From the NCBI GenBank assembly GCA_963778655.1, contig CAVZVA010000010.1:1576924-1640923 (forward strand): a stretch of 64,000 bases of DNA. Reading direction: 5' to 3'. The stretch comes from an uncultured delta proteobacterium (GTDB lineage Bacteria > Myxococcota_A > Polyangia > Polyangiales > JAFGIB01). Positions 1 through 64,000 of this stretch are shown piece by piece (position 1 is the first letter of the stretch; every line of letters starts with the position of its first letter). Made by a program: the position numbers and the translations under genes. The notes below the pieces were generated by a model. It was given only the letters and a program-made list of their open reading frames with translations, was not told where the DNA came from and did no database searches.

Positions 1-295
1 CCCGGCCACGCACCAGGCGGTGCCGTCGCACTGCGACCCGAACGACCCCAACGCTCCGCCGATGGGCCTGCGCGTGCGCCTGCGCGCCGACTACGATTTG
101 TCGAGCCTATCGCCGAGCGCGCAGGTAGTGGCGCGCGCGATGCAGCGCTACGGGCTGCTGCTCGCCGACAACGGCAGCGACTTCTATTTCCAGGGCGAGG
201 ACAACCCCGGCTGGACCGACACCGACGTCGAGCCGCTCAAGACCCTGCCGGCCTCGGCCTTCGAGGCGATCGTGCCGCCCGCGCTGGAGCCCTGA
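1..295 (+). CDS. hypothetical protein, C-terminal fragment (gene starts upstream of the window)
   Basis: The frame of track ORF 20..295 stays open back to base 2. The stop TGA (293-295) shares its A with the kup ATG (TGATG). No family motif recognised. Confidence 0.45.
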   Translation, partial: PATHQAVPSHCDPNDPNAPPMGLRVRLRADYDLSSLSPSAQVVARAMQRYGLLLADNGSDFYFQGEDNPGWTDTDVEPLKTLPASAFEAIVPPALEP

Positions 296-2205
296 TGCGG
301 GGTGACGAAGCGACCGCCGTCTCCACGCGCCGCCGCCCCGAGCCGGGCGCGGCACGCTGGTCGCTGATGCTCGCCGCCATCGGCGTGGTCTACGGCGACA
401 TCGGCACCAGCCCGCTGTACGCCGTCAAGGAGTGCTTCAGCCCGCACAGCACGCACCACGTGCCGGTGACCGTGGAGAACGTGCTGGGGATCCTCTCGCT
501 GGTGTTCTGGGCGCTGCTGATGGTGGTGAGCGTCAAGTACCTGGTGTTCGTGCTGCGCGCCGACAACGACGGGCAGGGCGGAATCCTCGCGTTGCTGGCG
601 CTGGTGCCGCGCCGGACCGGGAACGGCGGGGCGGGTTGGCTCGCCTTGCTGGTGTTGTTCGGCGCCGCGCTGCTGACCGGCGAGGGGGTGATCACGCCGG
701 CCATCTCCGTGCTCTCCGCGGTCGAGGGGCTCGGGGTCGCGACCAACAAGCTCGAGGTCTTCGTGGTGCCGATCACCTGCGGCGTGCTGATCGCGCTGTT
801 TGCGGTGCAGCGCAAGGGGACGGGCGGCATTGGCAAGGTGTTCGGACCGATTACCGTCACCTGGTTCGTCACCATCGCGGTGCTCGGGGTGCGCGAGCTG
901 GTGACCGATCCGGCGGTGCTCGCAGCCGCCGATCCGCGTCACGCCGTGCGCTTTCTGCAGCACCACCGCGGGCACGGCTTCCTGTTGCTCGGCGGGGTAG
1001 TGCTGGCGATCACCGGGGTCGAGGCGCTCTACGCCGACATGGGCCACTTCGGCCGCGGCCCGATCCGCGTGACCTGGTTCTCGGTGGTCTGGCCCGCGCT
1101 GCTGCTCAACTACTTCGGTCAGGGCGCGCTGCTGCTGGCCCGACCGGCGAGCGCGACCAATCCCTTCTACGGGCTTGTTCCCGAGGTCGCGCTCTATCCG
1201 GTGGTGACGATTGCCACCGCGGCCACGGTGGTCGCGTCGCAGGCGCTGATCTCGGGCTTGTTTTCGCTGATCCAACAGGCCGTGCAGCTCGGGTTCTTTC
1301 CGCGCGTGACGGTGATCCACACCTCGCAGCAGACCGAGGGCCAGATCTACATCCCCGAGGTGAACTGGGGGCTGTGCATCGCGTGCATCGGCCTGGTGCT
1401 GGCTTTTCGTTCCTCCGGCGCGCTGGCGGCCGCATACGGCATCGCGGTCACCGGTACCATGTCGATCACCTCGATCGTCTACTTCGTGGTCGCCACCCGG
1501 ACCTGGCAGTGGCCGTGGTGGAAGGCGGGGCCGCTGGTGGCGACATTCCTGGCCATCGATCTGTCCTTCTTCACCGCCAACGCGGCCAAGTTCTTCCAGG
1601 GGGGGTGGTTTCCGATCGTGCTCGGGGTCGCCCTGTTCACCGTGATGACGACCTGGAACGCGGGACGCCGCACACTCGCCCAGGTCTTCAAGGATTCGAC
1701 GCTGCCGCTGGAGTCGTTCCTCGATGACCTGGCCGAGCACGAGCCCCACCGGGTGCGCGGCACGGCGGTGTTCATGTCGTCGAGCCCGACCGGCACGCCA
1801 CCGGTGCTGCTCCACCATCTCAAGCACAACCAGGTGCTGCACGAGCAAGTGGTGCTGCTCTCGGTGCTGGCCCTGCACGTGCCCGAGGTGCCGACCGACG
1901 GGCGTGTCGAGGTGACCAGCCTGGGGCTGGGCGTGTACCAGGTGATCGCGCGTTATGGATTCATGCAGCAGCCCAACGTGCCGCAGGTTCTGGCGCTGTG
2001 CGCGCGCAAGGGGCTGATCACCGATCCGGCGCGCACCAGCTATTACCTCGGCCGCGAGACCCTGCTGCCTACCGGCCGTTCGAAGATGTGGCGCTGGCGC
2101 AAGAGCCTGTTCGCGTACATAGCGCGCAACTCACGCCCCGCCACCGCGTACTTCGGGCTGCCGCCGAACCGCGTGGTGGAGCTCGGCATGCAGCTCGACA
2201 TCTAG
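295..2205 (+). CDS. kup: KUP/HAK/KT family potassium uptake transporter
   Basis: 636-aa ORF. The N-terminal signature 'VVYGDIGTSPLYA' is diagnostic of Kup. A polytopic membrane region is followed by a cytosolic C-terminal domain ('SYYLGRETLLPTG'). Confidence 0.9.
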   Translation: MRGDEATAVSTRRRPEPGAARWSLMLAAIGVVYGDIGTSPLYAVKECFSPHSTHHVPVTVENVLGILSLVFWALLMVVSVKYLVFVLRADNDGQGGILALLALVPRRTGNGGAGWLALLVLFGAALLTGEGVITPAISVLSAVEGLGVATNKLEVFVVPITCGVLIALFAVQRKGTGGIGKVFGPITVTWFVTIAVLGVRELVTDPAVLAAADPRHAVRFLQHHRGHGFLLLGGVVLAITGVEALYADMGHFGRGPIRVTWFSVVWPALLLNYFGQGALLLARPASATNPFYGLVPEVALYPVVTIATAATVVASQALISGLFSLIQQAVQLGFFPRVTVIHTSQQTEGQIYIPEVNWGLCIACIGLVLAFRSSGALAAAYGIAVTGTMSITSIVYFVVATRTWQWPWWKAGPLVATFLAIDLSFFTANAAKFFQGGWFPIVLGVALFTVMTTWNAGRRTLAQVFKDSTLPLESFLDDLAEHEPHRVRGTAVFMSSSPTGTPPVLLHHLKHNQVLHEQVVLLSVLALHVPEVPTDGRVEVTSLGLGVYQVIARYGFMQQPNVPQVLALCARKGLITDPARTSYYLGRETLLPTGRSKMWRWRKSLFAYIARNSRPATAYFGLPPNRVVELGMQLDI

Positions 2206-2605
2206 CGAGGCTGCGCCTCAGACCCACGAGACATGCAGGTGAGCCCCGCGGCGAGACCGGGCCTCGCCAGCTTTCTGTGACCGGGAGGGGCACGCGCCCC
2301 TGCCGCCGCACCGGCAAAGCCGTTGGGGCCTCACCCTCCCGCGAGGTCGTTGCGCTCCGCTCTCGCAAACTTGACTCAACTGTCCAGATCAGCCGGCCTC
2401 AAGGACTCTAACCGGAGCGGTATGGCGCGAGAGCTGCGCAGCTGCATGCGCGCCCAAGGTGCCGGCGTTGTAGCCAAATCGCTCAATGCGAAGCCCTCCA
2501 GCTCAATCGTTCCATACCGCCAAATCAGGTCAGTTGCGCATGGTAAGAGGCCCGCGAGCATGCGGGTGTCTTCCGCTGCTGGTTGGGCCATCCAGGAGAG
2601 CATCC

Positions 2606-4070
2606 ATGAGGGGTATTGGGCTTACCTTAATCGCAGCTGCTTGCGTGTCGCTGGCCGCATGCTCGAAAGCCAATAACAACGGTCAGGGCAGCATGACCTC
2701 GCAGCTGCCGGGCAACGGCGTGGGCGCGACCGGCGGGATGAGCGGCGCGCTCCCCGGGGTCGGGGGCTCGAACGTCCTGCCGGGAAGCGGGGGCGGGGGC
2801 GGGGGCGGAAGCGCGGTCATGCCGGCCGGCAGCGGCGGCACCGGCGGCGGCACCGGAGGTGGCAGCGCGGTCGCGGGAGCTGGGGGCGCGGCGGTCAGCC
2901 CGGGAACGGGCGGCACCGGCGGCACGGCGGCGGGCACTGGGGGTGAAGGCACCGCCGGCAGCAGCGGAGGCGGGATGCCGCCGCCCGACGTGATGGGCTG
3001 CGGCGACACCAAGCTCTATCAGGTGCCCGATGACCCGGGTGCGCCGGGTCCGTGGCCGGTGGGCGTCAAGACACTACAGGTCGCGATCGCGGGCGGCAGC
3101 ATCCCGGTGGAGGTCTGGTACCCGGCACCCTTCGGTAGCGGTGCGGGACAGACACGCGAGGTCTACGACCCTTCGAGCTGGATTGGCTCGGCCAGCGAAC
3201 GCATGAAGATCCCCGAGGCCGACAAGACGCCGGAGTCGTGCGACTGCTATCGCGACCTGCCGGTCGATACTACGCACGGGCCGTATCCGGCGGTGATCTT
3301 CATCCACGGCACGGGCTCGTTCCGTGTGGCCTCGCTGAGCACGATGACGCAGTGGGCGAGCCGCGGATTCGTGGTCGCGGCCGCGGACCATCCGGGCATG
3401 TTCCTGACCGACTATCTCGCCGACGGAGTGATCTCGCCAGGGCACCGGCATCAACCAGGACGTGAGCCGCGACGTGGACGCGATGCTGGCCGCGATGACG
3501 GCGAAGAGCGACGGCTTCGACTTCCTGGGCGACTCGCTCGACATGACCCGCATCGGCATGAGCGGGCATAGCCAGGGCGCCTCGTACGCGGCCGCGTTCG
3601 GCGCCAAGGGCAACGTGCAGGTCGACATGCCGTTCGCCGACTTTGGCGGGACGGTGGTCGGCGGCTCCATGATCAAGTCCTCGTTGTTCGTATCCGGCCT
3701 GTCGGACAGCGTCGTGGGGTACTCGTCCGACCAGACCGCGTATGCCGCCTCGCCCATGGTCAGGCGCCTGGTGGGTCTGACCGGCGGCGATCATCTCAAC
3801 GTGACCGACATGTGCTGGGTCACCAATTCCAAGGGCGAGACCGGTATCCAGGTCGCGAACGACTATGGGCTGTGCGGCGGCGTGACGCTGGGCTTGCTCA
3901 ACGTGCTGGCCAAGTGCGGGACGATCGATGCCAAGCGCGGCGTCGCGGCCGTCAACTACGTGACCACGGCCGCGCTCGAGGAGACGCTGCACTGCCAGGA
4001 TCGCAGCGCGGCGTTCGACATGCTGCAGACCAAGTACCCCGAGGTCGGCGACTTCCAGCACCAGCCGTAG
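2606..4070 (+). pseudogene. lipoprotein alpha/beta-hydrolase (PAF-acetylhydrolase/cutinase-like), interrupted by one apparent frameshift near 3430-3445
   Basis: ATG 2606 follows GGAGAG. Signal plus lipobox 'MRGIGLTLIAAACVSLAAC', then a Gly-rich linker. 'YPAVIFIHGTGSFRVASLSTMTQWASRGFVVAAADHPG' lies in the frame of track ORF 2486..3571. The continuation with the nucleophile elbow 'IGMSGHSQGASYAAAFG' lies in the frame of ORF 3462..4070. The frames join at '...YLADGVI / GTGINQDVSRDVDAML...'. Confidence 0.6.
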
Positions 4071-4209
4071 GGGCGGCACGCCCATCGGCGCTACAGCTGG
4101 ACCGCGGCCGCAGTGGTCAACCCCTGCGGCCGCTGCCCCGGCGGCAGCAGCGCGTTCGTCGGCATGCTCGGCTGCACGAAGGGCACGAGCAGCGCCTGGC
4201 CGGTGAGCC

Positions 4210-5976
4210 TCACGGCTGCGGCGCGGCCTCCAGCATGCGCTGCAGCGCTTGGACCTCGGGATGGCCCGGGGCGTGGGCGCGCAGCCAGCTCGCCTGGGCC
4301 TGCGCTTCGGGCATGCGTCCGGCGCGCGCCAGGGCGAGCGCCAGGCGCACGCGCGCCGCGATCCGCTGCGGCTCCAGGCGCACGCACTGCGCGAGCTCGG
4401 CCGCGGCTTGCGCGAAGTGCCCCGCTACACCTAGGCCCAGGCCGTAGTCGTAGTGCGCCTGCGCGTCGCCTGGACGCAGCTCTGCGCTGCGCCGCATGTG
4501 TGCCAGGGCCTCGGCCTGCCGGCCCTGCGCCAGCAGCAGCCCGCCCAGGTTGGCGTGGGCTTCGGCGTAGTCCGGGTCGCGCGCGAGCGCTGCGCGCAGC
4601 TCGGCGACCGCGCCTGGCACATCGCCTTCGGCGGCCAGCGCTTTGGCCAGGTTGTAGTGCGCGCGGGGGTTCTGGGGGCGCGCTTGCGCCGCGCTCTGCC
4701 AGGCCGCGCGCAAGCTCGCGAAGTCGGACGCGTGCGCCCGCGCGCGCGCCCCGAGCGCGCCGGCCGCCAGCAGCGCGCAGCCGCCCAGCAGCCAGGGCGC
4801 GGCGCCCGCGGGCGGAGCCCGTCTGGCTTGGAGCCAGGCCAGCAGCGCCTCGGCCAGCAGCACGCAGCAGGCGAGCAGCGCCAGCAGCGGCAAGTAGAAG
4901 CGCCGGTCGGCGCCGACCTCGGTGTGGATGCTGAACAGGCTCGAGCTCGGCGCCAGCACGCCGAAGATGAACGCGCCCGGAAAACCGAGCCTGGGATGGG
5001 TGACGCACAGCAGCGCGCAAGCCGCGACCAGCAGCCCGGTACCCAACAGGTAGGGCCACGCCGCGGCTGCGCTCTGCGGCAGCAGCGGGCCGTAGTCGAG
5101 CACCGGATGCGCCGGCCACAGCGCCACCGCGAAGTAGTGCGGAATGATCTGCGCCTGCGCGATCAGGTAGTCGGCCTCGGCGAAGCGCACCGATCCGGGG
5201 CGCGGGTCGCCGCGCTGCAGCCACGCGATCGGGATCAGGCAGGCGAGCAGGGTGGCGTGCAGCGGCAGCCGCGCGCGCAGCGCACCGCGCAGCGAGCCGG
5301 CGAAGAACGCGCGGTCGAAGAGCAGCGCGATCACCGGCGCGGTTGCGAACACCTCTTTGGAGCCGGCGCCGAGCAGCCCCAGCGCGGCCAGCGGCAACAC
5401 GTAGCGGGCGGCGCGCGCGTTTGCGGCGGCTCGCGCCAGCAAGAGCAGCACTCCGAGATAGGCCAGCGCGGCGAGCGACTCGGTGCGCTGGCTGGTGTAG
5501 AGCACCTCCTCGACGCACAGCGGATGCACGACGAACAGCAGCGCCGAGGCCAGGGCCAACGCGCCCGCGCGCGCGCGCACCCGCGGCGAGAACGCCGCCG
5601 ACCCCAGCAGCTCGCGCAGCAGCAGGAACCCGAGCAGCGCGACCGCGAAGTGCAACAGCAGGTTGGTGGCGTGGTAGGCGACCGGCTCGAGCCCGAACCA
5701 CGCGTAGTCCAAGGCCAAGCTCAGGTTGGCCAGCGGCCGCCCGGCCATCGGCGTGTCGCGCTCGGGTTGCAACGCGCGCGCCAGCCCCGGCCCGCGGATG
5801 GTGGCGTTGTCGACCACCGATTGCTGGTCGTCGAACAGGAAGGGACCGCTCAGACGGTCCGCGTAGAGCAGCGCGCAGGCTGCAGCAAGCACCAGCGCCG
5901 CCGCTCCGGTGATCGGCCCGCGCCTCACGCGTCTGCCAGATCGGGCGCCAGCGGCCGCATTCGTCCCACGTACCAA
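4210..5976 (-). CDS. polytopic membrane protein with C-terminal TPR repeats (TMTC/PMT-like glycosyltransferase architecture)
   Basis: 588 aa. N-terminus 'LYADRLSGPFLFDDQQSVVDNATIRG...RPLANLSLALDYAWFGLEPVAYHATNLLLH', followed by many TM helices. The C-terminus has TPR units ('AHYNLAKALAAEGDVPGAVAELRAALARDPDYAEAHANLGGLLLAQGRQAEA...'). Confidence 0.6.
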   Translation of the reverse strand: MVRGTNAAAGARSGRRVRRGPITGAAALVLAAACALLYADRLSGPFLFDDQQSVVDNATIRGPGLARALQPERDTPMAGRPLANLSLALDYAWFGLEPVAYHATNLLLHFAVALLGFLLLRELLGSAAFSPRVRARAGALALASALLFVVHPLCVEEVLYTSQRTESLAALAYLGVLLLLARAAANARAARYVLPLAALGLLGAGSKEVFATAPVIALLFDRAFFAGSLRGALRARLPLHATLLACLIPIAWLQRGDPRPGSVRFAEADYLIAQAQIIPHYFAVALWPAHPVLDYGPLLPQSAAAAWPYLLGTGLLVAACALLCVTHPRLGFPGAFIFGVLAPSSSLFSIHTEVGADRRFYLPLLALLACCVLLAEALLAWLQARRAPPAGAAPWLLGGCALLAAGALGARARAHASDFASLRAAWQSAAQARPQNPRAHYNLAKALAAEGDVPGAVAELRAALARDPDYAEAHANLGGLLLAQGRQAEALAHMRRSAELRPGDAQAHYDYGLGLGVAGHFAQAAAELAQCVRLEPQRIAARVRLALALARAGRMPEAQAQASWLRAHAPGHPEVQALQRMLEAAPQP

Positions 5977-6031
5977 AAGCCTCGCGAGCTGGCAAGAAGT
6001 CGGGCCCGGCGACGCTCGGACGCGATCACGC

Positions 6032-6451
6032 TCAGCGCACGAGCATCACCGCGCAGGGCGCGAGCATCGCAACCTGGTGGCTGATGGTCCCGACGCCGCC
6101 GGCCGGATGCTCGGTGTCGACGTGGTGGGTGGCCATCACGATCAGGTCGCAGCTCTCGCGCTCGGCTTGTTCCACGATCTCGCGGGCACGCCGGCCGGTC
6201 GCGATGCGGATGTCGACCTCCAGGCCCTTGCCCGACAGGCGCTCGGCCCACCCGAGCAGGGTGACCTGGGCGTTGCGCGTAAGCTCGCTGTAGAAGTCCT
6301 CGAGCTCCTCGCTAGGTACGTCCTCGATCGCTTCGATCACGTGCAGCAGAGTGACGCTGGCGCCGTGCATCTGCGCCAGCTCGGCCGCGGCATCCAGCGT
6401 GGCCCCGTTGTTCTCGGACAGATCGACAGGCAGCAGGATGTGCTCGAACAT
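6032..6451 (-). CDS. universal stress protein (UspA family)
   Basis: Start placed at internal ATG 6451 ('MFEHILLPVDLSENN...'). The C-terminus 'DLIVMATHH...GVGTISHQVAMLAPCAVMLVR' matches the Usp ATP-binding fold pattern. Confidence 0.8.
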   Translation of the reverse strand: MFEHILLPVDLSENNGATLDAAAELAQMHGASVTLLHVIEAIEDVPSEELEDFYSELTRNAQVTLLGWAERLSGKGLEVDIRIATGRRAREIVEQAERESCDLIVMATHHVDTEHPAGGVGTISHQVAMLAPCAVMLVR

Positions 6452-6619
6452 CACCTGTTGGACATAAGCCCCCGGGCCTCGACCGCAAGCCCAGGGCGGC
6501 AGGCTCGCGTGCGCGCGTAGTGACGCGGGAGCGAAGCGACCCCCGTGGGAGGGTGGGCCCCGTTGGGCTTTGCCCAACCGGCGGGACGGTCGCGTGACCC
6601 TCCCGATAGCAAGCCCCCC

Positions 6620-7396
6620 TCACCGCCGTTCGAAGCGCGGAGGCCTGCGTTCGGCCATCGCCCGCGTGCCCTCGCGGAAGTCCGCGCTCGCCTGTAGTCG
6701 TTCCTGCTCGGCGCGCTCGCGCGCGGTCGCGGCGCGGACGCGCGCGGCCAGGTCGCCTCGCAGGGTCGCGCGGATCGCCTCGATCGCGAGCGGCGCCGAG
6801 CCCGCGATCTCGCGCGCGAAGGCGTAGGCCTCGTCACGCAGGCGTTCGAGCGGCGCGAGGCGATCGCACAGCCCGAGCTGCAGCGCGTCCTCGCCGGGTA
6901 CGCGCGCGCCGGTGTAGAGCAGCTCGAGCGCGCGCTGCTGGCCGACCACCCTGGGCAGCGTCACCGTCAGCCCGAAGCCGTGGTGCAGCCCCAAGCGAGC
7001 GAAATTGGCGCTGAAGCGCGCCTCGGGCGCGGCGATGCGCAGGTCCGCGGCCAGTGCCAGCCCCAGCCCGCCGCCCACCGCGGCGCCTTGGACCGCGGCC
7101 AGGATCGGCTTGTTGGTGCTGAACACGCGCAGCGCCTCGTCGTAGAGGTGGCGGCCGTCCTGCGCCTGCAGCGGCAGGCCCCGAAAGTCCGCGCCGGCGC
7201 AGAAGTGCTTGCCCTGCGAGCACAGCAGCACCACGCGGCAGCCCGGCTCGCGATCGAGCGCCTCGAGGGCGTCCGCGATCGACGCGATCAAGGCGCGATC
7301 GAAGTAGTTGTCGGGCGGCCGCGCGATCTCCAGCGTGGCGACGTGGTCCTGCGCGAGATCGACGTTCACGTCCCCGTAGCCGCCGAAGCTCGTCAT
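6620..7396 (-). CDS. enoyl-CoA hydratase/isomerase (crotonase) family protein
   Basis: 258 aa. 'VVLLCSQGKHFCAGADFRG' and 'AAVQGAAVGGGLGLALAADLRIAA' are crotonase oxyanion-hole motifs. It lies 4 nt downstream of the acyl-CoA dehydrogenase stop. Confidence 0.85.
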   Translation of the reverse strand: MTSFGGYGDVNVDLAQDHVATLEIARPPDNYFDRALIASIADALEALDREPGCRVVLLCSQGKHFCAGADFRGLPLQAQDGRHLYDEALRVFSTNKPILAAVQGAAVGGGLGLALAADLRIAAPEARFSANFARLGLHHGFGLTVTLPRVVGQQRALELLYTGARVPGEDALQLGLCDRLAPLERLRDEAYAFAREIAGSAPLAIEAIRATLRGDLAARVRAATARERAEQERLQASADFREGTRAMAERRPPRFERR

Positions 7397-7400
7397 CGCC

Positions 7401-8585
7401 TCACCCCCTGTTGTCGCGCGGAAACTGCACCAGCTGTCGGGCCATGATCAAGCGTTGAATCTGCCCGGTCCCTTCGACGATGTCCATCGCCTTGACGTCG
7501 CGGTAGAGCTTCTCGATCAGGTGATCGCCGCGGCCGCCGGTAAGGCCCAGCAGCTCCATGCCGAGCGCCGCCGCGTCCTGGGCCACGGAGGCGGCGACCG
7601 CCTTGCACATCGAGGCCTCGAGCACGTTGGGGCGCTCCTGGTCGGCGAGCCAACCCGCGCGGAGGCACATGAGCCGCGCCATGCGCAGCTTGCGCGCCAT
7701 CTGCTCCAGGCGGTCGCGCACGCGCACACGCACGAGCAGGCCGTGCTCGCGCGCGAAGGCCAGCGATTCGTCGAGCGCCGCGCGCCCGATGCCGACAGCG
7801 TTGGCGGCGATCTGGGGGCGGCCGGCGTTGAAGGTGCGCATCGCGCTTTTGAAGCCCTCGCGCTGCTGGTGAGGCGTCTCGCCGCCGAGCAGGTTCTCCG
7901 CCGGCACCCGGCACTCGGCCAGCGCGAACGAGGTCGACTCGTACGCGCGCAGGCCCATCTTGCGCTCGATCTTGAACGGCCCGAGCCCGGGCGTGCCGCG
8001 CTCGACGAAGAACGCGCGCTGCGCGGCGCGGCCGCCCGCCGGGTCGAGCGTGGCCTGCACCAGGATCCAGTCGGCGCGGCTGGCGTTGCCGATGAAGCAT
8101 TTGGCGCCGTCGAGCACATAGCCCGCGCCGTCCTTGCGCGCGCGGGTGCGGATCGCGGCCACGTCGGAGCCGCCTCCCGGCTCGGTCATCGCGAACGAGG
8201 CCCAGCGCGGCCGGTCGGGCGCGAGGAAGGGGCCCAGGAAGCGCTGTTTCTGCGCTTCGGTAGCGAGCGCCAGCACGTTCATCTCGGGCAGGCCCGGGCC
8301 GGGGTTGGCGACGCCCACGCCGCGATCCCAGTACGCCAGCTCCTCGGAGGCCAGCAGCGCCAGCACGGTGTTGCGCGTGCGCTCGCGGCCGCGCTCGCTG
8401 CCCGGGCCGGCCCAGCGCGTGCGGCCTTCGCCGCGCGCGAGGTGGCGGGCGAAGTAGGGATGGTCCTCCGGGATGGGACGTTCCAGCCGGTCGGCCTCGA
8501 GCCCCACCGGCCGCACCTCGCGTCGCCCCAGCTCGCGCGCCTGCTCCAGCCGTTCGCGCGTGCGCCGATCGAGCGACAGCTCCAT
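7401..8585 (-). CDS. acyl-CoA dehydrogenase (subunit retaining the catalytic Glu)
   Basis: Start at ATG 8585 ('MELSLDRRTRERLEQAREL'). 'ASFAMTEPGGGSDVAAI' is an ACAD FAD/substrate motif. The C-terminal 'KLYRDVKAMDIVEGTGQIQRLIMAR' carries the catalytic-base Glu in the YEGT-type position. Confidence 0.85.
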   Translation of the reverse strand: MELSLDRRTRERLEQARELGRREVRPVGLEADRLERPIPEDHPYFARHLARGEGRTRWAGPGSERGRERTRNTVLALLASEELAYWDRGVGVANPGPGLPEMNVLALATEAQKQRFLGPFLAPDRPRWASFAMTEPGGGSDVAAIRTRARKDGAGYVLDGAKCFIGNASRADWILVQATLDPAGGRAAQRAFFVERGTPGLGPFKIERKMGLRAYESTSFALAECRVPAENLLGGETPHQQREGFKSAMRTFNAGRPQIAANAVGIGRAALDESLAFAREHGLLVRVRVRDRLEQMARKLRMARLMCLRAGWLADQERPNVLEASMCKAVAASVAQDAAALGMELLGLTGGRGDHLIEKLYRDVKAMDIVEGTGQIQRLIMARQLVQFPRDNRG

Positions 8586-9679
8586 CAGGCTTGCTCCGAC
8601 GCTGCCAGCGCGCAGAGCTCGAGCGGGATCTCGCCTTCGCACACGCCGGCGCCCGCCTGCTCGCGCGCGGCGTCCACGCCGCCCAGCAGCAGCCCCAGCG
8701 CGCGCGCCTCGCGCATGTATTTCTCGACCGGATGATCCTGCATGAAGCCGTGACCGCCCAAGATCTGCACCGCAGCTGGCCCCACGAAGCGCGAGGCCTC
8801 GACCGCCTCGACGAATGCGCCGGCTGCTTCGGCTGCGCACGGCTGGCCCTGCTCGGCGCGTAGCGCCGCGTCGTGCAACAGCAGGCGCGCGCCCTCCACG
8901 GCGGCGTGCATGTCTGCGATCATGAACGCCAGCGCCTGGTGGTGCGCGATCGGCTTGCCGAAGGCCACGCGTTCGAGCGCGTAGCGACGCGAGTAGTCGG
9001 CCGCTTGGCGCAGCACGCCGACCAGCAGCGCGCCTACGTACACGCGTGCGCGCGCCAGGGCGCGCCTCGCGCCGGGCGCGCCGTCGAAGCGCGCCGCGAC
9101 CGGCGCCTGACGCAGGCTGAGCGCGCACGCACCGGCCGCGCGCAGACCCGCACCCGGCAGCGGCTCGGCCGCCAGACCCTCGCGCAGCACGAGCGCGCCG
9201 TCGTCGCGCAGCACGACCAGCAGCTCCACCTGCTGCGCTGGCAGCCAGGGGATGCTACCCGAAAGGCCGCCCCCGTCCGGCTCGAGCGCCGCATCGCCGG
9301 GCGCGACCAGTAGCGCGCGCGCGCCCGGGCGCTGCAACAGCGGCAGCGCCAGCTCGCTGAGCGCACGCTCGCCGCCCAGCTCGAGCAGCGGGTAGAGCGC
9401 CGGGCCCAGACGATCGAGGGCGAGCGCCGCACCGGGATCGGCGGCGCCGAGCTCCTCGTTGACAAGGGCGCGGGCAAGCGGTCCGAGCGCGGCGCCGCCG
9501 AGCTGCGCCGGCAGCTCCAATCCCGCGAGCCCGATGCGCGCGTAGGCCTCTTGCGCCTGCGCGGCGACCCCCCGGGCGAGCTCGGCCTGGCGCAATCCCG
9601 CCTGCAGCTGGCCGGCGCCGAAGGCGCGCGTCGTCTGCACCAGCAGCCCGAGCTCCTCGGACAGGTCGAAGTCGAACAA
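8585..9679 (-). CDS. acyl-CoA dehydrogenase family protein lacking the catalytic Glu (putative non-catalytic partner subunit)
   Basis: Track ORF 8585..9832. ACAD C-terminal domain 'ERVAFGKPIAHHQALAFMIADM...ILGGHGFMQDHPVEKYMREARALGLLLGG', with Leu/Gly where the YEGT Glu normally sits. Start tentatively placed at TTG 9679 ('FDFDLSEEL...'). The stop TGA overlaps the downstream ACAD ATG (TGATG). Confidence 0.65.
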   Translation of the reverse strand: MFDFDLSEELGLLVQTTRAFGAGQLQAGLRQAELARGVAAQAQEAYARIGLAGLELPAQLGGAALGPLARALVNEELGAADPGAALALDRLGPALYPLLELGGERALSELALPLLQRPGARALLVAPGDAALEPDGGGLSGSIPWLPAQQVELLVVLRDDGALVLREGLAAEPLPGAGLRAAGACALSLRQAPVAARFDGAPGARRALARARVYVGALLVGVLRQAADYSRRYALERVAFGKPIAHHQALAFMIADMHAAVEGARLLLHDAALRAEQGQPCAAEAAGAFVEAVEASRFVGPAAVQILGGHGFMQDHPVEKYMREARALGLLLGGVDAAREQAGAGVCEGEIPLELCALAASEQA

Positions 9680-9879
9680 ACCCGAGCCCTTCGCGGTTGC
9701 GAAACCGCTTGCATCGTCGATCCATTCGCCTGCGCGATCAACCCGGCCGCGTGCTCGCGCCCGTCGCCGATTCGGAAGCGCGCGTTGACGCGCGCTTCCG
9801 AATCGGAGATAGCCTTGGCCCCATGGTGGCACCCTCCCGAGCGGGCGGGAGCGCGCGCCGCACCTCCGCGGCCGGCGAC

Positions 9880-10863
9880 GTGCTCACGTGCTCGGTGCGT
9901 TTGCTGATCCCGTTCGCGCGCTTGTTGCGGAGCTATCCGGGCTTTCCGGTGGAGCTGCTGCAGCCGCTGGAGGCGTTCGATCTGGACGATCGGCTGCCGG
10001 TCGCCAGCACTTTCGAGCTGCTCGAGGGCGCGGTCGCGCTGACCTCGGACCCGGATCTCGGGTTGAAGGCCGGGCGCGCGACCTCGCTCTCGGACTATGG
10101 GGAGATCGAGTACCTGGCGCGCTCGGCGCCCACGCTGGGCGACGCGATCGAGGTCGTCGGCCGCTACCTGCGGCTGCTCAACGACGCGCTGGAGTTCGCG
10201 CTGGCGGTGGAGGGCGAACGGGCCCTGCTGCGCCTGCAGAGCCGCGTTCCGCTGTCGCGCGCCGCGGCCGACTTCCAGGCGGCTGCGTTCTTCACCCACG
10301 CCTCGGAGCTGCTCGGCGTCGCCGACGTCGATGTGGAGGTGTGGCTCAGCCATCCGCGCCCCGAGCAGGTCGAGGAGCACGCGCGCACGTTCGGCCCGTG
10401 CAGAGTGCGCTTCGAGGCGCCGTTCGACGGCTTCGTGCTTCCCGCACGCGACCTGGCGCGCCCCCACGTGACCGCCGATCAACCCCTGCACGCGGTGCTG
10501 CGCAAGCACGCCGAGCAGCTGCTCGAGGAGCTCTCGGCGGGCGGAAGCGTGAGCGCCCGGGTGCGCAGCCTGATCGTCACGCAGGTCGAGGGCGGCCACC
10601 CCACCGTGGTCGCGGTTGCGGCCGCGCTCGAGCTGAGCCCGCGCACGCTCGCCCGCGCGCTGGCCCGCGAGGGCACGTCGTTTACGGCGCTGCTGGACGA
10701 CGTGCGCAGGGGCCTGGCGCTGCGCTATGTGGGCGAACGCGACCTGGGCCTGTCGGAGGTGGCGTTCCTGCTCGGGTTCTCGGCCTCGGGCGGCTTTCAC
10801 CGCGCCTTCCGGCGCTGGACCGGGCAGAGCCCGCTCGAATACCGGCGGGCGCGCCGCGGCTGA
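9880..10863 (+). CDS. AraC family transcriptional regulator (N-terminal AraC-binding-like domain plus C-terminal HTH)
   Basis: The C-terminus 'LELSPRTLARALAREGTSFTALLDDVRRGLALRYVGERDLGLSEVAFLLGFSASGGFHRAFRRWTGQSPLEYRR' is a double AraC HTH. Start tentatively GTG 9880. Divergent from the ACAD operon. Paralog of 56821..57831. Confidence 0.8.
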   Translation: MLTCSVRLLIPFARLLRSYPGFPVELLQPLEAFDLDDRLPVASTFELLEGAVALTSDPDLGLKAGRATSLSDYGEIEYLARSAPTLGDAIEVVGRYLRLLNDALEFALAVEGERALLRLQSRVPLSRAAADFQAAAFFTHASELLGVADVDVEVWLSHPRPEQVEEHARTFGPCRVRFEAPFDGFVLPARDLARPHVTADQPLHAVLRKHAEQLLEELSAGGSVSARVRSLIVTQVEGGHPTVVAVAAALELSPRTLARALAREGTSFTALLDDVRRGLALRYVGERDLGLSEVAFLLGFSASGGFHRAFRRWTGQSPLEYRRARRG

Positions 10864-10926
10864 GCGCCGCAGCCCCACCGTCACCGGCGGGCTGCGGCTG
10901 CGTACAGGTACGGGCTTACCCTGCGG

Positions 10927-12222
10927 CTACGGGCAGGTGGCGCCGACGGTTTCGGCGTCCAGGATGCACATCTCGCCCGTGTACGTGTTGTTGGTGAAGA
11001 GCAGCGTGCCGGTCGTCTGGTTGATGACGTGGCACTCCCACTTGAACTGGTCGCCCGGCATCATGTCGAGGATGCCGCTCCAGCCGCCTTCGACGCCGGG
11101 ACCGGTGTCGGCCACGGGGTTGGTGACCGTGCTCGAGTAGTCCAGCACCAGCGGCTCTTCGAAGTTGTAGCCCTGGTAGATCAGATCCTGCTTGCCGCCG
11201 CGGATGCGCCAGGCGGAGAAGCGCACGTTGTTGGCGTGGCGGTGGCCGTACATCCAAAGCATGCGGCCGGTGCCGCTGACCGTGCAGCTTCCGCCGTAGG
11301 TGACGTCGGCGCCGGGCAGGATCGGGTTCTGCGGCGCGATGTCGAAGATCTCCTTGACCGGCTCCTTCACCGTCGACGGGTCGACGTACCAGAAGTTGAC
11401 CCACACCTCACGCAGCTCGGTCTTCTGGGTGGTGTTGATCGAGTGCAGGCTCACGTTGATCGGGCTGTGCGCGGGCAGCGAGACGCCCACGTCCATGTTC
11501 TCCGGCGCGACGATGCCACCCTCGGGGTAGTCCTCCGAAAGGAGGTTGGAGGTGCCGATACGCTGGCCCAGGCCGGTGTCGCCACCGCTGCCGCTGGTGA
11601 TGATGTTGTGGTGCGCACCCGGCCGCTGGCGGAACTGGCGATAGTAGAAGTAGACCTGCTGGTCGTTGCCCGAGGTCGCCGGGAAGTCGTTGGTGGTCTC
11701 TTGGCTCGGCGCCAGCAGATACTGCGGCTCGGGATTGTCGTAGTTGCTCGGGCCGATGTGCAGCTGGAAGCCCTTGTCGGGCGGGGGCGGAAGGATGCAG
11801 TACTCGTCACCGGCGTACTGGGTGTGCAGCCCGCACTCGTCCATCGCCGGCGCGCTTCCGGGTGTGGGTGGCGCGGTGGTGCCACCGCCCATCATCGCGG
11901 GCGTGTTCATCGTGGGAGCGCCGCCGCCAGCGGGCACCATATCCGCTGCGCCGCTGCCCGCCGCGCCGCCCGCCGTGGGCGGGGGTGTGAGTCCCGGGTT
12001 GGTCGCCGTGCCGGTGGGCTGCGCCGGGTTGGTCGCCCCAACGGGTGCAGTCGCCGCAGGGGCTGTCCCCACGCCCGGCGTCTGCGGCGGTTGCACCGTC
12101 ACACCACTGCCAGGGAGACCGGTTGTACCGCCGTTGTTGTTATTGTCGCTGGCCCCGCAGCCGACGATGCCGACCGCGCCGATCGCACCAGCAGCCAGAT
12201 ACACGCCGAGTTGACGCTTCAT
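10927..12222 (-). CDS. lipoprotein with PHM/DBH-like (copper type II, ascorbate-dependent monooxygenase) fold
   Basis: ATG 12222 follows GGAGGTGGA. Lipobox 'AIGAVGIVGC'. Ligand pattern HH ('GAHHNII') ... H ('SLHSIN') ... HxH ('MYGHRHANNVRFSAWRIRGGKQ', compare PHM 'HTHHLGKVVSGYRVRNGQ') ... M ('YTGEMCIL', compare the PHM/DBH 'DEMC' motif), with PHM-like spacing. Confidence 0.55.
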   Translation of the reverse strand: MKRQLGVYLAAGAIGAVGIVGCGASDNNNNGGTTGLPGSGVTVQPPQTPGVGTAPAATAPVGATNPAQPTGTATNPGLTPPPTAGGAAGSGAADMVPAGGGAPTMNTPAMMGGGTTAPPTPGSAPAMDECGLHTQYAGDEYCILPPPPDKGFQLHIGPSNYDNPEPQYLLAPSQETTNDFPATSGNDQQVYFYYRQFRQRPGAHHNIITSGSGGDTGLGQRIGTSNLLSEDYPEGGIVAPENMDVGVSLPAHSPINVSLHSINTTQKTELREVWVNFWYVDPSTVKEPVKEIFDIAPQNPILPGADVTYGGSCTVSGTGRMLWMYGHRHANNVRFSAWRIRGGKQDLIYQGYNFEEPLVLDYSSTVTNPVADTGPGVEGGWSGILDMMPGDQFKWECHVINQTTGTLLFTNNTYTGEMCILDAETVGATCP

Positions 12223-12507
12223 AGTTCCACCTCCACACCGCACCAAACCGTGCCCAGCTGGATGCCTCCTTGGAGTCAAGCCAGCTTCTTTATACCCTTA
12301 CATACCAGGTTAAGCACTTCGGCAAAGTATCCGGCGCGGTCAAAATTGCGAGTCCCAGCTCCGTTTGGGTCCGCTCCCATTGCAGCTGCGTCTGGTGGAG
12401 CATGTCCCGATTGAGGGATAGTCGTCGTCCCCCCAACCTCGGGTGCTCCGGCTTGCCCCTCACCCGTTCTGCCCGCTGGTGTACGCTTTGCCCGGCGAGG
12501 GTTTGCG

Positions 12508-12852
12508 ATGACTGCGCACAGCATTCCGATCCTGACCACGTTCGAGGCGCCGCCCGGCTCCGAGGTCGCGCGCGTGCTGGGCCCGTGCTGGGGCATCACC
12601 GTGCGCTCGCGCAGCGTGGTCGGCACCGCCTGTGCCGGCTGCCAGCAGGTATTCGGCGGCGAGATCTCCGCGCTGACCGCGCTGGCGACCGAATCGCGCA
12701 GCGAGGCCATGAACCGGTTGGAACGCCACGCGATCGGCATGGGCGCCAACGCCGTGCTCGGCATGCGCTTCGACTCGGGCGAGCTGATGCAGAACACCAA
12801 CGAGATCGTCGCCTACGGTACGGCCGTCGTGCTGACTGCCGCGCGCGGCTGA
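12508..12852 (+). CDS. YbjQ/UPF0145 (heavy-metal-binding domain) family protein
   Basis: 114 aa. 'VARVLGPCWGITVRSRS...FGGEISALTALATESRSEAMNRLERHAIGMGANAVLGMRFD...IVAYGTAVVL' matches the YbjQ family pattern. Confidence 0.75.
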   Translation: MTAHSIPILTTFEAPPGSEVARVLGPCWGITVRSRSVVGTACAGCQQVFGGEISALTALATESRSEAMNRLERHAIGMGANAVLGMRFDSGELMQNTNEIVAYGTAVVLTAARG

Positions 12853-12853
12853 G

Positions 12854-13471
12854 ATGAGCCGTCTGCCGCCAGCGCTCGCCCGGCGCATCGATCGCCTGGC
12901 GCGCCGCGCGCACCGCTTCCATCGCTTCGCGCACCATCCGTTGTGCACGGCTTACGCGGGCGAGCTCGTGCCGCTCGGCGGGCGCGGCCGGCTCTGCCGC
13001 GGCTGTACGCTGGCGGCTGCAGGCGTGCTGCTCGGCAGCGCGCTCGCGCTCTACGTGCCGTGGGCGTGGGCGCTCGGCAGCGCGCAGTGGGCCGCGCTGG
13101 CGGGCGGGATTGCGGCGTGGGCGGCGGCCCTCGTGTTGCACGCGCTCGCCGCCGGGCGCGGCTCGCCGCCGGGCGCCCCGCGCCAGAGCAAGCTGCTGAC
13201 GCGCTTCGTACCGGCGTTCGCGCTTGCGTTCGGCGCCGTGCTCGGCGCGCGTGCCCGCTGGCCGGGCGGAATGCTGCTGGCCGCCGGGTGCACGCTCGGG
13301 GCGGCTTGCGCGCTCGCGCTGTACAGGCGGCGCGGCCCCGACCGCGCTCCATGCATGCGCTGCCCCGAGCGCTCGGCTGCCGTCTGCAGCGGTTTCTTGC
13401 CGATCGTACGGCGCGAGCGCGCCTTCCGCCGACTCGCGCGTCGCCTGATCGCGTCTGCGCCGCCGATGTAG
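12854..13471 (+). CDS. hypothetical membrane protein with CxxC-type motifs
   Basis: 205-aa ORF starting 1 nt after the YbjQ stop. It has 4-5 hydrophobic helices and the Cys motifs 'HHPLCTAY...LCRGCTL' and 'APCMRCPERSAAVCSGF'. No family recognised. Confidence 0.45.
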   Translation: MSRLPPALARRIDRLARRAHRFHRFAHHPLCTAYAGELVPLGGRGRLCRGCTLAAAGVLLGSALALYVPWAWALGSAQWAALAGGIAAWAAALVLHALAAGRGSPPGAPRQSKLLTRFVPAFALAFGAVLGARARWPGGMLLAAGCTLGAACALALYRRRGPDRAPCMRCPERSAAVCSGFLPIVRRERAFRRLARRLIASAPPM

Positions 13472-13622
13472 CGGCCCTGTCGCTGTCCGTTGCCATTGCG
13501 GCTCACCTGCGTCTTGCAGCTCGACCGTCGATAAGAGCCGTCTGCGCAGCATCGGGCACAGCTGGCGCGCGTGCGAAAAGGGCCCGCAGCGGGGTATTGG
13601 GAACCGCCGATCGCGACTTCAC

Positions 13623-14312
13623 TCACCGCGCGCGCCTGCGCTGCAAGAGCGCGAACGCCACCCAGCAGGCAAGCGCCCAGGCCAGACCTGCCATCCAACC
13701 GGCGAGCACGTCGGTGGGGTAGTGCACGCCGAGCAATATGCGGGACAACCCGACCAGGCCGGCGAGCGTGAGCGCGACCGAGAGCACGTACAGCTTGGCG
13801 GCGCGTCGTTCGATGGTGGCCGCGAGCAGCGCCCCGAGCGTCAGGTACACGACGACCGAAGAAAGTGCATGACCGCTCGGGAAGCTCCAGCTCTGCTCCG
13901 GCACCAGCGGCACGACCACGCTGGGGCGCTGGCGCATGAACACCCCTTTGAGCAACTGTGACAGCAGCGCACCGCCGGAAGTTGCAAGCAACACGTACAG
14001 CGCGACAAGGGGCCGGCGCATGACCAGCAGGAAGCCCAGCGTGCAGCCGAGCACCACGACCAGCACCGGAACGCCGCCGAGGGCGGTGAGGTTGAATGCG
14101 ATCTCGGCCGCCAGGGACCGCGGCGATTGCACCAGGTGCGCGCGCACCGCCCGCAGGGCCCAACGGTCGAAGGCGCCGAGGTCGCCTTCTGCGACTTCGT
14201 CCGCCAGGGCGATGAATCCGAGGGCCGCCGCGACGGCCACCAACATCGCGCACAGGAGCAGCGCCTCGGAACGTTCGAGCCACTGGGGCAGCGTCGGGCG
14301 GCGGCGTCTCAT
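13623..14312 (-). CDS. PAP2 family phosphatase (phosphatidic acid phosphatase type 2 / undecaprenyl-diphosphatase-like)
   Basis: All three PAP2 motifs are present: 'KGVFMRQRP', 'SFPSGHA', 'SRILLGVHYPTDVLAG'. Multiple TM helices. Confidence 0.8.
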   Translation of the reverse strand: MRRRRPTLPQWLERSEALLLCAMLVAVAAALGFIALADEVAEGDLGAFDRWALRAVRAHLVQSPRSLAAEIAFNLTALGGVPVLVVVLGCTLGFLLVMRRPLVALYVLLATSGGALLSQLLKGVFMRQRPSVVVPLVPEQSWSFPSGHALSSVVVYLTLGALLAATIERRAAKLYVLSVALTLAGLVGLSRILLGVHYPTDVLAGWMAGLAWALACWVAFALLQRRRAR

Positions 14313-14608
14313 GCTCGACGACCTGGCGCTATGTGAGCTCCCGCGTCAAGTCCTGGCCCACCAGCCGGAAACCTGTGCGCGGCCTGGTGGGTGCCGCGGG
14401 CGATCACCACTGCGTGCGCATCAGTTGCAGAATGTCGCCGCGGCAGCGCCGCAACCGCCGCAGAGGATCAATCCGGCGATAGCTCATTCTTCCATGGACG
14501 CAAATAATCCTGCAGCCCGCGCTGTTGTCTGACCACAGGGCCAGGTCGCGCGTTCCGGCGGGCAAGTCGACGCTTGCCAAGCTCTCCCCCTGTCCAGAGA
14601 GGGTTCGA

Positions 14609-15058
14609 ATGAAAGCGCACACGGATCGGATATTCAACTCACTGCACACCGGCTGGCTGCTGCTCGGCCTCGGGACTGCGAGCGGCTGCGGCATGTACTC
14701 CGCTGCGCCGAAGACCGTGTGGCTCAGCAACGCCCTGAACGTGCCGGCCGCGTCGGGCAAGGTGGAGCTGACGCATCTGGATCAGGGTAAGATGCGGCTC
14801 GCGATCCATGTCGACTACCTCGCACCGCCTGACGAGATCGCGAGGGGAGCGACCACCTATGTGGCCTGGGCGCAGCCCGAGGCGGGCGGGGCGCCGCAGA
14901 AGCTCGGCGCGCTCGCGATCGACGAGCACCACAGCGCCAGGTTGGTGACGAAGACCGCCGACCGTGCGGAGAAGATCACGTTGACTCCCGAGCCGGGAGC
15001 CGGCGTGACGCAGCCGAGCCATGCCCCCGTGCTGTGGGCGACGCTCGGCCGCGGATGA
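14609..15058 (+). CDS. hypothetical lipoprotein
   Basis: Internal ATG 14609 gives 'MKAHTDRIFNSLHTGWLLLGLGTASGC' (signal plus lipobox). No family recognised. Confidence 0.5.
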   Translation: MKAHTDRIFNSLHTGWLLLGLGTASGCGMYSAAPKTVWLSNALNVPAASGKVELTHLDQGKMRLAIHVDYLAPPDEIARGATTYVAWAQPEAGGAPQKLGALAIDEHHSARLVTKTADRAEKITLTPEPGAGVTQPSHAPVLWATLGRG

Positions 15059-15251
15059 TCGCTCGCCCGCGGGGCGGGGCGGGGCGGCACCACCTCGACA
15101 TCCTCGCCTGCGGAGACGATTCCCGGGCGCACACGTGCCCCCGCCGCAGACACGCCGGGGCGCGCTTGGCACGCGTGCGCCAGAGCAGTCTCGAGCGCGT
15201 CCTGTTGGTTTCGTGGTCGCGCGGGGTCGGGTGGCGCGCGTCCGGGGCGCC

Positions 15252-17108
15252 TCACGCAGGCGGCGCCTGCGGTCCTTCGCCTCGCACCAGCGTGTGCGCA
15301 TAGGCCAGCGCGGCGTGGGTGGAGGCGAGCAGCTCGCGCTGTGCGGGATAGAGCGCGTCCTGGCCCAGCACATCGAGCAGCCCGGCGCGCTCGAAGGTGC
15401 CGTACATGCCCGGGCGCACCCCGCACAGCAGCAGGCGGCCGCCGTGCTTGCGCGCTTGCTGGGCGACGTAACCGAGCGCCGCGGCGGTGGTGGCGTCCAT
15501 GTTGTAGGCCTCCTGCACCCGCAGCACCAGCACGCGCGCGCCGCCGTCGAGCAGCCGCACCAGCTCGGCCTGCAGCTCCTCGGCGGCGGCGAAGAACAGC
15601 TCGCCCTGCAGGTTGAGCACGCGGATCTCGCCGCCGTTGCCGGGGTCGAGATTCTCGGCCTCGACCAGCCCGCCGTCTTGACCTTCCACCATCACGCGCA
15701 GCTTGAAGCCCTCGGCGCGCCGCAGTGCATAGTAGATCGAGACCGCGATGCCGAGAAATACCGCGTTCTCCAGGTGCTCGGTCAACAGCACGCCCCCGAA
15801 GGTCGTGAGCAATACCACGCGGTCGGCGTTGGTGGTCACGAAGAGGCCGCGCAGGCGCGCCACGTCGACCAGCTTGACGCCCACGTGAACCAGCGTGCCG
15901 GCCAGGGCGGCGATCGGAATCAGGTTGGCCTGCGGCGCGAACGCCACTACGATCAGCAGCGTCAGCACCCCGGACAAGATGCAGGAGACACGCGTGAGCG
16001 CGCCGGCCTCGACGTTGACCGCGGTGCGGCTGAACGAGCCCGACGAGGCAAAGCCGCCGACCAGCCCTGCGCCGAGGTTGCAGAAGGCTTCGCCGAGCAG
16101 CTGGCGGTTGGCGTCGAAACGGTGACCGGCACGCAACGCGAGCGTCTTGCCGATCGCGATCGCCTCGACCGCGCTCATCAGGCCGATGGCCAGCGCCGGG
16201 CTCCACAACTTGCGCAGCGCGCGGACTTCGAAACGCGGCAGCTGCAAGTGGATCAGGTCGCGGGTGAGCGGCTCGATGTCGCGCACCACCTGGACACGGT
16301 GCGGCGACCCGGGCGCCGCCAGGTCGAAGATCCACACCAGCAACGTGGTGAGCACGATCGCGGCCAGCGAGGCCGGCAGGCGCCGGCCCACCCGACGCTC
16401 GATCCGCTGCAGCAGCCGCACCACGGCGAAGGTCAGCAGCGCGAGGCCGAAGGTGGTGAGTTGCACCCCGTGCAGCGACCGCAGCACCCGCAGCAGGTCG
16501 AAGGCCGCACAGCGGATCGGCGTGTAGCCCCACAGATCCCGGGCGATCGCCGACCTGTCGATGCCCAGGAACGCCGGCAGCTGGTTGATCACGATGTAGA
16601 CGCCCGCGCCGGCGGTGAAGCCAGTCAGCACGGGCTCGCTGACGAAGCGCGTGAGCGCGCCGACGCGCAGCAGCCCCGCGCACAGCTGCACGGCGGCCAC
16701 CAAGAAGGTGAGCAGCACGACGGCTTGCAGCGGGTCACCGTGCGCGGCTAGCAACGCGCCGTTGCCCGCCAGCATCACGCAGATCGCGTTGGTGGGGCCG
16801 TTGATCAGGAACTCCGAGCTGCCGAAGGCGGCGCCCAGGATCGAGGCCGCCACCGCGGTCGCGATGCCCGCGGAAGGCGGGAAGCCCGCGATCAGCGCGT
16901 ATGCCATCGCCTGCGGCACGGTGAACAGCGCGGTGGTCAGCCCCGCGACCAGGTCGGGCCGCAGCTGGCTCGCGCGGTAGCGGCGCAGCGTGGGCAGAAA
17001 CGGCAACAGGCGGTCGGCTGCAGGCGCGGGCTGCGGGCGCGGAATCCCGCTCAGCGGCGAGGGCAGCACCGATTGCATTCCAGGGCGGTCGTCGGGTGGT
17101 TGGCTCAT
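15252..17108 (-). CDS. SulP family anion (sulfate/bicarbonate) transporter with C-terminal STAS domain
   Basis: About 618 aa. 'LVAGLTTALFTVPQAMAYALIAGFPPSAGI' is a SulP signature. The C-terminus 'IRVLNLQGELFFAAAEELQAEL...VLVLRVQEAYNMDATTAAAL' is STAS. Start placed at ATG 17108 ('MSQPPDD'). Confidence 0.85.
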   Translation of the reverse strand: MSQPPDDRPGMQSVLPSPLSGIPRPQPAPAADRLLPFLPTLRRYRASQLRPDLVAGLTTALFTVPQAMAYALIAGFPPSAGIATAVAASILGAAFGSSEFLINGPTNAICVMLAGNGALLAAHGDPLQAVVLLTFLVAAVQLCAGLLRVGALTRFVSEPVLTGFTAGAGVYIVINQLPAFLGIDRSAIARDLWGYTPIRCAAFDLLRVLRSLHGVQLTTFGLALLTFAVVRLLQRIERRVGRRLPASLAAIVLTTLLVWIFDLAAPGSPHRVQVVRDIEPLTRDLIHLQLPRFEVRALRKLWSPALAIGLMSAVEAIAIGKTLALRAGHRFDANRQLLGEAFCNLGAGLVGGFASSGSFSRTAVNVEAGALTRVSCILSGVLTLLIVVAFAPQANLIPIAALAGTLVHVGVKLVDVARLRGLFVTTNADRVVLLTTFGGVLLTEHLENAVFLGIAVSIYYALRRAEGFKLRVMVEGQDGGLVEAENLDPGNGGEIRVLNLQGELFFAAAEELQAELVRLLDGGARVLVLRVQEAYNMDATTAAALGYVAQQARKHGGRLLLCGVRPGMYGTFERAGLLDVLGQDALYPAQRELLASTHAALAYAHTLVRGEGPQAPPA

Positions 17109-17180
17109 CTCGGGGCAGCCCGCGCGCGGCGGCACAATCTACCCCAGGCGGAGCCCCGAGCGCACCTCGACGCCGCGATG

Positions 17181-18299
17181 CTAGCGAGCTCGCGGGGTGG
17201 CGGCCGCGGTCGCACCGCCGTCGCGCCGGCCGGGTGTGAACACGTACAGCACGCTCGGCTCGGTGGCGCGCACGCGCAACGCGTTGTCCGGCGGCACCAA
17301 GACCAGCATCCGGCTGTGCAAGGGCGTGTCGGTGGGCGAGAGCAGCCGGGCCGTGCCCTGGGCAACGTACACCACACGCGGCGTGTCCACGCCAGCGAGA
17401 TCAGCCTCGCCGCGCAGCAGCCACGCCGCCATCTTGCCGTCCATGATGGGCAGCGTGTCCAGTCGCGACATCTCGTCCTGCCCGAGCCGCTTCAGCAAGG
17501 CCGCCGGCTCGTAGAACCCGGGCGCGGCTCCCCGCTGCAGGCGAGGATCGTCCTGCTCGACGTACAGGTTCCCGGCGAAAGGCGGCGAGGCGAACACCAG
17601 GTTGGCCTGCATGTGCGCCTGGTCGTGATTGATCCACTTGTGGCCGCACAATGGCGGCGAGGCGATCAGGCTGCCCGGCTCGGGCGTGCGGCGCACGCGC
17701 TGCGTGGCGGCGCCGGGTGCGCCGTAGATCTGCAACACCTCGGGCGCTCCGGACAGGATCACGGTGGCTTCGTAGGCCGTTCGATGGATGTGCAGCGGGC
17801 AAGTCTGGCCAAACCCGAGCGCGTGCATGTGAACGGTGCCGTCGCGGCTTCCGAAATACGTCTCGGATGCGTCCGCCTGATCGTGGAAGTGCTGGCTCAG
17901 CAGCGCGAAGCGCGCGGCCAGGTCGATGACCTGCACCGGGGGCTTCGGCTTCGGCGCTGGCGGGCCAGCGACGCGACTCGTCTTGGTCGGCACGCTCGGG
18001 CTGGCCGCACCCGCGCCCGCGTGCTGCAGCGCGAAGCTCAGGCCGCCGATCACCAGCAGCAGGCCGATCGTCACCACCCGGTAGAACAGCAGGGTGCGGC
18101 GGGTGGGCGGCGCTGCGGCGGCGGAGGGCGGGGGGCGTGGCGGAGTGCCGCTGGTCAAGCTCCGATCTTCTCGCGCCCGAGCCGCGCGGGTCAAGACCGC
18201 GCGCTCGCTGGCGCTCGGCTTGCGCTGCTTGCGCGGCGGACGTCGTTCCGGGCGCGGGGCGAAGCCGCGGCGCAATTCGCGGCGCGAAGGGTATAGCAT
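17181..18299 (-). CDS. membrane-anchored cupin-domain protein
   Basis: Arg/Pro-rich N-terminus, one TM ('LLFYRVVTIGLLLVIGGLSFAL'), then a cupin-like core 'GFGQTCPLHIHRTAYEATVILSG...GHKWINHDQ'. The start is uncertain. Confidence 0.5.
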   Translation of the reverse strand: MLYPSRRELRRGFAPRPERRPPRKQRKPSASERAVLTRAARAREDRSLTSGTPPRPPPSAAAAPPTRRTLLFYRVVTIGLLLVIGGLSFALQHAGAGAASPSVPTKTSRVAGPPAPKPKPPVQVIDLAARFALLSQHFHDQADASETYFGSRDGTVHMHALGFGQTCPLHIHRTAYEATVILSGAPEVLQIYGAPGAATQRVRRTPEPGSLIASPPLCGHKWINHDQAHMQANLVFASPPFAGNLYVEQDDPRLQRGAAPGFYEPAALLKRLGQDEMSRLDTLPIMDGKMAAWLLRGEADLAGVDTPRVVYVAQGTARLLSPTDTPLHSRMLVLVPPDNALRVRATEPSVLYVFTPGRRDGGATAAATPRAR

Positions 18300-18306
18300 T
18301 TGCAGC

Positions 18307-20397
18307 GTGAGCGCGCGCGCTGCCGGCTGGCTGCCCCGCCATTATCAGGCTGTGCTCCTGGCGCTGACCGGCGGCCTGCTCGGCCTGCACCCGTTGGCCG
18401 AATCCGACACGTTCTTTCACCTGATGCTGGGCCGCGCGGTGCTCTCCCAGGGCTCGCGCGTGGTCCGCGAGCCCACCGCGTTCCGCGCGTTCAGCGATCC
18501 GTGCGTCGTGCCCGAGTGGCTGTGGGACGTCGCGAGCTACGGGCTGTACCGGCTGGGCGGCTATGTCGCGCTCACCGCCTTGAACGTGACGTGCGGCGCG
18601 GCGGCGGGCGTGCTGCTGCTGTGGCTTGCGCGGCGCGTCGCCGGAACGCAGGGCGCGTGGGCCTTGTTGCCGGCGCTTCTGGCGTCGAGCGCGGTGGCTA
18701 CGCGGCTCAGCGACCGGCCGCAGAGCGCAGCGCTGGTGCTGCTGCCGGCGTTCCTGCTGCTCGCGTATGTCTACCGCGACCGGGCGCGGCTGCGGGCGCG
18801 CGCGGCGCTGGGGCTGGCCGCGCTTGCGCTGCTGTGGGCGCAGCTCCACGGCAGCTTCGTGTTGGCTCCCTTGCTGCTGCTCTTGGTGCTGGCGGGCGAG
18901 GCGCACGGACCGAGCCTGGCGGAGCGCGTGCGGCGGCACGGACCGCTGCTGCTCGCTTTGGCGCTGGCGGCGACCACCAGCGCGTATGGCCTCGGCATCG
19001 GCTCGTACGTGCTCGCGCACGCCGGCGGCGACGCGGTGCGCCACATCGAGGACATGAAGCGGCTGTCGTGGGCGTCGCTGAGCCCGTTTGCCGGTGCGCG
19101 CGAGGCCGCGTTGCTGTGTCTGTGGAGCCTGGGCGCGCTGGGCCTGTGGCGGCGCGGCCTGGCCGTCTCCGAGCTCGCGCTGGCGTTGCTCGGCGCGGCG
19201 CTGGCATACACCGCGATGCGCTTCGAGATCGACGCCTGCGTGCTCGCGCTGCCACTGGCCGCGCGCGCGCTTCCGCCAGGCGCGGGCGCGCGCGCGCCTG
19301 GCGCGGCCGGCGTGTGGCCGCGGGTCGCGGCGGTGGCGCTCGCGCTCTGGCTGCCGCTGTGGTCGCGGTCGTTCGTGGATCAGTACTTCGGGCCGTGGCC
19401 AGGCGGCGGGATGGACTCGGGGCGCTTCCCGTATCTCGCGAGCCGCTACCTGCGCAAGCTGCCGCGCGGGACGCCGGTGCTGACCTCGTACGCTGCGGGT
19501 GCGCCGCTCGGCTTCTGGCTCGACGGGCGGGTGCGCACCTACGTCGACGGCCGCACGCCGATGTACTTCGACGACACCGATTACGCGGTCGCGCGCGATC
19601 TCGCCGCCAGCCCCGAGGTGCTGTCGCGCGTGATCGCTCGCTATGGGGCTCGCGCCGCCGTGATCGAACGCGACTCGCCCGCCTGCGAGCTGCTGGCGCA
19701 ACGCTGGAGCGTGGTGGTCGCCGAGCCCCGCTTCACCACGTTCGTGCCCGCGGGCTCCGCGCCGCCGCTGCAGGGGCTCTCGGCTTGCGGCGAGCTGATG
19801 CTGGCGCCCGATGCGTGCGCGCGCGAGCCCGAGCTGCGCGCCGCTGCGCGGCGCCTGCGCGCGCTCGCCGACACGCCTTACACGCGCTTTGTCGAGGTCG
19901 CGGCGGCCGTGCAGTGCGCGCCGCAGCGGGCGGGGCGCTACGCGGCGAGGCTGCAGGACGAGCGCGCCGCTCGCACGTTCTTACGCGCGCAACGCAACGC
20001 GCACGTGGCCGCGCTGCTGGCCACGGGCGAGCTCGATCGCGCCCAGGCGCTGGTGCTCGACTCGATCGGGCGGCGCTGGATGGATGGCCTGCGCTGGCTG
20101 ACCACGCCGCTCGGCGAGCGCGTGCCGTTGTCGATGGCGCGGCGCTGGCTGCAGCGCGGCATCGACGCGATGGACGACAGCGCGCCGCCCGTGCTGCGCG
20201 CACAGCTCGCGATCGCGTGCGCGGCCGAAGGCGATGCCGAGTGCGCGCGCTTGCAGGCCACGCGGGCGGCGCTGTGGGGCGAGCCCGCGGCGCTGGCGCC
20301 GCTGTCGTGGGTCGCGCAGCACCATCCGTCGGCGCGCGCCCGCGCGGACGCCCGCGCCTGGCTCGCGCTCCTGCGCCCGGCGGCCGCGCGACCGTGA
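18307..20397 (+). CDS. large polytopic membrane protein with soluble helical C-terminal domain (function unknown)
   Basis: Frame of track ORF 18094..20397. About 10 hydrophobic helices lie in the first ~400 aa ('YQAVLLALTGGLLGLHPL', 'AALVLLPAFLLLAYVY', ...). An Ala/Arg-rich helical region follows. Start tentatively GTG 18307. Confidence 0.5.
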   Translation: MSARAAGWLPRHYQAVLLALTGGLLGLHPLAESDTFFHLMLGRAVLSQGSRVVREPTAFRAFSDPCVVPEWLWDVASYGLYRLGGYVALTALNVTCGAAAGVLLLWLARRVAGTQGAWALLPALLASSAVATRLSDRPQSAALVLLPAFLLLAYVYRDRARLRARAALGLAALALLWAQLHGSFVLAPLLLLLVLAGEAHGPSLAERVRRHGPLLLALALAATTSAYGLGIGSYVLAHAGGDAVRHIEDMKRLSWASLSPFAGAREAALLCLWSLGALGLWRRGLAVSELALALLGAALAYTAMRFEIDACVLALPLAARALPPGAGARAPGAAGVWPRVAAVALALWLPLWSRSFVDQYFGPWPGGGMDSGRFPYLASRYLRKLPRGTPVLTSYAAGAPLGFWLDGRVRTYVDGRTPMYFDDTDYAVARDLAASPEVLSRVIARYGARAAVIERDSPACELLAQRWSVVVAEPRFTTFVPAGSAPPLQGLSACGELMLAPDACAREPELRAAARRLRALADTPYTRFVEVAAAVQCAPQRAGRYAARLQDERAARTFLRAQRNAHVAALLATGELDRAQALVLDSIGRRWMDGLRWLTTPLGERVPLSMARRWLQRGIDAMDDSAPPVLRAQLAIACAAEGDAECARLQATRAALWGEPAALAPLSWVAQHHPSARARADARAWLALLRPAAARP

Positions 20398-20499
20398 GGC
20401 AGCCGCTGGCCGAGCGCCGCGGCCAAACCGGGCGACCGGCCGCGCCCGCGATCGGTCGCGCCAACGCCCGCGGCCCGGTGTAAGCTCGGCCCCCCGCTC

Positions 20500-21198
20500 A
20501 TGGATCCCGCCGGCGAGAAGGTGCTCGAGGTTCGCGACCTCACGGTGACCCTCGAGAACCACGTCGTTCTCGAGGATCTGTCGTTCAGCGTCCGGGCCGG
20601 GGAGATCCTGACCATCCTGGGGCCCAACGGCGCGGGCAAGACGGTGCTGCTGCGCGCGCTGCTCGGCGTGCTGCCGTACTCGGGCTCGATTCACTGGAAG
20701 CAGGGCACGCGCATCGGCTACGTGCCGCAACGCCTGCCGTACATCCGCGACGTGCCCGTCAGCGTGGGCGACTTCTTCGCGCTCAAGCACAGCTCGGCCG
20801 AGGAGGCGCGGCACATGCTGCAGGCCGTGGGGCTCGACGCGGAGGTGGCGGCCAAGCGCGTGGGCGACGTGTCCTCCGGACAGTTCCAGCGCATCTTGAT
20901 CGCGTGGGGTCTGGTGGGCGATCCCCACGTGCTGCTGTTCGACGAGCCCACCACCGGCGTCGACGCCAGCGGCGAGGAGACCGTGTACGCGCTACTGGCG
21001 CGGCTGCACCGCGAGCGCCAGCTGACCATGCTCCTGGTTACGCACGACCTGGCGGTGGCGGCCCGGCTCTCGTCCACCGTGCTGTGCCTGAACCGGCGGC
21101 CGGTGTGCCACGGTCCCCCGCTCGAGGTGCTCACGCCCGAGAGCCTGCGGCGCTTGTACGGGACCGAGGTGCGGTACCACCAGCACAGCCACGAGTAG
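20500..21198 (+). CDS. metal (Zn/Mn-type) ABC transporter ATP-binding protein
   Basis: Walker A 'GPNGAGKT', signature 'VSSGQFQRILIA', Walker B 'LLFDEPTTGVD'. Size and layout resemble ZnuC/MntA. Confidence 0.8.
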   Translation: MDPAGEKVLEVRDLTVTLENHVVLEDLSFSVRAGEILTILGPNGAGKTVLLRALLGVLPYSGSIHWKQGTRIGYVPQRLPYIRDVPVSVGDFFALKHSSAEEARHMLQAVGLDAEVAAKRVGDVSSGQFQRILIAWGLVGDPHVLLFDEPTTGVDASGEETVYALLARLHRERQLTMLLVTHDLAVAARLSSTVLCLNRRPVCHGPPLEVLTPESLRRLYGTEVRYHQHSHE

Positions 21199-21201
21199 CG
21201 C

Positions 21202-21966
21202 ATGGGTGATCCCTTCGTCCTTGGCCTGATCTCCGGCTCGCTGATCGGCGGCGCGGCTGGCTACCTCGGCTCGCTGATGCTGGGGCGCCGCATGGCGCTG
21301 GTGGCCGGCCCGCTCGGTCACCTGACCCTGCCCGGCATTGCGCTGGCGCTGCTCTACGGCTTCGACGTGTCGCTCGGTGCGTTTCCGTTCGTGATCCTGG
21401 GCGTGCTGCTGATCTGGCTGTTCGAGATGAAGACCAAGCTGCCGATGGAGGCGCTGACGGCGCTGGTGTTCGCCTCCGGGGTCGCGCTCGCGTTTCTCTT
21501 TCTGCCGATCGAGCAGGCCGAGACGGCGCTGGTCGGCGACATCACGCGCACCACGCCGCGCGACGCGTGGCTCTCCGCCGCGGTGTCGCTGCTGGTCATC
21601 GCCGGCGTCAAGCGCATCTACCCGAAGCTGATTCTGATCGGCATCTCCGAGGACCTGGCCACCGCCGAGGGCGTCGACGTCAAGCGCCACAACCTGGCCT
21701 ACCTGCTCTTGATCTCGGTGATCGTCGCGCTCGGCGCCAAGATGGTGGGCGGGCTGCTGACGGCCGCGCTGGTGGCGATCCCGGCGGCAGTCGCGCGCAA
21801 CCTGGCCCGCGACCTGCGCCACTACGCCGCCACCGCGATCGGCGTGGGCGTGGGCTCCTCGCTGCTCGGAATCGCGCTGTTCCGCCTGACCGGCCTGCCG
21901 GCCGGCCCGTTGATCGTGCTGGTGAGCGCGGCGGCCTTCCTGGCCTCGCTGCCCTTCGTGCGCTGA
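21202..21966 (+). CDS. ABC-3 family metal transporter permease (ZnuB/MntB-like)
   Basis: 254 aa, about 8 TM. 'ISEDLATAEGVDVKRHNLAYLLLISVIVALGAKMVGGLL' is typical of ABC-3 permeases. It starts 3 nt after the ATPase gene. Confidence 0.8.
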   Translation: MGDPFVLGLISGSLIGGAAGYLGSLMLGRRMALVAGPLGHLTLPGIALALLYGFDVSLGAFPFVILGVLLIWLFEMKTKLPMEALTALVFASGVALAFLFLPIEQAETALVGDITRTTPRDAWLSAAVSLLVIAGVKRIYPKLILIGISEDLATAEGVDVKRHNLAYLLLISVIVALGAKMVGGLLTAALVAIPAAVARNLARDLRHYAATAIGVGVGSSLLGIALFRLTGLPAGPLIVLVSAAAFLASLPFVR

Positions 21967-22072
21967 GCGCCCCGCCCTCGCCCAGATGAGATTCAGAGGA
22001 AAACGCGAAGCCGGGAAGCGCGGATCGTCGCTCCCTTCCCGCCTTCCCGTCTTCCTGTTGATCTTCGGAAGG

Positions 22073-23329
22073 CTACCGTACCGCGCGCCTTGTCAGCACC
22101 ACCGCGAGCACGCCGAGCGCGAGCGAGGCTGCGGCCCAGGCGAGCTCCTGGCGCGTGGCCTGGGTGAAGATCCAGAGGCTGACCGCAGCGCCGAGCAGCG
22201 GCAGCAGCGGGCCGAGCGGGATTCGGAAGCCGCGCGCGGGCGGGCGTGCGCGCAGCTTGGGCACCGCTAGGCAGGTCGCCAGGTACTGCGTGGCGACCGC
22301 CACGTTCGACATCCCGATCAGCGAGCGATAGTCGAGCGGGATCACCAGCAGCATGGCCGCGATCGCGGTCACCACCACCGCCTTGTGCGGCGATTCGAAG
22401 CGCGGGTGTACGGCGCCGAGCGCCGCGGGCAGGTAGCCGTCCTGCGCCATCGCGAACAGATAGCGCGGCGTGCCGAGCGCGCTGCCCGACACGAAGCCCA
22501 GGGTGGAGACCAGGCCGCCGGCCGTGACCACCAGCCCCAGCGCGGGCACCACCGCGATCGCCGCGTCCGCCAGCGGCGTGTCGCTGACCGCGCCCAGCCG
22601 GCCGTAGCCGCCGACCAGCGCGCACTGCACCACCACGTAGAGCAGCGAAGCGGCGAGCATCGAGGCGATCACCGCGATCGGCACGTGGCGCTCGGGCGCG
22701 TGGGTCTCGCCCGCCGGCACCGGCACCACCTCGAAGCCCTGCGCCGCGAACACCGCCATGAAGGTCGCCGCGCCCACGCCGGACAGCCCGTGCGGCGCCG
22801 GCGCCGAGAAGGGCGCGAGCGAAAGGTGCGGCAGCAGCGCCGCCACCAGCACCACCAGCACCGCGAACTTGCCCAGCGTGAACAGGTCGACGGTGCGCGC
22901 CCCGGGCCGCGCGCCGCGGTAGTTGATCCAGGCGAAGAACGCGATCACCAGCAGGCCCACGGCCTTGCCTGCGACGGCGCCCGACAGCGCCGGCAGCAGC
23001 CGGCCGAGATAGGCCGCCGCGGCCGAGGAAACCGCCGCGAAGGAAAAGGTCGAGTTCGCGAAGCACATCCAGCCTACCGCAAAGCCCACGCGCGGCCCGA
23101 ACGCCTCGCGCGCGTAGACGTACGGCCCGCCCGTGCGGTCGACGCTGCTGGCGGCCTCCGAGTAGCACAGCGCGACCGGCAGCAGACCGAGCGCGCACAG
23201 CACAAAGGCCAGCGGCGAGAGCCCGCCCATCTCGCGGTACAGGTCGTCGGGCAGCAGGAAGATGCCGGAGCCGACGATGGCGTTCAGCCCGATGCAGGTG
23301 ACATCGAACAGGCCCAGCGATCGCCGCAT
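22073..23329 (-). CDS. APC superfamily amino acid permease
   Basis: 418 aa. The N-terminus 'LGLFDVTCIGLNAIVGSGIFLLP' is the APC consensus. 12-TM pattern. Confidence 0.8.
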   Translation of the reverse strand: MRRSLGLFDVTCIGLNAIVGSGIFLLPDDLYREMGGLSPLAFVLCALGLLPVALCYSEAASSVDRTGGPYVYAREAFGPRVGFAVGWMCFANSTFSFAAVSSAAAAYLGRLLPALSGAVAGKAVGLLVIAFFAWINYRGARPGARTVDLFTLGKFAVLVVLVAALLPHLSLAPFSAPAPHGLSGVGAATFMAVFAAQGFEVVPVPAGETHAPERHVPIAVIASMLAASLLYVVVQCALVGGYGRLGAVSDTPLADAAIAVVPALGLVVTAGGLVSTLGFVSGSALGTPRYLFAMAQDGYLPAALGAVHPRFESPHKAVVVTAIAAMLLVIPLDYRSLIGMSNVAVATQYLATCLAVPKLRARPPARGFRIPLGPLLPLLGAAVSLWIFTQATRQELAWAAASLALGVLAVVLTRRAVR

Positions 23330-23384
23330 GCGGGCATCCTCGCACGCTTTGCTCGCGCTTGCGCGCGCTCGCCGCGGGGCGGGC

Positions 23385-24782
23385 TCAGGGCGCGGCGATC
23401 ACCACGCAGCGCGTCCACGGCTCGGGCGCGCCGCCGCTCGGCTTGGTCTGGCTGCTCAGGCGCAGATAGTAGGGGGCGTCGGCTGTCACACCGAAGCCGT
23501 TGAGATTGATGTCTCCCTGCTGGGTCTGCGGCGCGGACACCAGCACCGCGTCCGAAGCGTCGCGCAGCTCGGCCAGCAGGCCGCGCACGCCCGAGCCGCC
23601 GCTCTGGCCCTCGCATGCCACCGTGATCTGCTCGCCTGCCTTGGCGTCGAAGCGGTAGTAGTCGACGTCGTCGGGCGGCAAGGTGGACAGCAGCAAGCCC
23701 CTGCGGCTGAAGCTGCCTTGCATGTCGATGATCTGCGCGCCGACCAGCTGATTGTTGTCGGTGTCGGACAGCTCGGGCGGGTTGTCGGGAAGCTGCACCA
23801 GGTCGATCGCGTAGAAGCCGTTGTCGCCGAGCTCGCTCTGCGTGGTCAGCTTGACGCGATAATCCCCATCGGTGATCGGCGGGTGGAAGTACTCCTGGCC
23901 CATGCTGCCCAGGATCTCCGCCAGCGGCTGGCCGGCGCTGGTCTCGACCCGCAGGTCGGTGTAGCCCGCGCTCGAGCCGTTGCCGGGCACGCCCGCCGGC
24001 AGCACGTGTCCGACCAGCACCTGGGCGTGCAGGCCGCTGAAGGTGAGCTCCTCGGTCTGATCGGGCGCGAAGCTGCCCACCACCGTGGCGTAGGCGTAGC
24101 CGCTGGCCGCGTCGGTGGCGAACTCGACCGGGGTGGGGCCCTCGCCCTGCTTTATGGCCACGCCCGGCGTGCCCGGAAGCAGGGCCTTGAGCGTGAAGTG
24201 GTAGTAGATGAGCGAGAACGCGCTGTTGAAGTAGTCGGGCGGGATCGCGGGATCTTGCACGCGCGCGTAGTACCTGCCGCTGCGTGGCAGCCGCACGACC
24301 AGGCGCGCGTCGATGGCGTCGCCCGGCCACATCGAGCCGCTGTCGTTCTCCGCGATCAGCTGTCGATCGGGGTCGTAGAGCTTGATCACGGTGTCGGGGC
24401 TGAAATCGTTGACGTCCGTGGCCAGTGCGAAATAGTCGCCCTCGTTGCCGTCGAAGGCGTAGAAGTCGGCCTGGGTGGCGCTGTAGACCGTCTGCAGCAC
24501 GGGCTGCGAATCGGGCTCGACCAGCAACGCGGTATCGAAGCTCAGGTTGGTGGGCTGGAACGGCGCCGTCGCTGCGTCGGTCCCGGCGTCCACCGTCGCG
24601 TCCACGGCCGCGGCGTCCACGGCCGCGGCGTCCAGGCCGGCGTCCGCGCCCGCAGCCGCATCGCCCGCTTGCGCGGCCTCGGCGTCCCGGCCGCCGGCAG
24701 GCACGGTGGCGCGACCGTCGCTGCAGCCGAGCGCGACCGTCCACATGCCGGCGGCGAGCGCCATGCTGCGGCCAACACCCAT
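23385..24782 (-). CDS. hypothetical lipoprotein with repeated pre-peptidase-C-terminal (PPC)-like beta-sandwich motifs
   Basis: Lipobox 'MWTVALGC', then an Asp/Ala-rich linker. Recurrent PPC-like motifs: 'DFYAFDGNEGDYFALATD', 'SGRYYARVQD', 'VDYYRFDAKAGEQITVACEG', 'APYYLRLSSQ'. Confidence 0.5.
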   Translation of the reverse strand: MGVGRSMALAAGMWTVALGCSDGRATVPAGGRDAEAAQAGDAAAGADAGLDAAAVDAAAVDATVDAGTDAATAPFQPTNLSFDTALLVEPDSQPVLQTVYSATQADFYAFDGNEGDYFALATDVNDFSPDTVIKLYDPDRQLIAENDSGSMWPGDAIDARLVVRLPRSGRYYARVQDPAIPPDYFNSAFSLIYYHFTLKALLPGTPGVAIKQGEGPTPVEFATDAASGYAYATVVGSFAPDQTEELTFSGLHAQVLVGHVLPAGVPGNGSSAGYTDLRVETSAGQPLAEILGSMGQEYFHPPITDGDYRVKLTTQSELGDNGFYAIDLVQLPDNPPELSDTDNNQLVGAQIIDMQGSFSRRGLLLSTLPPDDVDYYRFDAKAGEQITVACEGQSGGSGVRGLLAELRDASDAVLVSAPQTQQGDINLNGFGVTADAPYYLRLSSQTKPSGGAPEPWTRCVVIAAP

Positions 24783-24855
24783 GCCCGCAGCCTACGCGAC
24801 CTGGCCCGGTTTTGCACCGCGACACGAGGTCGCAGCCCAGCTGTGCAAGATCGGC

Positions 24856-26697
<1,842 letters not shown>

Positions 26698-26785
26698 GGA
26701 GCGTGTCCGATCGTAGCACGCCGGCGTTTCCGGGAAAGTTGCGGGACTTGGTCTGCCCGGCGGCCGTCGCTAGGATGGCACAGGG

Positions 26786-28456
26786 ATGTGCTCCGGGGCT
26801 CGGGTGGGTGGCTGGGCGTGCTGCGTGCTGTGGCTGGGCGCTTGCTCGGGCACGATTCACCAGGCGCAGGGTCGGGCGCGGCCCGGGGGGGCGGCGCCGG
26901 CTATGGCTGGTGGGGTCGCCGGCACGGGCGCGGCGGCCGGCGGCGCGCCGTTCGTGGCGGCGGCCAGCGTGGCGCGCAGGCTCTCCCGCGCCGAGCTCGA
27001 CAACACGCTACGCGACCTGCTGGGCGACGACAGCGCGCCGGCCACGCGCTTGCTGGCCGAAGAGCTGTATTCGCCCTATGACAACGACTACACCACGCAG
27101 GCCGCGTCGGGCGCGCTGATCGACTCGCTCGAGGCGATGGCGACCGACGTCGCGGCGCGCGTGGTCGCCGACCCGGGGCTGCGCGCGCGGCTTGTGCCGT
27201 GCACGCCTTCGGGGCCGGGCGATGCCGCGTGCTTCCGCCAGTTCGTAGGCAGCTTTGGACGCCGCGCCTTGCGCCGGCCGCTCACCAGCCAGGAGCTGGA
27301 CGCGTACCAGACGCTGCTCGACTACGCGACCGAGGACAACCCGGCGGTGCCTCACGATTTCTACACCGCGGTCGAGCTCACGCTGCGCTCGGTGCTGCAG
27401 GACCCGGAGTTTCTCTACCGCATCGAGGTCGGCACGCCGACCGCGACCGCTTCGGTGGATGCGCTCGACGACTACGAGATTGCGGCGCGCCTGAGCTACC
27501 TGCTATGGGGCAGCACGCCCGACGACGCCCTGCTGGACGATGCCGACGCCGGCCGGCTGCAGGTCCCCGCGGGCCGGCGCGCAGCGGCCGAGCGCCTGCT
27601 CGCCGACCCCCGCGCCCGCGCGCAGCTACACCGCTTTCACGCGATGTGGTTGGGTTATCGCGCGATTCCGCAGCCGCCCGAGCTGACGGCCGAGCTGCAG
27701 CGCGAGACCACCGCGCTGATCGACCGCATCGTGTTCGACGAGCCGCAGAGCTATCTTAACCTGTTCACCTTCCCGCAGACCCGGCTCGACGACGCGCTGG
27801 CCGATCACTACGGGCTGCCGCGGCCGGCGGGCGGCGACGGCTGGGTCGACTACGGCGACAGCGGCCGCGCGGGAATTCTCTCGCACGGCAGCGTCCTGGG
27901 CGCGTTCAGCAAGTTCAGCGACACCAGTCCCACCCAGCGCGGGATCCTGATCCGCACCCGGCTGCTGTGCCAGACGATCGGCCGGCCGCCCGCCAACGTC
28001 ATGGCCGACAAGCCGCCGGGCGACAACAGCGCGGTGTGCAAGTACGACCGTTACGCCGAGCACCGCGCGAACGCCGCGTGCGCCAGCTGTCACGATCAGC
28101 TCGACCCGATCGGCTTCGGGCTGGAGCGCTACGACATCGGGGGCGTGTACCGCACGCACGATGAGGGCTTGCCGCAGTGCGCGATCTCGGGTCAGGGCGA
28201 GGTCAAGGGCTACGGGACCTTCAGCGGCCCCGGTGAGCTCGGCAAGCTGCTGGTCGAGAAGGGGCTGGTGCAGCCCTGCATCGTGCGCCAGCTCTGGCAG
28301 TTCGCGAGCGGCCGGCCCGCCTTGCCCGAGGAGAGCGCGGAGATCGACGCGCTCAGCGCGGGCTTCGAGCAGCACGGCTACGCGCTGCAGCAGCTGCTGC
28401 TCGCCTACGTGGCGGAGCCGGCGTTCGCCCTGCGCCGCGAGCCGGAGATGATGTGA
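26786..28456 (+). CDS. multi-DUF (DUF1587/DUF1592/DUF1595/DUF1588/DUF1585-type) protein with CxxCH haem-c motif
   Basis: Signal 'WACCVLWLGAC'. 'RRLSRAELDNTLRDLLG', a central helical region, and 'CASCHDQLDPIGFGLERYDIGGVYR'. Family assignment is from memory of hallmark motifs, not an HMM run. Confidence 0.7.
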   Translation: MCSGARVGGWACCVLWLGACSGTIHQAQGRARPGGAAPAMAGGVAGTGAAAGGAPFVAAASVARRLSRAELDNTLRDLLGDDSAPATRLLAEELYSPYDNDYTTQAASGALIDSLEAMATDVAARVVADPGLRARLVPCTPSGPGDAACFRQFVGSFGRRALRRPLTSQELDAYQTLLDYATEDNPAVPHDFYTAVELTLRSVLQDPEFLYRIEVGTPTATASVDALDDYEIAARLSYLLWGSTPDDALLDDADAGRLQVPAGRRAAAERLLADPRARAQLHRFHAMWLGYRAIPQPPELTAELQRETTALIDRIVFDEPQSYLNLFTFPQTRLDDALADHYGLPRPAGGDGWVDYGDSGRAGILSHGSVLGAFSKFSDTSPTQRGILIRTRLLCQTIGRPPANVMADKPPGDNSAVCKYDRYAEHRANAACASCHDQLDPIGFGLERYDIGGVYRTHDEGLPQCAISGQGEVKGYGTFSGPGELGKLLVEKGLVQPCIVRQLWQFASGRPALPEESAEIDALSAGFEQHGYALQQLLLAYVAEPAFALRREPEMM

Positions 28457-30006
28457 GCGTGGCGATCAAGCTCAGGCGTCGTACGATCTTGAAGGGCCTG
28501 GGCGGGGCGGCGGTGGGCTTGCCGCTGCTCGAGTGCATGTTGAACGAGCACGGCACGGCCCTGGCGCAGAGCGCGCAGCCGCTGCCCCGGCGCTACGCGA
28601 TCGTGTTCGCGGGCCAGGCGCTCGGCGGCGACGACTACGAGAAGAACGAGTCGCTGGTGAACGGCCAGCGCATCACCGAGGACGGCCACCACATCGTGCC
28701 GCCGCAGTCGGGCGCGGGCTACGCGATCACCACGCCGCTGCGGCCGCTGCGCGACCTGCAGGGCGACTTCAACCTGGTCTCGGGCATGCGCATTCCCTAC
28801 AACGTCGACTCCGCCGACGCCGCGGACGTGCCGGCCGGCGGCGCGTTTCGCGATTTTCACGGCGGCGGCTGCTGCCCGCTGTTGTGCGGCACGCGCTCGC
28901 TCTCCCCGGAGTTCACTGCGCGCAGCATCACCTCCGACCAGCTGATCGCGCAGCTCAATCAGGGCAAGACGCCGCTGCCCTCGCTGGTGCTGCGCGCGCA
29001 GCCCTCGTTCTACCTTAGCGGCTACAGCTTCGCGGGGCGCCACCGCATCTCTTATCGGGGCGACGGCGATCCGATCGAGGCGCAAGACAGCCCGCAGACC
29101 GCCTATCAGTCGATCTTCGGCAACTTCATGCCCAGCGGCGCGGCCGACCAGGCCAAGCACGACTTCGAGCAGCGCTCGCGCAGGAGCGTGCTCGACCTCA
29201 TCACCCAGAAACGGGCGCGCGTGCTCGGCATGGTCGGGGCGGCCGATCACGCGCGCCTGCAGCGACACTTCGACGAGATCCGCGACCTCGAGCAGCGCAT
29301 CGCTGAGCTCTCCCCGACGGCCGCAGGCCAGTGCCAGCGCCCCGCGGACCCGGGCGTGGACCCCGGCATCGGCGGCGACAACGCAGGCGCCGGCTCGGAT
29401 GCGATCGCGACCAATACCGGCTACAGCGACGAGGACGCGCGCACGCGGGTGATGCTCGATCTGATCCACATGGCCTTCGTGTGCGACCTGACGCGCGCAG
29501 CCACGCTCCAGATCACCGCGTTCCAGTCGCACATGAACGTGTACCCGATCTCGGGCAACCTCGATTCGCCGATCGCGCTCAGCCGCCCCATCCGCGCCGA
29601 TCTGCACGAGGTCGGGCACAACGGCGACACCGAGTTCCGCGGCCAGCTCCCGGTCAGCCTGCTGCTGCAGTGGCACCTCGGCCACTACGGCTACCTGCTG
29701 GACAAGCTCAAGGCCACGCCGGAAGGCGCGGGCTCGGTGCTCGACAACGCCGTGGTGGTGTTCATGCCCGAGGCCGGACACGGCCGCCACCTCAACAGCC
29801 CCAGCGACACCAGTCCCAAGACCCACTCGGTCGAGGAGATGGTGCTGCTGGTCGGCGGTCGGTCCGGCGGTCTGGTGCCGGGCCGCCACATTCCCACCAG
29901 CGGCGCGCACCCGGCGCAGTGTCTGCTGAGCTGCATGCAGGCCGCGGGCTACAGCGGCGACAGCTTCGGCGAGGTCCAGGGTAACCTGCCCGAGCTGTTC
30001 AGCTGA
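28453..30006 (+). CDS. DUF1552 family protein with twin-arginine signal
   Basis: GTG 28453 overlaps the upstream stop (GTGA). Tat-type N-terminus 'KLRRRTILKGLGGAAVGLPLLE'. 'DLTRAATLQITAFQSHMN...LHEVGHNGD' resembles the DUF1552 core. Confidence 0.7.
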   Translation: MSVAIKLRRRTILKGLGGAAVGLPLLECMLNEHGTALAQSAQPLPRRYAIVFAGQALGGDDYEKNESLVNGQRITEDGHHIVPPQSGAGYAITTPLRPLRDLQGDFNLVSGMRIPYNVDSADAADVPAGGAFRDFHGGGCCPLLCGTRSLSPEFTARSITSDQLIAQLNQGKTPLPSLVLRAQPSFYLSGYSFAGRHRISYRGDGDPIEAQDSPQTAYQSIFGNFMPSGAADQAKHDFEQRSRRSVLDLITQKRARVLGMVGAADHARLQRHFDEIRDLEQRIAELSPTAAGQCQRPADPGVDPGIGGDNAGAGSDAIATNTGYSDEDARTRVMLDLIHMAFVCDLTRAATLQITAFQSHMNVYPISGNLDSPIALSRPIRADLHEVGHNGDTEFRGQLPVSLLLQWHLGHYGYLLDKLKATPEGAGSVLDNAVVVFMPEAGHGRHLNSPSDTSPKTHSVEEMVLLVGGRSGGLVPGRHIPTSGAHPAQCLLSCMQAAGYSGDSFGEVQGNLPELFS

Positions 30007-30186
30007 GGAGGCAGATCGCCGGGAACCGCGATCCGGCCGGCCCAGGGCTCATGACGCGCCCGCGTTGTGGTTGCTTCGCCGGCGATGCGGTGGACATAGC
30101 GATCGGCGTGTCGGGCGCCACGCGACCCGTGGGGCACGCCTGCGCGGTGGCGCGCCGGTTGCCCGCGCTTACGATCCGGCTACCCG

Positions 30187-30203
30187 ATACCCCCAGGGGG
30201 CAT
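30187..30203. promoter_or_regulatory. putative CsoR operator (GC-tract pseudo-palindrome ATACCCCC-A-GGGGGCAT)
   Basis: The inverted repeat has one mismatch and extends imperfectly to 30183..30207. It ends 14 nt upstream of the csoR ATG. It resembles published CsoR operators of the TACCC..N..GGGTA type. Confidence 0.45.
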
Positions 30204-30216
30204 AGGGCCGAATGTC

Positions 30217-30507
30217 ATGATGAACGACGTCACCAAGAAGAAGGTGCTCACGCGGTTGCGCAAGATCGCCGGGCAGGTGGAGGGCCTGGCGCGGATGGTC
30301 GACCAGGACCGGTACTGCGTGGACGTGCTGCTGCAAGTTGCGTCCGCGCAAGGCGCGCTCGGCGAGGCCGGAAAGCTCGTGCTGCGCTCCCACGTCGAGA
30401 CCTGTGTCAGCGAGGCCATGAGCAGCGGCAAACCCGCCGCGCGCAAGCAGAAGGTCGATGAGCTGATGCAGGTCTTCTCCCGCTACGGCTGCATGGGCGG
30501 AAGGTGA
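30217..30507 (+). CDS. csoR: CsoR/RcnR family metal-sensing transcriptional repressor
   Basis: 96 aa. 'VLTRLRKIAGQVEGLARMVDQDRYCVDVLLQVASAQGALGEAGKLVLRSHVETC' has the family Cys...His...Cys ligand positions. It sits directly upstream of copA. Confidence 0.85.
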   Translation: MMNDVTKKKVLTRLRKIAGQVEGLARMVDQDRYCVDVLLQVASAQGALGEAGKLVLRSHVETCVSEAMSSGKPAARKQKVDELMQVFSRYGCMGGR

Positions 30508-30510
30508 GCC

Positions 30511-32985
30511 ATGGAGCGCGTGCACGAGCGTTGGCACCCCAAGCACGACTCGCCCGCCTTGCACACGGCCGAGCTCCCGGACCCGGTGTGCGGCATGCAG
30601 GTCCCCGCCGACTCGCCGCACCGTCTCGCGCACTCCGGCCTCGAGTATCGCTTCTGCAGCGCGGGCTGCTTGGGGAAGTTTCGCCGGGAGCCGTCGCGCT
30701 ATGTAGCAAGTGGAAAGGGCGGCCACGGCCCGAGCGCCGCCGGCGAGGCGGCTCCATACACCTGTCCCATGCATCCCGAGGTCCGGCAGCCGGGCCCCGG
30801 CAGCTGTCCCAAGTGCGGCATGGCGCTCGAGCCGGTCCAGGCCCCCGCGCCCGTCACGCGCGTCGAGTACACGTGTCCGATGCATCCAGCGATCGTCCGG
30901 GATGCGCCCGGGAGCTGCCCGATCTGCGGCATGGCGCTGGAGCCACGCAATGTCACCTCCGAGGCTCCCGCGGACAATTCCGAGCTGCGCGACATGACCC
31001 GTCGCTTCTGGCTCGCGGTCTCGTTCACGGTTCCGCTGTTGGTGATCGCGATGGGCATGTACGTGCCCGCTTTCGAGCGGCTGCTTGCGGCGGCGATGTC
31101 GATGCGCACGCGCGTCTGGTTGGAGCTCGCGCTCTCGACGCCGGTGTGCCTCTGGGCGGCCTGGCCCTTCTTCGTGCGCGCCGTGCAATCGGCGAAGCAC
31201 CGCAGCTTGAACATGTTCACCTTGATCGGGCTGGGCGTGAGCGTCTCCTACGGCTACAGCCTGGTCGCGGCCCTGTTGCCCGGGATCTTCCCCCCCTCGT
31301 TCCACGCTGCTTCCGGTGAGGTGGCAGTCTACTTCGAAGCCGCCGCAATGATCACGACGTTGATCCTGCTCGGCCAGGTGCTCGAGCTGCGCGCGCGCAG
31401 CCAGACTGGCGCTGCGATCAAGAAGCTGCTGGGGATGGCGGCCAAGTCGGCGCGACGCCTGCGCGAGGATGGCAGCGAAGAGGACGTGCCGCTCGAGGCC
31501 GTGCACACCGGCGATCGGCTGCGGGTTCGGCCCGGCGAGAAGGTTCCGGTGGACGGGGTGGTGCTCGAGGGGGCGAGCCATCTCGACGAGTCGATGGTCA
31601 CCGGCGAGCCCATCCCCGTGCACAAACAGGCCGGCGACACGGTGATCGGCGCGACCATCAACGGCACCGGCAGTCTGGTCATGCGGGCCGAGAAGGTCGG
31701 CGCCGAGACGTTGCTCTCGCGCATCGTCGCCATGGTCGCCGAGGCGCAGCGCAGCCGCGCGCCGATCCAGAAGCTGGCGGACATGGTGGCCGGGTACTTC
31801 GTGCCGGCGGTGCTGCTCGTGGCCGTTGTCACCTTCGTGATCTGGGCGGCGGTCGGTCCCCAGCCGCGCATGGCGCACGCCCTCGTCAATGCGGTGGCGG
31901 TGCTGATCATCGCCTGCCCGTGCGCGCTCGGCCTGGCGACCCCGATGTCGATCATGGTCGCTACGGGCAAAGGCGCCACGATCGGCGTGCTGTTCAAGAA
32001 CGCCGAGGCGATCGAGGTGCTGCGCAAGGTCGACACGCTCGTGGTCGACAAGACGGGCACGCTCACCGAAGGCAAACCCAAGCTGGTGAGCGTGGTGGCC
32101 GAAGGCGGCATCGAGGAAGCGACGTTGCTGCGCCTTGCGGCGACGCTTGAGCGCGGCAGCGAGCACCCGCTCGCGGCGGCCATCGTGAAGGGGGCCGAGG
32201 AGCGCGGGATCGAGCTGGCGAACGCGGAGGTGTTCGAGTCGGTGACCGGCAAGGGCGTCAAGGGCCGGGTCGACGGGCGTGAGGTCGCGCTCGGCAACCG
32301 TGCGCTGATGCAGAGTCTGGGCATCGACCCGGAGGCGTCGGTTGCGCGTGCCGACGGGCTGCGCGCCGACGGCCAAACGGTGATGTTCGTGGCGGTCGAC
32401 GGTCAGCCGGCCGGTTTGTTGGGCGTCGCCGACCCGATCAAGCAGAGCACCGCCGAGGCGATTGCAGCCCTTCACCAGGAGGGCGTCCGGATCGTGATGC
32501 TGACCGGAGACAGCAAGACCACGGCCCAGGCGGTCGCCGGGAAACTGAGCATCGATGAGGTGATCGCGGAGGTGCTGCCCGACCAGAAGGCGGACAAGGT
32601 CAAGCAGCTCCAGGCCGAGGGGCACATCGTCGCGATGGCTGGCGACGGCATCAACGACGCTCCGGCGCTCGCGCAGGCCCAGGTCGGCATCGCCATGGGC
32701 ACGGGCACCGACGTCGCGATGGAAAGCGCCGGTGTCACCCTGGTCAAAGGCGATCTTCGCGGGATTGCCCGCGCTCGGCGCCTGTCACGCATGACGATGG
32801 CCAACATCAAGCAGAATCTGTTCTTCGCGTTCATCTACAACAGCGCAGGCGTTCCGCTTGCGGCGGGAGCGCTGTACCCCGTGTTCGGCCTGCTGCTGAG
32901 CCCGGTCATCGCGGCCGCGGCGATGAGCGCGAGCTCCGTATCGGTGGTGAGCAACGCGCTGCGCCTGCGGGGAGCGGATCTGTGA
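30511..32985 (+). CDS. copA: copper-translocating P1B-type ATPase with YHS/TRASH plus two CPMHP...CPxCGM N-terminal metal-binding modules
   Basis: 824 aa. 'TGEPIPV', '[13 protein letters not shown]' (CPC), 'VDKTGTLT', 'MLTGD', '[11 protein letters not shown]'. The N-terminus has 'DPVCGMQV...[12 protein letters not shown]', '[26 protein letters not shown]' and '[26 protein letters not shown]'. Confidence 0.9.
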
Positions 32986-33065
32986 AGCTGCGAACCGCGG
33001 CCGTTGCGACCGCCGACGAGATCGGCGGCAGGCAGACTGCAGCACCCGACAAGGCAAGGTGAGGA

Positions 33066-33278
33066 ATGCACTACGGGTACGGCGGCGCCCAAATGGGTTG
33101 GATCTGGTGGCTTTTCTGCACGGCGGCCATCGTCGTCATCGTCTGGGCCGTGGCCAGGGTTGCGCTGGGGCCTCGCGGCAGCGGGGACTCCCCGGAGATC
33201 GTGCTCAAGCGCCGTTATGCCAAGGGCGAGATCGATCGAGAGACCTACGAGCGCATGCTTGCCGAGCTACGCAAGTAG
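33066..33278 (+). CDS. SHOCT-domain small membrane protein
   Basis: 70 aa. One TM ('WIWWLFCTAAIVVIVWAVA'), then 'EIVLKRRYAKGEIDRETYERMLAELRK', the SHOCT motif. Confidence 0.65.
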   Translation: MHYGYGGAQMGWIWWLFCTAAIVVIVWAVARVALGPRGSGDSPEIVLKRRYAKGEIDRETYERMLAELRK

Positions 33279-33567
33279 CGATCCCCGGATGCGTCGCTGA
33301 GCCATGCACCACCGTTGCGAACCCTCATGAGACTTGGGCACGACACGCAGCGGATCACGACTCGAATCGGGGCTGGGGGCCCGCTTCGGGCAGCAAAGCC
33401 GTGACCGCCATCGACCCTGTTTGCGGTATGCCGGTCGATGAGCTCGCGGAGAAACATCGCGCCGCAGCCCAGACCGCGGTCAGCAAGGTCGAGCAGCCGG
33501 TCAAGCGGAACACTCCCCGCGCGGGGCAGCTCGAAGCAGGCCGTGCGGTCTTTCACGCGGTACCGGG

Positions 33568-33793
33568 ATGACACAGCAGTGGCTCCAGCGCCTCGTCGAC
33601 TGCCACATCGCGGGTGCGGCTTCCGTGGGCAACAACATGCTGGAGATGGCATACTGCACCGCGCGTGCTCAAGGGCGTGAAGGCGATGGTGTCGTCGACA
33701 GGCAACGGCTTTGTGATCGACGTGACCTCCGATGATCCCGCGACTGCATCCGAGATCTGGAAACGCATGCAAGCGCTTGCCCCGCAGGGCTGA
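33568..33793 (+). pseudogene. possible small periplasmic metal-related ORF, apparently frameshifted (very tentative)
   Basis: One frame reads 'MTQQWLQRLVDCHIAGAASVGNNMLEMAYC' (ATG 33568). The next frame continues from about 33657 as 'PRVLKGVKAMVSSTGNGFVIDVTSDDPATASEIWKRMQALAPQG*' (stop 33791-33793). Neither piece reaches the 60-aa track threshold on its own. Confidence 0.25.
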
Positions 33794-33899
33794 CCGGAAC
33801 GAATCCAGGCGAGCGCGGTGGCCGACCGATGTTCGACTGTTTGATGTGCGCATGAGGAAAGACGAGGCGGGTTGCCCCAGGTGCACGGAGCGAAGGCGG

Positions 33900-35348
33900 A
33901 TGAAGCGAGCGCAATCTCTTGCCACAAACGTGCGACTCGGGCTGTTTCGCCTGGGCAAGGGCAACGGCCGCCTTACGACCGTGTGGCTTTGGGCCTGTCT
34001 GCTTGCCGCCGCGGCGCAGGCTCAGCAGGTGCCCGCAACCGCTGGCGCTCCGCGCGCGACGGAGCCGGCTGCTGGTGGTGGCGTTGCGCAGAGCGCGCCG
34101 CGGCCGGTCCAGTTGAGGCCGCTCGAGCCGGGCGCGCCGACCGCCCTCGCACCGCTGATCGCGCAGGCGCTGCAGAGACACCCGGCGTTGACCTCCGCAC
34201 GCAAGAGCGTGTCGGCGGCGCACGAGGCCCCTTCACGCGTCGCCGCGCTGCCCGATCCGGTGCTGGGTGTGGCGCTTCAGAACATCCGGTTTGATCAGCC
34301 GGGCCTCGACACCAGTCCGATGAGCGCGCTGCAGATCGGGCTGACGCAGGCCTTTCCCTTTCCCGGCAAGCTGAGTCGCAGGCGAGCGCTTGCGGAAGCC
34401 CAGGTGTCCACGGCCGAGCAGAAGCTGGCGCTCGCCCAGGCGCTGGTGAGCATCAACGTACAGCGCGCCTACTGGCGCCTGCGCTTCGCCGAGACCGCCG
34501 AGCGCGTCACGGCTCAGAGCGAGCAGCTGTTGGACAGCCTGACCAATGCGGTGCACATCCGCTTCGGCCTGGGGCAAGGCGCACAACAAGATGCGCTGCA
34601 GGCCGAGGTCGCCCACAGTCGCCTGCGGGCCATGCTCCAGGAGCGCCGCCAGGAGGTGCGCTCGGCGCGGCGCGGGCTCAGCGGCGCGGTGGGCCTTGCC
34701 GCGAGCACGCAGCTCTCCGCGAGCGACCCGGCTCCGACCCAACCTGCACGTCTCGACCGAGCTGCGCTGCTCGGCAGAGCGCGCCAGCAAAACCCCGCGA
34801 TCGCCCTGGCCCGTGCCCAGGCGCTCAGCGCGCGGCGAGGGGTGAGGGAGGCGGAGATGGACCGCTGGCCCGATTTTCAGATCGGCGTCGCGTATCGGAT
34901 CCGCCAGGCTTCGCCGGGCGACATGAGCCAGGGCGCGGACATGTTCGGGGTGACCTTTGCCACGTCGCTGCCGGTGTGGACCGCGAGCAAGCAAAGCGCC
35001 CGCGTGCGCCAGTCCTACGACGAGCTCGGCGCCGCGGACGCATCCCTGAACGATACGACCCTGGACGTGACCACACGGCTTTCCCAGTTGATCGATGTCG
35101 TGGATCGGCTCGACGAGCAGATCGCGCTCTACGACAGGGAGCTGGCGCCGGAGGCCAATCAGGCCCTGGACGCGAGCATCGAGGACTATCAGTTCGGGCG
35201 GGTCGAGTTCGTGTCGGTGCTCAAGAACTGGGAAGTCGACCTCGAAACCGGGCTGGCCCGCGTGCGCCTGCTGACCGACCGCGCCGAGCGCGTGGCCGAA
35301 GTCTACGCGCTGGTCGACGGCGCGTCCGCGAAGGGGGCCGCACCATGA
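33900..35348 (+). CDS. cusC: outer-membrane efflux protein (TolC/CusC family)
   Basis: Start at ATG 33900 after GGAGCGAAGGCGG. Signal 'TTVWLWACLLAAAAQAQQ'. Two OEP-type repeats ('LIAQALQRHPALTSARKSVSAA', 'LLGRARQQNPAIALARAQALSARRGVREAE'). The stop overlaps the cusB ATG (ATGA). Confidence 0.8.
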   Translation: MKRAQSLATNVRLGLFRLGKGNGRLTTVWLWACLLAAAAQAQQVPATAGAPRATEPAAGGGVAQSAPRPVQLRPLEPGAPTALAPLIAQALQRHPALTSARKSVSAAHEAPSRVAALPDPVLGVALQNIRFDQPGLDTSPMSALQIGLTQAFPFPGKLSRRRALAEAQVSTAEQKLALAQALVSINVQRAYWRLRFAETAERVTAQSEQLLDSLTNAVHIRFGLGQGAQQDALQAEVAHSRLRAMLQERRQEVRSARRGLSGAVGLAASTQLSASDPAPTQPARLDRAALLGRARQQNPAIALARAQALSARRGVREAEMDRWPDFQIGVAYRIRQASPGDMSQGADMFGVTFATSLPVWTASKQSARVRQSYDELGAADASLNDTTLDVTTRLSQLIDVVDRLDEQIALYDRELAPEANQALDASIEDYQFGRVEFVSVLKNWEVDLETGLARVRLLTDRAERVAEVYALVDGASAKGAAP

Positions 35349-36940
35349 AGTCGCGCGCACTCGGCCTTTGCCTCGTGCTCGCAGCGCTGGCCGGCAGCTG
35401 CAACCAGGCGCCGGGAGCTGCGCCGACCGAGCAGGCCAAGCCCGGGGCCAAGGTGCTCTACTACCGCTCGCCCATGGACCCGTCGTTCATCTCCAAGAAT
35501 CCGGGCAAGGACGCGATGGGCATGAAGCTCGTGCCTGTGCACGAGGGCGATCCGGGGGCGAACCTCGACCTGATCTCGCTCAACGGCGCGGTCATCCAGC
35601 GCATGGGCGTGCGCGTGGCGGAGGTGAAGCAGGTGGCGCTCACGCGCGTGGTGCGCGCGCTGGGGCGCGTCGAATTCGACGAGTCTCGCGTGACCACCGT
35701 CAACATGAAATTCGACGGCTGGATCGAGAAGCTCTGGGTCGACGAGACCGGCCAATTTGTCCGCAAGGGCGCGCCGCTGTTCGCGATCTATAGCCCCGAG
35801 CTGCTCGCGAGCGAGGAAGAGTACCTGCAGATCCTGCAGGCGACGGCCGCAGGTCCCCATTCGGAGCACTTGCTGCGCGCCGCGCGCCAGCGTCTGCTGC
35901 AGTTCGACGTACCGGCCTCGTTGGTCGAGCGCATCACGCGCACGCGCAAGGCCGAACGCCGCGTGGTGGTGACCTCGCCCGCGCGCGGCTACGTGATCCA
36001 CAAGACCGCGTTCGAGGGCACGTTCGTCAAGAAGGGCGCCAACCTGTTCACGCTCGGCGACCTCGGCGCGCTGTGGGTCGTCGCGGACGTGTTCGAGCTC
36101 GATGCGCCGTGGGTCATGGCAGGGCAGCGCGCGACGGTGGAGCTCGAGTACCTCCCCGGGCAGCCCCAGGAAGCGACCGTCGACTACGTGTACCCGACGC
36201 TCGATCAAAAGACGCGCGCGCTGCAGGTGCGGCTGGTCTTGCCCAACCCCGACGTGGCGCTCAAGCCGGGCATGTTCGCGACCGTCCGGATTCACACCCA
36301 GCCGGTCGGGGTCACGCTGGCGGTGCCCAGCGAGGCGGTGATCCACAGCGGAGAGCGCAGCATCGTGTTCGTCTCCAAGGGGGAGGGTCGATTCGAGCCG
36401 CGCGAGCTCGAGCTCGGGGTGCTCGGCGACGACATGTACCAGGTGCGCAGCGGGCTGCAGGAGGGCGAGCAGGTGGTCGTCAGCGGCGAATTCCTGCTCG
36501 ACAGCGAGAGCCGGCTCAAGGAAGCCGTGAAGAAGATGCTCGGGGGCAATCTCGCGACCGGCGCGGCCATGCCCGCCGCTGCGCAGGGGAAGGGCGACGC
36601 CGGCGTGCAGATGCCGTCGATGCCGGGCATGGCCATGCCGCCCTCGAAGCCGCCTCCGGCAACGAAACCGGCGCCCGAACGGAAGGTGCGGCAGATGCCG
36701 TCGATGCCGGGCATGCAGATGCCGCCGGCGCAGCCAGTCAAGCGCCCGAAACCCGCGGCCTCGGGCGCCCCGCCCGCTCCGAAACCGGTGCCTGAAGAGA
36801 AGGCGCGACCGATGCCGTCGATGCCGGGCATGCAGATGCCACCGGCGCAGCAAGGCAAGAGCCCGAAGCCCGCGGCTTCGGGCGCCACGCCCGCGACCTC
36901 GAAGCACTCGGACGAGGATCATGCTCGGCCGCCTGATTGA
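35345..36940 (+). CDS. cusB: CusB-type periplasmic adaptor (MFP) of a heavy-metal RND pump, with Met/Pro-rich C-terminal repeat tail
   Basis: Lipoprotein-like start 'MKSRALGLCLVLAALAGSC'. The conserved CusB/SilB N-terminal motif 'LYYRSPMDPSFISKNPGKDAMGMKLVPV'. HlyD-type barrel-sandwich region. The tail carries three 'MPSMPGM(A/Q)MPP' units. Confidence 0.85.
   Translation: MKSRALGLCLVLAALAGSCNQAPGAAPTEQAKPGAKVLYYRSPMDPSFISKNPGKDAMGMKLVPVHEGDPGANLDLISLNGAVIQRMGVRVAEVKQVALTRVVRALGRVEFDESRVTTVNMKFDGWIEKLWVDETGQFVRKGAPLFAIYSPELLASEEEYLQILQATAAGPHSEHLLRAARQRLLQFDVPASLVERITRTRKAERRVVVTSPARGYVIHKTAFEGTFVKKGANLFTLGDLGALWVVADVFELDAPWVMAGQRATVELEYLPGQPQEATVDYVYPTLDQKTRALQVRLVLPNPDVALKPGMFATVRIHTQPVGVTLAVPSEAVIHSGERSIVFVSKGEGRFEPRELELGVLGDDMYQVRSGLQEGEQVVVSGEFLLDSESRLKEAVKKMLGGNLATGAAMPAAAQGKGDAGVQMPSMPGMAMPPSKPPPATKPAPERKVRQMPSMPGMQMPPAQPVKRPKPAASGAPPAPKPVPEEKARPMPSMPGMQMPPAQQGKSPKPAASGATPATSKHSDEDHARPPD
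36611..36900 (+). repeat. three tandem imperfect coding repeats (21-nt core atgccgtcgatgccgggcatg) in the cusB 3' end
   Basis: Exact 21-mer at 36611, 36695 and 36812 (spacing 84 and 117 nt). Copies 2 and 3 remain near-identical for about 40 nt and similar beyond that ('...KRPKPAASGAPPAPKP' versus '...KSPKPAASGATPATSK'). Confidence 0.8.
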
Positions 36941-39900
36941 GATCTCGGTCGCGAACCGCTTCCTGGTGGTCGTGTTGGCCGTGGTCGCGCTGGCCGGCGG
37001 GGTGCTGGCGATGCGCGCCACGCCGCTCGACGCGATCCCGGACCTGTCCGACGTGCAGGTCATCATCTTCACCGAGTACCCGGGCCAGTCGCCCCAGGTG
37101 GTCGAGGACCAGGTCACATACCCGCTCACCAGCACCATGCTCTCGGTGCCGCGGTCGAAGGTCGTGCGCGGCTACTCCTTCTTCGGTCTGTCCTTCGTCT
37201 ACGTCATCTTCGAGGACGGCACGGACATGTACTGGGCACGCAGCCGCGTGCTTGAGTACCTCAACTACGCCGCCGGCCGCCTCCCGGAGGGGGTCACCCC
37301 TGCGTTGGGGCCGGACGCGACGGGCGTGGGCTGGGTGTACGAGTACATCCTCAAGTCCGACAACCACCACGACCTCGCCCAGCTGCGCTCGATCCAGGAC
37401 TGGCAGATCCGCTACCAGCTGCAGCAGGTCCCCGGCGTCGCCGAGGTTGCGAGCATCGGCGGATTCGTCAAGCAGTATCAGGTCACTGTCGACCCGCAGA
37501 AATTGCAGGCGTTCGGCATCCCGCTGGCCAAGGTGCGCGAGGCGATCAAGCGCAGCAACCGCGACGTGGGCGGTCGCGTCGTGGAGCTCGCCGAAACCGA
37601 GTTCATGGTGCGAGGCCTCGGTTACATCAAGTCGCTCGACGACATCCGCGAGATCCCGCTCGCGGTCAGCCCCGACCACGTCCCGGTGCGCATCGCCGAC
37701 GTGGCCACGGTCGGCGTCGGGCCGGAGATCCGGCGCGGGCTGGCCGACTGGAACGGCGAGGGCGAGGTCGTGGGCGGCATCGTCGTGATGCGCTACGGGC
37801 AGAACGCCAAGCAAGTGCTCGACGACGTCAAGCGCCAGGTCGCCAAGATTCAGCAGACGCTGCCCAAGGGGGTCACGATCGAGGCCGCCTACGATCGCTC
37901 GGGGCTGATCGAGCGCGCGGTGAAGACACTGCAGGGCAAGATCGTTGAGGAGTGCATCATCGTCGCGCTGGTCTGCATGCTGTTCTTGCTGCACGCGCGC
38001 AGCGCGCTGGTCGTGATCTTCACGTTGCCGGCCGGGATCCTGCTCGCCTTCATCATCATGCGCCTGCAGGGCATCAACGCCGACATCATGAGCCTGGGCG
38101 GAATTGCGATCGCGATCGGCGCCATGGTCGATGCCGCGATCGTGATGATCGAGAACATGCACAAGCACATCGAGCACGCGGAGCCCGACGCGGACCGCTG
38201 GCAGCTCGCGGTCGAGGCCTCCAAGGAAGTGGGCCCGTCGTTGTTCTTTTCGCTGCTCATCATCGCGCTGTCGTTTATGCCGGTATTCGCCCTGCAGGCG
38301 CAGGAAGGACGGCTGTTCAAACCGCTCGCGTACACCAAGACCTACGCGATGATCGCCGCCGCGCTGCTCAGCGTGACCGTGGTGCCGATCCTGATGGGGT
38401 ATCTGGTCCGCGGGCGCATTCGGGCCGAGTCGCGCAACCCGATCAACCGCGCGCTGGTCTTCGTCTATCGACCACCCTTACGCGCGGCGTTGCGCCATCC
38501 CGTGGTGACCTTCGGCGTGGCGCTGCTCGCGCTCGCGGGGGCCGTATGGCCGGTGTCGCAGCTCGGCAGCGAGTTCATGCCGCCCCTGGACGAAGGGGAC
38601 CTTCTGTATATGCCGTCCATGCTGCCAGGGGTCTCGATCACGAAGGCGCGGCAGGTGCTTCAGCAGACCGACCGCATCATCAAGAGCTTCCCGGAGGTCG
38701 ACCACGTGTTCGGCAAGGTGGGCCGTGCCGAGACGGCCACCGACCCGGCGCCGCTGAGCATGATCGAGACGGTGATCACGCTCAAGCCTCGTTCGCAATG
38801 GCGTGCCGGCATGACCAGCGAGAAGCTCGTGCGCGACCTCGACAGCGCGGTGCGTTTCCCGGGGCTGACGAACGCGTGGACCATGCCGATCAAGACGCGC
38901 ATCGACATGCTGGCGACCGGCATCAAGACGCCGGTCGGCATCAAGGTGATGGGCAGCGACCTGAATGAGCTCGCGAGGATTTCCGAGGCGATCGAAGCGG
39001 AGCTGCGCAACGTGCCGGGCACCGCGTCGGTGTACGCGGAGCGCGTCACCGGCGGCAACTTCCTCGACATCCGCATCAAACGCACCGCAGCGGCGCGCTA
39101 CGGCATCCAGGTCGACGACATCCAGAACGTCATTTCTTCGGCGATCGGCGGCATGAACGTGGGTCGCACGGTCGAAGGTCTGGAGCGCTACCCGATCAAC
39201 GTGCGCTATCCGCGTGAGCTCCGGCAATCGCTCAGCGCGATCAGGAGCGTGCTGGTCGATTCGCCGATGGGCCACTCGGTGCCCCTGGGTGAGCTTGCCG
39301 ACATCGGCTTCGTCAAGGGCGCGCCGGTCGTGAAGTCCGAGGGCGCGCAACCTACGGCGTGGATCTATGTCGATGTCACCGGCTCGGACATCGGCGGCTA
39401 CGTGCAGCGGGCCAAGCAGGTGGTGGCCCACAAGGTGAAGCTGCCTGCCGGCTACAGGCTGCTGTGGAGCGGACAGTTCGAGTACATGCAGCGCGCGGCC
39501 CAGCGCCTGCGGCTGATCGTGCCTGCGACCTTGCTGCTGGTGTTCATCCTGTTGTACCTGAATTTCGGCAGGCTCACGGAGTCGCTGTTGGTGATGTCGC
39601 TGTTGCCGTTTGCCCTGATCGGGGGCGTGTGGCTCGTGTATCTATTGCACTACGAGCTGAGCGTGGCCGTTGGGGTCGGCTTCATCGCGTTGGCCGGCGT
39701 ATCGGCCGAGATGGGCGTCGTCATGCTCGTGTACCTCGACCACGCCCTGCGCGACGCGCCGGCGGCAACCGACGGCGGGCCGCCGTCGCCGTCGGCGCTG
39801 CACACCACCGTTCTGGCCGGGGCCGCGGGCCGCGTGCGGCCGCTCGCGATGACGGTCTCGGCCATCATCTTCGGCCTGCTGCCGATCATGTGGAGCAGCG

Positions 39901-40049
39901 GGACCGGCGCGTCCGTCATGAAGCGGGTCGCGGCACCCATGATCGGAGGCATGATTTCGAGCACGCTCGTCACCCTGCTGGTGCTTCCAACGGTCTACAG
40001 CGTGATCGCATGCCGGCGCTTGCGAAGGGCCGAGCCCGCGCAGCGCTGA
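36921..40049 (+). CDS. cusA: CusA/CzcA family heavy-metal efflux RND transporter
   Basis: 1042 aa. N-terminus 'MLGRLIEISVANRFLVVVLAVVAL...AIPDLSDVQVIIFTEYPGQSPQVVEDQVTYPLT'. RND 12-TM, two-large-loop layout. ATG 36921 (GAGGA upstream) lies 20 nt inside cusB. Confidence 0.9.
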   Translation: MLGRLIEISVANRFLVVVLAVVALAGGVLAMRATPLDAIPDLSDVQVIIFTEYPGQSPQVVEDQVTYPLTSTMLSVPRSKVVRGYSFFGLSFVYVIFEDGTDMYWARSRVLEYLNYAAGRLPEGVTPALGPDATGVGWVYEYILKSDNHHDLAQLRSIQDWQIRYQLQQVPGVAEVASIGGFVKQYQVTVDPQKLQAFGIPLAKVREAIKRSNRDVGGRVVELAETEFMVRGLGYIKSLDDIREIPLAVSPDHVPVRIADVATVGVGPEIRRGLADWNGEGEVVGGIVVMRYGQNAKQVLDDVKRQVAKIQQTLPKGVTIEAAYDRSGLIERAVKTLQGKIVEECIIVALVCMLFLLHARSALVVIFTLPAGILLAFIIMRLQGINADIMSLGGIAIAIGAMVDAAIVMIENMHKHIEHAEPDADRWQLAVEASKEVGPSLFFSLLIIALSFMPVFALQAQEGRLFKPLAYTKTYAMIAAALLSVTVVPILMGYLVRGRIRAESRNPINRALVFVYRPPLRAALRHPVVTFGVALLALAGAVWPVSQLGSEFMPPLDEGDLLYMPSMLPGVSITKARQVLQQTDRIIKSFPEVDHVFGKVGRAETATDPAPLSMIETVITLKPRSQWRAGMTSEKLVRDLDSAVRFPGLTNAWTMPIKTRIDMLATGIKTPVGIKVMGSDLNELARISEAIEAELRNVPGTASVYAERVTGGNFLDIRIKRTAAARYGIQVDDIQNVISSAIGGMNVGRTVEGLERYPINVRYPRELRQSLSAIRSVLVDSPMGHSVPLGELADIGFVKGAPVVKSEGAQPTAWIYVDVTGSDIGGYVQRAKQVVAHKVKLPAGYRLLWSGQFEYMQRAAQRLRLIVPATLLLVFILLYLNFGRLTESLLVMSLLPFALIGGVWLVYLLHYELSVAVGVGFIALAGVSAEMGVVMLVYLDHALRDAPAATDGGPPSPSALHTTVLAGAAGRVRPLAMTVSAIIFGLLPIMWSSGTGASVMKRVAAPMIGGMISSTLVTLLVLPTVYSVIACRRLRRAEPAQR

Positions 40050-40154
40050 CCTCGAGCAGGGGCGTGCTCCATCTGCGCCCGCCGCTATGGGTCGGGAACC
40101 GACGATCGAGCCGGAGCCCAAGCGACCCGGCAGTCGCCGGAGACCGGCCCTTCG

Positions 40155-41363
40155 CTAGCGGCCGACGTTCTGGTCGTAGTGCACAGTCAGCGCGCCCGAG
40201 GCCGCGACGCGGCGCACCAGCAGCGCGCCGTAGACGGTGAGGGCGTCCGCCGTGACCAGCTCGGCGTTCGGCGCGTACAGCACGCCTTGCAGCGTGCCGC
40301 CGCCGGTGAGCTGGACCGTACCCGCGCCGCCGACGTAGATGCGGACCGGTCCCTGCCCCGGCTGCTCGCCGAGCGCGATGCGGCCGTCCACGCTCAGATC
40401 GCCGGCGACGAACAAGTCGAGCTCCGCACCGGTCGCGACGTCGGCGCGGAAATCGCCGCCGACATGCAGATCGCCCGGCACATAGATCGCGGCGCGCGCG
40501 CGCAGCTGCAGCCCGAGCGCGGCCGGGCTCAAATCTTGCAGCACGTATTGTGCGCAGTCGCGCGCCAGCGCCGCGCTCGGGTCGCGCAGCGACACCGCGC
40601 CCGTCGCCGCACCGCGCACCAGCGCGCCTACGTCGAGCACCGAGGCGGCGTCGCAGGCGCACGGCGGCGCGATCTGCACCTCGGCGCTGCGCATCCCGCC
40701 GAGCTGACGGGTGCCCGAGATGTTCTGCATTGCACCGGCTGGTTGGGTGAGCACCCCGTCCACGCGCAGATCGCCGAGCTCGATGCGTCCGGCGACCTGC
40801 GCGTTGCCGCCCGCGCTCACGCTGGCACCGGCGCCCTGCAGCGGGCCGCCGCTCGCCAGGTCTGCGCCGACCTCGAGCTGCACGCTCGCGCCCAGGTTGA
40901 TCCCGCTGCTGCCGGCCACGATCAGCGCGCCGTCGATGCTGGAGGACCCGTCCAGGCCGAGCTCCCCGTTGACGCCCACGTCGCCTCCCGGCATGCCGGC
41001 CGCGTACGGCCCGTCGGCGCCGTCGAAGGCGTCGGTCTGCAGCGTGTCACCGGCCGCGAACCCGGTGCAGGCGCAAATCGCGTGCTGCAGCCCGCCCGCG
41101 ACCAGCGCATCGAGCGTCGTCGTACGCCCGCCCGCGCCCACGCTCTGGATGCGGTAGGAGCAGCTCGCCGGCGGGCTCGAGCTCGCGTCGGTGTCCGAGC
41201 CGGCGTCGGTGTCCGAGCCCGCATCCGCGTGGGCGCCGGCGTCCGACCCCGCGTCCAAGGCGGGGCTCGACCCGGCCTTGCGCAACGCCACTACATCGAG
41301 CTGTGCGCAGCCTGCCCAGCCTGCCAGCAGACACACGCACAGCGCGTATTCACGGCCCCGCAT
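40155..41363 (-). CDS. hypothetical lipoprotein with beta-helix-like Gly-rich repeats
   Basis: ATG 41363 gives 'MRGREYALCVCLLAGWAGC' (lipobox), followed by an Asp/Ala/Gly/Ser linker. Repetitive 'GDVGVNGELGLDGSSSIDGALIVAGSSGINLGASVQLEVGADL'. The C-terminus is 'GVLYAPNAELVTADALTVYGALLVRRVAASGALTVHYD'. Overlaps the upstream gene by 14 nt. Confidence 0.55.
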   Translation of the reverse strand: MRGREYALCVCLLAGWAGCAQLDVVALRKAGSSPALDAGSDAGAHADAGSDTDAGSDTDASSSPPASCSYRIQSVGAGGRTTTLDALVAGGLQHAICACTGFAAGDTLQTDAFDGADGPYAAGMPGGDVGVNGELGLDGSSSIDGALIVAGSSGINLGASVQLEVGADLASGGPLQGAGASVSAGGNAQVAGRIELGDLRVDGVLTQPAGAMQNISGTRQLGGMRSAEVQIAPPCACDAASVLDVGALVRGAATGAVSLRDPSAALARDCAQYVLQDLSPAALGLQLRARAAIYVPGDLHVGGDFRADVATGAELDLFVAGDLSVDGRIALGEQPGQGPVRIYVGGAGTVQLTGGGTLQGVLYAPNAELVTADALTVYGALLVRRVAASGALTVHYDQNVGR

Positions 41364-42156
41364 CGAGCACCTGCAGGCGCTTCCTCGCTCGCTCGGCCGC
41401 CGGTCCAGACGGCTGCGCGGCGAGCAACGCCTGCAGCATGCGCTGTTCGTCGCTCGCGCGCCCGAGCGCCTGGTAGGCGTGGGCCATACCCTCGCGGATC
41501 TCCGGCGTGAGCGCGCCGGTCGGGCTCTGCCGCAGCGCCTGCTGATAGAGGCGCAGCGCGCCCCTGGGGTCGCCGAGCTGCTCCAGTCGCAAGCTGGCCG
41601 CGGCGGTGCGCGCGCTATACGCGGTGGCGCCGCCCGCGCCCTGTGCCGCGGCCCGCAAGTACACGCGCTCGGCCGCGCGGTAGTGGCCCTCGCCACGCAG
41701 GCGGTTGGCGCGCTGCAACAGATCCTCGGTCGCTCGGGCGCCGCGCTCGCTGGCGCTTGGCCGCGCGCTCGACTGCGGCGCGGGCTTCGGCTGCGCCGGG
41801 CTGGGCGCGGGCGCCAGCGCGGGCTCGGCGCTCGCGGGGGCCGGCATCGCCGCTGCCGGCGCGGCCGCGCTCGGCGGTTGTGGCTGCGGCGGCTGCTGTG
41901 GCTGCGGCGCGCGCAGCGCGGCGTACATCGCCGCGGCGGCCGAGCCGCCCAGCACGACCGCGGCCGCGAGCAACCAGGCGGCGCGCTTGCCCTTGGTCGT
42001 GCGCGCGCGCGCCGGTCCGCCCGGCAGCGCGCCGTCGACCGCGCGCTCGACCAGCGCGGCGGCCGCCGCCGCGTCGATGCGTTCGGCCGGGCCTTCGCCG
42101 TCGGCCGACAGCAAGCCCTGCAGCTCCCACGAAGCGAAGTCGATAGGGTCAGCCAT
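41350..42156 (-). CDS. putative anti-sigma factor (single TM, Pro/Ala linker, TPR-like C-terminus); call is position-based
   Basis: 8-nt overlap with the ECF sigma gene. TM 'AAWLLAAAVVLGGSAAAAMYAAL'. 'PQPQQPPQPQPP' linker. The C-terminus 'ANRLRGEGHYRAAERVYLRAAAQG...LRLYQQALRQSP' is TPR-like. No zinc anti-sigma motif seen. Confidence 0.45.
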   Translation of the reverse strand: MADPIDFASWELQGLLSADGEGPAERIDAAAAAALVERAVDGALPGGPARARTTKGKRAAWLLAAAVVLGGSAAAAMYAALRAPQPQQPPQPQPPSAAAPAAAMPAPASAEPALAPAPSPAQPKPAPQSSARPSASERGARATEDLLQRANRLRGEGHYRAAERVYLRAAAQGAGGATAYSARTAAASLRLEQLGDPRGALRLYQQALRQSPTGALTPEIREGMAHAYQALGRASDEQRMLQALLAAQPSGPAAERARKRLQVLDAGP

Positions 42157-42784
42157 GCTCGTCTCTCCCGCCCGGGTAGTGATCGCGCAGCCGTTCCATG
42201 CCGAGCCGCAAGCGGCTCTTGGCCGTGTCGAAGCTTACGCCGAGCTCGGCTGCGAGCTCGGGCACGCTCATACCGATCACGTGATGCAGCACCAGCGCCT
42301 GGCGCTGCGCCTCCGGAATGCCGTCGAGCACCTGCGCCAGCCGCCTGCGTGCCGCGTAGTTCTCGGCTTCGGGCGCAGTGGTGTGTAAGGCGTGCAGCTC
42401 CTTGTCCAGGCGGTCGCGCTGCTCGCGCTCGCGCTGGCGGCGTCCCAGCTGGCGCATCACCGTGCGCACGGTGATGCGGTCGGCCCAGGTGGTCAGGCTG
42501 CTCTCGCCGCGGAAGCTGGGCAGCGCGCGCAGCACCTCGATCAGCGCGTTCTGCGTGAAGTCGTCGACATCCGCATCGCTGCGCACCAGAAAGCGCACAA
42601 CGTTGCGCGTGCGCGGCAGCAGCTCCGCGCAGAGCGAGGACGCCGCGCTGCGATCGCCGGACGCGGCGGCCGCGATGCGCGCGTCATCGCCGGCGATGCG
42701 CGTGGGCGCTGGCTTGCGCGGGGCTTGTGGCTCCGGCAGCGCAACCAGCACGCGCTCGCTTCGCTTCGAGGGCTCGGCCATCAT
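42149..42784 (-). CDS. ECF (group 4) RNA polymerase sigma-70 family factor
   Basis: Region 2 'DVDDFTQNALIEVLRALPSFRGESSLTTWADRITVR'. Region 4 'EAQRQALVLHHVIGMSVPELAAELGVSFDTAKSRLRLGMERLR'. It carries an N-terminal extension of about 45 aa. Confidence 0.85.
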   Translation of the reverse strand: MMAEPSKRSERVLVALPEPQAPRKPAPTRIAGDDARIAAAASGDRSAASSLCAELLPRTRNVVRFLVRSDADVDDFTQNALIEVLRALPSFRGESSLTTWADRITVRTVMRQLGRRQREREQRDRLDKELHALHTTAPEAENYAARRRLAQVLDGIPEAQRQALVLHHVIGMSVPELAAELGVSFDTAKSRLRLGMERLRDHYPGGRDEHG

Positions 42785-42977
42785 TGCCAGAGTACAGTGG
42801 AAAGGCTCGCGCGCATCGGGTCAGCCGTAAGCGTGCCCGGGGCCGCGGAATCCGCGCAATTTCGGGCCGATGTGAGGGAAGGGAGCGGGCTGTGAGTGGC
42901 CCGCGCAGCAGGAGCTTTGCACAGCGCGGCGGGAACGCGCCTTCCCGTTCGTGCGCGCTCCCGCCAACCCGGCGGGT

Positions 42978-44222
42978 CTATAGCTTAAGTCGCAGGTACG
43001 GTCCGAGGTGCGCGTGTGGCTGGATGAGCCACAGCGCGCGGTCGACGTGATCGCGCGCGTTGTCGTAGCGGAGCACCGGCGCCGCGGGCACGACCAGCGC
43101 GCCCAGCGCGAGCTCGAAGCCGAAGCTGGCCCGCGCGCCGGAAAGCAACACGAAACGCGCGCGCAACGCGAGCCCGAGCGCGAACGCCAGCGGCGTGTGG
43201 GCCGGCGCGGGCTGCAGCCCGGCATCCACCCGCGTGGTCTTGCGCGCGAACGCGGCCACACCGGCGGCCGCGCCCAGCGCGAGCTGCACGCGCGCCCGCC
43301 GCACCACGTCGAGCGATGCGCCGCCGAGCAGCACGTGCCGCCGCAACGTGATGCGGGTCTGCGGGTCGCGCAGCGTGACCGCAAGCGCGGTCTGCGCCTC
43401 GGCCGCAAGCTCGACCCGACCGAGCGCTACACCCAACCGCGCCCACGGTCCTTGTTGCAGCGGGCTCTGACCATCGAGCGCCAGGTCCCATCCCCCGCTG
43501 GCCGCAAGCGCGACGCGCCGGCCCGCCGGCACCGCGCTCCCCTCGCCCCCGCCTCCATCCTCTCCCGTGCCCGCGCCTTCCGACGTCCCCGTTCCGCCGC
43601 CTGCGCTGCTGATCGTTCCACCATGCGCGCCCTTACCCGCGCCCTTACCCGCGCCCGCCCCCGTGCCCGTGCCCGTGCCCCCGCCCGTGCCGGTGCCCTT
43701 ACCCGCCCCCGCCCCCGCGCCCGTGCCCCCGCCCCCGGCTTCATCGCTGCCCGCGCCTGCGGCCACCGCTTCGCCCACGGTCTGGTCGGCCGCCAGCGCG
43801 CGCAGCGCCGAGCGCACCGCGAGCGCCAGCGCCTCGAGCGCGGCCGAGTCGGCCAACGCGCCCGCCGCCGGGTCGAGCTCGAAGCGCCGCTCGAGCAGGC
43901 GGTGCTTGCGCGGGTCGTAGAGCCGCAACGTGTACGCGCCATTGTCCTCGCGCGTCACCCACAAGGCGGCACGCGCCTGGCTGGCACGCGCCGCCTGCGC
44001 GGCGACCTGCAGTCGATCTTCGCCTGCACGTCCCGCCACGCGCTGCAGCTGCCAGGGCAGGTCCGCGGTCTGCCCCGTGATGCGCGCCTCGACCCCGGCC
44101 GGCAGCGGCGACAGCAGCAGCAGCCGCGCGGGCACCGCAGGCGCGTTGGTTTGGCCGCTCGCGAGCGCCGCCGACCCCAGAAGAGCTACCAAGGCCGCGC
44201 CCAGCGCGACACAGGCCCGCAT
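42978..44222 (-). CDS. secreted protein: N-terminal domain, Gly-rich (GA/GT/GK)n linker, beta-barrel-like C-terminal half
   Basis: Signal 'MRACVALGAALVALLGSAALASG'. The C-terminal ~190 aa shows alternating hydrophobic patterns ('RVELAAEAQTALAVTL', 'RVQLALGAAAGVAAF', 'ASFGFELALGALVV') and ends 'GPYLRLKL'. No family recognised. Confidence 0.5.
   Translation of the reverse strand: MRACVALGAALVALLGSAALASGQTNAPAVPARLLLLSPLPAGVEARITGQTADLPWQLQRVAGRAGEDRLQVAAQAARASQARAALWVTREDNGAYTLRLYDPRKHRLLERRFELDPAAGALADSAALEALALAVRSALRALAADQTVGEAVAAGAGSDEAGGGGTGAGAGAGKGTGTGGGTGTGTGAGAGKGAGKGAHGGTISSAGGGTGTSEGAGTGEDGGGGEGSAVPAGRRVALAASGGWDLALDGQSPLQQGPWARLGVALGRVELAAEAQTALAVTLRDPQTRITLRRHVLLGGASLDVVRRARVQLALGAAAGVAAFARKTTRVDAGLQPAPAHTPLAFALGLALRARFVLLSGARASFGFELALGALVVPAAPVLRYDNARDHVDRALWLIQPHAHLGPYLRLKL
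43628..43737. repeat. degenerate (GCCCKY)n / (GCCCTTACCCGC) hexanucleotide tract, same type as 25231..25376
   Basis: Read directly: gcccttacccgcgcccttacccgcgcccgcccccgtgcccgtgcccgtgcccccgcccgtgccggtgcccttacccgccccc... The minus-strand translation is 'GTGAGAGAGKGTGTGGGTGTGTGAGAGKGAGKG'. Confidence 0.75.
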
Positions 44223-44466
44223 GGGGCGGGTCTACCAGCGCCCGCGCCAAGTCGCACCAAAATTGTCGGCGTCCCGGACCGAGAAACCCGCCCCGCCCCG
44301 TGACGCGAATGGGCGCGCGTCCGGCGAGCGCGCGGGTCTCGCGCGGCACGCCGGCCCGTGTGCGAGCGGCGACTACACGTGCGGCACCGAACGCGCCCGC
44401 TTGGTTGTATCTCGCAAATCGGCACGCGTATGATCTCGTGATCTCGCGAGAAGGGGGCCGTGCCAC

Positions 44467-46506
44467 ATGCCGGTGAGAGAATGCGTCCCGATCGGTCCGT
44501 CGATCTCGATCTTCATCTTCGGCGTCGCCTTTCTTGCGGCTTGCGGTGGCGGCGGCGCCGGCACGGTGGCCGCCGGTAAAGGCGGCTCCAGCAACTCCGG
44601 CGGTGCCGGCAAGAGCTCCAAGCCCAAGATCGACGGCGGCACGAGCTCCGATGCGTCCAGCGGCGGCCAGCCCAGCGACGGCGGATCGCCGATCATGGGC
44701 GCGGAAGACTCCGGCGCACCGGTCGAGGGCGCGCCGGACGTGGAGATCCTGGAGCCCGCGCCGGCCGCCGATCCCAACGCGGACCCGATCATCACGACCA
44801 ACATGGCGACGGTGCGCTGCAAGGTCACCAAGTCCCAGGTACCGGGAGCGCGTGACGTCAACCAGAGCACGGTCCGCATCCTGCTGGCCAACCCGAAGGA
44901 CGCGAACATGCCGACTGTCGGCACGCTCACTGCGCTCGCCGACAACACTTTCGAGGCGAAGTTCAACCTCAGCGAGCTCCCAAACGGGGCGCTGCACTTT
45001 TCCTGCGACGCGGCCGACGTCGGCTCGCCTCCGATTACCGGCTCCGCAGCCGTCGATAGCTTCCTCGACCTGGGGCCCTCGATCGACGTGATCGAGCCCA
45101 AACCGGGCAGCAACCACGCGCTGGGAACCCCCGTGCTGATCAAGTTCCAAATCACGCCGGACCCCGTCAGCAGCGACGACATGCAGGCGACCCCCACCGA
45201 GATCGCGCTCGACGTCTCGGGCCAGGCGTTCGACTTCACCGAGGACTCGAGTCAACCGGGCCTGTTCACGGCCAATGTGCCCTTCAACGACAAGACGCTC
45301 TTTCCGATGGCGCCGACCTCGTCCGACATCACGGTCTCGGCCGCCAGCAGCCGCATGCCCGACGCGCCCACGCGCGTCCACAAGGTCCACATCAACCTCG
45401 ATTCGGACGGCCCCACGATCGTGATCAACAAACCCGGGGACTTGCAGATCGTTCGCGGAGAGGTGGGCCTGGAGCTCAACATCACAGACGCTTCCGGGGT
45501 CGACCCGAGTACCGTCTTTGCCACCATCAACAGCAGCTTCACGCTGATGCCGTCGGACTGGACCGCGAACGGGAGCACCTATACCGCGCAGTTCGACACG
45601 CTCGCCTTCGGCACCGACCTCACCGAGATCACGATCAACGTCAGCGCCAGCGACGTTGTCGGCAACCAGAACACGGTGTCCCTGGTGCTCCGTCTGGACA
45701 ACCGCCCCCCGATCATGAGCCTCGACCCGCCGCCGATCCGCGAATACAACCAAAGCGGCGTATGCAGCGACCCCTTCGACCCGGTCGGGGCCGACGCGAC
45801 CAACGACGGAGACACGGTTCTGGACGCGTCGCTCTATCGCTTGCTGATCTGGGATGAGACCAATCACGTCCCCGGAGAGACCTACTCGTACATCGCCGGG
45901 GTCGAGCCGACCACGGTCAAGCTCTTCGTGCAGCAGCCGTCGAAGCCGTTCCTGATCGACACCGACGGCGACGGGGTTTGCGACGACATCGCCAAGTGGA
46001 ACGACAACAAGGGGCCCGACGCGCCGGTGCACGTCGACCTCGTGGGGCTCAACATCCGTGGGATGTCGTTCTACGATCACGCGGCCGACTTCAGCGATCC
46101 GGCGAACCTCGCCCCTGATTGCATGCTCAACCCGGGGACCCCCGTGCCCCCCATGCCGCTCTGCCCGGTCACGCCGATGACGCGCATCGTCGCGGGGCCG
46201 AGCGACGACGCGCCCAAGGCGGTCTACGCCTTCGGCCAGCCGACCAACAGCAACCTGGGCCCATGCGCAGGCGAGGGCTGGGATGTCTACGGGGCCATGG
46301 GCAACACCGAAGGCTGGCTCTGCCTGGCGGCTCGCGCCGAAGACAAGATCGGCAACGTCGGCATCTCGCCGCCGCTGCGCGTTTGCGTGACCCACGGCAC
46401 CGACGCGCCAACCTGCAATCCGTCCACCGATACCTGGCCCACGTGCACCGACAACTGCACCCCGCCGCCCAACATCGCCAGGGATCAACAGCTGTTGGCG
46501 CGGTGA
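44467..46506 (+). CDS. large hypothetical lipoprotein with Ig-like/beta-sandwich repeats and a Cys-rich C-terminus
   Basis: Lipobox 'IFIFGVAFLAAC' and a Gly/Ser linker. Several ~90-aa segments have an Ig-like pattern ('VEILEPA...TVRCKVT', 'IDVIEPKPGS...VLIKFQI', 'PTIVINKPGDLQIVRGEVGLELNITD'). The C-terminus is 'CVTHGTDAPTCNPSTDTWPTCTDNC'. Confidence 0.6.
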   Translation: MPVRECVPIGPSISIFIFGVAFLAACGGGGAGTVAAGKGGSSNSGGAGKSSKPKIDGGTSSDASSGGQPSDGGSPIMGAEDSGAPVEGAPDVEILEPAPAADPNADPIITTNMATVRCKVTKSQVPGARDVNQSTVRILLANPKDANMPTVGTLTALADNTFEAKFNLSELPNGALHFSCDAADVGSPPITGSAAVDSFLDLGPSIDVIEPKPGSNHALGTPVLIKFQITPDPVSSDDMQATPTEIALDVSGQAFDFTEDSSQPGLFTANVPFNDKTLFPMAPTSSDITVSAASSRMPDAPTRVHKVHINLDSDGPTIVINKPGDLQIVRGEVGLELNITDASGVDPSTVFATINSSFTLMPSDWTANGSTYTAQFDTLAFGTDLTEITINVSASDVVGNQNTVSLVLRLDNRPPIMSLDPPPIREYNQSGVCSDPFDPVGADATNDGDTVLDASLYRLLIWDETNHVPGETYSYIAGVEPTTVKLFVQQPSKPFLIDTDGDGVCDDIAKWNDNKGPDAPVHVDLVGLNIRGMSFYDHAADFSDPANLAPDCMLNPGTPVPPMPLCPVTPMTRIVAGPSDDAPKAVYAFGQPTNSNLGPCAGEGWDVYGAMGNTEGWLCLAARAEDKIGNVGISPPLRVCVTHGTDAPTCNPSTDTWPTCTDNCTPPPNIARDQQLLAR

Positions 46507-46587
46507 TTTGGCGAAATTCCGCATGACCCGGCTGGCCGGGTGGTCCCCACTATGGGTGCGGTGGCCCACGCCGCCGGAGTCCCGACC

Positions 46588-47889
46588 ATGCGACGACGCG
46601 CTTTCTTGGCAGCTCTTGGCGCCTCCGCTCTCGCACCCGTCCTGTGCCGCAAGAGCGCGCTCGGCCTGCCCGTTGCGCGCGCGCAAAGCGCCCCGCCCCC
46701 GCCCGCCAAGCGGCTGGTGATCTTCTTCTCGCCCAACGGAACGGTACCCAATCGTTACTGGCCGGACGGAGAGGGCGCCAGCTTCACCTTCGCGCCCGGC
46801 TCGATCCTGGAGCCGCTCAGCGTGGTGCAGCCGCGGCTGCTGCTGCTCTCCGGGATCGACTTCAAGGGCGTCGCGAACCACGAGGGTGGCATGGAGAACA
46901 TGCTCACCGGCGGCGGCGCCTCCACCCCGAGCCAGGGCCAATCGGTCGACCAGTACATCGCGAGCAAGCTGCCTGCCGACACGCCCTACGCCTCGCTCGA
47001 GCTCGGGGTGGAGACCGACGCCTGGGGCGGCACCGTGCAGACGCGCATGCTCTACGCGCCCGGTCACACCTTCGTCCACCCCGACCAGGACCCGGTCAGC
47101 GTGTACAAGCGCCTGTTCGGCGGCCAGGACAGCTCGATGTCGATGCCCCAGCTCGACGCCGCCATGCAAAAGAAGCAGAGCGTGCTCGACTTGCTGCGCG
47201 GCGAGCTCACGGACCTGCGCGACAAGGTGGGCGCCGAGGAGCAGAACAAGCTCGACGCGCACCTGGATGCGCTGCGGCGCATGGAGACCTCGCTGCTCGG
47301 CCCCGCGCAGAGCAACGGCTGCGTGGCGCCCGCGGCGCCGATGCAGCTCGACCCCAACGCGCACCCCAACTTCGACAAGATTACGCGCAGCCAGACCGAT
47401 CTGATGGTCAGCGCGCTCGGCTGTGGGCTCACGCGCGTGGCCACGCTGCAGCTTTCCCACACCGTGGGCCCGCACGTGTTCTCGTGGCTCGGATTGCAAG
47501 AAGGCCATCACACGCTCTCGCACTCCGACGACACCAACACCGACGGCGTCGCGCAGTACGTCAAGGCCGAGCGCTGGATCGCCGAGCAGTTCGCATACCT
47601 GGTGCAGCAGCTCGACGCGCTGCCGGAGCCCGGCGCCGACGGCAGCATGCTCGATCACACGCTGCTGGTGTGGGCCAAGGAGCTGGCGGACGGCCGCCTG
47701 CACAACTGCGAGTCGGTGCCGTTCGTGCTGGCCGGCGCGACCGGCTTCCTCACGACCGGCCGCTATCTCAAGCTCGGCGGCGAGCCGCACCAGAAGCTGC
47801 TGGTCTCGCTGTGCCAGGGCATGGGCCTCGATAACGCGACCTTCGGCGATCCGTCGGTGGGCCAGGGGCCGCTCGAGGGGCTGTCGTGA
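46588..47889 (+). CDS. DUF1552 family protein with twin-arginine signal (paralog of 28453..30006)
   Basis: ATG 46588 follows GGAG. 'MRRRAFLAALGASALAPVL'. 'GLTRVATLQLSHTVGPHVFSWLGLQEGHHTLSHSDD' parallels the first copy. Confidence 0.7.
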   Translation: MRRRAFLAALGASALAPVLCRKSALGLPVARAQSAPPPPAKRLVIFFSPNGTVPNRYWPDGEGASFTFAPGSILEPLSVVQPRLLLLSGIDFKGVANHEGGMENMLTGGGASTPSQGQSVDQYIASKLPADTPYASLELGVETDAWGGTVQTRMLYAPGHTFVHPDQDPVSVYKRLFGGQDSSMSMPQLDAAMQKKQSVLDLLRGELTDLRDKVGAEEQNKLDAHLDALRRMETSLLGPAQSNGCVAPAAPMQLDPNAHPNFDKITRSQTDLMVSALGCGLTRVATLQLSHTVGPHVFSWLGLQEGHHTLSHSDDTNTDGVAQYVKAERWIAEQFAYLVQQLDALPEPGADGSMLDHTLLVWAKELADGRLHNCESVPFVLAGATGFLTTGRYLKLGGEPHQKLLVSLCQGMGLDNATFGDPSVGQGPLEGLS

Positions 47890-49928
47890 CGCGCGCGGCG
47901 CGGCTCGCGGCGCGCCTTCTGCCCTGGGCCTGCCTGCTGTCGTTGTCCTGTCAGGGCAAGCCGGCCAGCCACGTGATCGTGCCCGGCGGCAAGTCCGGCG
48001 CGCCCGCCAGCGCGAGCGCGGCCGCCGCCGCGGCCACCTGCGTCGACCCCACCCGCACCGGGCCGCGTATGCTGCGGCGGCTGTCGCGCTTCGAGTACGA
48101 CAACACGATCGAGGACTTGCTGGGCGTGCGGCCCGACGCCGAGAAGAGCTTCGCGGCCGACACCGTGGTCAACGGCTTCGACGACAACGCCAAAGCGCTG
48201 CGCGTCACGCCGCTGCTCGGCGACCAGCTCTACACCTCGGCCGAGCAACTCGCGGCCCAGGCCGTACAGAAGCTGGACCAGCTCGCCCCCTGCGCCGCCA
48301 AGGGCGGCGACCAGAGCTGCGCCGAGCAGCTGATCCGAGGCTTCGGCCGGCGGCTGTTCCGGCGCCCGCCGACCGACGTCGAGGTCGCCCGCTACCTCGA
48401 TCTGTACGCGCTGGGCAGCGCGGACGGCGGCTTCAGCGCGGGCGTGCAGCTGGTGCTGACCGCGCTGCTGCAGTCGCCGAGCTTCCTCTACCGCACCGAG
48501 CTCGGCAGCCAGGTGCAGCCGGGACGCTACGCGCTATCCCAATACGAGCTGGCGACCGAGCTTTCGTACACGCTGACGGGCTCGACCCCGGACGACGCCC
48601 TGCTCGACGCCGCCGACAAGGGCGAGCTGGCGAGCCCCGAGCAGCTCGATGCGCAGGCTGCGCGCCTGATCGACAGCCCGCGCGGCCATCAGCAGCTGGA
48701 GCGCTTCGTGCGCGAGTGGCTGGGCCTGGACGTGCTCGGCTCGGTGCCCAAGGACGCCCAGATCTTCCCCGAGTGGACGCCCGAGATCCGCGCCGCGATG
48801 GCCAGCGAGGTCGACCACTTCGTGGAGCACGTCGCGTTCGAGGGCGACGGCACGCTGGCGCAGCTGCTCACCGCCAAGCTCGCCTTCGTGAACCCGGCGC
48901 TGGCGAGCTTCTACGGCGTGCCGATGCCCGCGAGCCCCGGCGCCGACGGCTTCGGCGCGGTGCCGTCGCCCGACCCGCAGCGCAGCGGCGTGCTCGCGCT
49001 CGGCGGCGTGCTCACCACCTACGCGCGCCCGGACAGCTCCTCGCCGGTGGTGCGCGGCAAGCTGGTGCGCGAGCGGCTGCTGTGCCAGCCGCTGCAGCCG
49101 CCCCCGCCCGGGCTGGTGGTGCAGCCGCCGCCGGTCGACCCCAGCCTGACCGTGCGCCAGCGCTTCGCCGCGCACTCGGTCAAGGAGCCGTGCAAGAGCT
49201 GCCATAGCCTGATCGACCCGATCGGCTACGCGTTCGAGCACTTCGACGGTGTGGGCCGCTTCCGCACGCAGGACGGCGGCCACCCGATCGACGCCAGCGG
49301 CCAGATCATCGACAGCGTGTCGACCGACTCCACGTTCGACGGCGTGCCGCAGCTCGCCGACGTGCTGGCGCACAGCGAGGAGGTGACGCGCTGTGTGGCG
49401 CTGCAGTGGTTCCGCTTCGCCTACGGTCGCAGCGAGGACGACGCGCTGGCCTGCGAGCTGGCGCAGATCCAACAGAGCTTCGTCGACTCGGGCGGCAACC
49501 TGCGCGACATGGTGCTGGCCGCCATCCACACCCTGCACTTCACCACGCGCAGCCAAGATCCGAGCGACGTGGGCACGCCGCCGCCCGCTTCCGCCGCCTT
49601 GCCCGACGCGGGCGCGGGCTCGCTGTCCGATCCGTCCGCCGCGGGCGCAGGCGCCACGCAGCCGGCGGGCCCCGAGACCCCGTACATGGTGCACACCGAC
49701 TCCAGCTGGCAGAGCGGCCACTGCGACTCGGTCACGGTGCAGAACCCCGGCAGCGATGTGCTCGACTGGAGCGTGAAGCTCACCCTCGACGGCAAGCTCA
49801 CCGACCACTGGAGCTCGGTCGCCGACGGCGACAGCGGCGAGGTCACCTTCACCGGCGCCGACTGGAACAAGAGCGTCGCCCCGGGCCAGACCGCCCAGTT
49901 CGGCTACTGCGTCTCGACCGCGGGCTGA
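47886..49928 (+). CDS. multi-DUF CxxCH lipoprotein (paralog of 26786..28456) with extra C-terminal CBM2-like domain
   Basis: GTG 47886 overlaps the upstream stop (GTGA). Lipobox 'LLSLSC'. 'RRLSRFEYDNTIEDLLG' and 'CKSCHSLIDPIGYAFEHFDGVGRFR'. The tail 'SWQSGHCDSVTVQNPGSDVLDWSVKLTLDGKLTDHWSSVADGDSGEVTFTGADWNKSVAPGQTAQFGYCVS' is a CBM2-type pattern. Confidence 0.7.
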   Translation: MTRAARLAARLLPWACLLSLSCQGKPASHVIVPGGKSGAPASASAAAAAATCVDPTRTGPRMLRRLSRFEYDNTIEDLLGVRPDAEKSFAADTVVNGFDDNAKALRVTPLLGDQLYTSAEQLAAQAVQKLDQLAPCAAKGGDQSCAEQLIRGFGRRLFRRPPTDVEVARYLDLYALGSADGGFSAGVQLVLTALLQSPSFLYRTELGSQVQPGRYALSQYELATELSYTLTGSTPDDALLDAADKGELASPEQLDAQAARLIDSPRGHQQLERFVREWLGLDVLGSVPKDAQIFPEWTPEIRAAMASEVDHFVEHVAFEGDGTLAQLLTAKLAFVNPALASFYGVPMPASPGADGFGAVPSPDPQRSGVLALGGVLTTYARPDSSSPVVRGKLVRERLLCQPLQPPPPGLVVQPPPVDPSLTVRQRFAAHSVKEPCKSCHSLIDPIGYAFEHFDGVGRFRTQDGGHPIDASGQIIDSVSTDSTFDGVPQLADVLAHSEEVTRCVALQWFRFAYGRSEDDALACELAQIQQSFVDSGGNLRDMVLAAIHTLHFTTRSQDPSDVGTPPPASAALPDAGAGSLSDPSAAGAGATQPAGPETPYMVHTDSSWQSGHCDSVTVQNPGSDVLDWSVKLTLDGKLTDHWSSVADGDSGEVTFTGADWNKSVAPGQTAQFGYCVSTAG

Positions 49929-50210
49929 GGTGATGCCTTGCTGCGCATGCAGGGCACTGCAGGCGCGGGTAGGTGCAAGGACGACTGATCGAGCCTGGCA
50001 GCGCCGGACATGTGCCAGCCGGGCGCAGTGGCGGCTATGATCTGGTGCAGCGTCGGCGAGATGGGATCAAGGGATCGTGAGTGAGGTGGGCCCGAGCGCA
50101 AGGCGCCGCAGCGCAGTGCTGATCGCAGCGCTGGGACGCGGCCGGAGCGTCCAGGCGGCGGCGAAAGGTGCGGCGTCGCACCGCCGGGGTCGACGCCGGG
50201 AGAGCGAAGC

Positions 50211-51794
50211 ATGAGGGCATTCATCCTTGGCATGGCGTTCCTGCTGGCCTGCGGCTGCGGATCTGGGCGCGGCAGCGCCGATGGTGGGACGAGCTGGCTC
50301 GGCCAGTGCAGCTCGAGCGACGACTGCGGCGACGGGCTGGACTGCACCTGCGGGATCTGCACCAAGTCGTGCCAGAGCAGCGACGAGTGCGATTCGCGCT
50401 CGGGGCACGACGCGGTCTGCAGCGATCCGGCAGGCCTCGACCTGGCGGCTGACTGCGAGCCCGCCGCGAGCAAGGCAGCCTCGCAGATGGTCTGCCTGCA
50501 GTCGTGCGTCGCCGGTCCACAGTGCGGCGCGCGCCAGCGCTGCGTGGACGGCGTGTGCGTGGGCACGCCGATTCCCGGCTCGTCGGTCGCGGTCGACTCG
50601 GGGCTGGCCGATGCCGCAGGCGTGGATGCGGCGGTCGTTCAGAGCGCGGACGCGGGCCAGCCCGACGCGTCCACGCCCGTGCGGCACGACGCCGGCAGCA
50701 CGGTCCCGCCCGGGCCAACGCCGGACGACGACGGCGGTGGGTCCGCGGGGTGCCAGCCGGGCGATTGCTCCGGCGCTCTCGTCTGCCACCTGAACGGGGT
50801 CTGTGCGGCCCCGGGCGCCTCGGACGGCCATATGGTGGTGACGCTCGCGGAGGTGACGGACCGCGACCTCGTGGTCACGGCGGATGCGCAGTTCGTCTAT
50901 GGAGTCGAGTACACCACGGGCGACCAATACCAAGAGGGGCCCGCGATGCTGATGCGCTGGCCAGTTGCGGGGGGACCCGGCGAGCCGATGGCACAGGGCG
51001 CAAGCTTCGTGTTCCCGCGCTCGAGCGTGGAACGCCCCCCGCTGCCGCTAGTGGTCGACCAGGATCACCTGTATTTCGTGGCGGCCACCGCCGCGAGCGA
51101 GCTGAGCGCCTCGCTCTTCGGCATGCCCAAGGACGATTCGGAGCCGCCGACGCGCTACGGCACGGCGGGCAGCTCGCTGGCCCAGGACCAGGATCGGCTC
51201 TACTTCGCCAATGACGGCGATTCGCGCGTGCTGCGCGCGCAGAAGAGCATGCTCGACATGCCGGCGGCACGCGAGCAGATCTTCGACTCGGCTTCGGATG
51301 CGCCGGGCTCGATCGTGGCGCTCGCCGTCAACACAGCATCCGTGTTCGTCACCGAGGTGCCCCCTCACGTGTCGAGCCCCGCGACGGTGTTCACGATCCA
51401 GCGCGTCGACAAGAGCTCGACCATGGCCACGGTGCTCGCCACCAGCGACAAGCTCACCACGCCCGCCGCCCAGACCTTCGCGGACGACGACTACTTCGTG
51501 ATGGTCGGGCTCGACGCCGATCGGATCGATCTAGCGACGCTCGAGGTCAAACCCTTGCCCGGCGGCAACTTCGCCGCGCTGGCCGGCGGTGATCTGGCGG
51601 CCGCGCCCGGCTATCGCACGGACGACGGCGGCTGCTTCGCCGTGCAGCTCGCGAGCGCGACGCGCACCGATCTCTTAACCGACTACCCGTTCTACGTCAC
51701 CTCGCTTGCAGCCGTGCCCGGGACGCTGTTCGCGATCCTCACACCGAACGTCAACGACAGCGCGCGATACCTGGCCCGCGTCACGCTGCCCTGA
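50211..51794 (+). CDS. hypothetical lipoprotein with Cys-rich N-terminal module
   Basis: Lipobox 'MAFLLACGC'. 'CSSSDDCGDGLDCTCGICTKSCQSSDECDS...CLQSCVAGPQCGARQRCVDGVCVG'. The C-terminal ~330 aa has no recognised motif. Confidence 0.55.
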   Translation: MRAFILGMAFLLACGCGSGRGSADGGTSWLGQCSSSDDCGDGLDCTCGICTKSCQSSDECDSRSGHDAVCSDPAGLDLAADCEPAASKAASQMVCLQSCVAGPQCGARQRCVDGVCVGTPIPGSSVAVDSGLADAAGVDAAVVQSADAGQPDASTPVRHDAGSTVPPGPTPDDDGGGSAGCQPGDCSGALVCHLNGVCAAPGASDGHMVVTLAEVTDRDLVVTADAQFVYGVEYTTGDQYQEGPAMLMRWPVAGGPGEPMAQGASFVFPRSSVERPPLPLVVDQDHLYFVAATAASELSASLFGMPKDDSEPPTRYGTAGSSLAQDQDRLYFANDGDSRVLRAQKSMLDMPAAREQIFDSASDAPGSIVALAVNTASVFVTEVPPHVSSPATVFTIQRVDKSSTMATVLATSDKLTTPAAQTFADDDYFVMVGLDADRIDLATLEVKPLPGGNFAALAGGDLAAAPGYRTDDGGCFAVQLASATRTDLLTDYPFYVTSLAAVPGTLFAILTPNVNDSARYLARVTLP

Positions 51795-51796
51795 AT

Positions 51797-51923
51797 GACC
51801 GATCACGATCCGGGAACGGCCATGCCGATCGGTCCTTTAGCGGTGCGGCGGATGCCGCGGCACCGCGAGAGGGTGAATGCGCGAGGCTTTGCCTCGCACA
51901 CAGGGAGTCGGCGCGACTCCCTG
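51797..51923. other. four consecutive stem-loops immediately after the stop of 50211..51794 (terminator cluster or structured RNA)
   Basis: Read directly. (1) gaccgatc(51797-51804)/gatcggtc(51827-51834). (2) 51841-51865, cggtgc...gcaccg with an inner ggc/gcc pair. (3) 51881-51897, gcgaggc-ttt-gcctcgc. (4) 51901-51923, a perfect 10-bp stem cagggagtcg-gcg-cgactccctg. None is followed by a T-tract. Confidence 0.4.
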
Positions 51924-52152
51924 ACAAGCAAAGCAGAAATCAGAGTTTGTGCTTCGATCCCGAATCGCGAGCTCTGATCTGGAGCACCGAACAGGTTGAG
52001 CGCCTATGATTTCCTTCGTCTTTCCCCACATGCGCGGCTTTTCGGGCCGTCCCGTGCTCCTTGAAAGGGGACCTACCCTTCCTGCGTCGCACGAAACGCC
52101 CTGAAGAGCGCTGTCCTGCGCGATCGTCCGCCGCAAAAGGGCGAAACCCAAC

Positions 52153-52911
52153 TCAGAAGCGCGCGCGAACACGCACGCCCGCGCGCGCACCCGATCTACC
52201 CGCGGGGCTCGCGGCCGCCTCGTCCCACTTGATCCGGAGCAGCTCCTGCTCGAGGTAGTCGCGGCGCAGCGCGAGCTCCGCGCGGTCGTGCTGCTTGCGT
52301 TCCAGCCACACCAGGCTGGCGGTGCCGGTGGTGGTGCCCGCCACCACGAACCAACCCGGCCAGGCCGGCGCCGAGCAGCTGTGGCCGCACAGCCCGTAGC
52401 CGAGCCCGACCGACAGCCCCGCCAGCAGGATCGCCGCGCTGGCGGAGGTAGCCAGCCAAGGCAGCAGTAAGCTGCTGCCCGCGCGCTCGCGTTCGACCCG
52501 CGCCAGCGCCGCGCGCAAATCCTGCTTGCGCTTGGCGCGCTCGAGCGCCTCCGTGGATTCGACCTGCGCGTTGGTCGCGCCCACACCGTCTTCGCTGTCC
52601 AGAGGCGGCGTGCTGGTAGCGCCGGCGCTCGTCTGCGCGGGCGCGGTGGGCGCTGCGCTCGCTTGGGCCGGTTGCGCGGGTGCGACCGCTGCGCCCGCAG
52701 CCGCGGGCCGCGCGCGGGCCGCGTCCGCTCCCGACTGCTGCACCGGCTTGGTCGCCGGAGTCGGCGGCTGCGCCGCTGCGTCCTGCGTCGCCGGCTGGGC
52801 CGCTGCGCCCGACTCGGCCGCGCCCTGCTGCGCGCGCGCGGACGTGGTCCACGCCGCCAGCAGCCACGCCGCCGCCGCCCAGGCGAGCCGCCGATCGACG
52901 CGAGCCTCCAT
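52153..52911 (-). CDS. hypothetical secreted/membrane protein (Ala/Pro/Gln-rich, two C-terminal TM segments)
   Basis: Start placed at ATG 52911 ('MEARVDRRLAWAAAAWLLAAWTTSARA', signal-like). TM segments 'LLLPWLATSASAAILLAGLSVGLGYGL' and 'WFVVAGTTTGTASLVWL'. No family recognised. Confidence 0.45.
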   Translation of the reverse strand: MEARVDRRLAWAAAAWLLAAWTTSARAQQGAAESGAAAQPATQDAAAQPPTPATKPVQQSGADAARARPAAAGAAVAPAQPAQASAAPTAPAQTSAGATSTPPLDSEDGVGATNAQVESTEALERAKRKQDLRAALARVERERAGSSLLLPWLATSASAAILLAGLSVGLGYGLCGHSCSAPAWPGWFVVAGTTTGTASLVWLERKQHDRAELALRRDYLEQELLRIKWDEAAASPAGRSGARAGVRVRARF

Positions 52912-52958
52912 CGCCGCCGAGCGTACACCAACTCGCACGGGGCTTCACCGCGCAGCCG

Positions 52959-53618
52959 TCAGGCTCGATCCGCCAGCAGCGCGGCCAGCCGCCTGCGAAA
53001 ATCGGCCGCGCCTTCTGCGCCGGGCGCGTCGCCGGAGGCGTAGCGGATCTGCTCGCCGAAGATCGCGTCGCCGAGCAGCGCGAGCGCGCCGAGCTGGATG
53101 CGAAAGCGGCTGTCCTCGAGCGTGATCCCGTGCTCCGGGTGCGCGCGCACGCGCTGCGCGTGAGAGAGCTCGATCAGCGGTTGCAGCAGCGGCGTCGCGC
53201 CCGGCTTGCGCCGCGTCCTCTTCGCGCGACCCGAGAGGATCAGCCACGCGATCAGGCGGGCGTGGCCTTCCGAGCCGTAGAACTGCGCCAGCATGTCGAG
53301 AATGGCTTCGCGCCCGCCGGCTTCGCGGCCGGCGATGCGCTCGGCCAGCCGCGCGTTCAGGCGCGCGGTCGCGCGTGCGATCACGGCCACGATCAGCTCC
53401 TCGCGGCTGCCGAAGTGGTGCAGGATCGCCGGGTGCGATACGCCGAGCTCGTGCGCCAGCTCGGTCAGGCGCAGGCCTTCCGGACCGACCTCGGCCAGCC
53501 TGCGCTCGGCCGCCTCCAGGATGCGCGCGCGCGCCTGCTCTGCGGTCAGCCGCTTGCGCGCGCGTGCTCCAGGGCGGGCGCGCGTGTGCTTGGGCGGCTC
53601 GGGGCTGCGCGTGGTCAT
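52959..53618 (-). CDS. TetR/AcrR family transcriptional regulator
   Basis: 'ILEAAERRLAEVGPEGLRLTELAHELGVSHPAILHHFGSREELI' is a canonical TetR N-terminal HTH. Confidence 0.85.
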   Translation of the reverse strand: MTTRSPEPPKHTRARPGARARKRLTAEQARARILEAAERRLAEVGPEGLRLTELAHELGVSHPAILHHFGSREELIVAVIARATARLNARLAERIAGREAGGREAILDMLAQFYGSEGHARLIAWLILSGRAKRTRRKPGATPLLQPLIELSHAQRVRAHPEHGITLEDSRFRIQLGALALLGDAIFGEQIRYASGDAPGAEGAADFRRRLAALLADRA

Positions 53619-53732
53619 GGCGCTCGGAGCGCGGGGGCGGGCTGTTGCTTGACCCGGCGCTCAGCATTACTTACAGTCCAGTAAGTAGCAAGCCCCGGCT
53701 CTCGGGCAAAGCAGCGCGGCGCTCGCGCACGG

Positions 53733-54554
53733 ATGGACACGATGGCGCAAAGCACGGCACAGGCAGATACGGTGGGCGCGGTTCTATTTTCCGCGCAGCA
53801 GCTCGCACAGGCACGCGGGCGGCTTGCCGATCGCGGGATCGATCCAGAGTCGGTGCTCGGTCAAAGCGAGCTCGGCGGCGAGATCACGGTGGCCGGCTTC
53901 TACCTGATGCTGGAGAGGATCGCCGCGACCGAGAAGGCCGGACAGAGCCCCACCTTCGCGATGGCCCGCCTGGCGGCGCTCTCCGGCTTGCCGAGTGAGC
54001 TCGCCGACTCGCTCTTCCTCGCCTATAACCAGCAGTCGGCCGAGGAAGCGGGCCACGGCGACAAGGTGTTCGGCAACGCCTTCTACGCCATGGGCGGCTT
54101 CGCCCCGGCCAGCACGCAGAGTGCGGTCGGCAACGGCGCGGGCGCCGCGTTTCCGCCGCCGAGCGACGACAAGAAGCAGAACAAGAAGCGCCTGGGCGGC
54201 ATGGCCGCGTTTCTGGGCGGGATCGAGACCGTGGCGTTGAGCCGTGTGTTCCCGCTGGTGGGCTCGCTGTGCGAGCGCTGGGGCCACCCGATCGGCCAGG
54301 ACCTGTTGCTGCAGATCCGCGACGTGGTGCGTCCCGAGGAGTCGCGCCACGTGTTGATCTGGCGCTACGTGTTCCATCACTTGATCGCGCCCAAGGGCGA
54401 GGCGGTGGTCGACATGTACCTGCAGGCCACCAACGCCGGACGCCGTCAGCTGGCCGCGCCCGAGCTCGACCGCGAGGCGCTGTCGCGTCTGCTCGGCAGC
54501 AGCGCGCCCAGCACCCGGCAGCTGTTGGGCAAGGAGCGCGTGGTCTTCGCCTGA
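53733..54554 (+). CDS. ferritin-like di-iron-carboxylate protein (putative oxygenase/oxidase)
   Basis: Two ExxH motifs about 110 aa apart ('QQSAEEAGHGDKVF' and 'VRPEESRHVLIWRYVFHHL'), preceded by helical segments. Divergent from the TetR gene. Confidence 0.55.
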   Translation: MDTMAQSTAQADTVGAVLFSAQQLAQARGRLADRGIDPESVLGQSELGGEITVAGFYLMLERIAATEKAGQSPTFAMARLAALSGLPSELADSLFLAYNQQSAEEAGHGDKVFGNAFYAMGGFAPASTQSAVGNGAGAAFPPPSDDKKQNKKRLGGMAAFLGGIETVALSRVFPLVGSLCERWGHPIGQDLLLQIRDVVRPEESRHVLIWRYVFHHLIAPKGEAVVDMYLQATNAGRRQLAAPELDREALSRLLGSSAPSTRQLLGKERVVFA

Positions 54555-54588
54555 CGCCCGCGCCCGGCGCCGGCCCAGCTCCGTGGGT

Positions 54589-55254
54589 TCAGCCGCTCCC
54601 GGGCATGCAGGCGCACACGCTGGGCGAGCTGTTCCAGATCATGCCTTGCGCGCAGCTTGCGGCCTTGTCGCACTGGCAGATGCCCGAACAGTCGGCGCCG
54701 CCCATCTTGGGGTCGCAACTGTCGCTCGGATCGTCGACGCAGCTGCCCATCCCAGCGCATTGCAGGTTCGCGAACCCGCCGCAGCTCGGCGGGGCCGGCG
54801 TGTCATCGACGCACTGCGGCTGCGGGGGACAGGGGTCCTTCAGGCAGAACACCTGGACCAGCTCGCAGTGCTTGCCACGCACACACGCCAGATTGCACAC
54901 GCCGGCCGGGGTCGTGCCCGCGTCGCCCGAGCCGCCTCCGCCGTCGCTGGCCATTGTGGTTCCGGCGTCGTGGGTTGCGCCGCTGCCGCCGGCGCCGCCA
55001 CTGCCGCTGCCGGCCCCGCCGCTGCCCGCGCTGCCGGCGTCGCCCGCTGCGCCGGCAGCGGCCACGCTGCCCCCTGCGTCCGCGCCGCCGTTGCTGCTCG
55101 CGCCGCCTGCGCCCGCGCTGCCCGCGTCCGCGCTGTCTTTGTGACTCGGCCCGCCGTCACCGCCGCTGCCGGCCGTCGCCGTGTTCTTGCTCGCGCAGCC
55201 GAGCGCGCCCACCAACAGCGCCGCCGCGCCCACCGCCCATGAAGATGCTCGCAT
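54589..55254 (-). CDS. hypothetical Cys-rich lipoprotein
   Basis: ATG 55254 gives 'MRASSWAVGAAALLVGALGC' (lipobox), followed by a long Gly/Ala/Ser linker. The C-terminal ~90 aa has about 16 Cys ('CNLACVRGKHCELVQVFCLKDPCPPQPQCVDD...CSGICQCDKAASC'). Confidence 0.55.
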   Translation of the reverse strand: MRASSWAVGAAALLVGALGCASKNTATAGSGGDGGPSHKDSADAGSAGAGGASSNGGADAGGSVAAAGAAGDAGSAGSGGAGSGSGGAGGSGATHDAGTTMASDGGGGSGDAGTTPAGVCNLACVRGKHCELVQVFCLKDPCPPQPQCVDDTPAPPSCGGFANLQCAGMGSCVDDPSDSCDPKMGGADCSGICQCDKAASCAQGMIWNSSPSVCACMPGSG

Positions 55255-55538
55255 CGTCCCTGCTCCCCTGGTTGGACAGCATAGCCTGGTGAGGGCGGCC
55301 GGGCCGCTGCGCTGGCGGCGACCGCGCCGGTGCACTGTCGCGGTGCGACGACATGTTGGCGCGGTCGAGCAGTGCGCGGGCTCGCGATTCGCCTAGCTTC
55401 AGACCTGGGTTGCGGAGGTGTCTTTGGCTGGTCGCCGTCTCGAGAGCATCTCGAGAGCTGCGCTGCGCGTAGCTGCGCTGCGCGTCGCGCGGGCGCAGCG
55501 CCGAGGCCTCGTGCCGATTGTCGCGGATGTCTTGGAAC

Positions 55539-56738
55539 ATGTTGAGATCATTGGAGATCGTGGCGACTTCCGGAGCGGCGTTCGTGCTCGCTCTGGGCTG
55601 TAGCAAGGCGCCTGCGAAGCAGGGCGCTGCGCCCTCTGGCAGTGGCGGCACAGGCGGGCTTGCGAGCGGCGGGAGCTCGGGTGGATCCGGCGGCGGGGGC
55701 GGGCAAGGGCCTGGCACCGGCGGCGTCGGGATGGGGACTGGGGGCGCCGGGGCGGTCGTGCCCGTCGGGGGCGGCGGCAGCTCCGGCGGCAGCGCCGTCG
55801 GGGGCGGCGGCGCAATCGCCGGCGCGGCCGGGTCGGGCAGCGGCGGCGAGGGTGCAGGCGCCGGGGGCGGGGGCGAAGGCGGCAGCGGCGCCGCTGCCTG
55901 CAGCGGCAAGCCGGGCATGCTGCGCGGTAAGACCGATCAGATGGTGATGGCCGGGGGCGCGGCGCGCACCTTCGTGTTGTACGAGCCGAGCACGCTCGAT
56001 CCGAACAAGCCGGCGCCGCTGGTGGTGGTGCCGCACGGCTTCACGATGACCGGCCAGGACATGTTCGATATCACGGGCTACGACAAGATCGCCGACCGCG
56101 AAGGCATCGTCACCGCCTATCCCGATGGCGAGGGCGCGACGCCGTGGAACGTGGGCGACGGCATCTGCGGGCTTGGCGCATTCGTCGCCGCGACCGGCGA
56201 CGATCAGGCCTTCATGAACGAGCTGATCAAGCTTATCGAAGCCGATCAGTGCCTCGATCATGACCACATCTTCATGTCCGGGTTCTCGATGGGCGGGTAC
56301 TTCTCCAACGAGACCGGCTGCGTGAACCCGAGCTTTCGCGCAGTGGGCCCGCACTCGGGCGGCACCCACGACCTCAGCGCGTGTGCCAACAAACACGAGC
56401 CGGTGATCATCTTCCACTTCAAGAGCGACTCGCTGATCGACTACATGTGCGGCACGGACGCGCGCGACAAGTGGGTCGCGCACAACGGATGCGATCCGAG
56501 CGCGCCCGACGTGACCATGGTCAGGGGCGGCAGCTGCGAGTACTACAAGGGCTGCCCCGCGGACGGTCAGGTGGCGCTGTGCTCCTTCGACGAGCCGGCC
56601 GGCGGCGGCGGGGAAACGATCACGGGCCACGCCTGGTCCGGCGGCGCGCAGAGCGGCTCCGGCGCAGGCTTCGCCATCCCGCAGACCGAGAGCGCCACCG
56701 AGCTCGGCTGGGCGTTCTTCAAGAAGTACGCCTGGTGA
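55539..56738 (+). CDS. lipoprotein esterase of the PHB-depolymerase / feruloyl-esterase (LpqC-like) family
   Basis: Lipobox 'AAFVLALGC' and a Gly-rich linker. 'RTFVLYEPSTLDPNKPAPLVVVPHGFTMTG', 'AYPDGEG..PWNVGDG', nucleophile elbow 'IFMSGFSMGGYFS', 'GHAWSGG'. The start could instead be ATG 55527. Confidence 0.7.
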   Translation: MLRSLEIVATSGAAFVLALGCSKAPAKQGAAPSGSGGTGGLASGGSSGGSGGGGGQGPGTGGVGMGTGGAGAVVPVGGGGSSGGSAVGGGGAIAGAAGSGSGGEGAGAGGGGEGGSGAAACSGKPGMLRGKTDQMVMAGGAARTFVLYEPSTLDPNKPAPLVVVPHGFTMTGQDMFDITGYDKIADREGIVTAYPDGEGATPWNVGDGICGLGAFVAATGDDQAFMNELIKLIEADQCLDHDHIFMSGFSMGGYFSNETGCVNPSFRAVGPHSGGTHDLSACANKHEPVIIFHFKSDSLIDYMCGTDARDKWVAHNGCDPSAPDVTMVRGGSCEYYKGCPADGQVALCSFDEPAGGGGETITGHAWSGGAQSGSGAGFAIPQTESATELGWAFFKKYAW

Positions 56739-56820
56739 GGCGAGACGCGGTTCGCAACCAGTACCTACGGCGCGATCGCGCGTGCGCCGGGCCAGCGGGC
56801 GCGTGCTAAAGTCCCCCGCC

Positions 56821-57831
56821 GTGGGTGCATCCGAGGCCGCTTCCCAGCCGTGCTACGCCGTGCGCTTGGTGCAGCCTTTCTTGCGCGTGCTGCGTGCCGC
56901 GCCGGGCTTTCCGATCGAGGTGCTGGCGCCGCTCGAGGCGCTCGATCCCGACGAGCGGCTGCCGATCGCCACCATGCACGAGCTGCTGCAGGGGGCGCTG
57001 GCGCTGACCGGGGATCCCGATCTGGGGCTGAAGGCGGCGCGCGAGATCTCGCCCGGCGACTACGGCGCGCTCGAGTACGCGGCCTCGTCGGCGGCCACTT
57101 GGGGCGAGGCGATCAACGTGAGCGCACGCTATCTGCGCCTGGTCAACGACGCGCTGGACTTCTCGCTGCGGGTCGAGGGTGGCAAGGCGTTCATCCAGCT
57201 CGACAGCCGCGTGGTGCTGCCCAGGGCTGCGGCCGACTTCCAGTCGGGGGCATTCCACGTCAGCTCGCTGCGGCTGCGGCCGCCCGGCTTCGACCCGGCC
57301 TACGAGGTGTGGTTCACCCATCCGCTCCCGCCCAGCACCGAGCAGTACCAGCTCACTTTCGTCGGCGGCAAGCTGCGCTTCGACGCGCCGTTCAACGGCT
57401 TTGCTTTCGACAAGGAGCACCTCGAGATCCCGCTCGGCACCGCCGACCCCAAGTTGCACGCGCTGATCCGCAAGCATGCCGAGCGCCTGCTCGCGGAGTT
57501 GCCCAGGGCCGAGAGTGTGACCGAGAAGGTGCGCGACCTGATCGCCAAGGAGCTCGAGGGCGGCAATCCGAACGTGGCCAACATCGCGCGCCAGCTCCAC
57601 ATCAGCCCGCGCACGCTGGGCCGCAAGCTCGAGCACGAGGGCACCAACTTCAAGGAGCTGCTCGACGACCTGCGGCGCAGATTGGCCCTGAGCTACGTGG
57701 GCGGGCACGATCTGGGGCTGGCCGAGATCGCGTTCCTGCTCGGTTTCTCCCAATCGGCTGCGTTCCACCGCGCCTTCAAGCGCTGGACCTCGGTGACGCC
57801 GCTGGAATACCGTCGCGCCCGCCGCGGGTAG
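56821..57831 (+). CDS. AraC family transcriptional regulator (paralog of 9880..10863)
   Basis: Collinear with the first AraC over its full length ('[23 protein letters not shown]...[13 protein letters not shown]...[13 protein letters not shown]...'). Both end in '...[29 protein letters not shown]'. Start is GTG 56821 or GTG 56782. Confidence 0.8.
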
Positions 57832-58027
57832 CTTCCGCTCAGAAGCGTCCAGGAGCGGCTTACCTCCTCGGTCCGGTCCTGCGGGGGCGCTCGCTCCTGA
57901 AGGCTTCTGCGCGGAAGCTCGCTGCTCGCCAGAAGCGTCCAAGGGCGGTCTGCTCGCCATGGGTGCGGTGCGGCTCTCGATGTATACTGCGCGGCGCGCG
58001 CACGGTCGCGCCGAAAGGGAGGACGAG

Positions 58028-60086
<2,059 letters not shown>

Positions 60087-60090
60087 GCGG

Positions 60091-60408
60091 GTGGCGGGCT
60101 GGCTGTCGCGGTTGCGCGGCGCGCGCACGCCGCGGGTGCGAGTGCGGGTGGTGATCAAGGGACGCATCGGCGAAGGGTGGCAGGACGTGGACCGGGTGCT
60201 CACGCTGCAGCCGGGGACTACGCTCGCGACGCTGTTCGAGCACGCGGCGCGCGAGGGCATTCCGCTGCGCGACGCGGTCGACCACAGCCCACACCTGCGC
60301 CACACCCTGATGTGGAACGGCGAGCGCTGCCCGGTCGACGAGCACCTGCAGCGCGCCCTGCAGGACGGCGACGAGCTGTACTTGCTGGCACCGCTCGCCG
60401 GTGGCTGA
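60091..60408 (+). CDS. MoaD/ThiS-like ubiquitin-fold sulfur-carrier protein (C-terminal Gly-Gly)
   Basis: 105 aa ending '...[14 protein letters not shown]'. It starts 4 nt after the AOR stop. An AOR-plus-MoaD-like pairing is a known arrangement. Confidence 0.6.
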
Positions 60409-60464
60409 GGCGTCGCGGAGGCACCCGCGCGAGGCTACGGCGCGCGGCACGGCGGCAAATCGCC

Positions 60465-63400
60465 CTACTTCAGCTTCACCAGCAGCTCCTTGGCCTCGGT
60501 CGCGTCGACCATGCGGCAGAAGCTGGTGAACGCGCCGTAGTCCTTGACGGCGACGCGCAGCACCGGTAGCTCCAGCGTGCGCTCGATCACCAGCGCGTCC
60601 TTTTCGAAGCGGCTGCTCTGGGTGAAGCGCGGCCGGCCGGGAATCGCGGCCTGCAGCGTCACTGCCTCGGGCGCGGTGGGGCGCGTCGCGGACTTCGGCA
60701 GGTGGATGCGCAGCACCACCTGCAGCTCGAGCGGATTGGGCACCAGCTCATCGGTGGTGCGTTGCGCGAGCTGAGCGTAGCTCTGCGACAGGTGGGTAGC
60801 GAGCATCGCTGGCAGCGCCCAGCTCTCGCCCAGCTTGCGCCCGAGCGCGCCCAGCGCGAAGCCGTACTCGAGCTTGACCGCCTCGGCCTCCTGCTCGCGG
60901 CCGCTGATGCGCAGCGAGGTCAGGTGCGCGCCGGGCAAGAGGCGCGCGACGTACTCCTCGCCGAAGCGCCGGTTGAGCTCGGCGGCCGGCACGCTCTCCA
61001 GCTGGCTGCGCCAGGAGACCGCGCCCACCCCGCGCAGTGTCTCGACCGCGCTGACCTTCGCGCTGCCGTCCTGCGCCACCGAGATGTCGAGCTCGACCCG
61101 GCGCAGATCCTCGCCCGGCGCGCCGGCGGGCACGTTGACCCGTTCCGCGCTCGGGGTGAGCAGCAGCGCGGGCTGGCCTCGCAGCAGCGGCGGAACGTAG
61201 CCGAAGGGCGCGTAGCGCTCGACCGTATAGAGCCATACCGGGGCATGCGGCCCCGCGAAGGTTACCAGCAGGTGCTCGTAGGTGTCCCCGTCGGCCATCT
61301 CCGAGGGCGTGGTGTCGGAGCTTGCGCTGCGCACCAACGCGAGCTTGGCCGGCACGCCCGCGAGCTTGAGCATGTACGCGAGCACGCGCGCGCGGTTGCC
61401 GCTGCGCGCGCGCAGCATCACCGCCGCCTGCGAGAACATGTCCTGGTTGTTCTCCACGTGCGCCAGCACCCAGGCGTACAGGCGCTGCGCCCGGCGCAGA
61501 TAGTCGCCCGGATCGGCGTCGCCCACGATCTGCTGCACCAGCGCGACGATCTCCGCGTCGTAGACGTCGCGGTCGGCCAGGGCGTCGCGAATGCTCTCCA
61601 CGAACATCGGCCAGCTCGCGCGCGCTGCGAGCCGCACCGAGGGCAGGTACTCGCGCACCGAGACCGCCCCCGGCTCGGGCTTGAGCGGCAGGCTCTGGTC
61701 GACGTGGAAGTCGAGCACGCGCAGGTCGCCTTCGATCCGCTCCTCTGCGCGCGGGGCCGGGCCGCGCGGGTCGACCTGCAGCTGCATGTCCTTGGGCGCG
61801 ACCACAATCATCTGGCTGTGGTCGAAGGGAATCTCGAAGCTCTTGAAGTAGAAGCGGTCGCCGGCGTAGCCGCCGGGAAAGGCGTCGGAGGGGTCCTTGT
61901 AGTCGATGTACTCGAATTCGACGTAGTCGCCCGGCGTCACGGTGGGCAGCGAGATCTCGTCCTTGCCCTCGATTTCGTCGGGCTCGAGACGCCGGCCGTC
62001 GGGCTTGATCGTCTGCAGCTTGAGCACGCGCGCGCCTTCGGGCACGCGCACCTCTGCCAGATCGTTGACCGCCTCGTCGCTCTGCGCCTTTTGGATGCTG
62101 TGCACCAGCTCCGCCGAGGAGCCGTCCTCGAACACCCGCACCGCCATGTAGTCGAACACCAGCACCTGCGGCGCGTCATACTTGCGGCCCGAGGCCTCGA
62201 AGCGCTTGATCACCTCGGCGCCGTCGACGCGGTAGCCGTCCAGCACGTGCTTGCCGCCGAACACCGGCGCCAACCGGTTGAGCTCGGTCATCGAGGCGCG
62301 CTGGCTCTTGAGCGCGCTCTGCAGGGCCGCCAGCGCGCCCGCGTCATCACCGCGCGAGCCGAGCAGATCGACCTGCTCGAGCGCGCCGCGCGACGAGCGC
62401 GGATAGAGCTTGCGCAGCTGCTCGATCTGCTGCTCGACCGCGTGCTGGTCGCCGCGGTTCTTGGCCAGCTCCAGGCGCGCGAGGATCCACGGATAACGGT
62501 TCTGCGGCGGCTCCAGCGCGGCCAGCCGTTCGAGCTCGGTCTGGGCTGCGTCCCAGCGCCGCTCGCGCAGCAGCAGCCCGTAGCGCGCATTGGCCCGCGC
62601 CTCGCAACGCTCCAGTGCCTCGGCGACCTTGGCCGCCTGCTCCTCGCGCCGGCGGTTGCGCAACGCGTCGAGCTCCGCGGAGAGCGGCCCGCACGCGTCG
62701 GGCACGAGCTTGCGCAGCTTGGCGATGACCGCGTCCGCCTCCGCGTCCCAGCGCTCGCCGCGCAGCAGCTGCGCGAGGGCCAGGCCGATCGCCGGCACTT
62801 CCGGAAAGCGGCTCATCTGCTCACGCAGCGATTCGATCGCCTCCTTGGTGCGGCCGTTGCCCGCCATCATGTTGGCGAGCTGCGCGCCGGGGTGCCACAG
62901 GAAGGCGTCGCGCTTCTGCGCCGCGGCCAGCACCCTGCGCGCATCGTCCTCGCGATTGTCGCTGGGCAGCAGGGAGTCGCTCAGCAGCATGCTGGCGCGC
63001 AGCAGCAGCAGCAGCGGCGCTGCGTGGCTGGTGGCGTCGACCCCGTCGAGGATCTGGCGTTCGGCCAGCAGATCGCCGCGAACCGCGGCCACCGCGGCCC
63101 GCGCGTATACCGCGAAGCCCTCCTGCGACTGCGGCCCGAACGGCAGCGCGAACGCGTGCGCGTCGTCGGGGCGGGCGGGCGCGAGCGCGAGCGCGAGCGC
63201 CGGGTTGGGGTGGCGCGTGGTGAGCTTGATCGTGATCTCGTGGCGGCCCGCACCCAGCTTGAGCGGCAGGAAGATCACATCGGGCGCCATCTCCTGGCGT
63301 CGATCGACCCGCAGCACGGAACGACCGTCGATGAACAGCTCGGTCGCGTTCGGCGATTCGAAGCGCAGCGAATAGGCGCCGGCCCGCGCCAGCTCGACAT

Positions 63401-63626
63401 AGGCCTGCGCGTAGCTGGTGCCGCCGGCCGCCAGCGGCCCGCCGCCGAGGTTGACCGAGCAGCCGCGCGCGCCGAGCTCGCGCGTAGGCTGAACGCCGCG
63501 CCCCGGGCCCAGGTCGTAGCTGTCCGCGAGCGGCCGGCCCGGACCGGCGGCCTGCTCGACGTCGAAGCTGAGCAGCTCGCGCGGTCCGAACGGTCCGATG
63601 CCGCGCAGGTGCGTCACGCAGCCCAC
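60465..63626 (-). CDS. large TPR / DUF3857 / transglutaminase-like (catalytic Cys apparently absent) protein, main body
   Basis: 1053-aa ORF. The central helical-repeat region is followed by a DUF3857-type segment ('VRVPEGARVLKLQTIKPDGRRLEPDEIEGKDEISLPTVTPGDYVEFEYIDYKD...FYFKSFEIPFDHSQMIV'). A transglutaminase-like segment follows ('YLRRAQRLYAWVLAHVENN...RARSGNRARVLAYMLKLAGVPAKLALV'). The true N-terminus continues in another frame upstream (see the next feature). Confidence 0.7.
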   Translation of the reverse strand: MGCVTHLRGIGPFGPRELLSFDVEQAAGPGRPLADSYDLGPGRGVQPTRELGARGCSVNLGGGPLAAGGTSYAQAYVELARAGAYSLRFESPNATELFIDGRSVLRVDRRQEMAPDVIFLPLKLGAGRHEITIKLTTRHPNPALALALAPARPDDAHAFALPFGPQSQEGFAVYARAAVAAVRGDLLAERQILDGVDATSHAAPLLLLLRASMLLSDSLLPSDNREDDARRVLAAAQKRDAFLWHPGAQLANMMAGNGRTKEAIESLREQMSRFPEVPAIGLALAQLLRGERWDAEADAVIAKLRKLVPDACGPLSAELDALRNRRREEQAAKVAEALERCEARANARYGLLLRERRWDAAQTELERLAALEPPQNRYPWILARLELAKNRGDQHAVEQQIEQLRKLYPRSSRGALEQVDLLGSRGDDAGALAALQSALKSQRASMTELNRLAPVFGGKHVLDGYRVDGAEVIKRFEASGRKYDAPQVLVFDYMAVRVFEDGSSAELVHSIQKAQSDEAVNDLAEVRVPEGARVLKLQTIKPDGRRLEPDEIEGKDEISLPTVTPGDYVEFEYIDYKDPSDAFPGGYAGDRFYFKSFEIPFDHSQMIVVAPKDMQLQVDPRGPAPRAEERIEGDLRVLDFHVDQSLPLKPEPGAVSVREYLPSVRLAARASWPMFVESIRDALADRDVYDAEIVALVQQIVGDADPGDYLRRAQRLYAWVLAHVENNQDMFSQAAVMLRARSGNRARVLAYMLKLAGVPAKLALVRSASSDTTPSEMADGDTYEHLLVTFAGPHAPVWLYTVERYAPFGYVPPLLRGQPALLLTPSAERVNVPAGAPGEDLRRVELDISVAQDGSAKVSAVETLRGVGAVSWRSQLESVPAAELNRRFGEEYVARLLPGAHLTSLRISGREQEAEAVKLEYGFALGALGRKLGESWALPAMLATHLSQSYAQLAQRTTDELVPNPLELQVVLRIHLPKSATRPTAPEAVTLQAAIPGRPRFTQSSRFEKDALVIERTLELPVLRVAVKDYGAFTSFCRMVDATEAKELLVKLK

Positions 63627-63649
63627 GCCTTCGGCCAGGCGCTGCGCCG

Positions 63650-64000
63650 CTGCTGCGATCGCCGCGGTGGTAGGCCAGCTCGCTGAGCAGGGAGGCCACC
63701 GCGTAGCGCGGCGGCAGCGCGAGCTTCGGGTCGGCCAGCACGCGCTGCAGCGCCGGCTCGACCTTGGCCACGTAGCCAGGCACGCTGCCCTCGAGCCCGC
63801 CGATCGCGTGCGCAGCCAGCTCCGCCAGCTGCGGAGCGATCTCGTCGCGGGAGTGTTGGCTGAGCGCGAGCGCGTGTAGATACGCGTCGAGCGCGGAGGC
63901 CGGGTGGCCGTGCGCGTCGTTGTACAAGCCCGTGGCCAGCCACAGCCGCGCGCTGCTCGGGTCGCTCTTGAGCGCGCGTCCCAGCTGCTCGCCGGCGTTG
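63650..64000 (-). CDS. N-terminal TPR-like segment, probably of the same gene as 60465..63626 but in a different frame; 5' end outside the window
   Basis: The frame of track ORF 62821..63927 is open to the window edge: '...NAGEQLGRALKSDPSSARLWLATGLYNDAHGHPASALDAYLHALALSQHSRDEIAPQLAELAAHAIGGLEGSVPGYVAKVEPALQRVLADPKLALPPRYAVASLLSELAYHRGD'. It then loses sense. The frame of the main body makes sense from '...AIAAAAQRLAEGVGCVTHLRGIGPFGP'. Confidence 0.55.

Follow-up and report, generated by a model that had tools for sequence, protein, structure and literature searches.

Salmonella SilB (pMG101) carries a second Ag+ site, mapped by NMR, in its flexible C-terminus, at about residues 401-430 (Babel et al. 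2021, PMC8686694; Arrault et al. 2023, PMC10407283). The peptide of residues 401-430 is disordered both free and Ag-bound, and it binds two Ag+ with a Kd of ~4 µM at M416-M419 (PMC8686694); in full-length SilB, the second site is also located in the flexible C-terminus (PMC10407283). A regulatory competition takes place between this site and SilE (PMC8686694), and the authors of the full-length study proposed that the C-terminus is released from SilA on activation (PMC10407283). Metal-binding modules can also be fused to these adaptors: SilB from C. metallidurans carries a fused CusF domain (Bersch et al. 2011, as cited in PMC4446572), and 22 gammaproteobacterial CusB proteins present fused CusF domains, in a class where most genomes lack CusF (PMC3548706).

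Met-rich regions are known from other copper proteins as well. In Ctr1, the MxMxxM motif is selective for Cu(I)/Ag(I) (PMC9117721). Domains rich in Met have been described as dynamic "Cu sponges" of low affinity, and probably not as receptor sites of a fixed kind, single tris-Met sites have a low Cu(I) affinity relative to CusF, and the role of these domains is still termed elusive (PMC11840665).

Here we analysed a CusB-type adaptor with a long, Met-rich C-terminal tail. With moderate confidence, we suggest that the tail is a tethered, disordered and multivalent periplasmic extension that binds Cu(I)/Ag(I) and feeds the pump. Since the C-terminal Ag+ site of SilB and the CusB-CusF fusions are already known, the idea of a metal-binding tail is not new, and neither is the tail new in kind, as shorter ones are known on SilB. 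It leaves the accepted mechanism of Cus/Sil pumps unchanged and extends a feature documented for SilB. The original prediction located the known metal site of CusB at the N-terminus, which is true of the conserved site but incomplete given the second site of SilB.

Gene block and adaptor core

The adaptor is encoded on the forward strand of the window (the whole 64-kb stretch of DNA that was analysed), in a block with the order csoR-copA-cusCBA. The first gene encodes a csoR-type copper-sensing repressor (30217..30507; Pfam Trns_repr_metal, E=1.3e-27; GC3 0.91), and the second a P1B-type, CopA-like ATPase (30511..32985; E1-E2_ATPase 9e-56, Hydrolase 5.5e-34) with a YHS domain (6e-12) and two HMBD domains (6e-27, two stretches) at its N-terminus. 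A gene for a small SHOCT-domain membrane protein (33066..33278; SHOCT 1.7e-7) lies between the ATPase gene and cusC; it was also called on the Logan contig, and its translation has a hydrophobic stretch near the N-terminus. The cusC-like outer-membrane factor gene (33900..35348; OEP 3.6e-31), which corresponds to a 482-aa gene call on L001, has its stop codon overlapping the cusB ATG by 4 nt.

The cusB gene (35345-36940) encodes 531 aa, identical to protein P0001, and the translation of 34976-36940 is exactly the protein sequence quoted in the original prediction. Lying between the OEP outer-membrane factor gene and the CusA-type pump gene, it occupies the position of a CusB/SilB adaptor. Its best match among GTDB representatives was an uncultured Myxococcales MAG, with 70% identity, and residues 20-400 aligned to E. 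coli CusB (PDB 3ne5_B) with E=1e-40. The core (residues 1-400, 35345..36544; HlyD_D23 4e-74) presents a lipoprotein-type signal (LAGSC), the four domains of a membrane-fusion protein (barrel-sandwich, beta-barrel, helical hairpin and membrane-proximal), and a terminal helix at residues 381-399. AlphaFold gave pLDDT >90 for most of it, with 283 residues at a value of at least 90.

The N-terminal metal motif that had been predicted was found, its PM...MGM aligning to E. coli CusB (SPMDPSF...DAMGMKLVP against DPMYPNT...PFMDMDLVP). The three-Met site consists of M44, M58 and M60; among 60 homologues, M60 is invariant and M44 and M58 are nearly so. We take the equivalent site of E. coli CusB to be M49/M64/M66, in precursor numbering. 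Both proteins thus share the four-domain fold, the N-terminal PM...MxM, a three-Met CusA partner and an outer-membrane factor (3NE5, 3H94 for E. coli). E. coli CusB ends 7 residues past the last helix, where the tail starts here, and relies on soluble CusF, whereas the present protein continues for 131 residues beyond that last conserved helix.

The cusA gene (36921..40049; ACR_tran 2.4e-233) encodes a heavy-metal RND pump that scored 1262 bits against E. coli CusA versus 532 against ZneA. Its periplasmic three-Met site is intact, with the Met residues of LLYMPS, APL(E/S)M and RIDML aligned to those of E. coli CusA, presumably M573, M623 and M672. The ATG at 36921 is the first start codon after the in-frame upstream stop, and CusA residue 4 aligned to chain position 11 of E. 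coli CusA (3t51_A), near the N-terminus of the latter. Cu(I)/Ag(I) efflux is the putative function of cusCBA judging by sequence, and both the order of the block and the intact CusA site fit a metal-binding tail.

Genes cusB and cusA overlap by 20 nt (36921..36940), with the cusB TGA stop within AT-TGA-G, and the purine-rich GGACGAGGA lies immediately 5' of the cusA ATG. The tail-coding region holds the cusA ATG and, presumably, its ribosome-binding site, as first proposed. The final seven cusB codons (…DHARPPD*) correspond to the cusA codons MLGRLIE read in another frame, an arrangement found likewise in L002 and L084. Since it is the overlapping N-terminus of cusA that fixes these codons, the terminal His and Asp were given no weight and were rejected as metal ligands.

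Anatomy and coding status of the tail

The tail (residues 401-531, 36545..36937) contains 13 Met, 32 Pro (24%) and 11 Lys, with a net charge of +8, only two His and no Cys. AlphaFold modelled it as coil, with mean pLDDT values of 39-64 over 10-residue blocks, and it is predicted to be disordered; it lies outside the adaptor fold.

Three M-x-x-M-x-x-M-x-M clusters were found in the tail, with Met spaced as closely as in a SilB-type site: MPSMPGMAMPP (36611..36643) and twice MPSMPGMQMPP (36695..36727 and 36812..36844). Each is built on an exact copy of the 21-nt core ATGCCGTCGATGCCGGGCATG, at 36611, 36695 and 36812. No further copy exists elsewhere in the 64-kb window, even with two mismatches permitted; 0.01 matches were expected against the three observed, and 0 of 100 shuffles reached three. 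At least four Met in 12 residues occurred in the tail alone among the GC3-supported ORFs of the window, the only other case being an antisense ORF inside cusA.

Clusters 2 and 3 belong to the first and second copies of a tandemly duplicated 117-nt (39-codon) unit, in which a Lys/Pro/Ala spacer is joined to a Met cluster (36663..36894; TRF period 117, 2.0 copies, 87% matches, no indels, score 366). A repeat search retrieved three 45-nt copies in the tail DNA, at 78-100% identity. The KP-rich spacers include SKPPPATKPAPERK and KRPKPAASGAPPAPKPVPEEK.

Over the tail, GC3 was 0.84 in the cusB frame versus 0.61 and 0.70 at the other codon positions (0.92 in the cusB core), and codon choice matched that of the core. 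Since GC3 supports the cusB frame only, the presence of genes in other frames or on the antisense strand of the tail DNA was rejected. The predicted Met-Pro repeat tail, with its three copies of an exact 21-nt core, thus held in sequence, repeats and coding frame. A regulatory DNA or RNA role of the repeat as the main explanation was also rejected; no promoter- or terminator-like site was found in 36300-37100, where the sole notable DNA/RNA feature was a 10-bp hairpin in one tail spacer.

Tandem repeats in metagenome-assembled genomes can collapse or expand, and a mis-assembled repeat or an earlier true cusB stop would make the tail an artefact. We consider this extremely unlikely. The frame is open throughout, with the GC3 signal in the cusB frame only, and reads could be placed unambiguously, given the 13% of positions that distinguish the repeat units. 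A separately assembled Logan contig (ERR11571143) was 100% identical over 4380 nt, repeats included, although both assemblies may derive from the same reads. Moreover, the 3' end of the tail meets the conserved cusA overlap, and L002 and L084 show exactly the same junction.

Between copies 2 and 3, the 13-codon core presented one synonymous and no non-synonymous changes, and the 26 spacer codons presented five and nine, respectively. For this one pair of copies (39 codons), non-synonymous changes affected 0/13 core versus 9/26 spacer codons (Fisher p=0.018), and any codon change affected 1/13 versus 14/26 (p=0.006). The Met cores are kept between repeat copies while the spacers drift, and gene conversion between cores could be an alternative source of this contrast.

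These uneven changes argue against a near-neutral origin, in which slippage or unequal recombination duplicated the 117-nt unit outside the fold and produced a low-complexity expansion that the pump tolerates, with little or no function. Such an origin fits a duplication that is recent (87% identity, no indels) and a GC-rich genome, which readily yields Pro/Ala-rich disordered segments. However, Met and Lys codons oppose the 71% GC bias: ATG is AT-rich, so Met is favoured against mutational bias, and the Lys:Arg ratio is 11:5 in the tail versus 17:26 in the core.

C-terminal modules in related adaptors

A phmmer search with the tail alone against 1.84 billion representatives retrieved no matches, a negative weakened by composition correction. 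The word-indexed search (E≤10) retrieved none either and also missed the parent protein, so it is likewise a weak negative. When JGI metagenomes were scanned at the DNA level with a degenerate version of the 11-residue motif, two hits were obtained (L082, L083); they lie on the strand opposite to a gene whose product is Met/Gly-rich but unrelated, and were rejected as chance. Since composition correction makes tail-only searches uninformative, we used a position-anchored comparison instead, in which the residues that follow the conserved "FLLDSES-RLKEAxxKML" end of the adaptor were extracted from 195 relatives.

This single insertion point is filled in a lineage-dependent way, with Met-cluster low-complexity tails, HMBD, CusF-like or DUF3347-like domains. 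One or two CusF-like domains occupy it in L044, L062, L065, L074, L076, L078 and L080 (two CusF_Ec copies in L074, Pfam E=8e-49), HMBD in L018 and L058 (1e-28 to 1e-31), and DUF3347 in L041. Among the 138 low-complexity tails, Met reaches 6.3% versus 2.3% in the cores (2.8x, Wilcoxon p=6e-11), whereas the other hydrophobic residues (L, I, V, F, W, Y) are depleted by factors of 3-30; 128 M-x(1-2)-M pairs were counted, compared with 48.6±6.5 in shuffles (maximum 69). Orthologues carry clusters such as MPS (P0002, P0005), AMPGMEPP (P0017), MEDMPGMPGM (P0031) and three times AMPGMDES (P0097), and repeated Met units arise independently in other relatives' tails. Thus, the comparison of sequences, with CusF_Ec, HMBD and Met clusters at the same position, favours a metal-binding role for the tail.

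The same data also contain points that suit a near-neutral expansion. The repeat might vary in copy number, as first suggested; the exact tail, however, was found in one genome and one identical Logan contig among the sequences searched. The nearest orthologue (73% identical) lacks it, and the closest orthologues (59-73% identity) extend a median of 31 residues past the terminal helix. Tail length and sequence are highly variable: ~58% of the relatives' low-complexity tails have fewer than three Met, and 29/195 relatives have essentially no tail, which indicates that the module is dispensable. With the tail in one genome only and the nearest orthologue without it, long-term purifying selection on the tail is not demonstrable. 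Absence from close orthologues had been named beforehand as evidence against the prediction; the exact tail is indeed absent, but single MPS/MPGM-type clusters are present in several of them. Against a near-neutral expansion, Met clusters are enriched and clustered over 138 independent tails, and bona fide metal domains occupy the same site in other lineages. We therefore regard it as unlikely.

The tail is basic (+8) and Pro-rich, unlike most Met-rich tails, which are mostly acidic (median -0.115 per residue, 7/58 positive), so it may not behave like the majority. Its positive charge, 24% Pro and KP-rich spacers would suit a mainly structural spacer or tether, a TonB-like proline rod touching peptidoglycan, the outer-membrane factor or other adaptors, with Met being incidental or antioxidant. 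Yet conservation is lowest in the spacers and highest in the Met clusters, the family-wide signal is an enrichment of Met and His rather than a Pro/Lys pattern, and the C-terminus exits the membrane-proximal domain, far from the outer-membrane factor. A structural tether is, in our view, very improbable.

Comparison with described metal-binding segments

Compared with SilB, the tail here is likewise disordered right after the last adaptor helix (helix 381-399, then predicted coil). Both use Met (and His) ligands with M-x-x-M spacing, those of the tail being predicted, and both are additional to the conserved N-terminal three-Met site and adjoin the RND pump. In SilB, the tail spans ~30 residues with two sites and lacks repeats; the one studied here is 131 residues long and presents three four-Met clusters, almost identical to each other, with Pro/Lys spacers. 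SilB works with SilF and SilE; no cusF, silF or silE was found here, in CusF-targeted searches of the window. Binding was measured for SilB, and for our tail it is a prediction. Searches by phmmer with the tail alone detected no sequence homology to the SilB tail, a weak negative owing to composition correction.

The CusB-CusF fusions place a metal module on the same end of the adaptor. CusF_Ec modules are folded, OB-type domains (PF11604, ~70 residues) with an H...W-x-M-x-M site, whereas the tail has no Pfam match at E<=0.01, no His/Trp site and a predicted coil. Thus, of the "CusF-like scavenger" in the original prediction, the metal-binding role is favoured by the comparison with relatives, but neither the sequence nor the fold of the tail resembles CusF; a CusF-like function is possible, though the tail is not a member of that family. 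Neither is it an HMBD (PF19335, CPMHP...CPxCGM), as it has no Cys and no Pfam match to this family.

The His/Met-rich N-terminal domain of the outer-membrane protein PcoB is also a poorly conserved, disordered and ligand-rich extension of a copper-efflux component, and it tolerates changes in sequence and length, both of which vary widely among CusB-family tails (PMC12509749). It belongs to a different protein and the opposite terminus, its essential ligands are His, and it also stabilises PcoA, whereas the tail here is Met-based with two His. The Met-rich domain of CueO, the His-Met tail of CopI, SilE and the Mets motifs of Ctr1 have thioether-only M-x-M/M-x-x-M clusters, as here (PMC11840665, PMC9117721), and such clusters suit the oxidising periplasm. 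Their binding is multivalent, of low affinity and dynamic, which for our tail is predicted; they belong to oxidases, cupredoxins, sponge proteins or importers, not to pump adaptors. A MPSMPGMxMPP unit, with Pro after almost every Met, is not described in the Met-rich-protein literature cited here.

Search for cusF

As the original prediction stated for the block, no cusF was found in the 64-kb window: tblastn with E. coli CusF gave a best E of 0.27, a custom CusF HMM (seeded with E. coli CusF and fused domains) gave a best E of 9.2 among the window ORFs, and a Pfam scan detected no CusF in the small GC3-plausible ORFs. These searches covered 64 kb of a 1.78-Mb contig, and a cusF may be encoded in another part of the genome.

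An anticorrelation between such tails and cusF had been suggested as a check, and our data do not support it. A stand-alone cusF lies within 10 kb in 2/80 related loci, and both have adaptors with C-terminal modules (a Met tail in L022, two CusF-like domains in L078). Tail-less relatives such as P0059 are likewise without a nearby cusF, and PF11604 was absent from three Pfam-annotated neighbourhoods, with and without tail. With cusF so rare near all relatives, this test has no power.

Proposed function

If the tail is a metal-binding extension that feeds the pump, it would act from a favourable place. It departs from the membrane-proximal domain, and since this domain is built of both adaptor termini, the tail starts by the N-terminal CusB Met site and the periplasmic cleft of CusA. 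The Lys/Pro/Ala-rich spacers between clusters are probably extended and polyproline-II-like. Each cluster would bind a single Cu(I) or Ag(I) in a weak and dynamic manner, via two to four Met sulfurs. A pump contains six CusB, so as many as 18 clusters could sweep the periplasm around it. They would raise the local metal level and hand the metal over to the N-terminal site of CusB, which has a higher affinity, or to the three-Met site of CusA, and might in this way contribute to resistance. The CopA-type ATPase of the same csoR-controlled block is likely to be among the Cu(I) sources. As the affinity of a single tris-Met site for Cu(I) is low next to that of CusF, "uphill" delivery is plausible but capture may be weak. 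The tail would do in cis part of the job of soluble E. coli CusF, and probably grew through recent tandem duplication of the 39-codon unit between two fixed anchors, the last CusB helix and the overlap with the cusA start.

The tail could also bind metal without being a delivery arm, either as a sensor or gate that, when metal-free, would lie on CusA or CusB and keep the pump at rest until metal loading releases it, or as a local buffer that sequesters Cu(I) close to the membrane, like SilE or the Met-rich sponge of CueO. The proposed release of the SilB C-terminus from SilA (PMC10407283), its regulatory competition with SilE (PMC8686694) and the low-affinity sponge behaviour of Met-rich domains (PMC11840665) are in line with this, and three clusters per chain, or 18 per pump, would provide buffering capacity. 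However, no docking segment is evident in the sequence, the spacers are unconserved, and relatives swap the tail for CusF-type chaperone domains, which are known for delivery (PMC4446572). Buffering and delivery are inseparable by sequence alone; we hold a sensor or buffer to be quite unlikely.

If the tail does bind and hand over Cu(I)/Ag(I), it represents a route for Cus-type pumps to work without soluble CusF. It would also be a clean natural model, with three near-identical four-Met units and variable spacers, for soft-metal capture by disordered multivalent thioether sites. The range of modules seen at this one position is of use when metal-resistance operons are annotated and adaptor constructs designed.

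On a broader and tentative level, the C-terminus of CusB-type adaptors might be a general plug-in port for Met-cluster tails, HMBD, CusF-like or DUF3347-like modules, which in most phyla would feed the pump instead of soluble CusF. Met tails would be the commonest and fastest-evolving filling, and tandem duplications, confined to the stretch from the last helix to the overlap with cusA, would adjust their valency. The tail here would be an extreme long-reach form with stiff Lys/Pro spacers, perhaps taking Cu(I) directly from the co-encoded CopA-type ATPase. This generalisation is possible, though less likely than not.

Finally, the MPGM element is also present in Met-rich proteins encoded beside related pumps, for example in L069 (4422-6413).

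Results

The window (71% GC) carries a single copper block at 30217-40049, with all genes on the same strand. It opens with a csoR-type repressor gene (Trns_repr_metal, 1e-27), followed after 3 nt by a gene for a CopA-like P1B ATPase that contains a YHS and two HMBD domains; a 70-aa SHOCT-domain membrane protein is encoded between the ATPase gene and cusC, and these first three genes span 30217-33278. An outer-membrane factor gene (OEP, 4e-31) precedes cusB (35345-36940, 531 aa; HlyD_D23, 4e-74), and cusA follows directly (start 36921; ACR_tran, 2e-233). Aligned with E. coli CusA, the pump reaches 1262 bits (532 with ZneA) and retains the methionines of the periplasmic three-Met site. CusB, identical to database protein P0001, has a signal of the lipoprotein type and, near its N-terminus, the conserved PM...MGM metal site; its nearest genome match in GTDB is a Myxococcales MAG. 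Directly upstream of the block (26786-30006) are DUF1585/1587/1588/1592/1595 (PSD/PSCyt) and DUF1552 (HXXSHH) family genes, which are typical of Planctomycetota and Myxococcota, and ~18 kb upstream lies a gene of the YbjQ_1 'putative heavy-metal-binding' family (12508-12852, 1.7e-28).

The original prediction described a triple Met-Pro repeat tail on CusB that overlaps the cusA start. The feature is real and was described accurately: the reported amino-acid string is the exact translation of the window DNA, three copies of the 21-nt core ATGCCGTCGATGCCGGGCATG are present (36611, 36695, and 36812; chance expectation 0.01), and, since cusA starts at 36921, the two genes overlap by 20 nt. Only one metagenome-derived genome is known to carry the tail. 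A Logan assembly from run ERR11571143 matches the window perfectly over 4380 nt; we regard an assembly artefact as extremely improbable. The tail is coding: GC3 reaches 0.84 only in the cusB frame, and the codon choice matches that of the cusB core. No promoter-like or terminator-like sites were found within the tail region. A perfect 10-bp hairpin (36861-36883, GCCCGAAGCC-CGC-GGCTTCGGGC) in the spacer of repeat copy 3, with an imperfect equivalent in copy 2 by inspection, is probably incidental.

E. coli CusB aligns to window CusB residues 20-400 and ends seven residues further on, so residues 401-531 are an extension. An AlphaFold model, built from a 60-sequence alignment, gave a confident adaptor fold with helix 381-399 as its last element, followed by predicted coil (10-residue block mean pLDDT 39-64). 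The tail holds 13 Met, 32 Pro, 11 Lys, 5 Arg, and no Cys (net charge +8), and each Met cluster, M-P-S-M-P-G-M-(A/Q)-M-P-P, offers four thioethers with the spacing M-x-x-M-x-x-M-x-M. The anatomy, the predicted disorder, and the Met enrichment among relatives (below) are shown here; a structural-spacer role for the tail is very unlikely.

Repeat copies 2 and 3 lie inside a 117-nt tandem duplication (87% identity, no indels), and copy 1 has only the Met cluster in common with them. Between copies 2 and 3, 15 of 39 codons differ: the 13-codon Met core shows one change, synonymous, against five synonymous and nine non-synonymous changes in the 26 spacer codons (Fisher p=0.006 for any change, p=0.018 for non-synonymous). 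Core conservation is also shown by these data. We consider it unlikely that the tail is a neutral expansion.

The final seven cusB codons (DHARPPD*) are the conserved cusA N-terminus MLGRLIE read out of frame, with the TGA stop falling within the cusA Ile-Glu codons (36921-36940). The same arrangement was found in related cusCBA loci L002 (~11325-11344) and L084 (11307-11338). It accounts for the 'HA..', 'DAR', and '..H' endings that recur in many homologue tails, so a His at the very end of a tail should not be taken as a metal ligand. With the last cusB codons fixed in this way, the variable tail is an expansion segment between two constrained anchors, the last CusB helix and the cusA overlap.

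We compared 195 relatives, drawn from 120 proteins (protein search) and 80 loci (GTDB genomes) and included when the anchor motif was found and the 3' end was complete. They are conserved up to "FLLDSES-RLKEAxxKML" and highly variable beyond it: 138/195 carry a low-complexity tail and 29 essentially none, while HMBD (15), CusF-like (7), and DUF3347-like (6) domains make up the rest. Pfam confirmed the domain classes in one or two exemplars per class (CusF_Ec x2 in L074, 8e-49; HMBD x2-3 in L018 and L058; DUF3347 in L041, 2e-6). In the low-complexity tails, Met reaches 6.3% vs. 2.3% in cores (paired Wilcoxon p=6e-11), His is 3.0x enriched, all other hydrophobic residues are depleted 3-30x, and M-x(1-2)-M pairs number 128 vs. 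48.6±6.5 in shuffled tails.

CusF-targeted searches found no cusF within the window, in agreement with the original prediction, which saw none in this block. Its absence is not peculiar to this locus, because a stand-alone cusF lies within 10 kb in only 2 of 80 related loci (both of whose adaptors also have C-terminal modules); the tail-less relative P0059 likewise has none nearby.

Discussion

Our best reading, which we hold to be somewhat probable, is that the disordered tail serves as a tethered, multivalent binder of Cu(I)/Ag(I) with low affinity, for which we infer binding, transfer, and phenotype. The tail leaves the membrane-proximal domain, which both adaptor termini build, and would catch Cu(I)/Ag(I) in the periplasm and deliver it either to the CusA cleft or to the N-terminal site of CusB. 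Given six adaptors per pump (PMC7558416), up to 18 clusters could surround each pump, and the Cu(I) source would plausibly be the ATPase encoded in the same block. A gating or buffering role for the tail is quite unlikely.

[quoted passage not shown] In gammaproteobacteria, 22 CusB-CusF fusions are reported, with CusF in 26% and CusB in 53% of genomes (PMC3548706). The most relevant precedent is Salmonella SilB 401-430, a disordered peptide with two Ag+ bound (Kd ~4 µM at M416-M419) (PMC8686694); in full-length SilB, this second Ag+ site lies in a C-terminus described as "highly flexible" (PMC10407283). Functional analogues are the disordered N-terminal domain of PcoB (PMC12509749), the Met-rich regions of CueO and CopI (PMC11840665), and the Ctr1 MxMxxM motif (PMC9117721). 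Thus, the window tail, probably a functional Cu/Ag-binding one, is an enlarged, repeated, and Pro/Lys-rich variant of known adaptor C-terminal metal sites: an incremental step beyond a documented feature rather than a new kind. Membership of the CusF or HMBD families was ruled out by CusF HMM search and Pfam scan.

Orthologues with 64-73% identity (P0002, P0005, P0017, and P0031) carry single MPS or MPGM-type clusters, which points to amplification, in the window lineage, of a cluster that was single in the ancestor. Repeated Met units also occur in other relatives (e.g., P0012, P0097, L009, and L016) and have several independent origins. The adaptor C-terminus may be an interchangeable metal-module port, a broader pattern of more interest than the window tail.

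Other elements were observed at CusB C-termini. Acidic units of the type 'DDFF(D/E)DME', each with one Met and two Phe and present in one to three copies per tail, form a conserved repeat distinct from the Met clusters (L006, L019, L025, L038, L046, L047, L048, L054, and L079; by genome labels, mostly Desulfobacterales-type proteins). A ~180-residue helical domain ending in CPM..WLQ..NPYxGxxMLxCG is fused at the same port in L005, L024, L037, L041, L057, L059, L060, and L064; Pfam matches DUF3347 in L041 (2e-6) and has no match in L064. The domain appears to be a putative, uncharacterised metal module.

Two soil metagenome contigs from a degenerate motif scan (L082 1309-2820 and L083 3371-4882) contain an ORF with GGMSMPGMEGMGGFMAGMMGG, neighboured by thioredoxin-like and ferredoxin-like genes (by inspection of translations), and the scan match is on the antisense strand only. 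L084 harbors a second cusCBA set (17275-21338), 7 kb downstream of the first, whose adaptor has YtkA and HMBD matches near the N-terminus and a further HMBD match at the C-terminus. Finally, a 663-aa protein near a related cusCBA (L069 4422-6413, - strand) contains MGHMNMPGMAQGNM and GMKGMAGMPGMSNMNMPE, so the MPGM element recurs in other Met-rich proteins adjoining these pumps.
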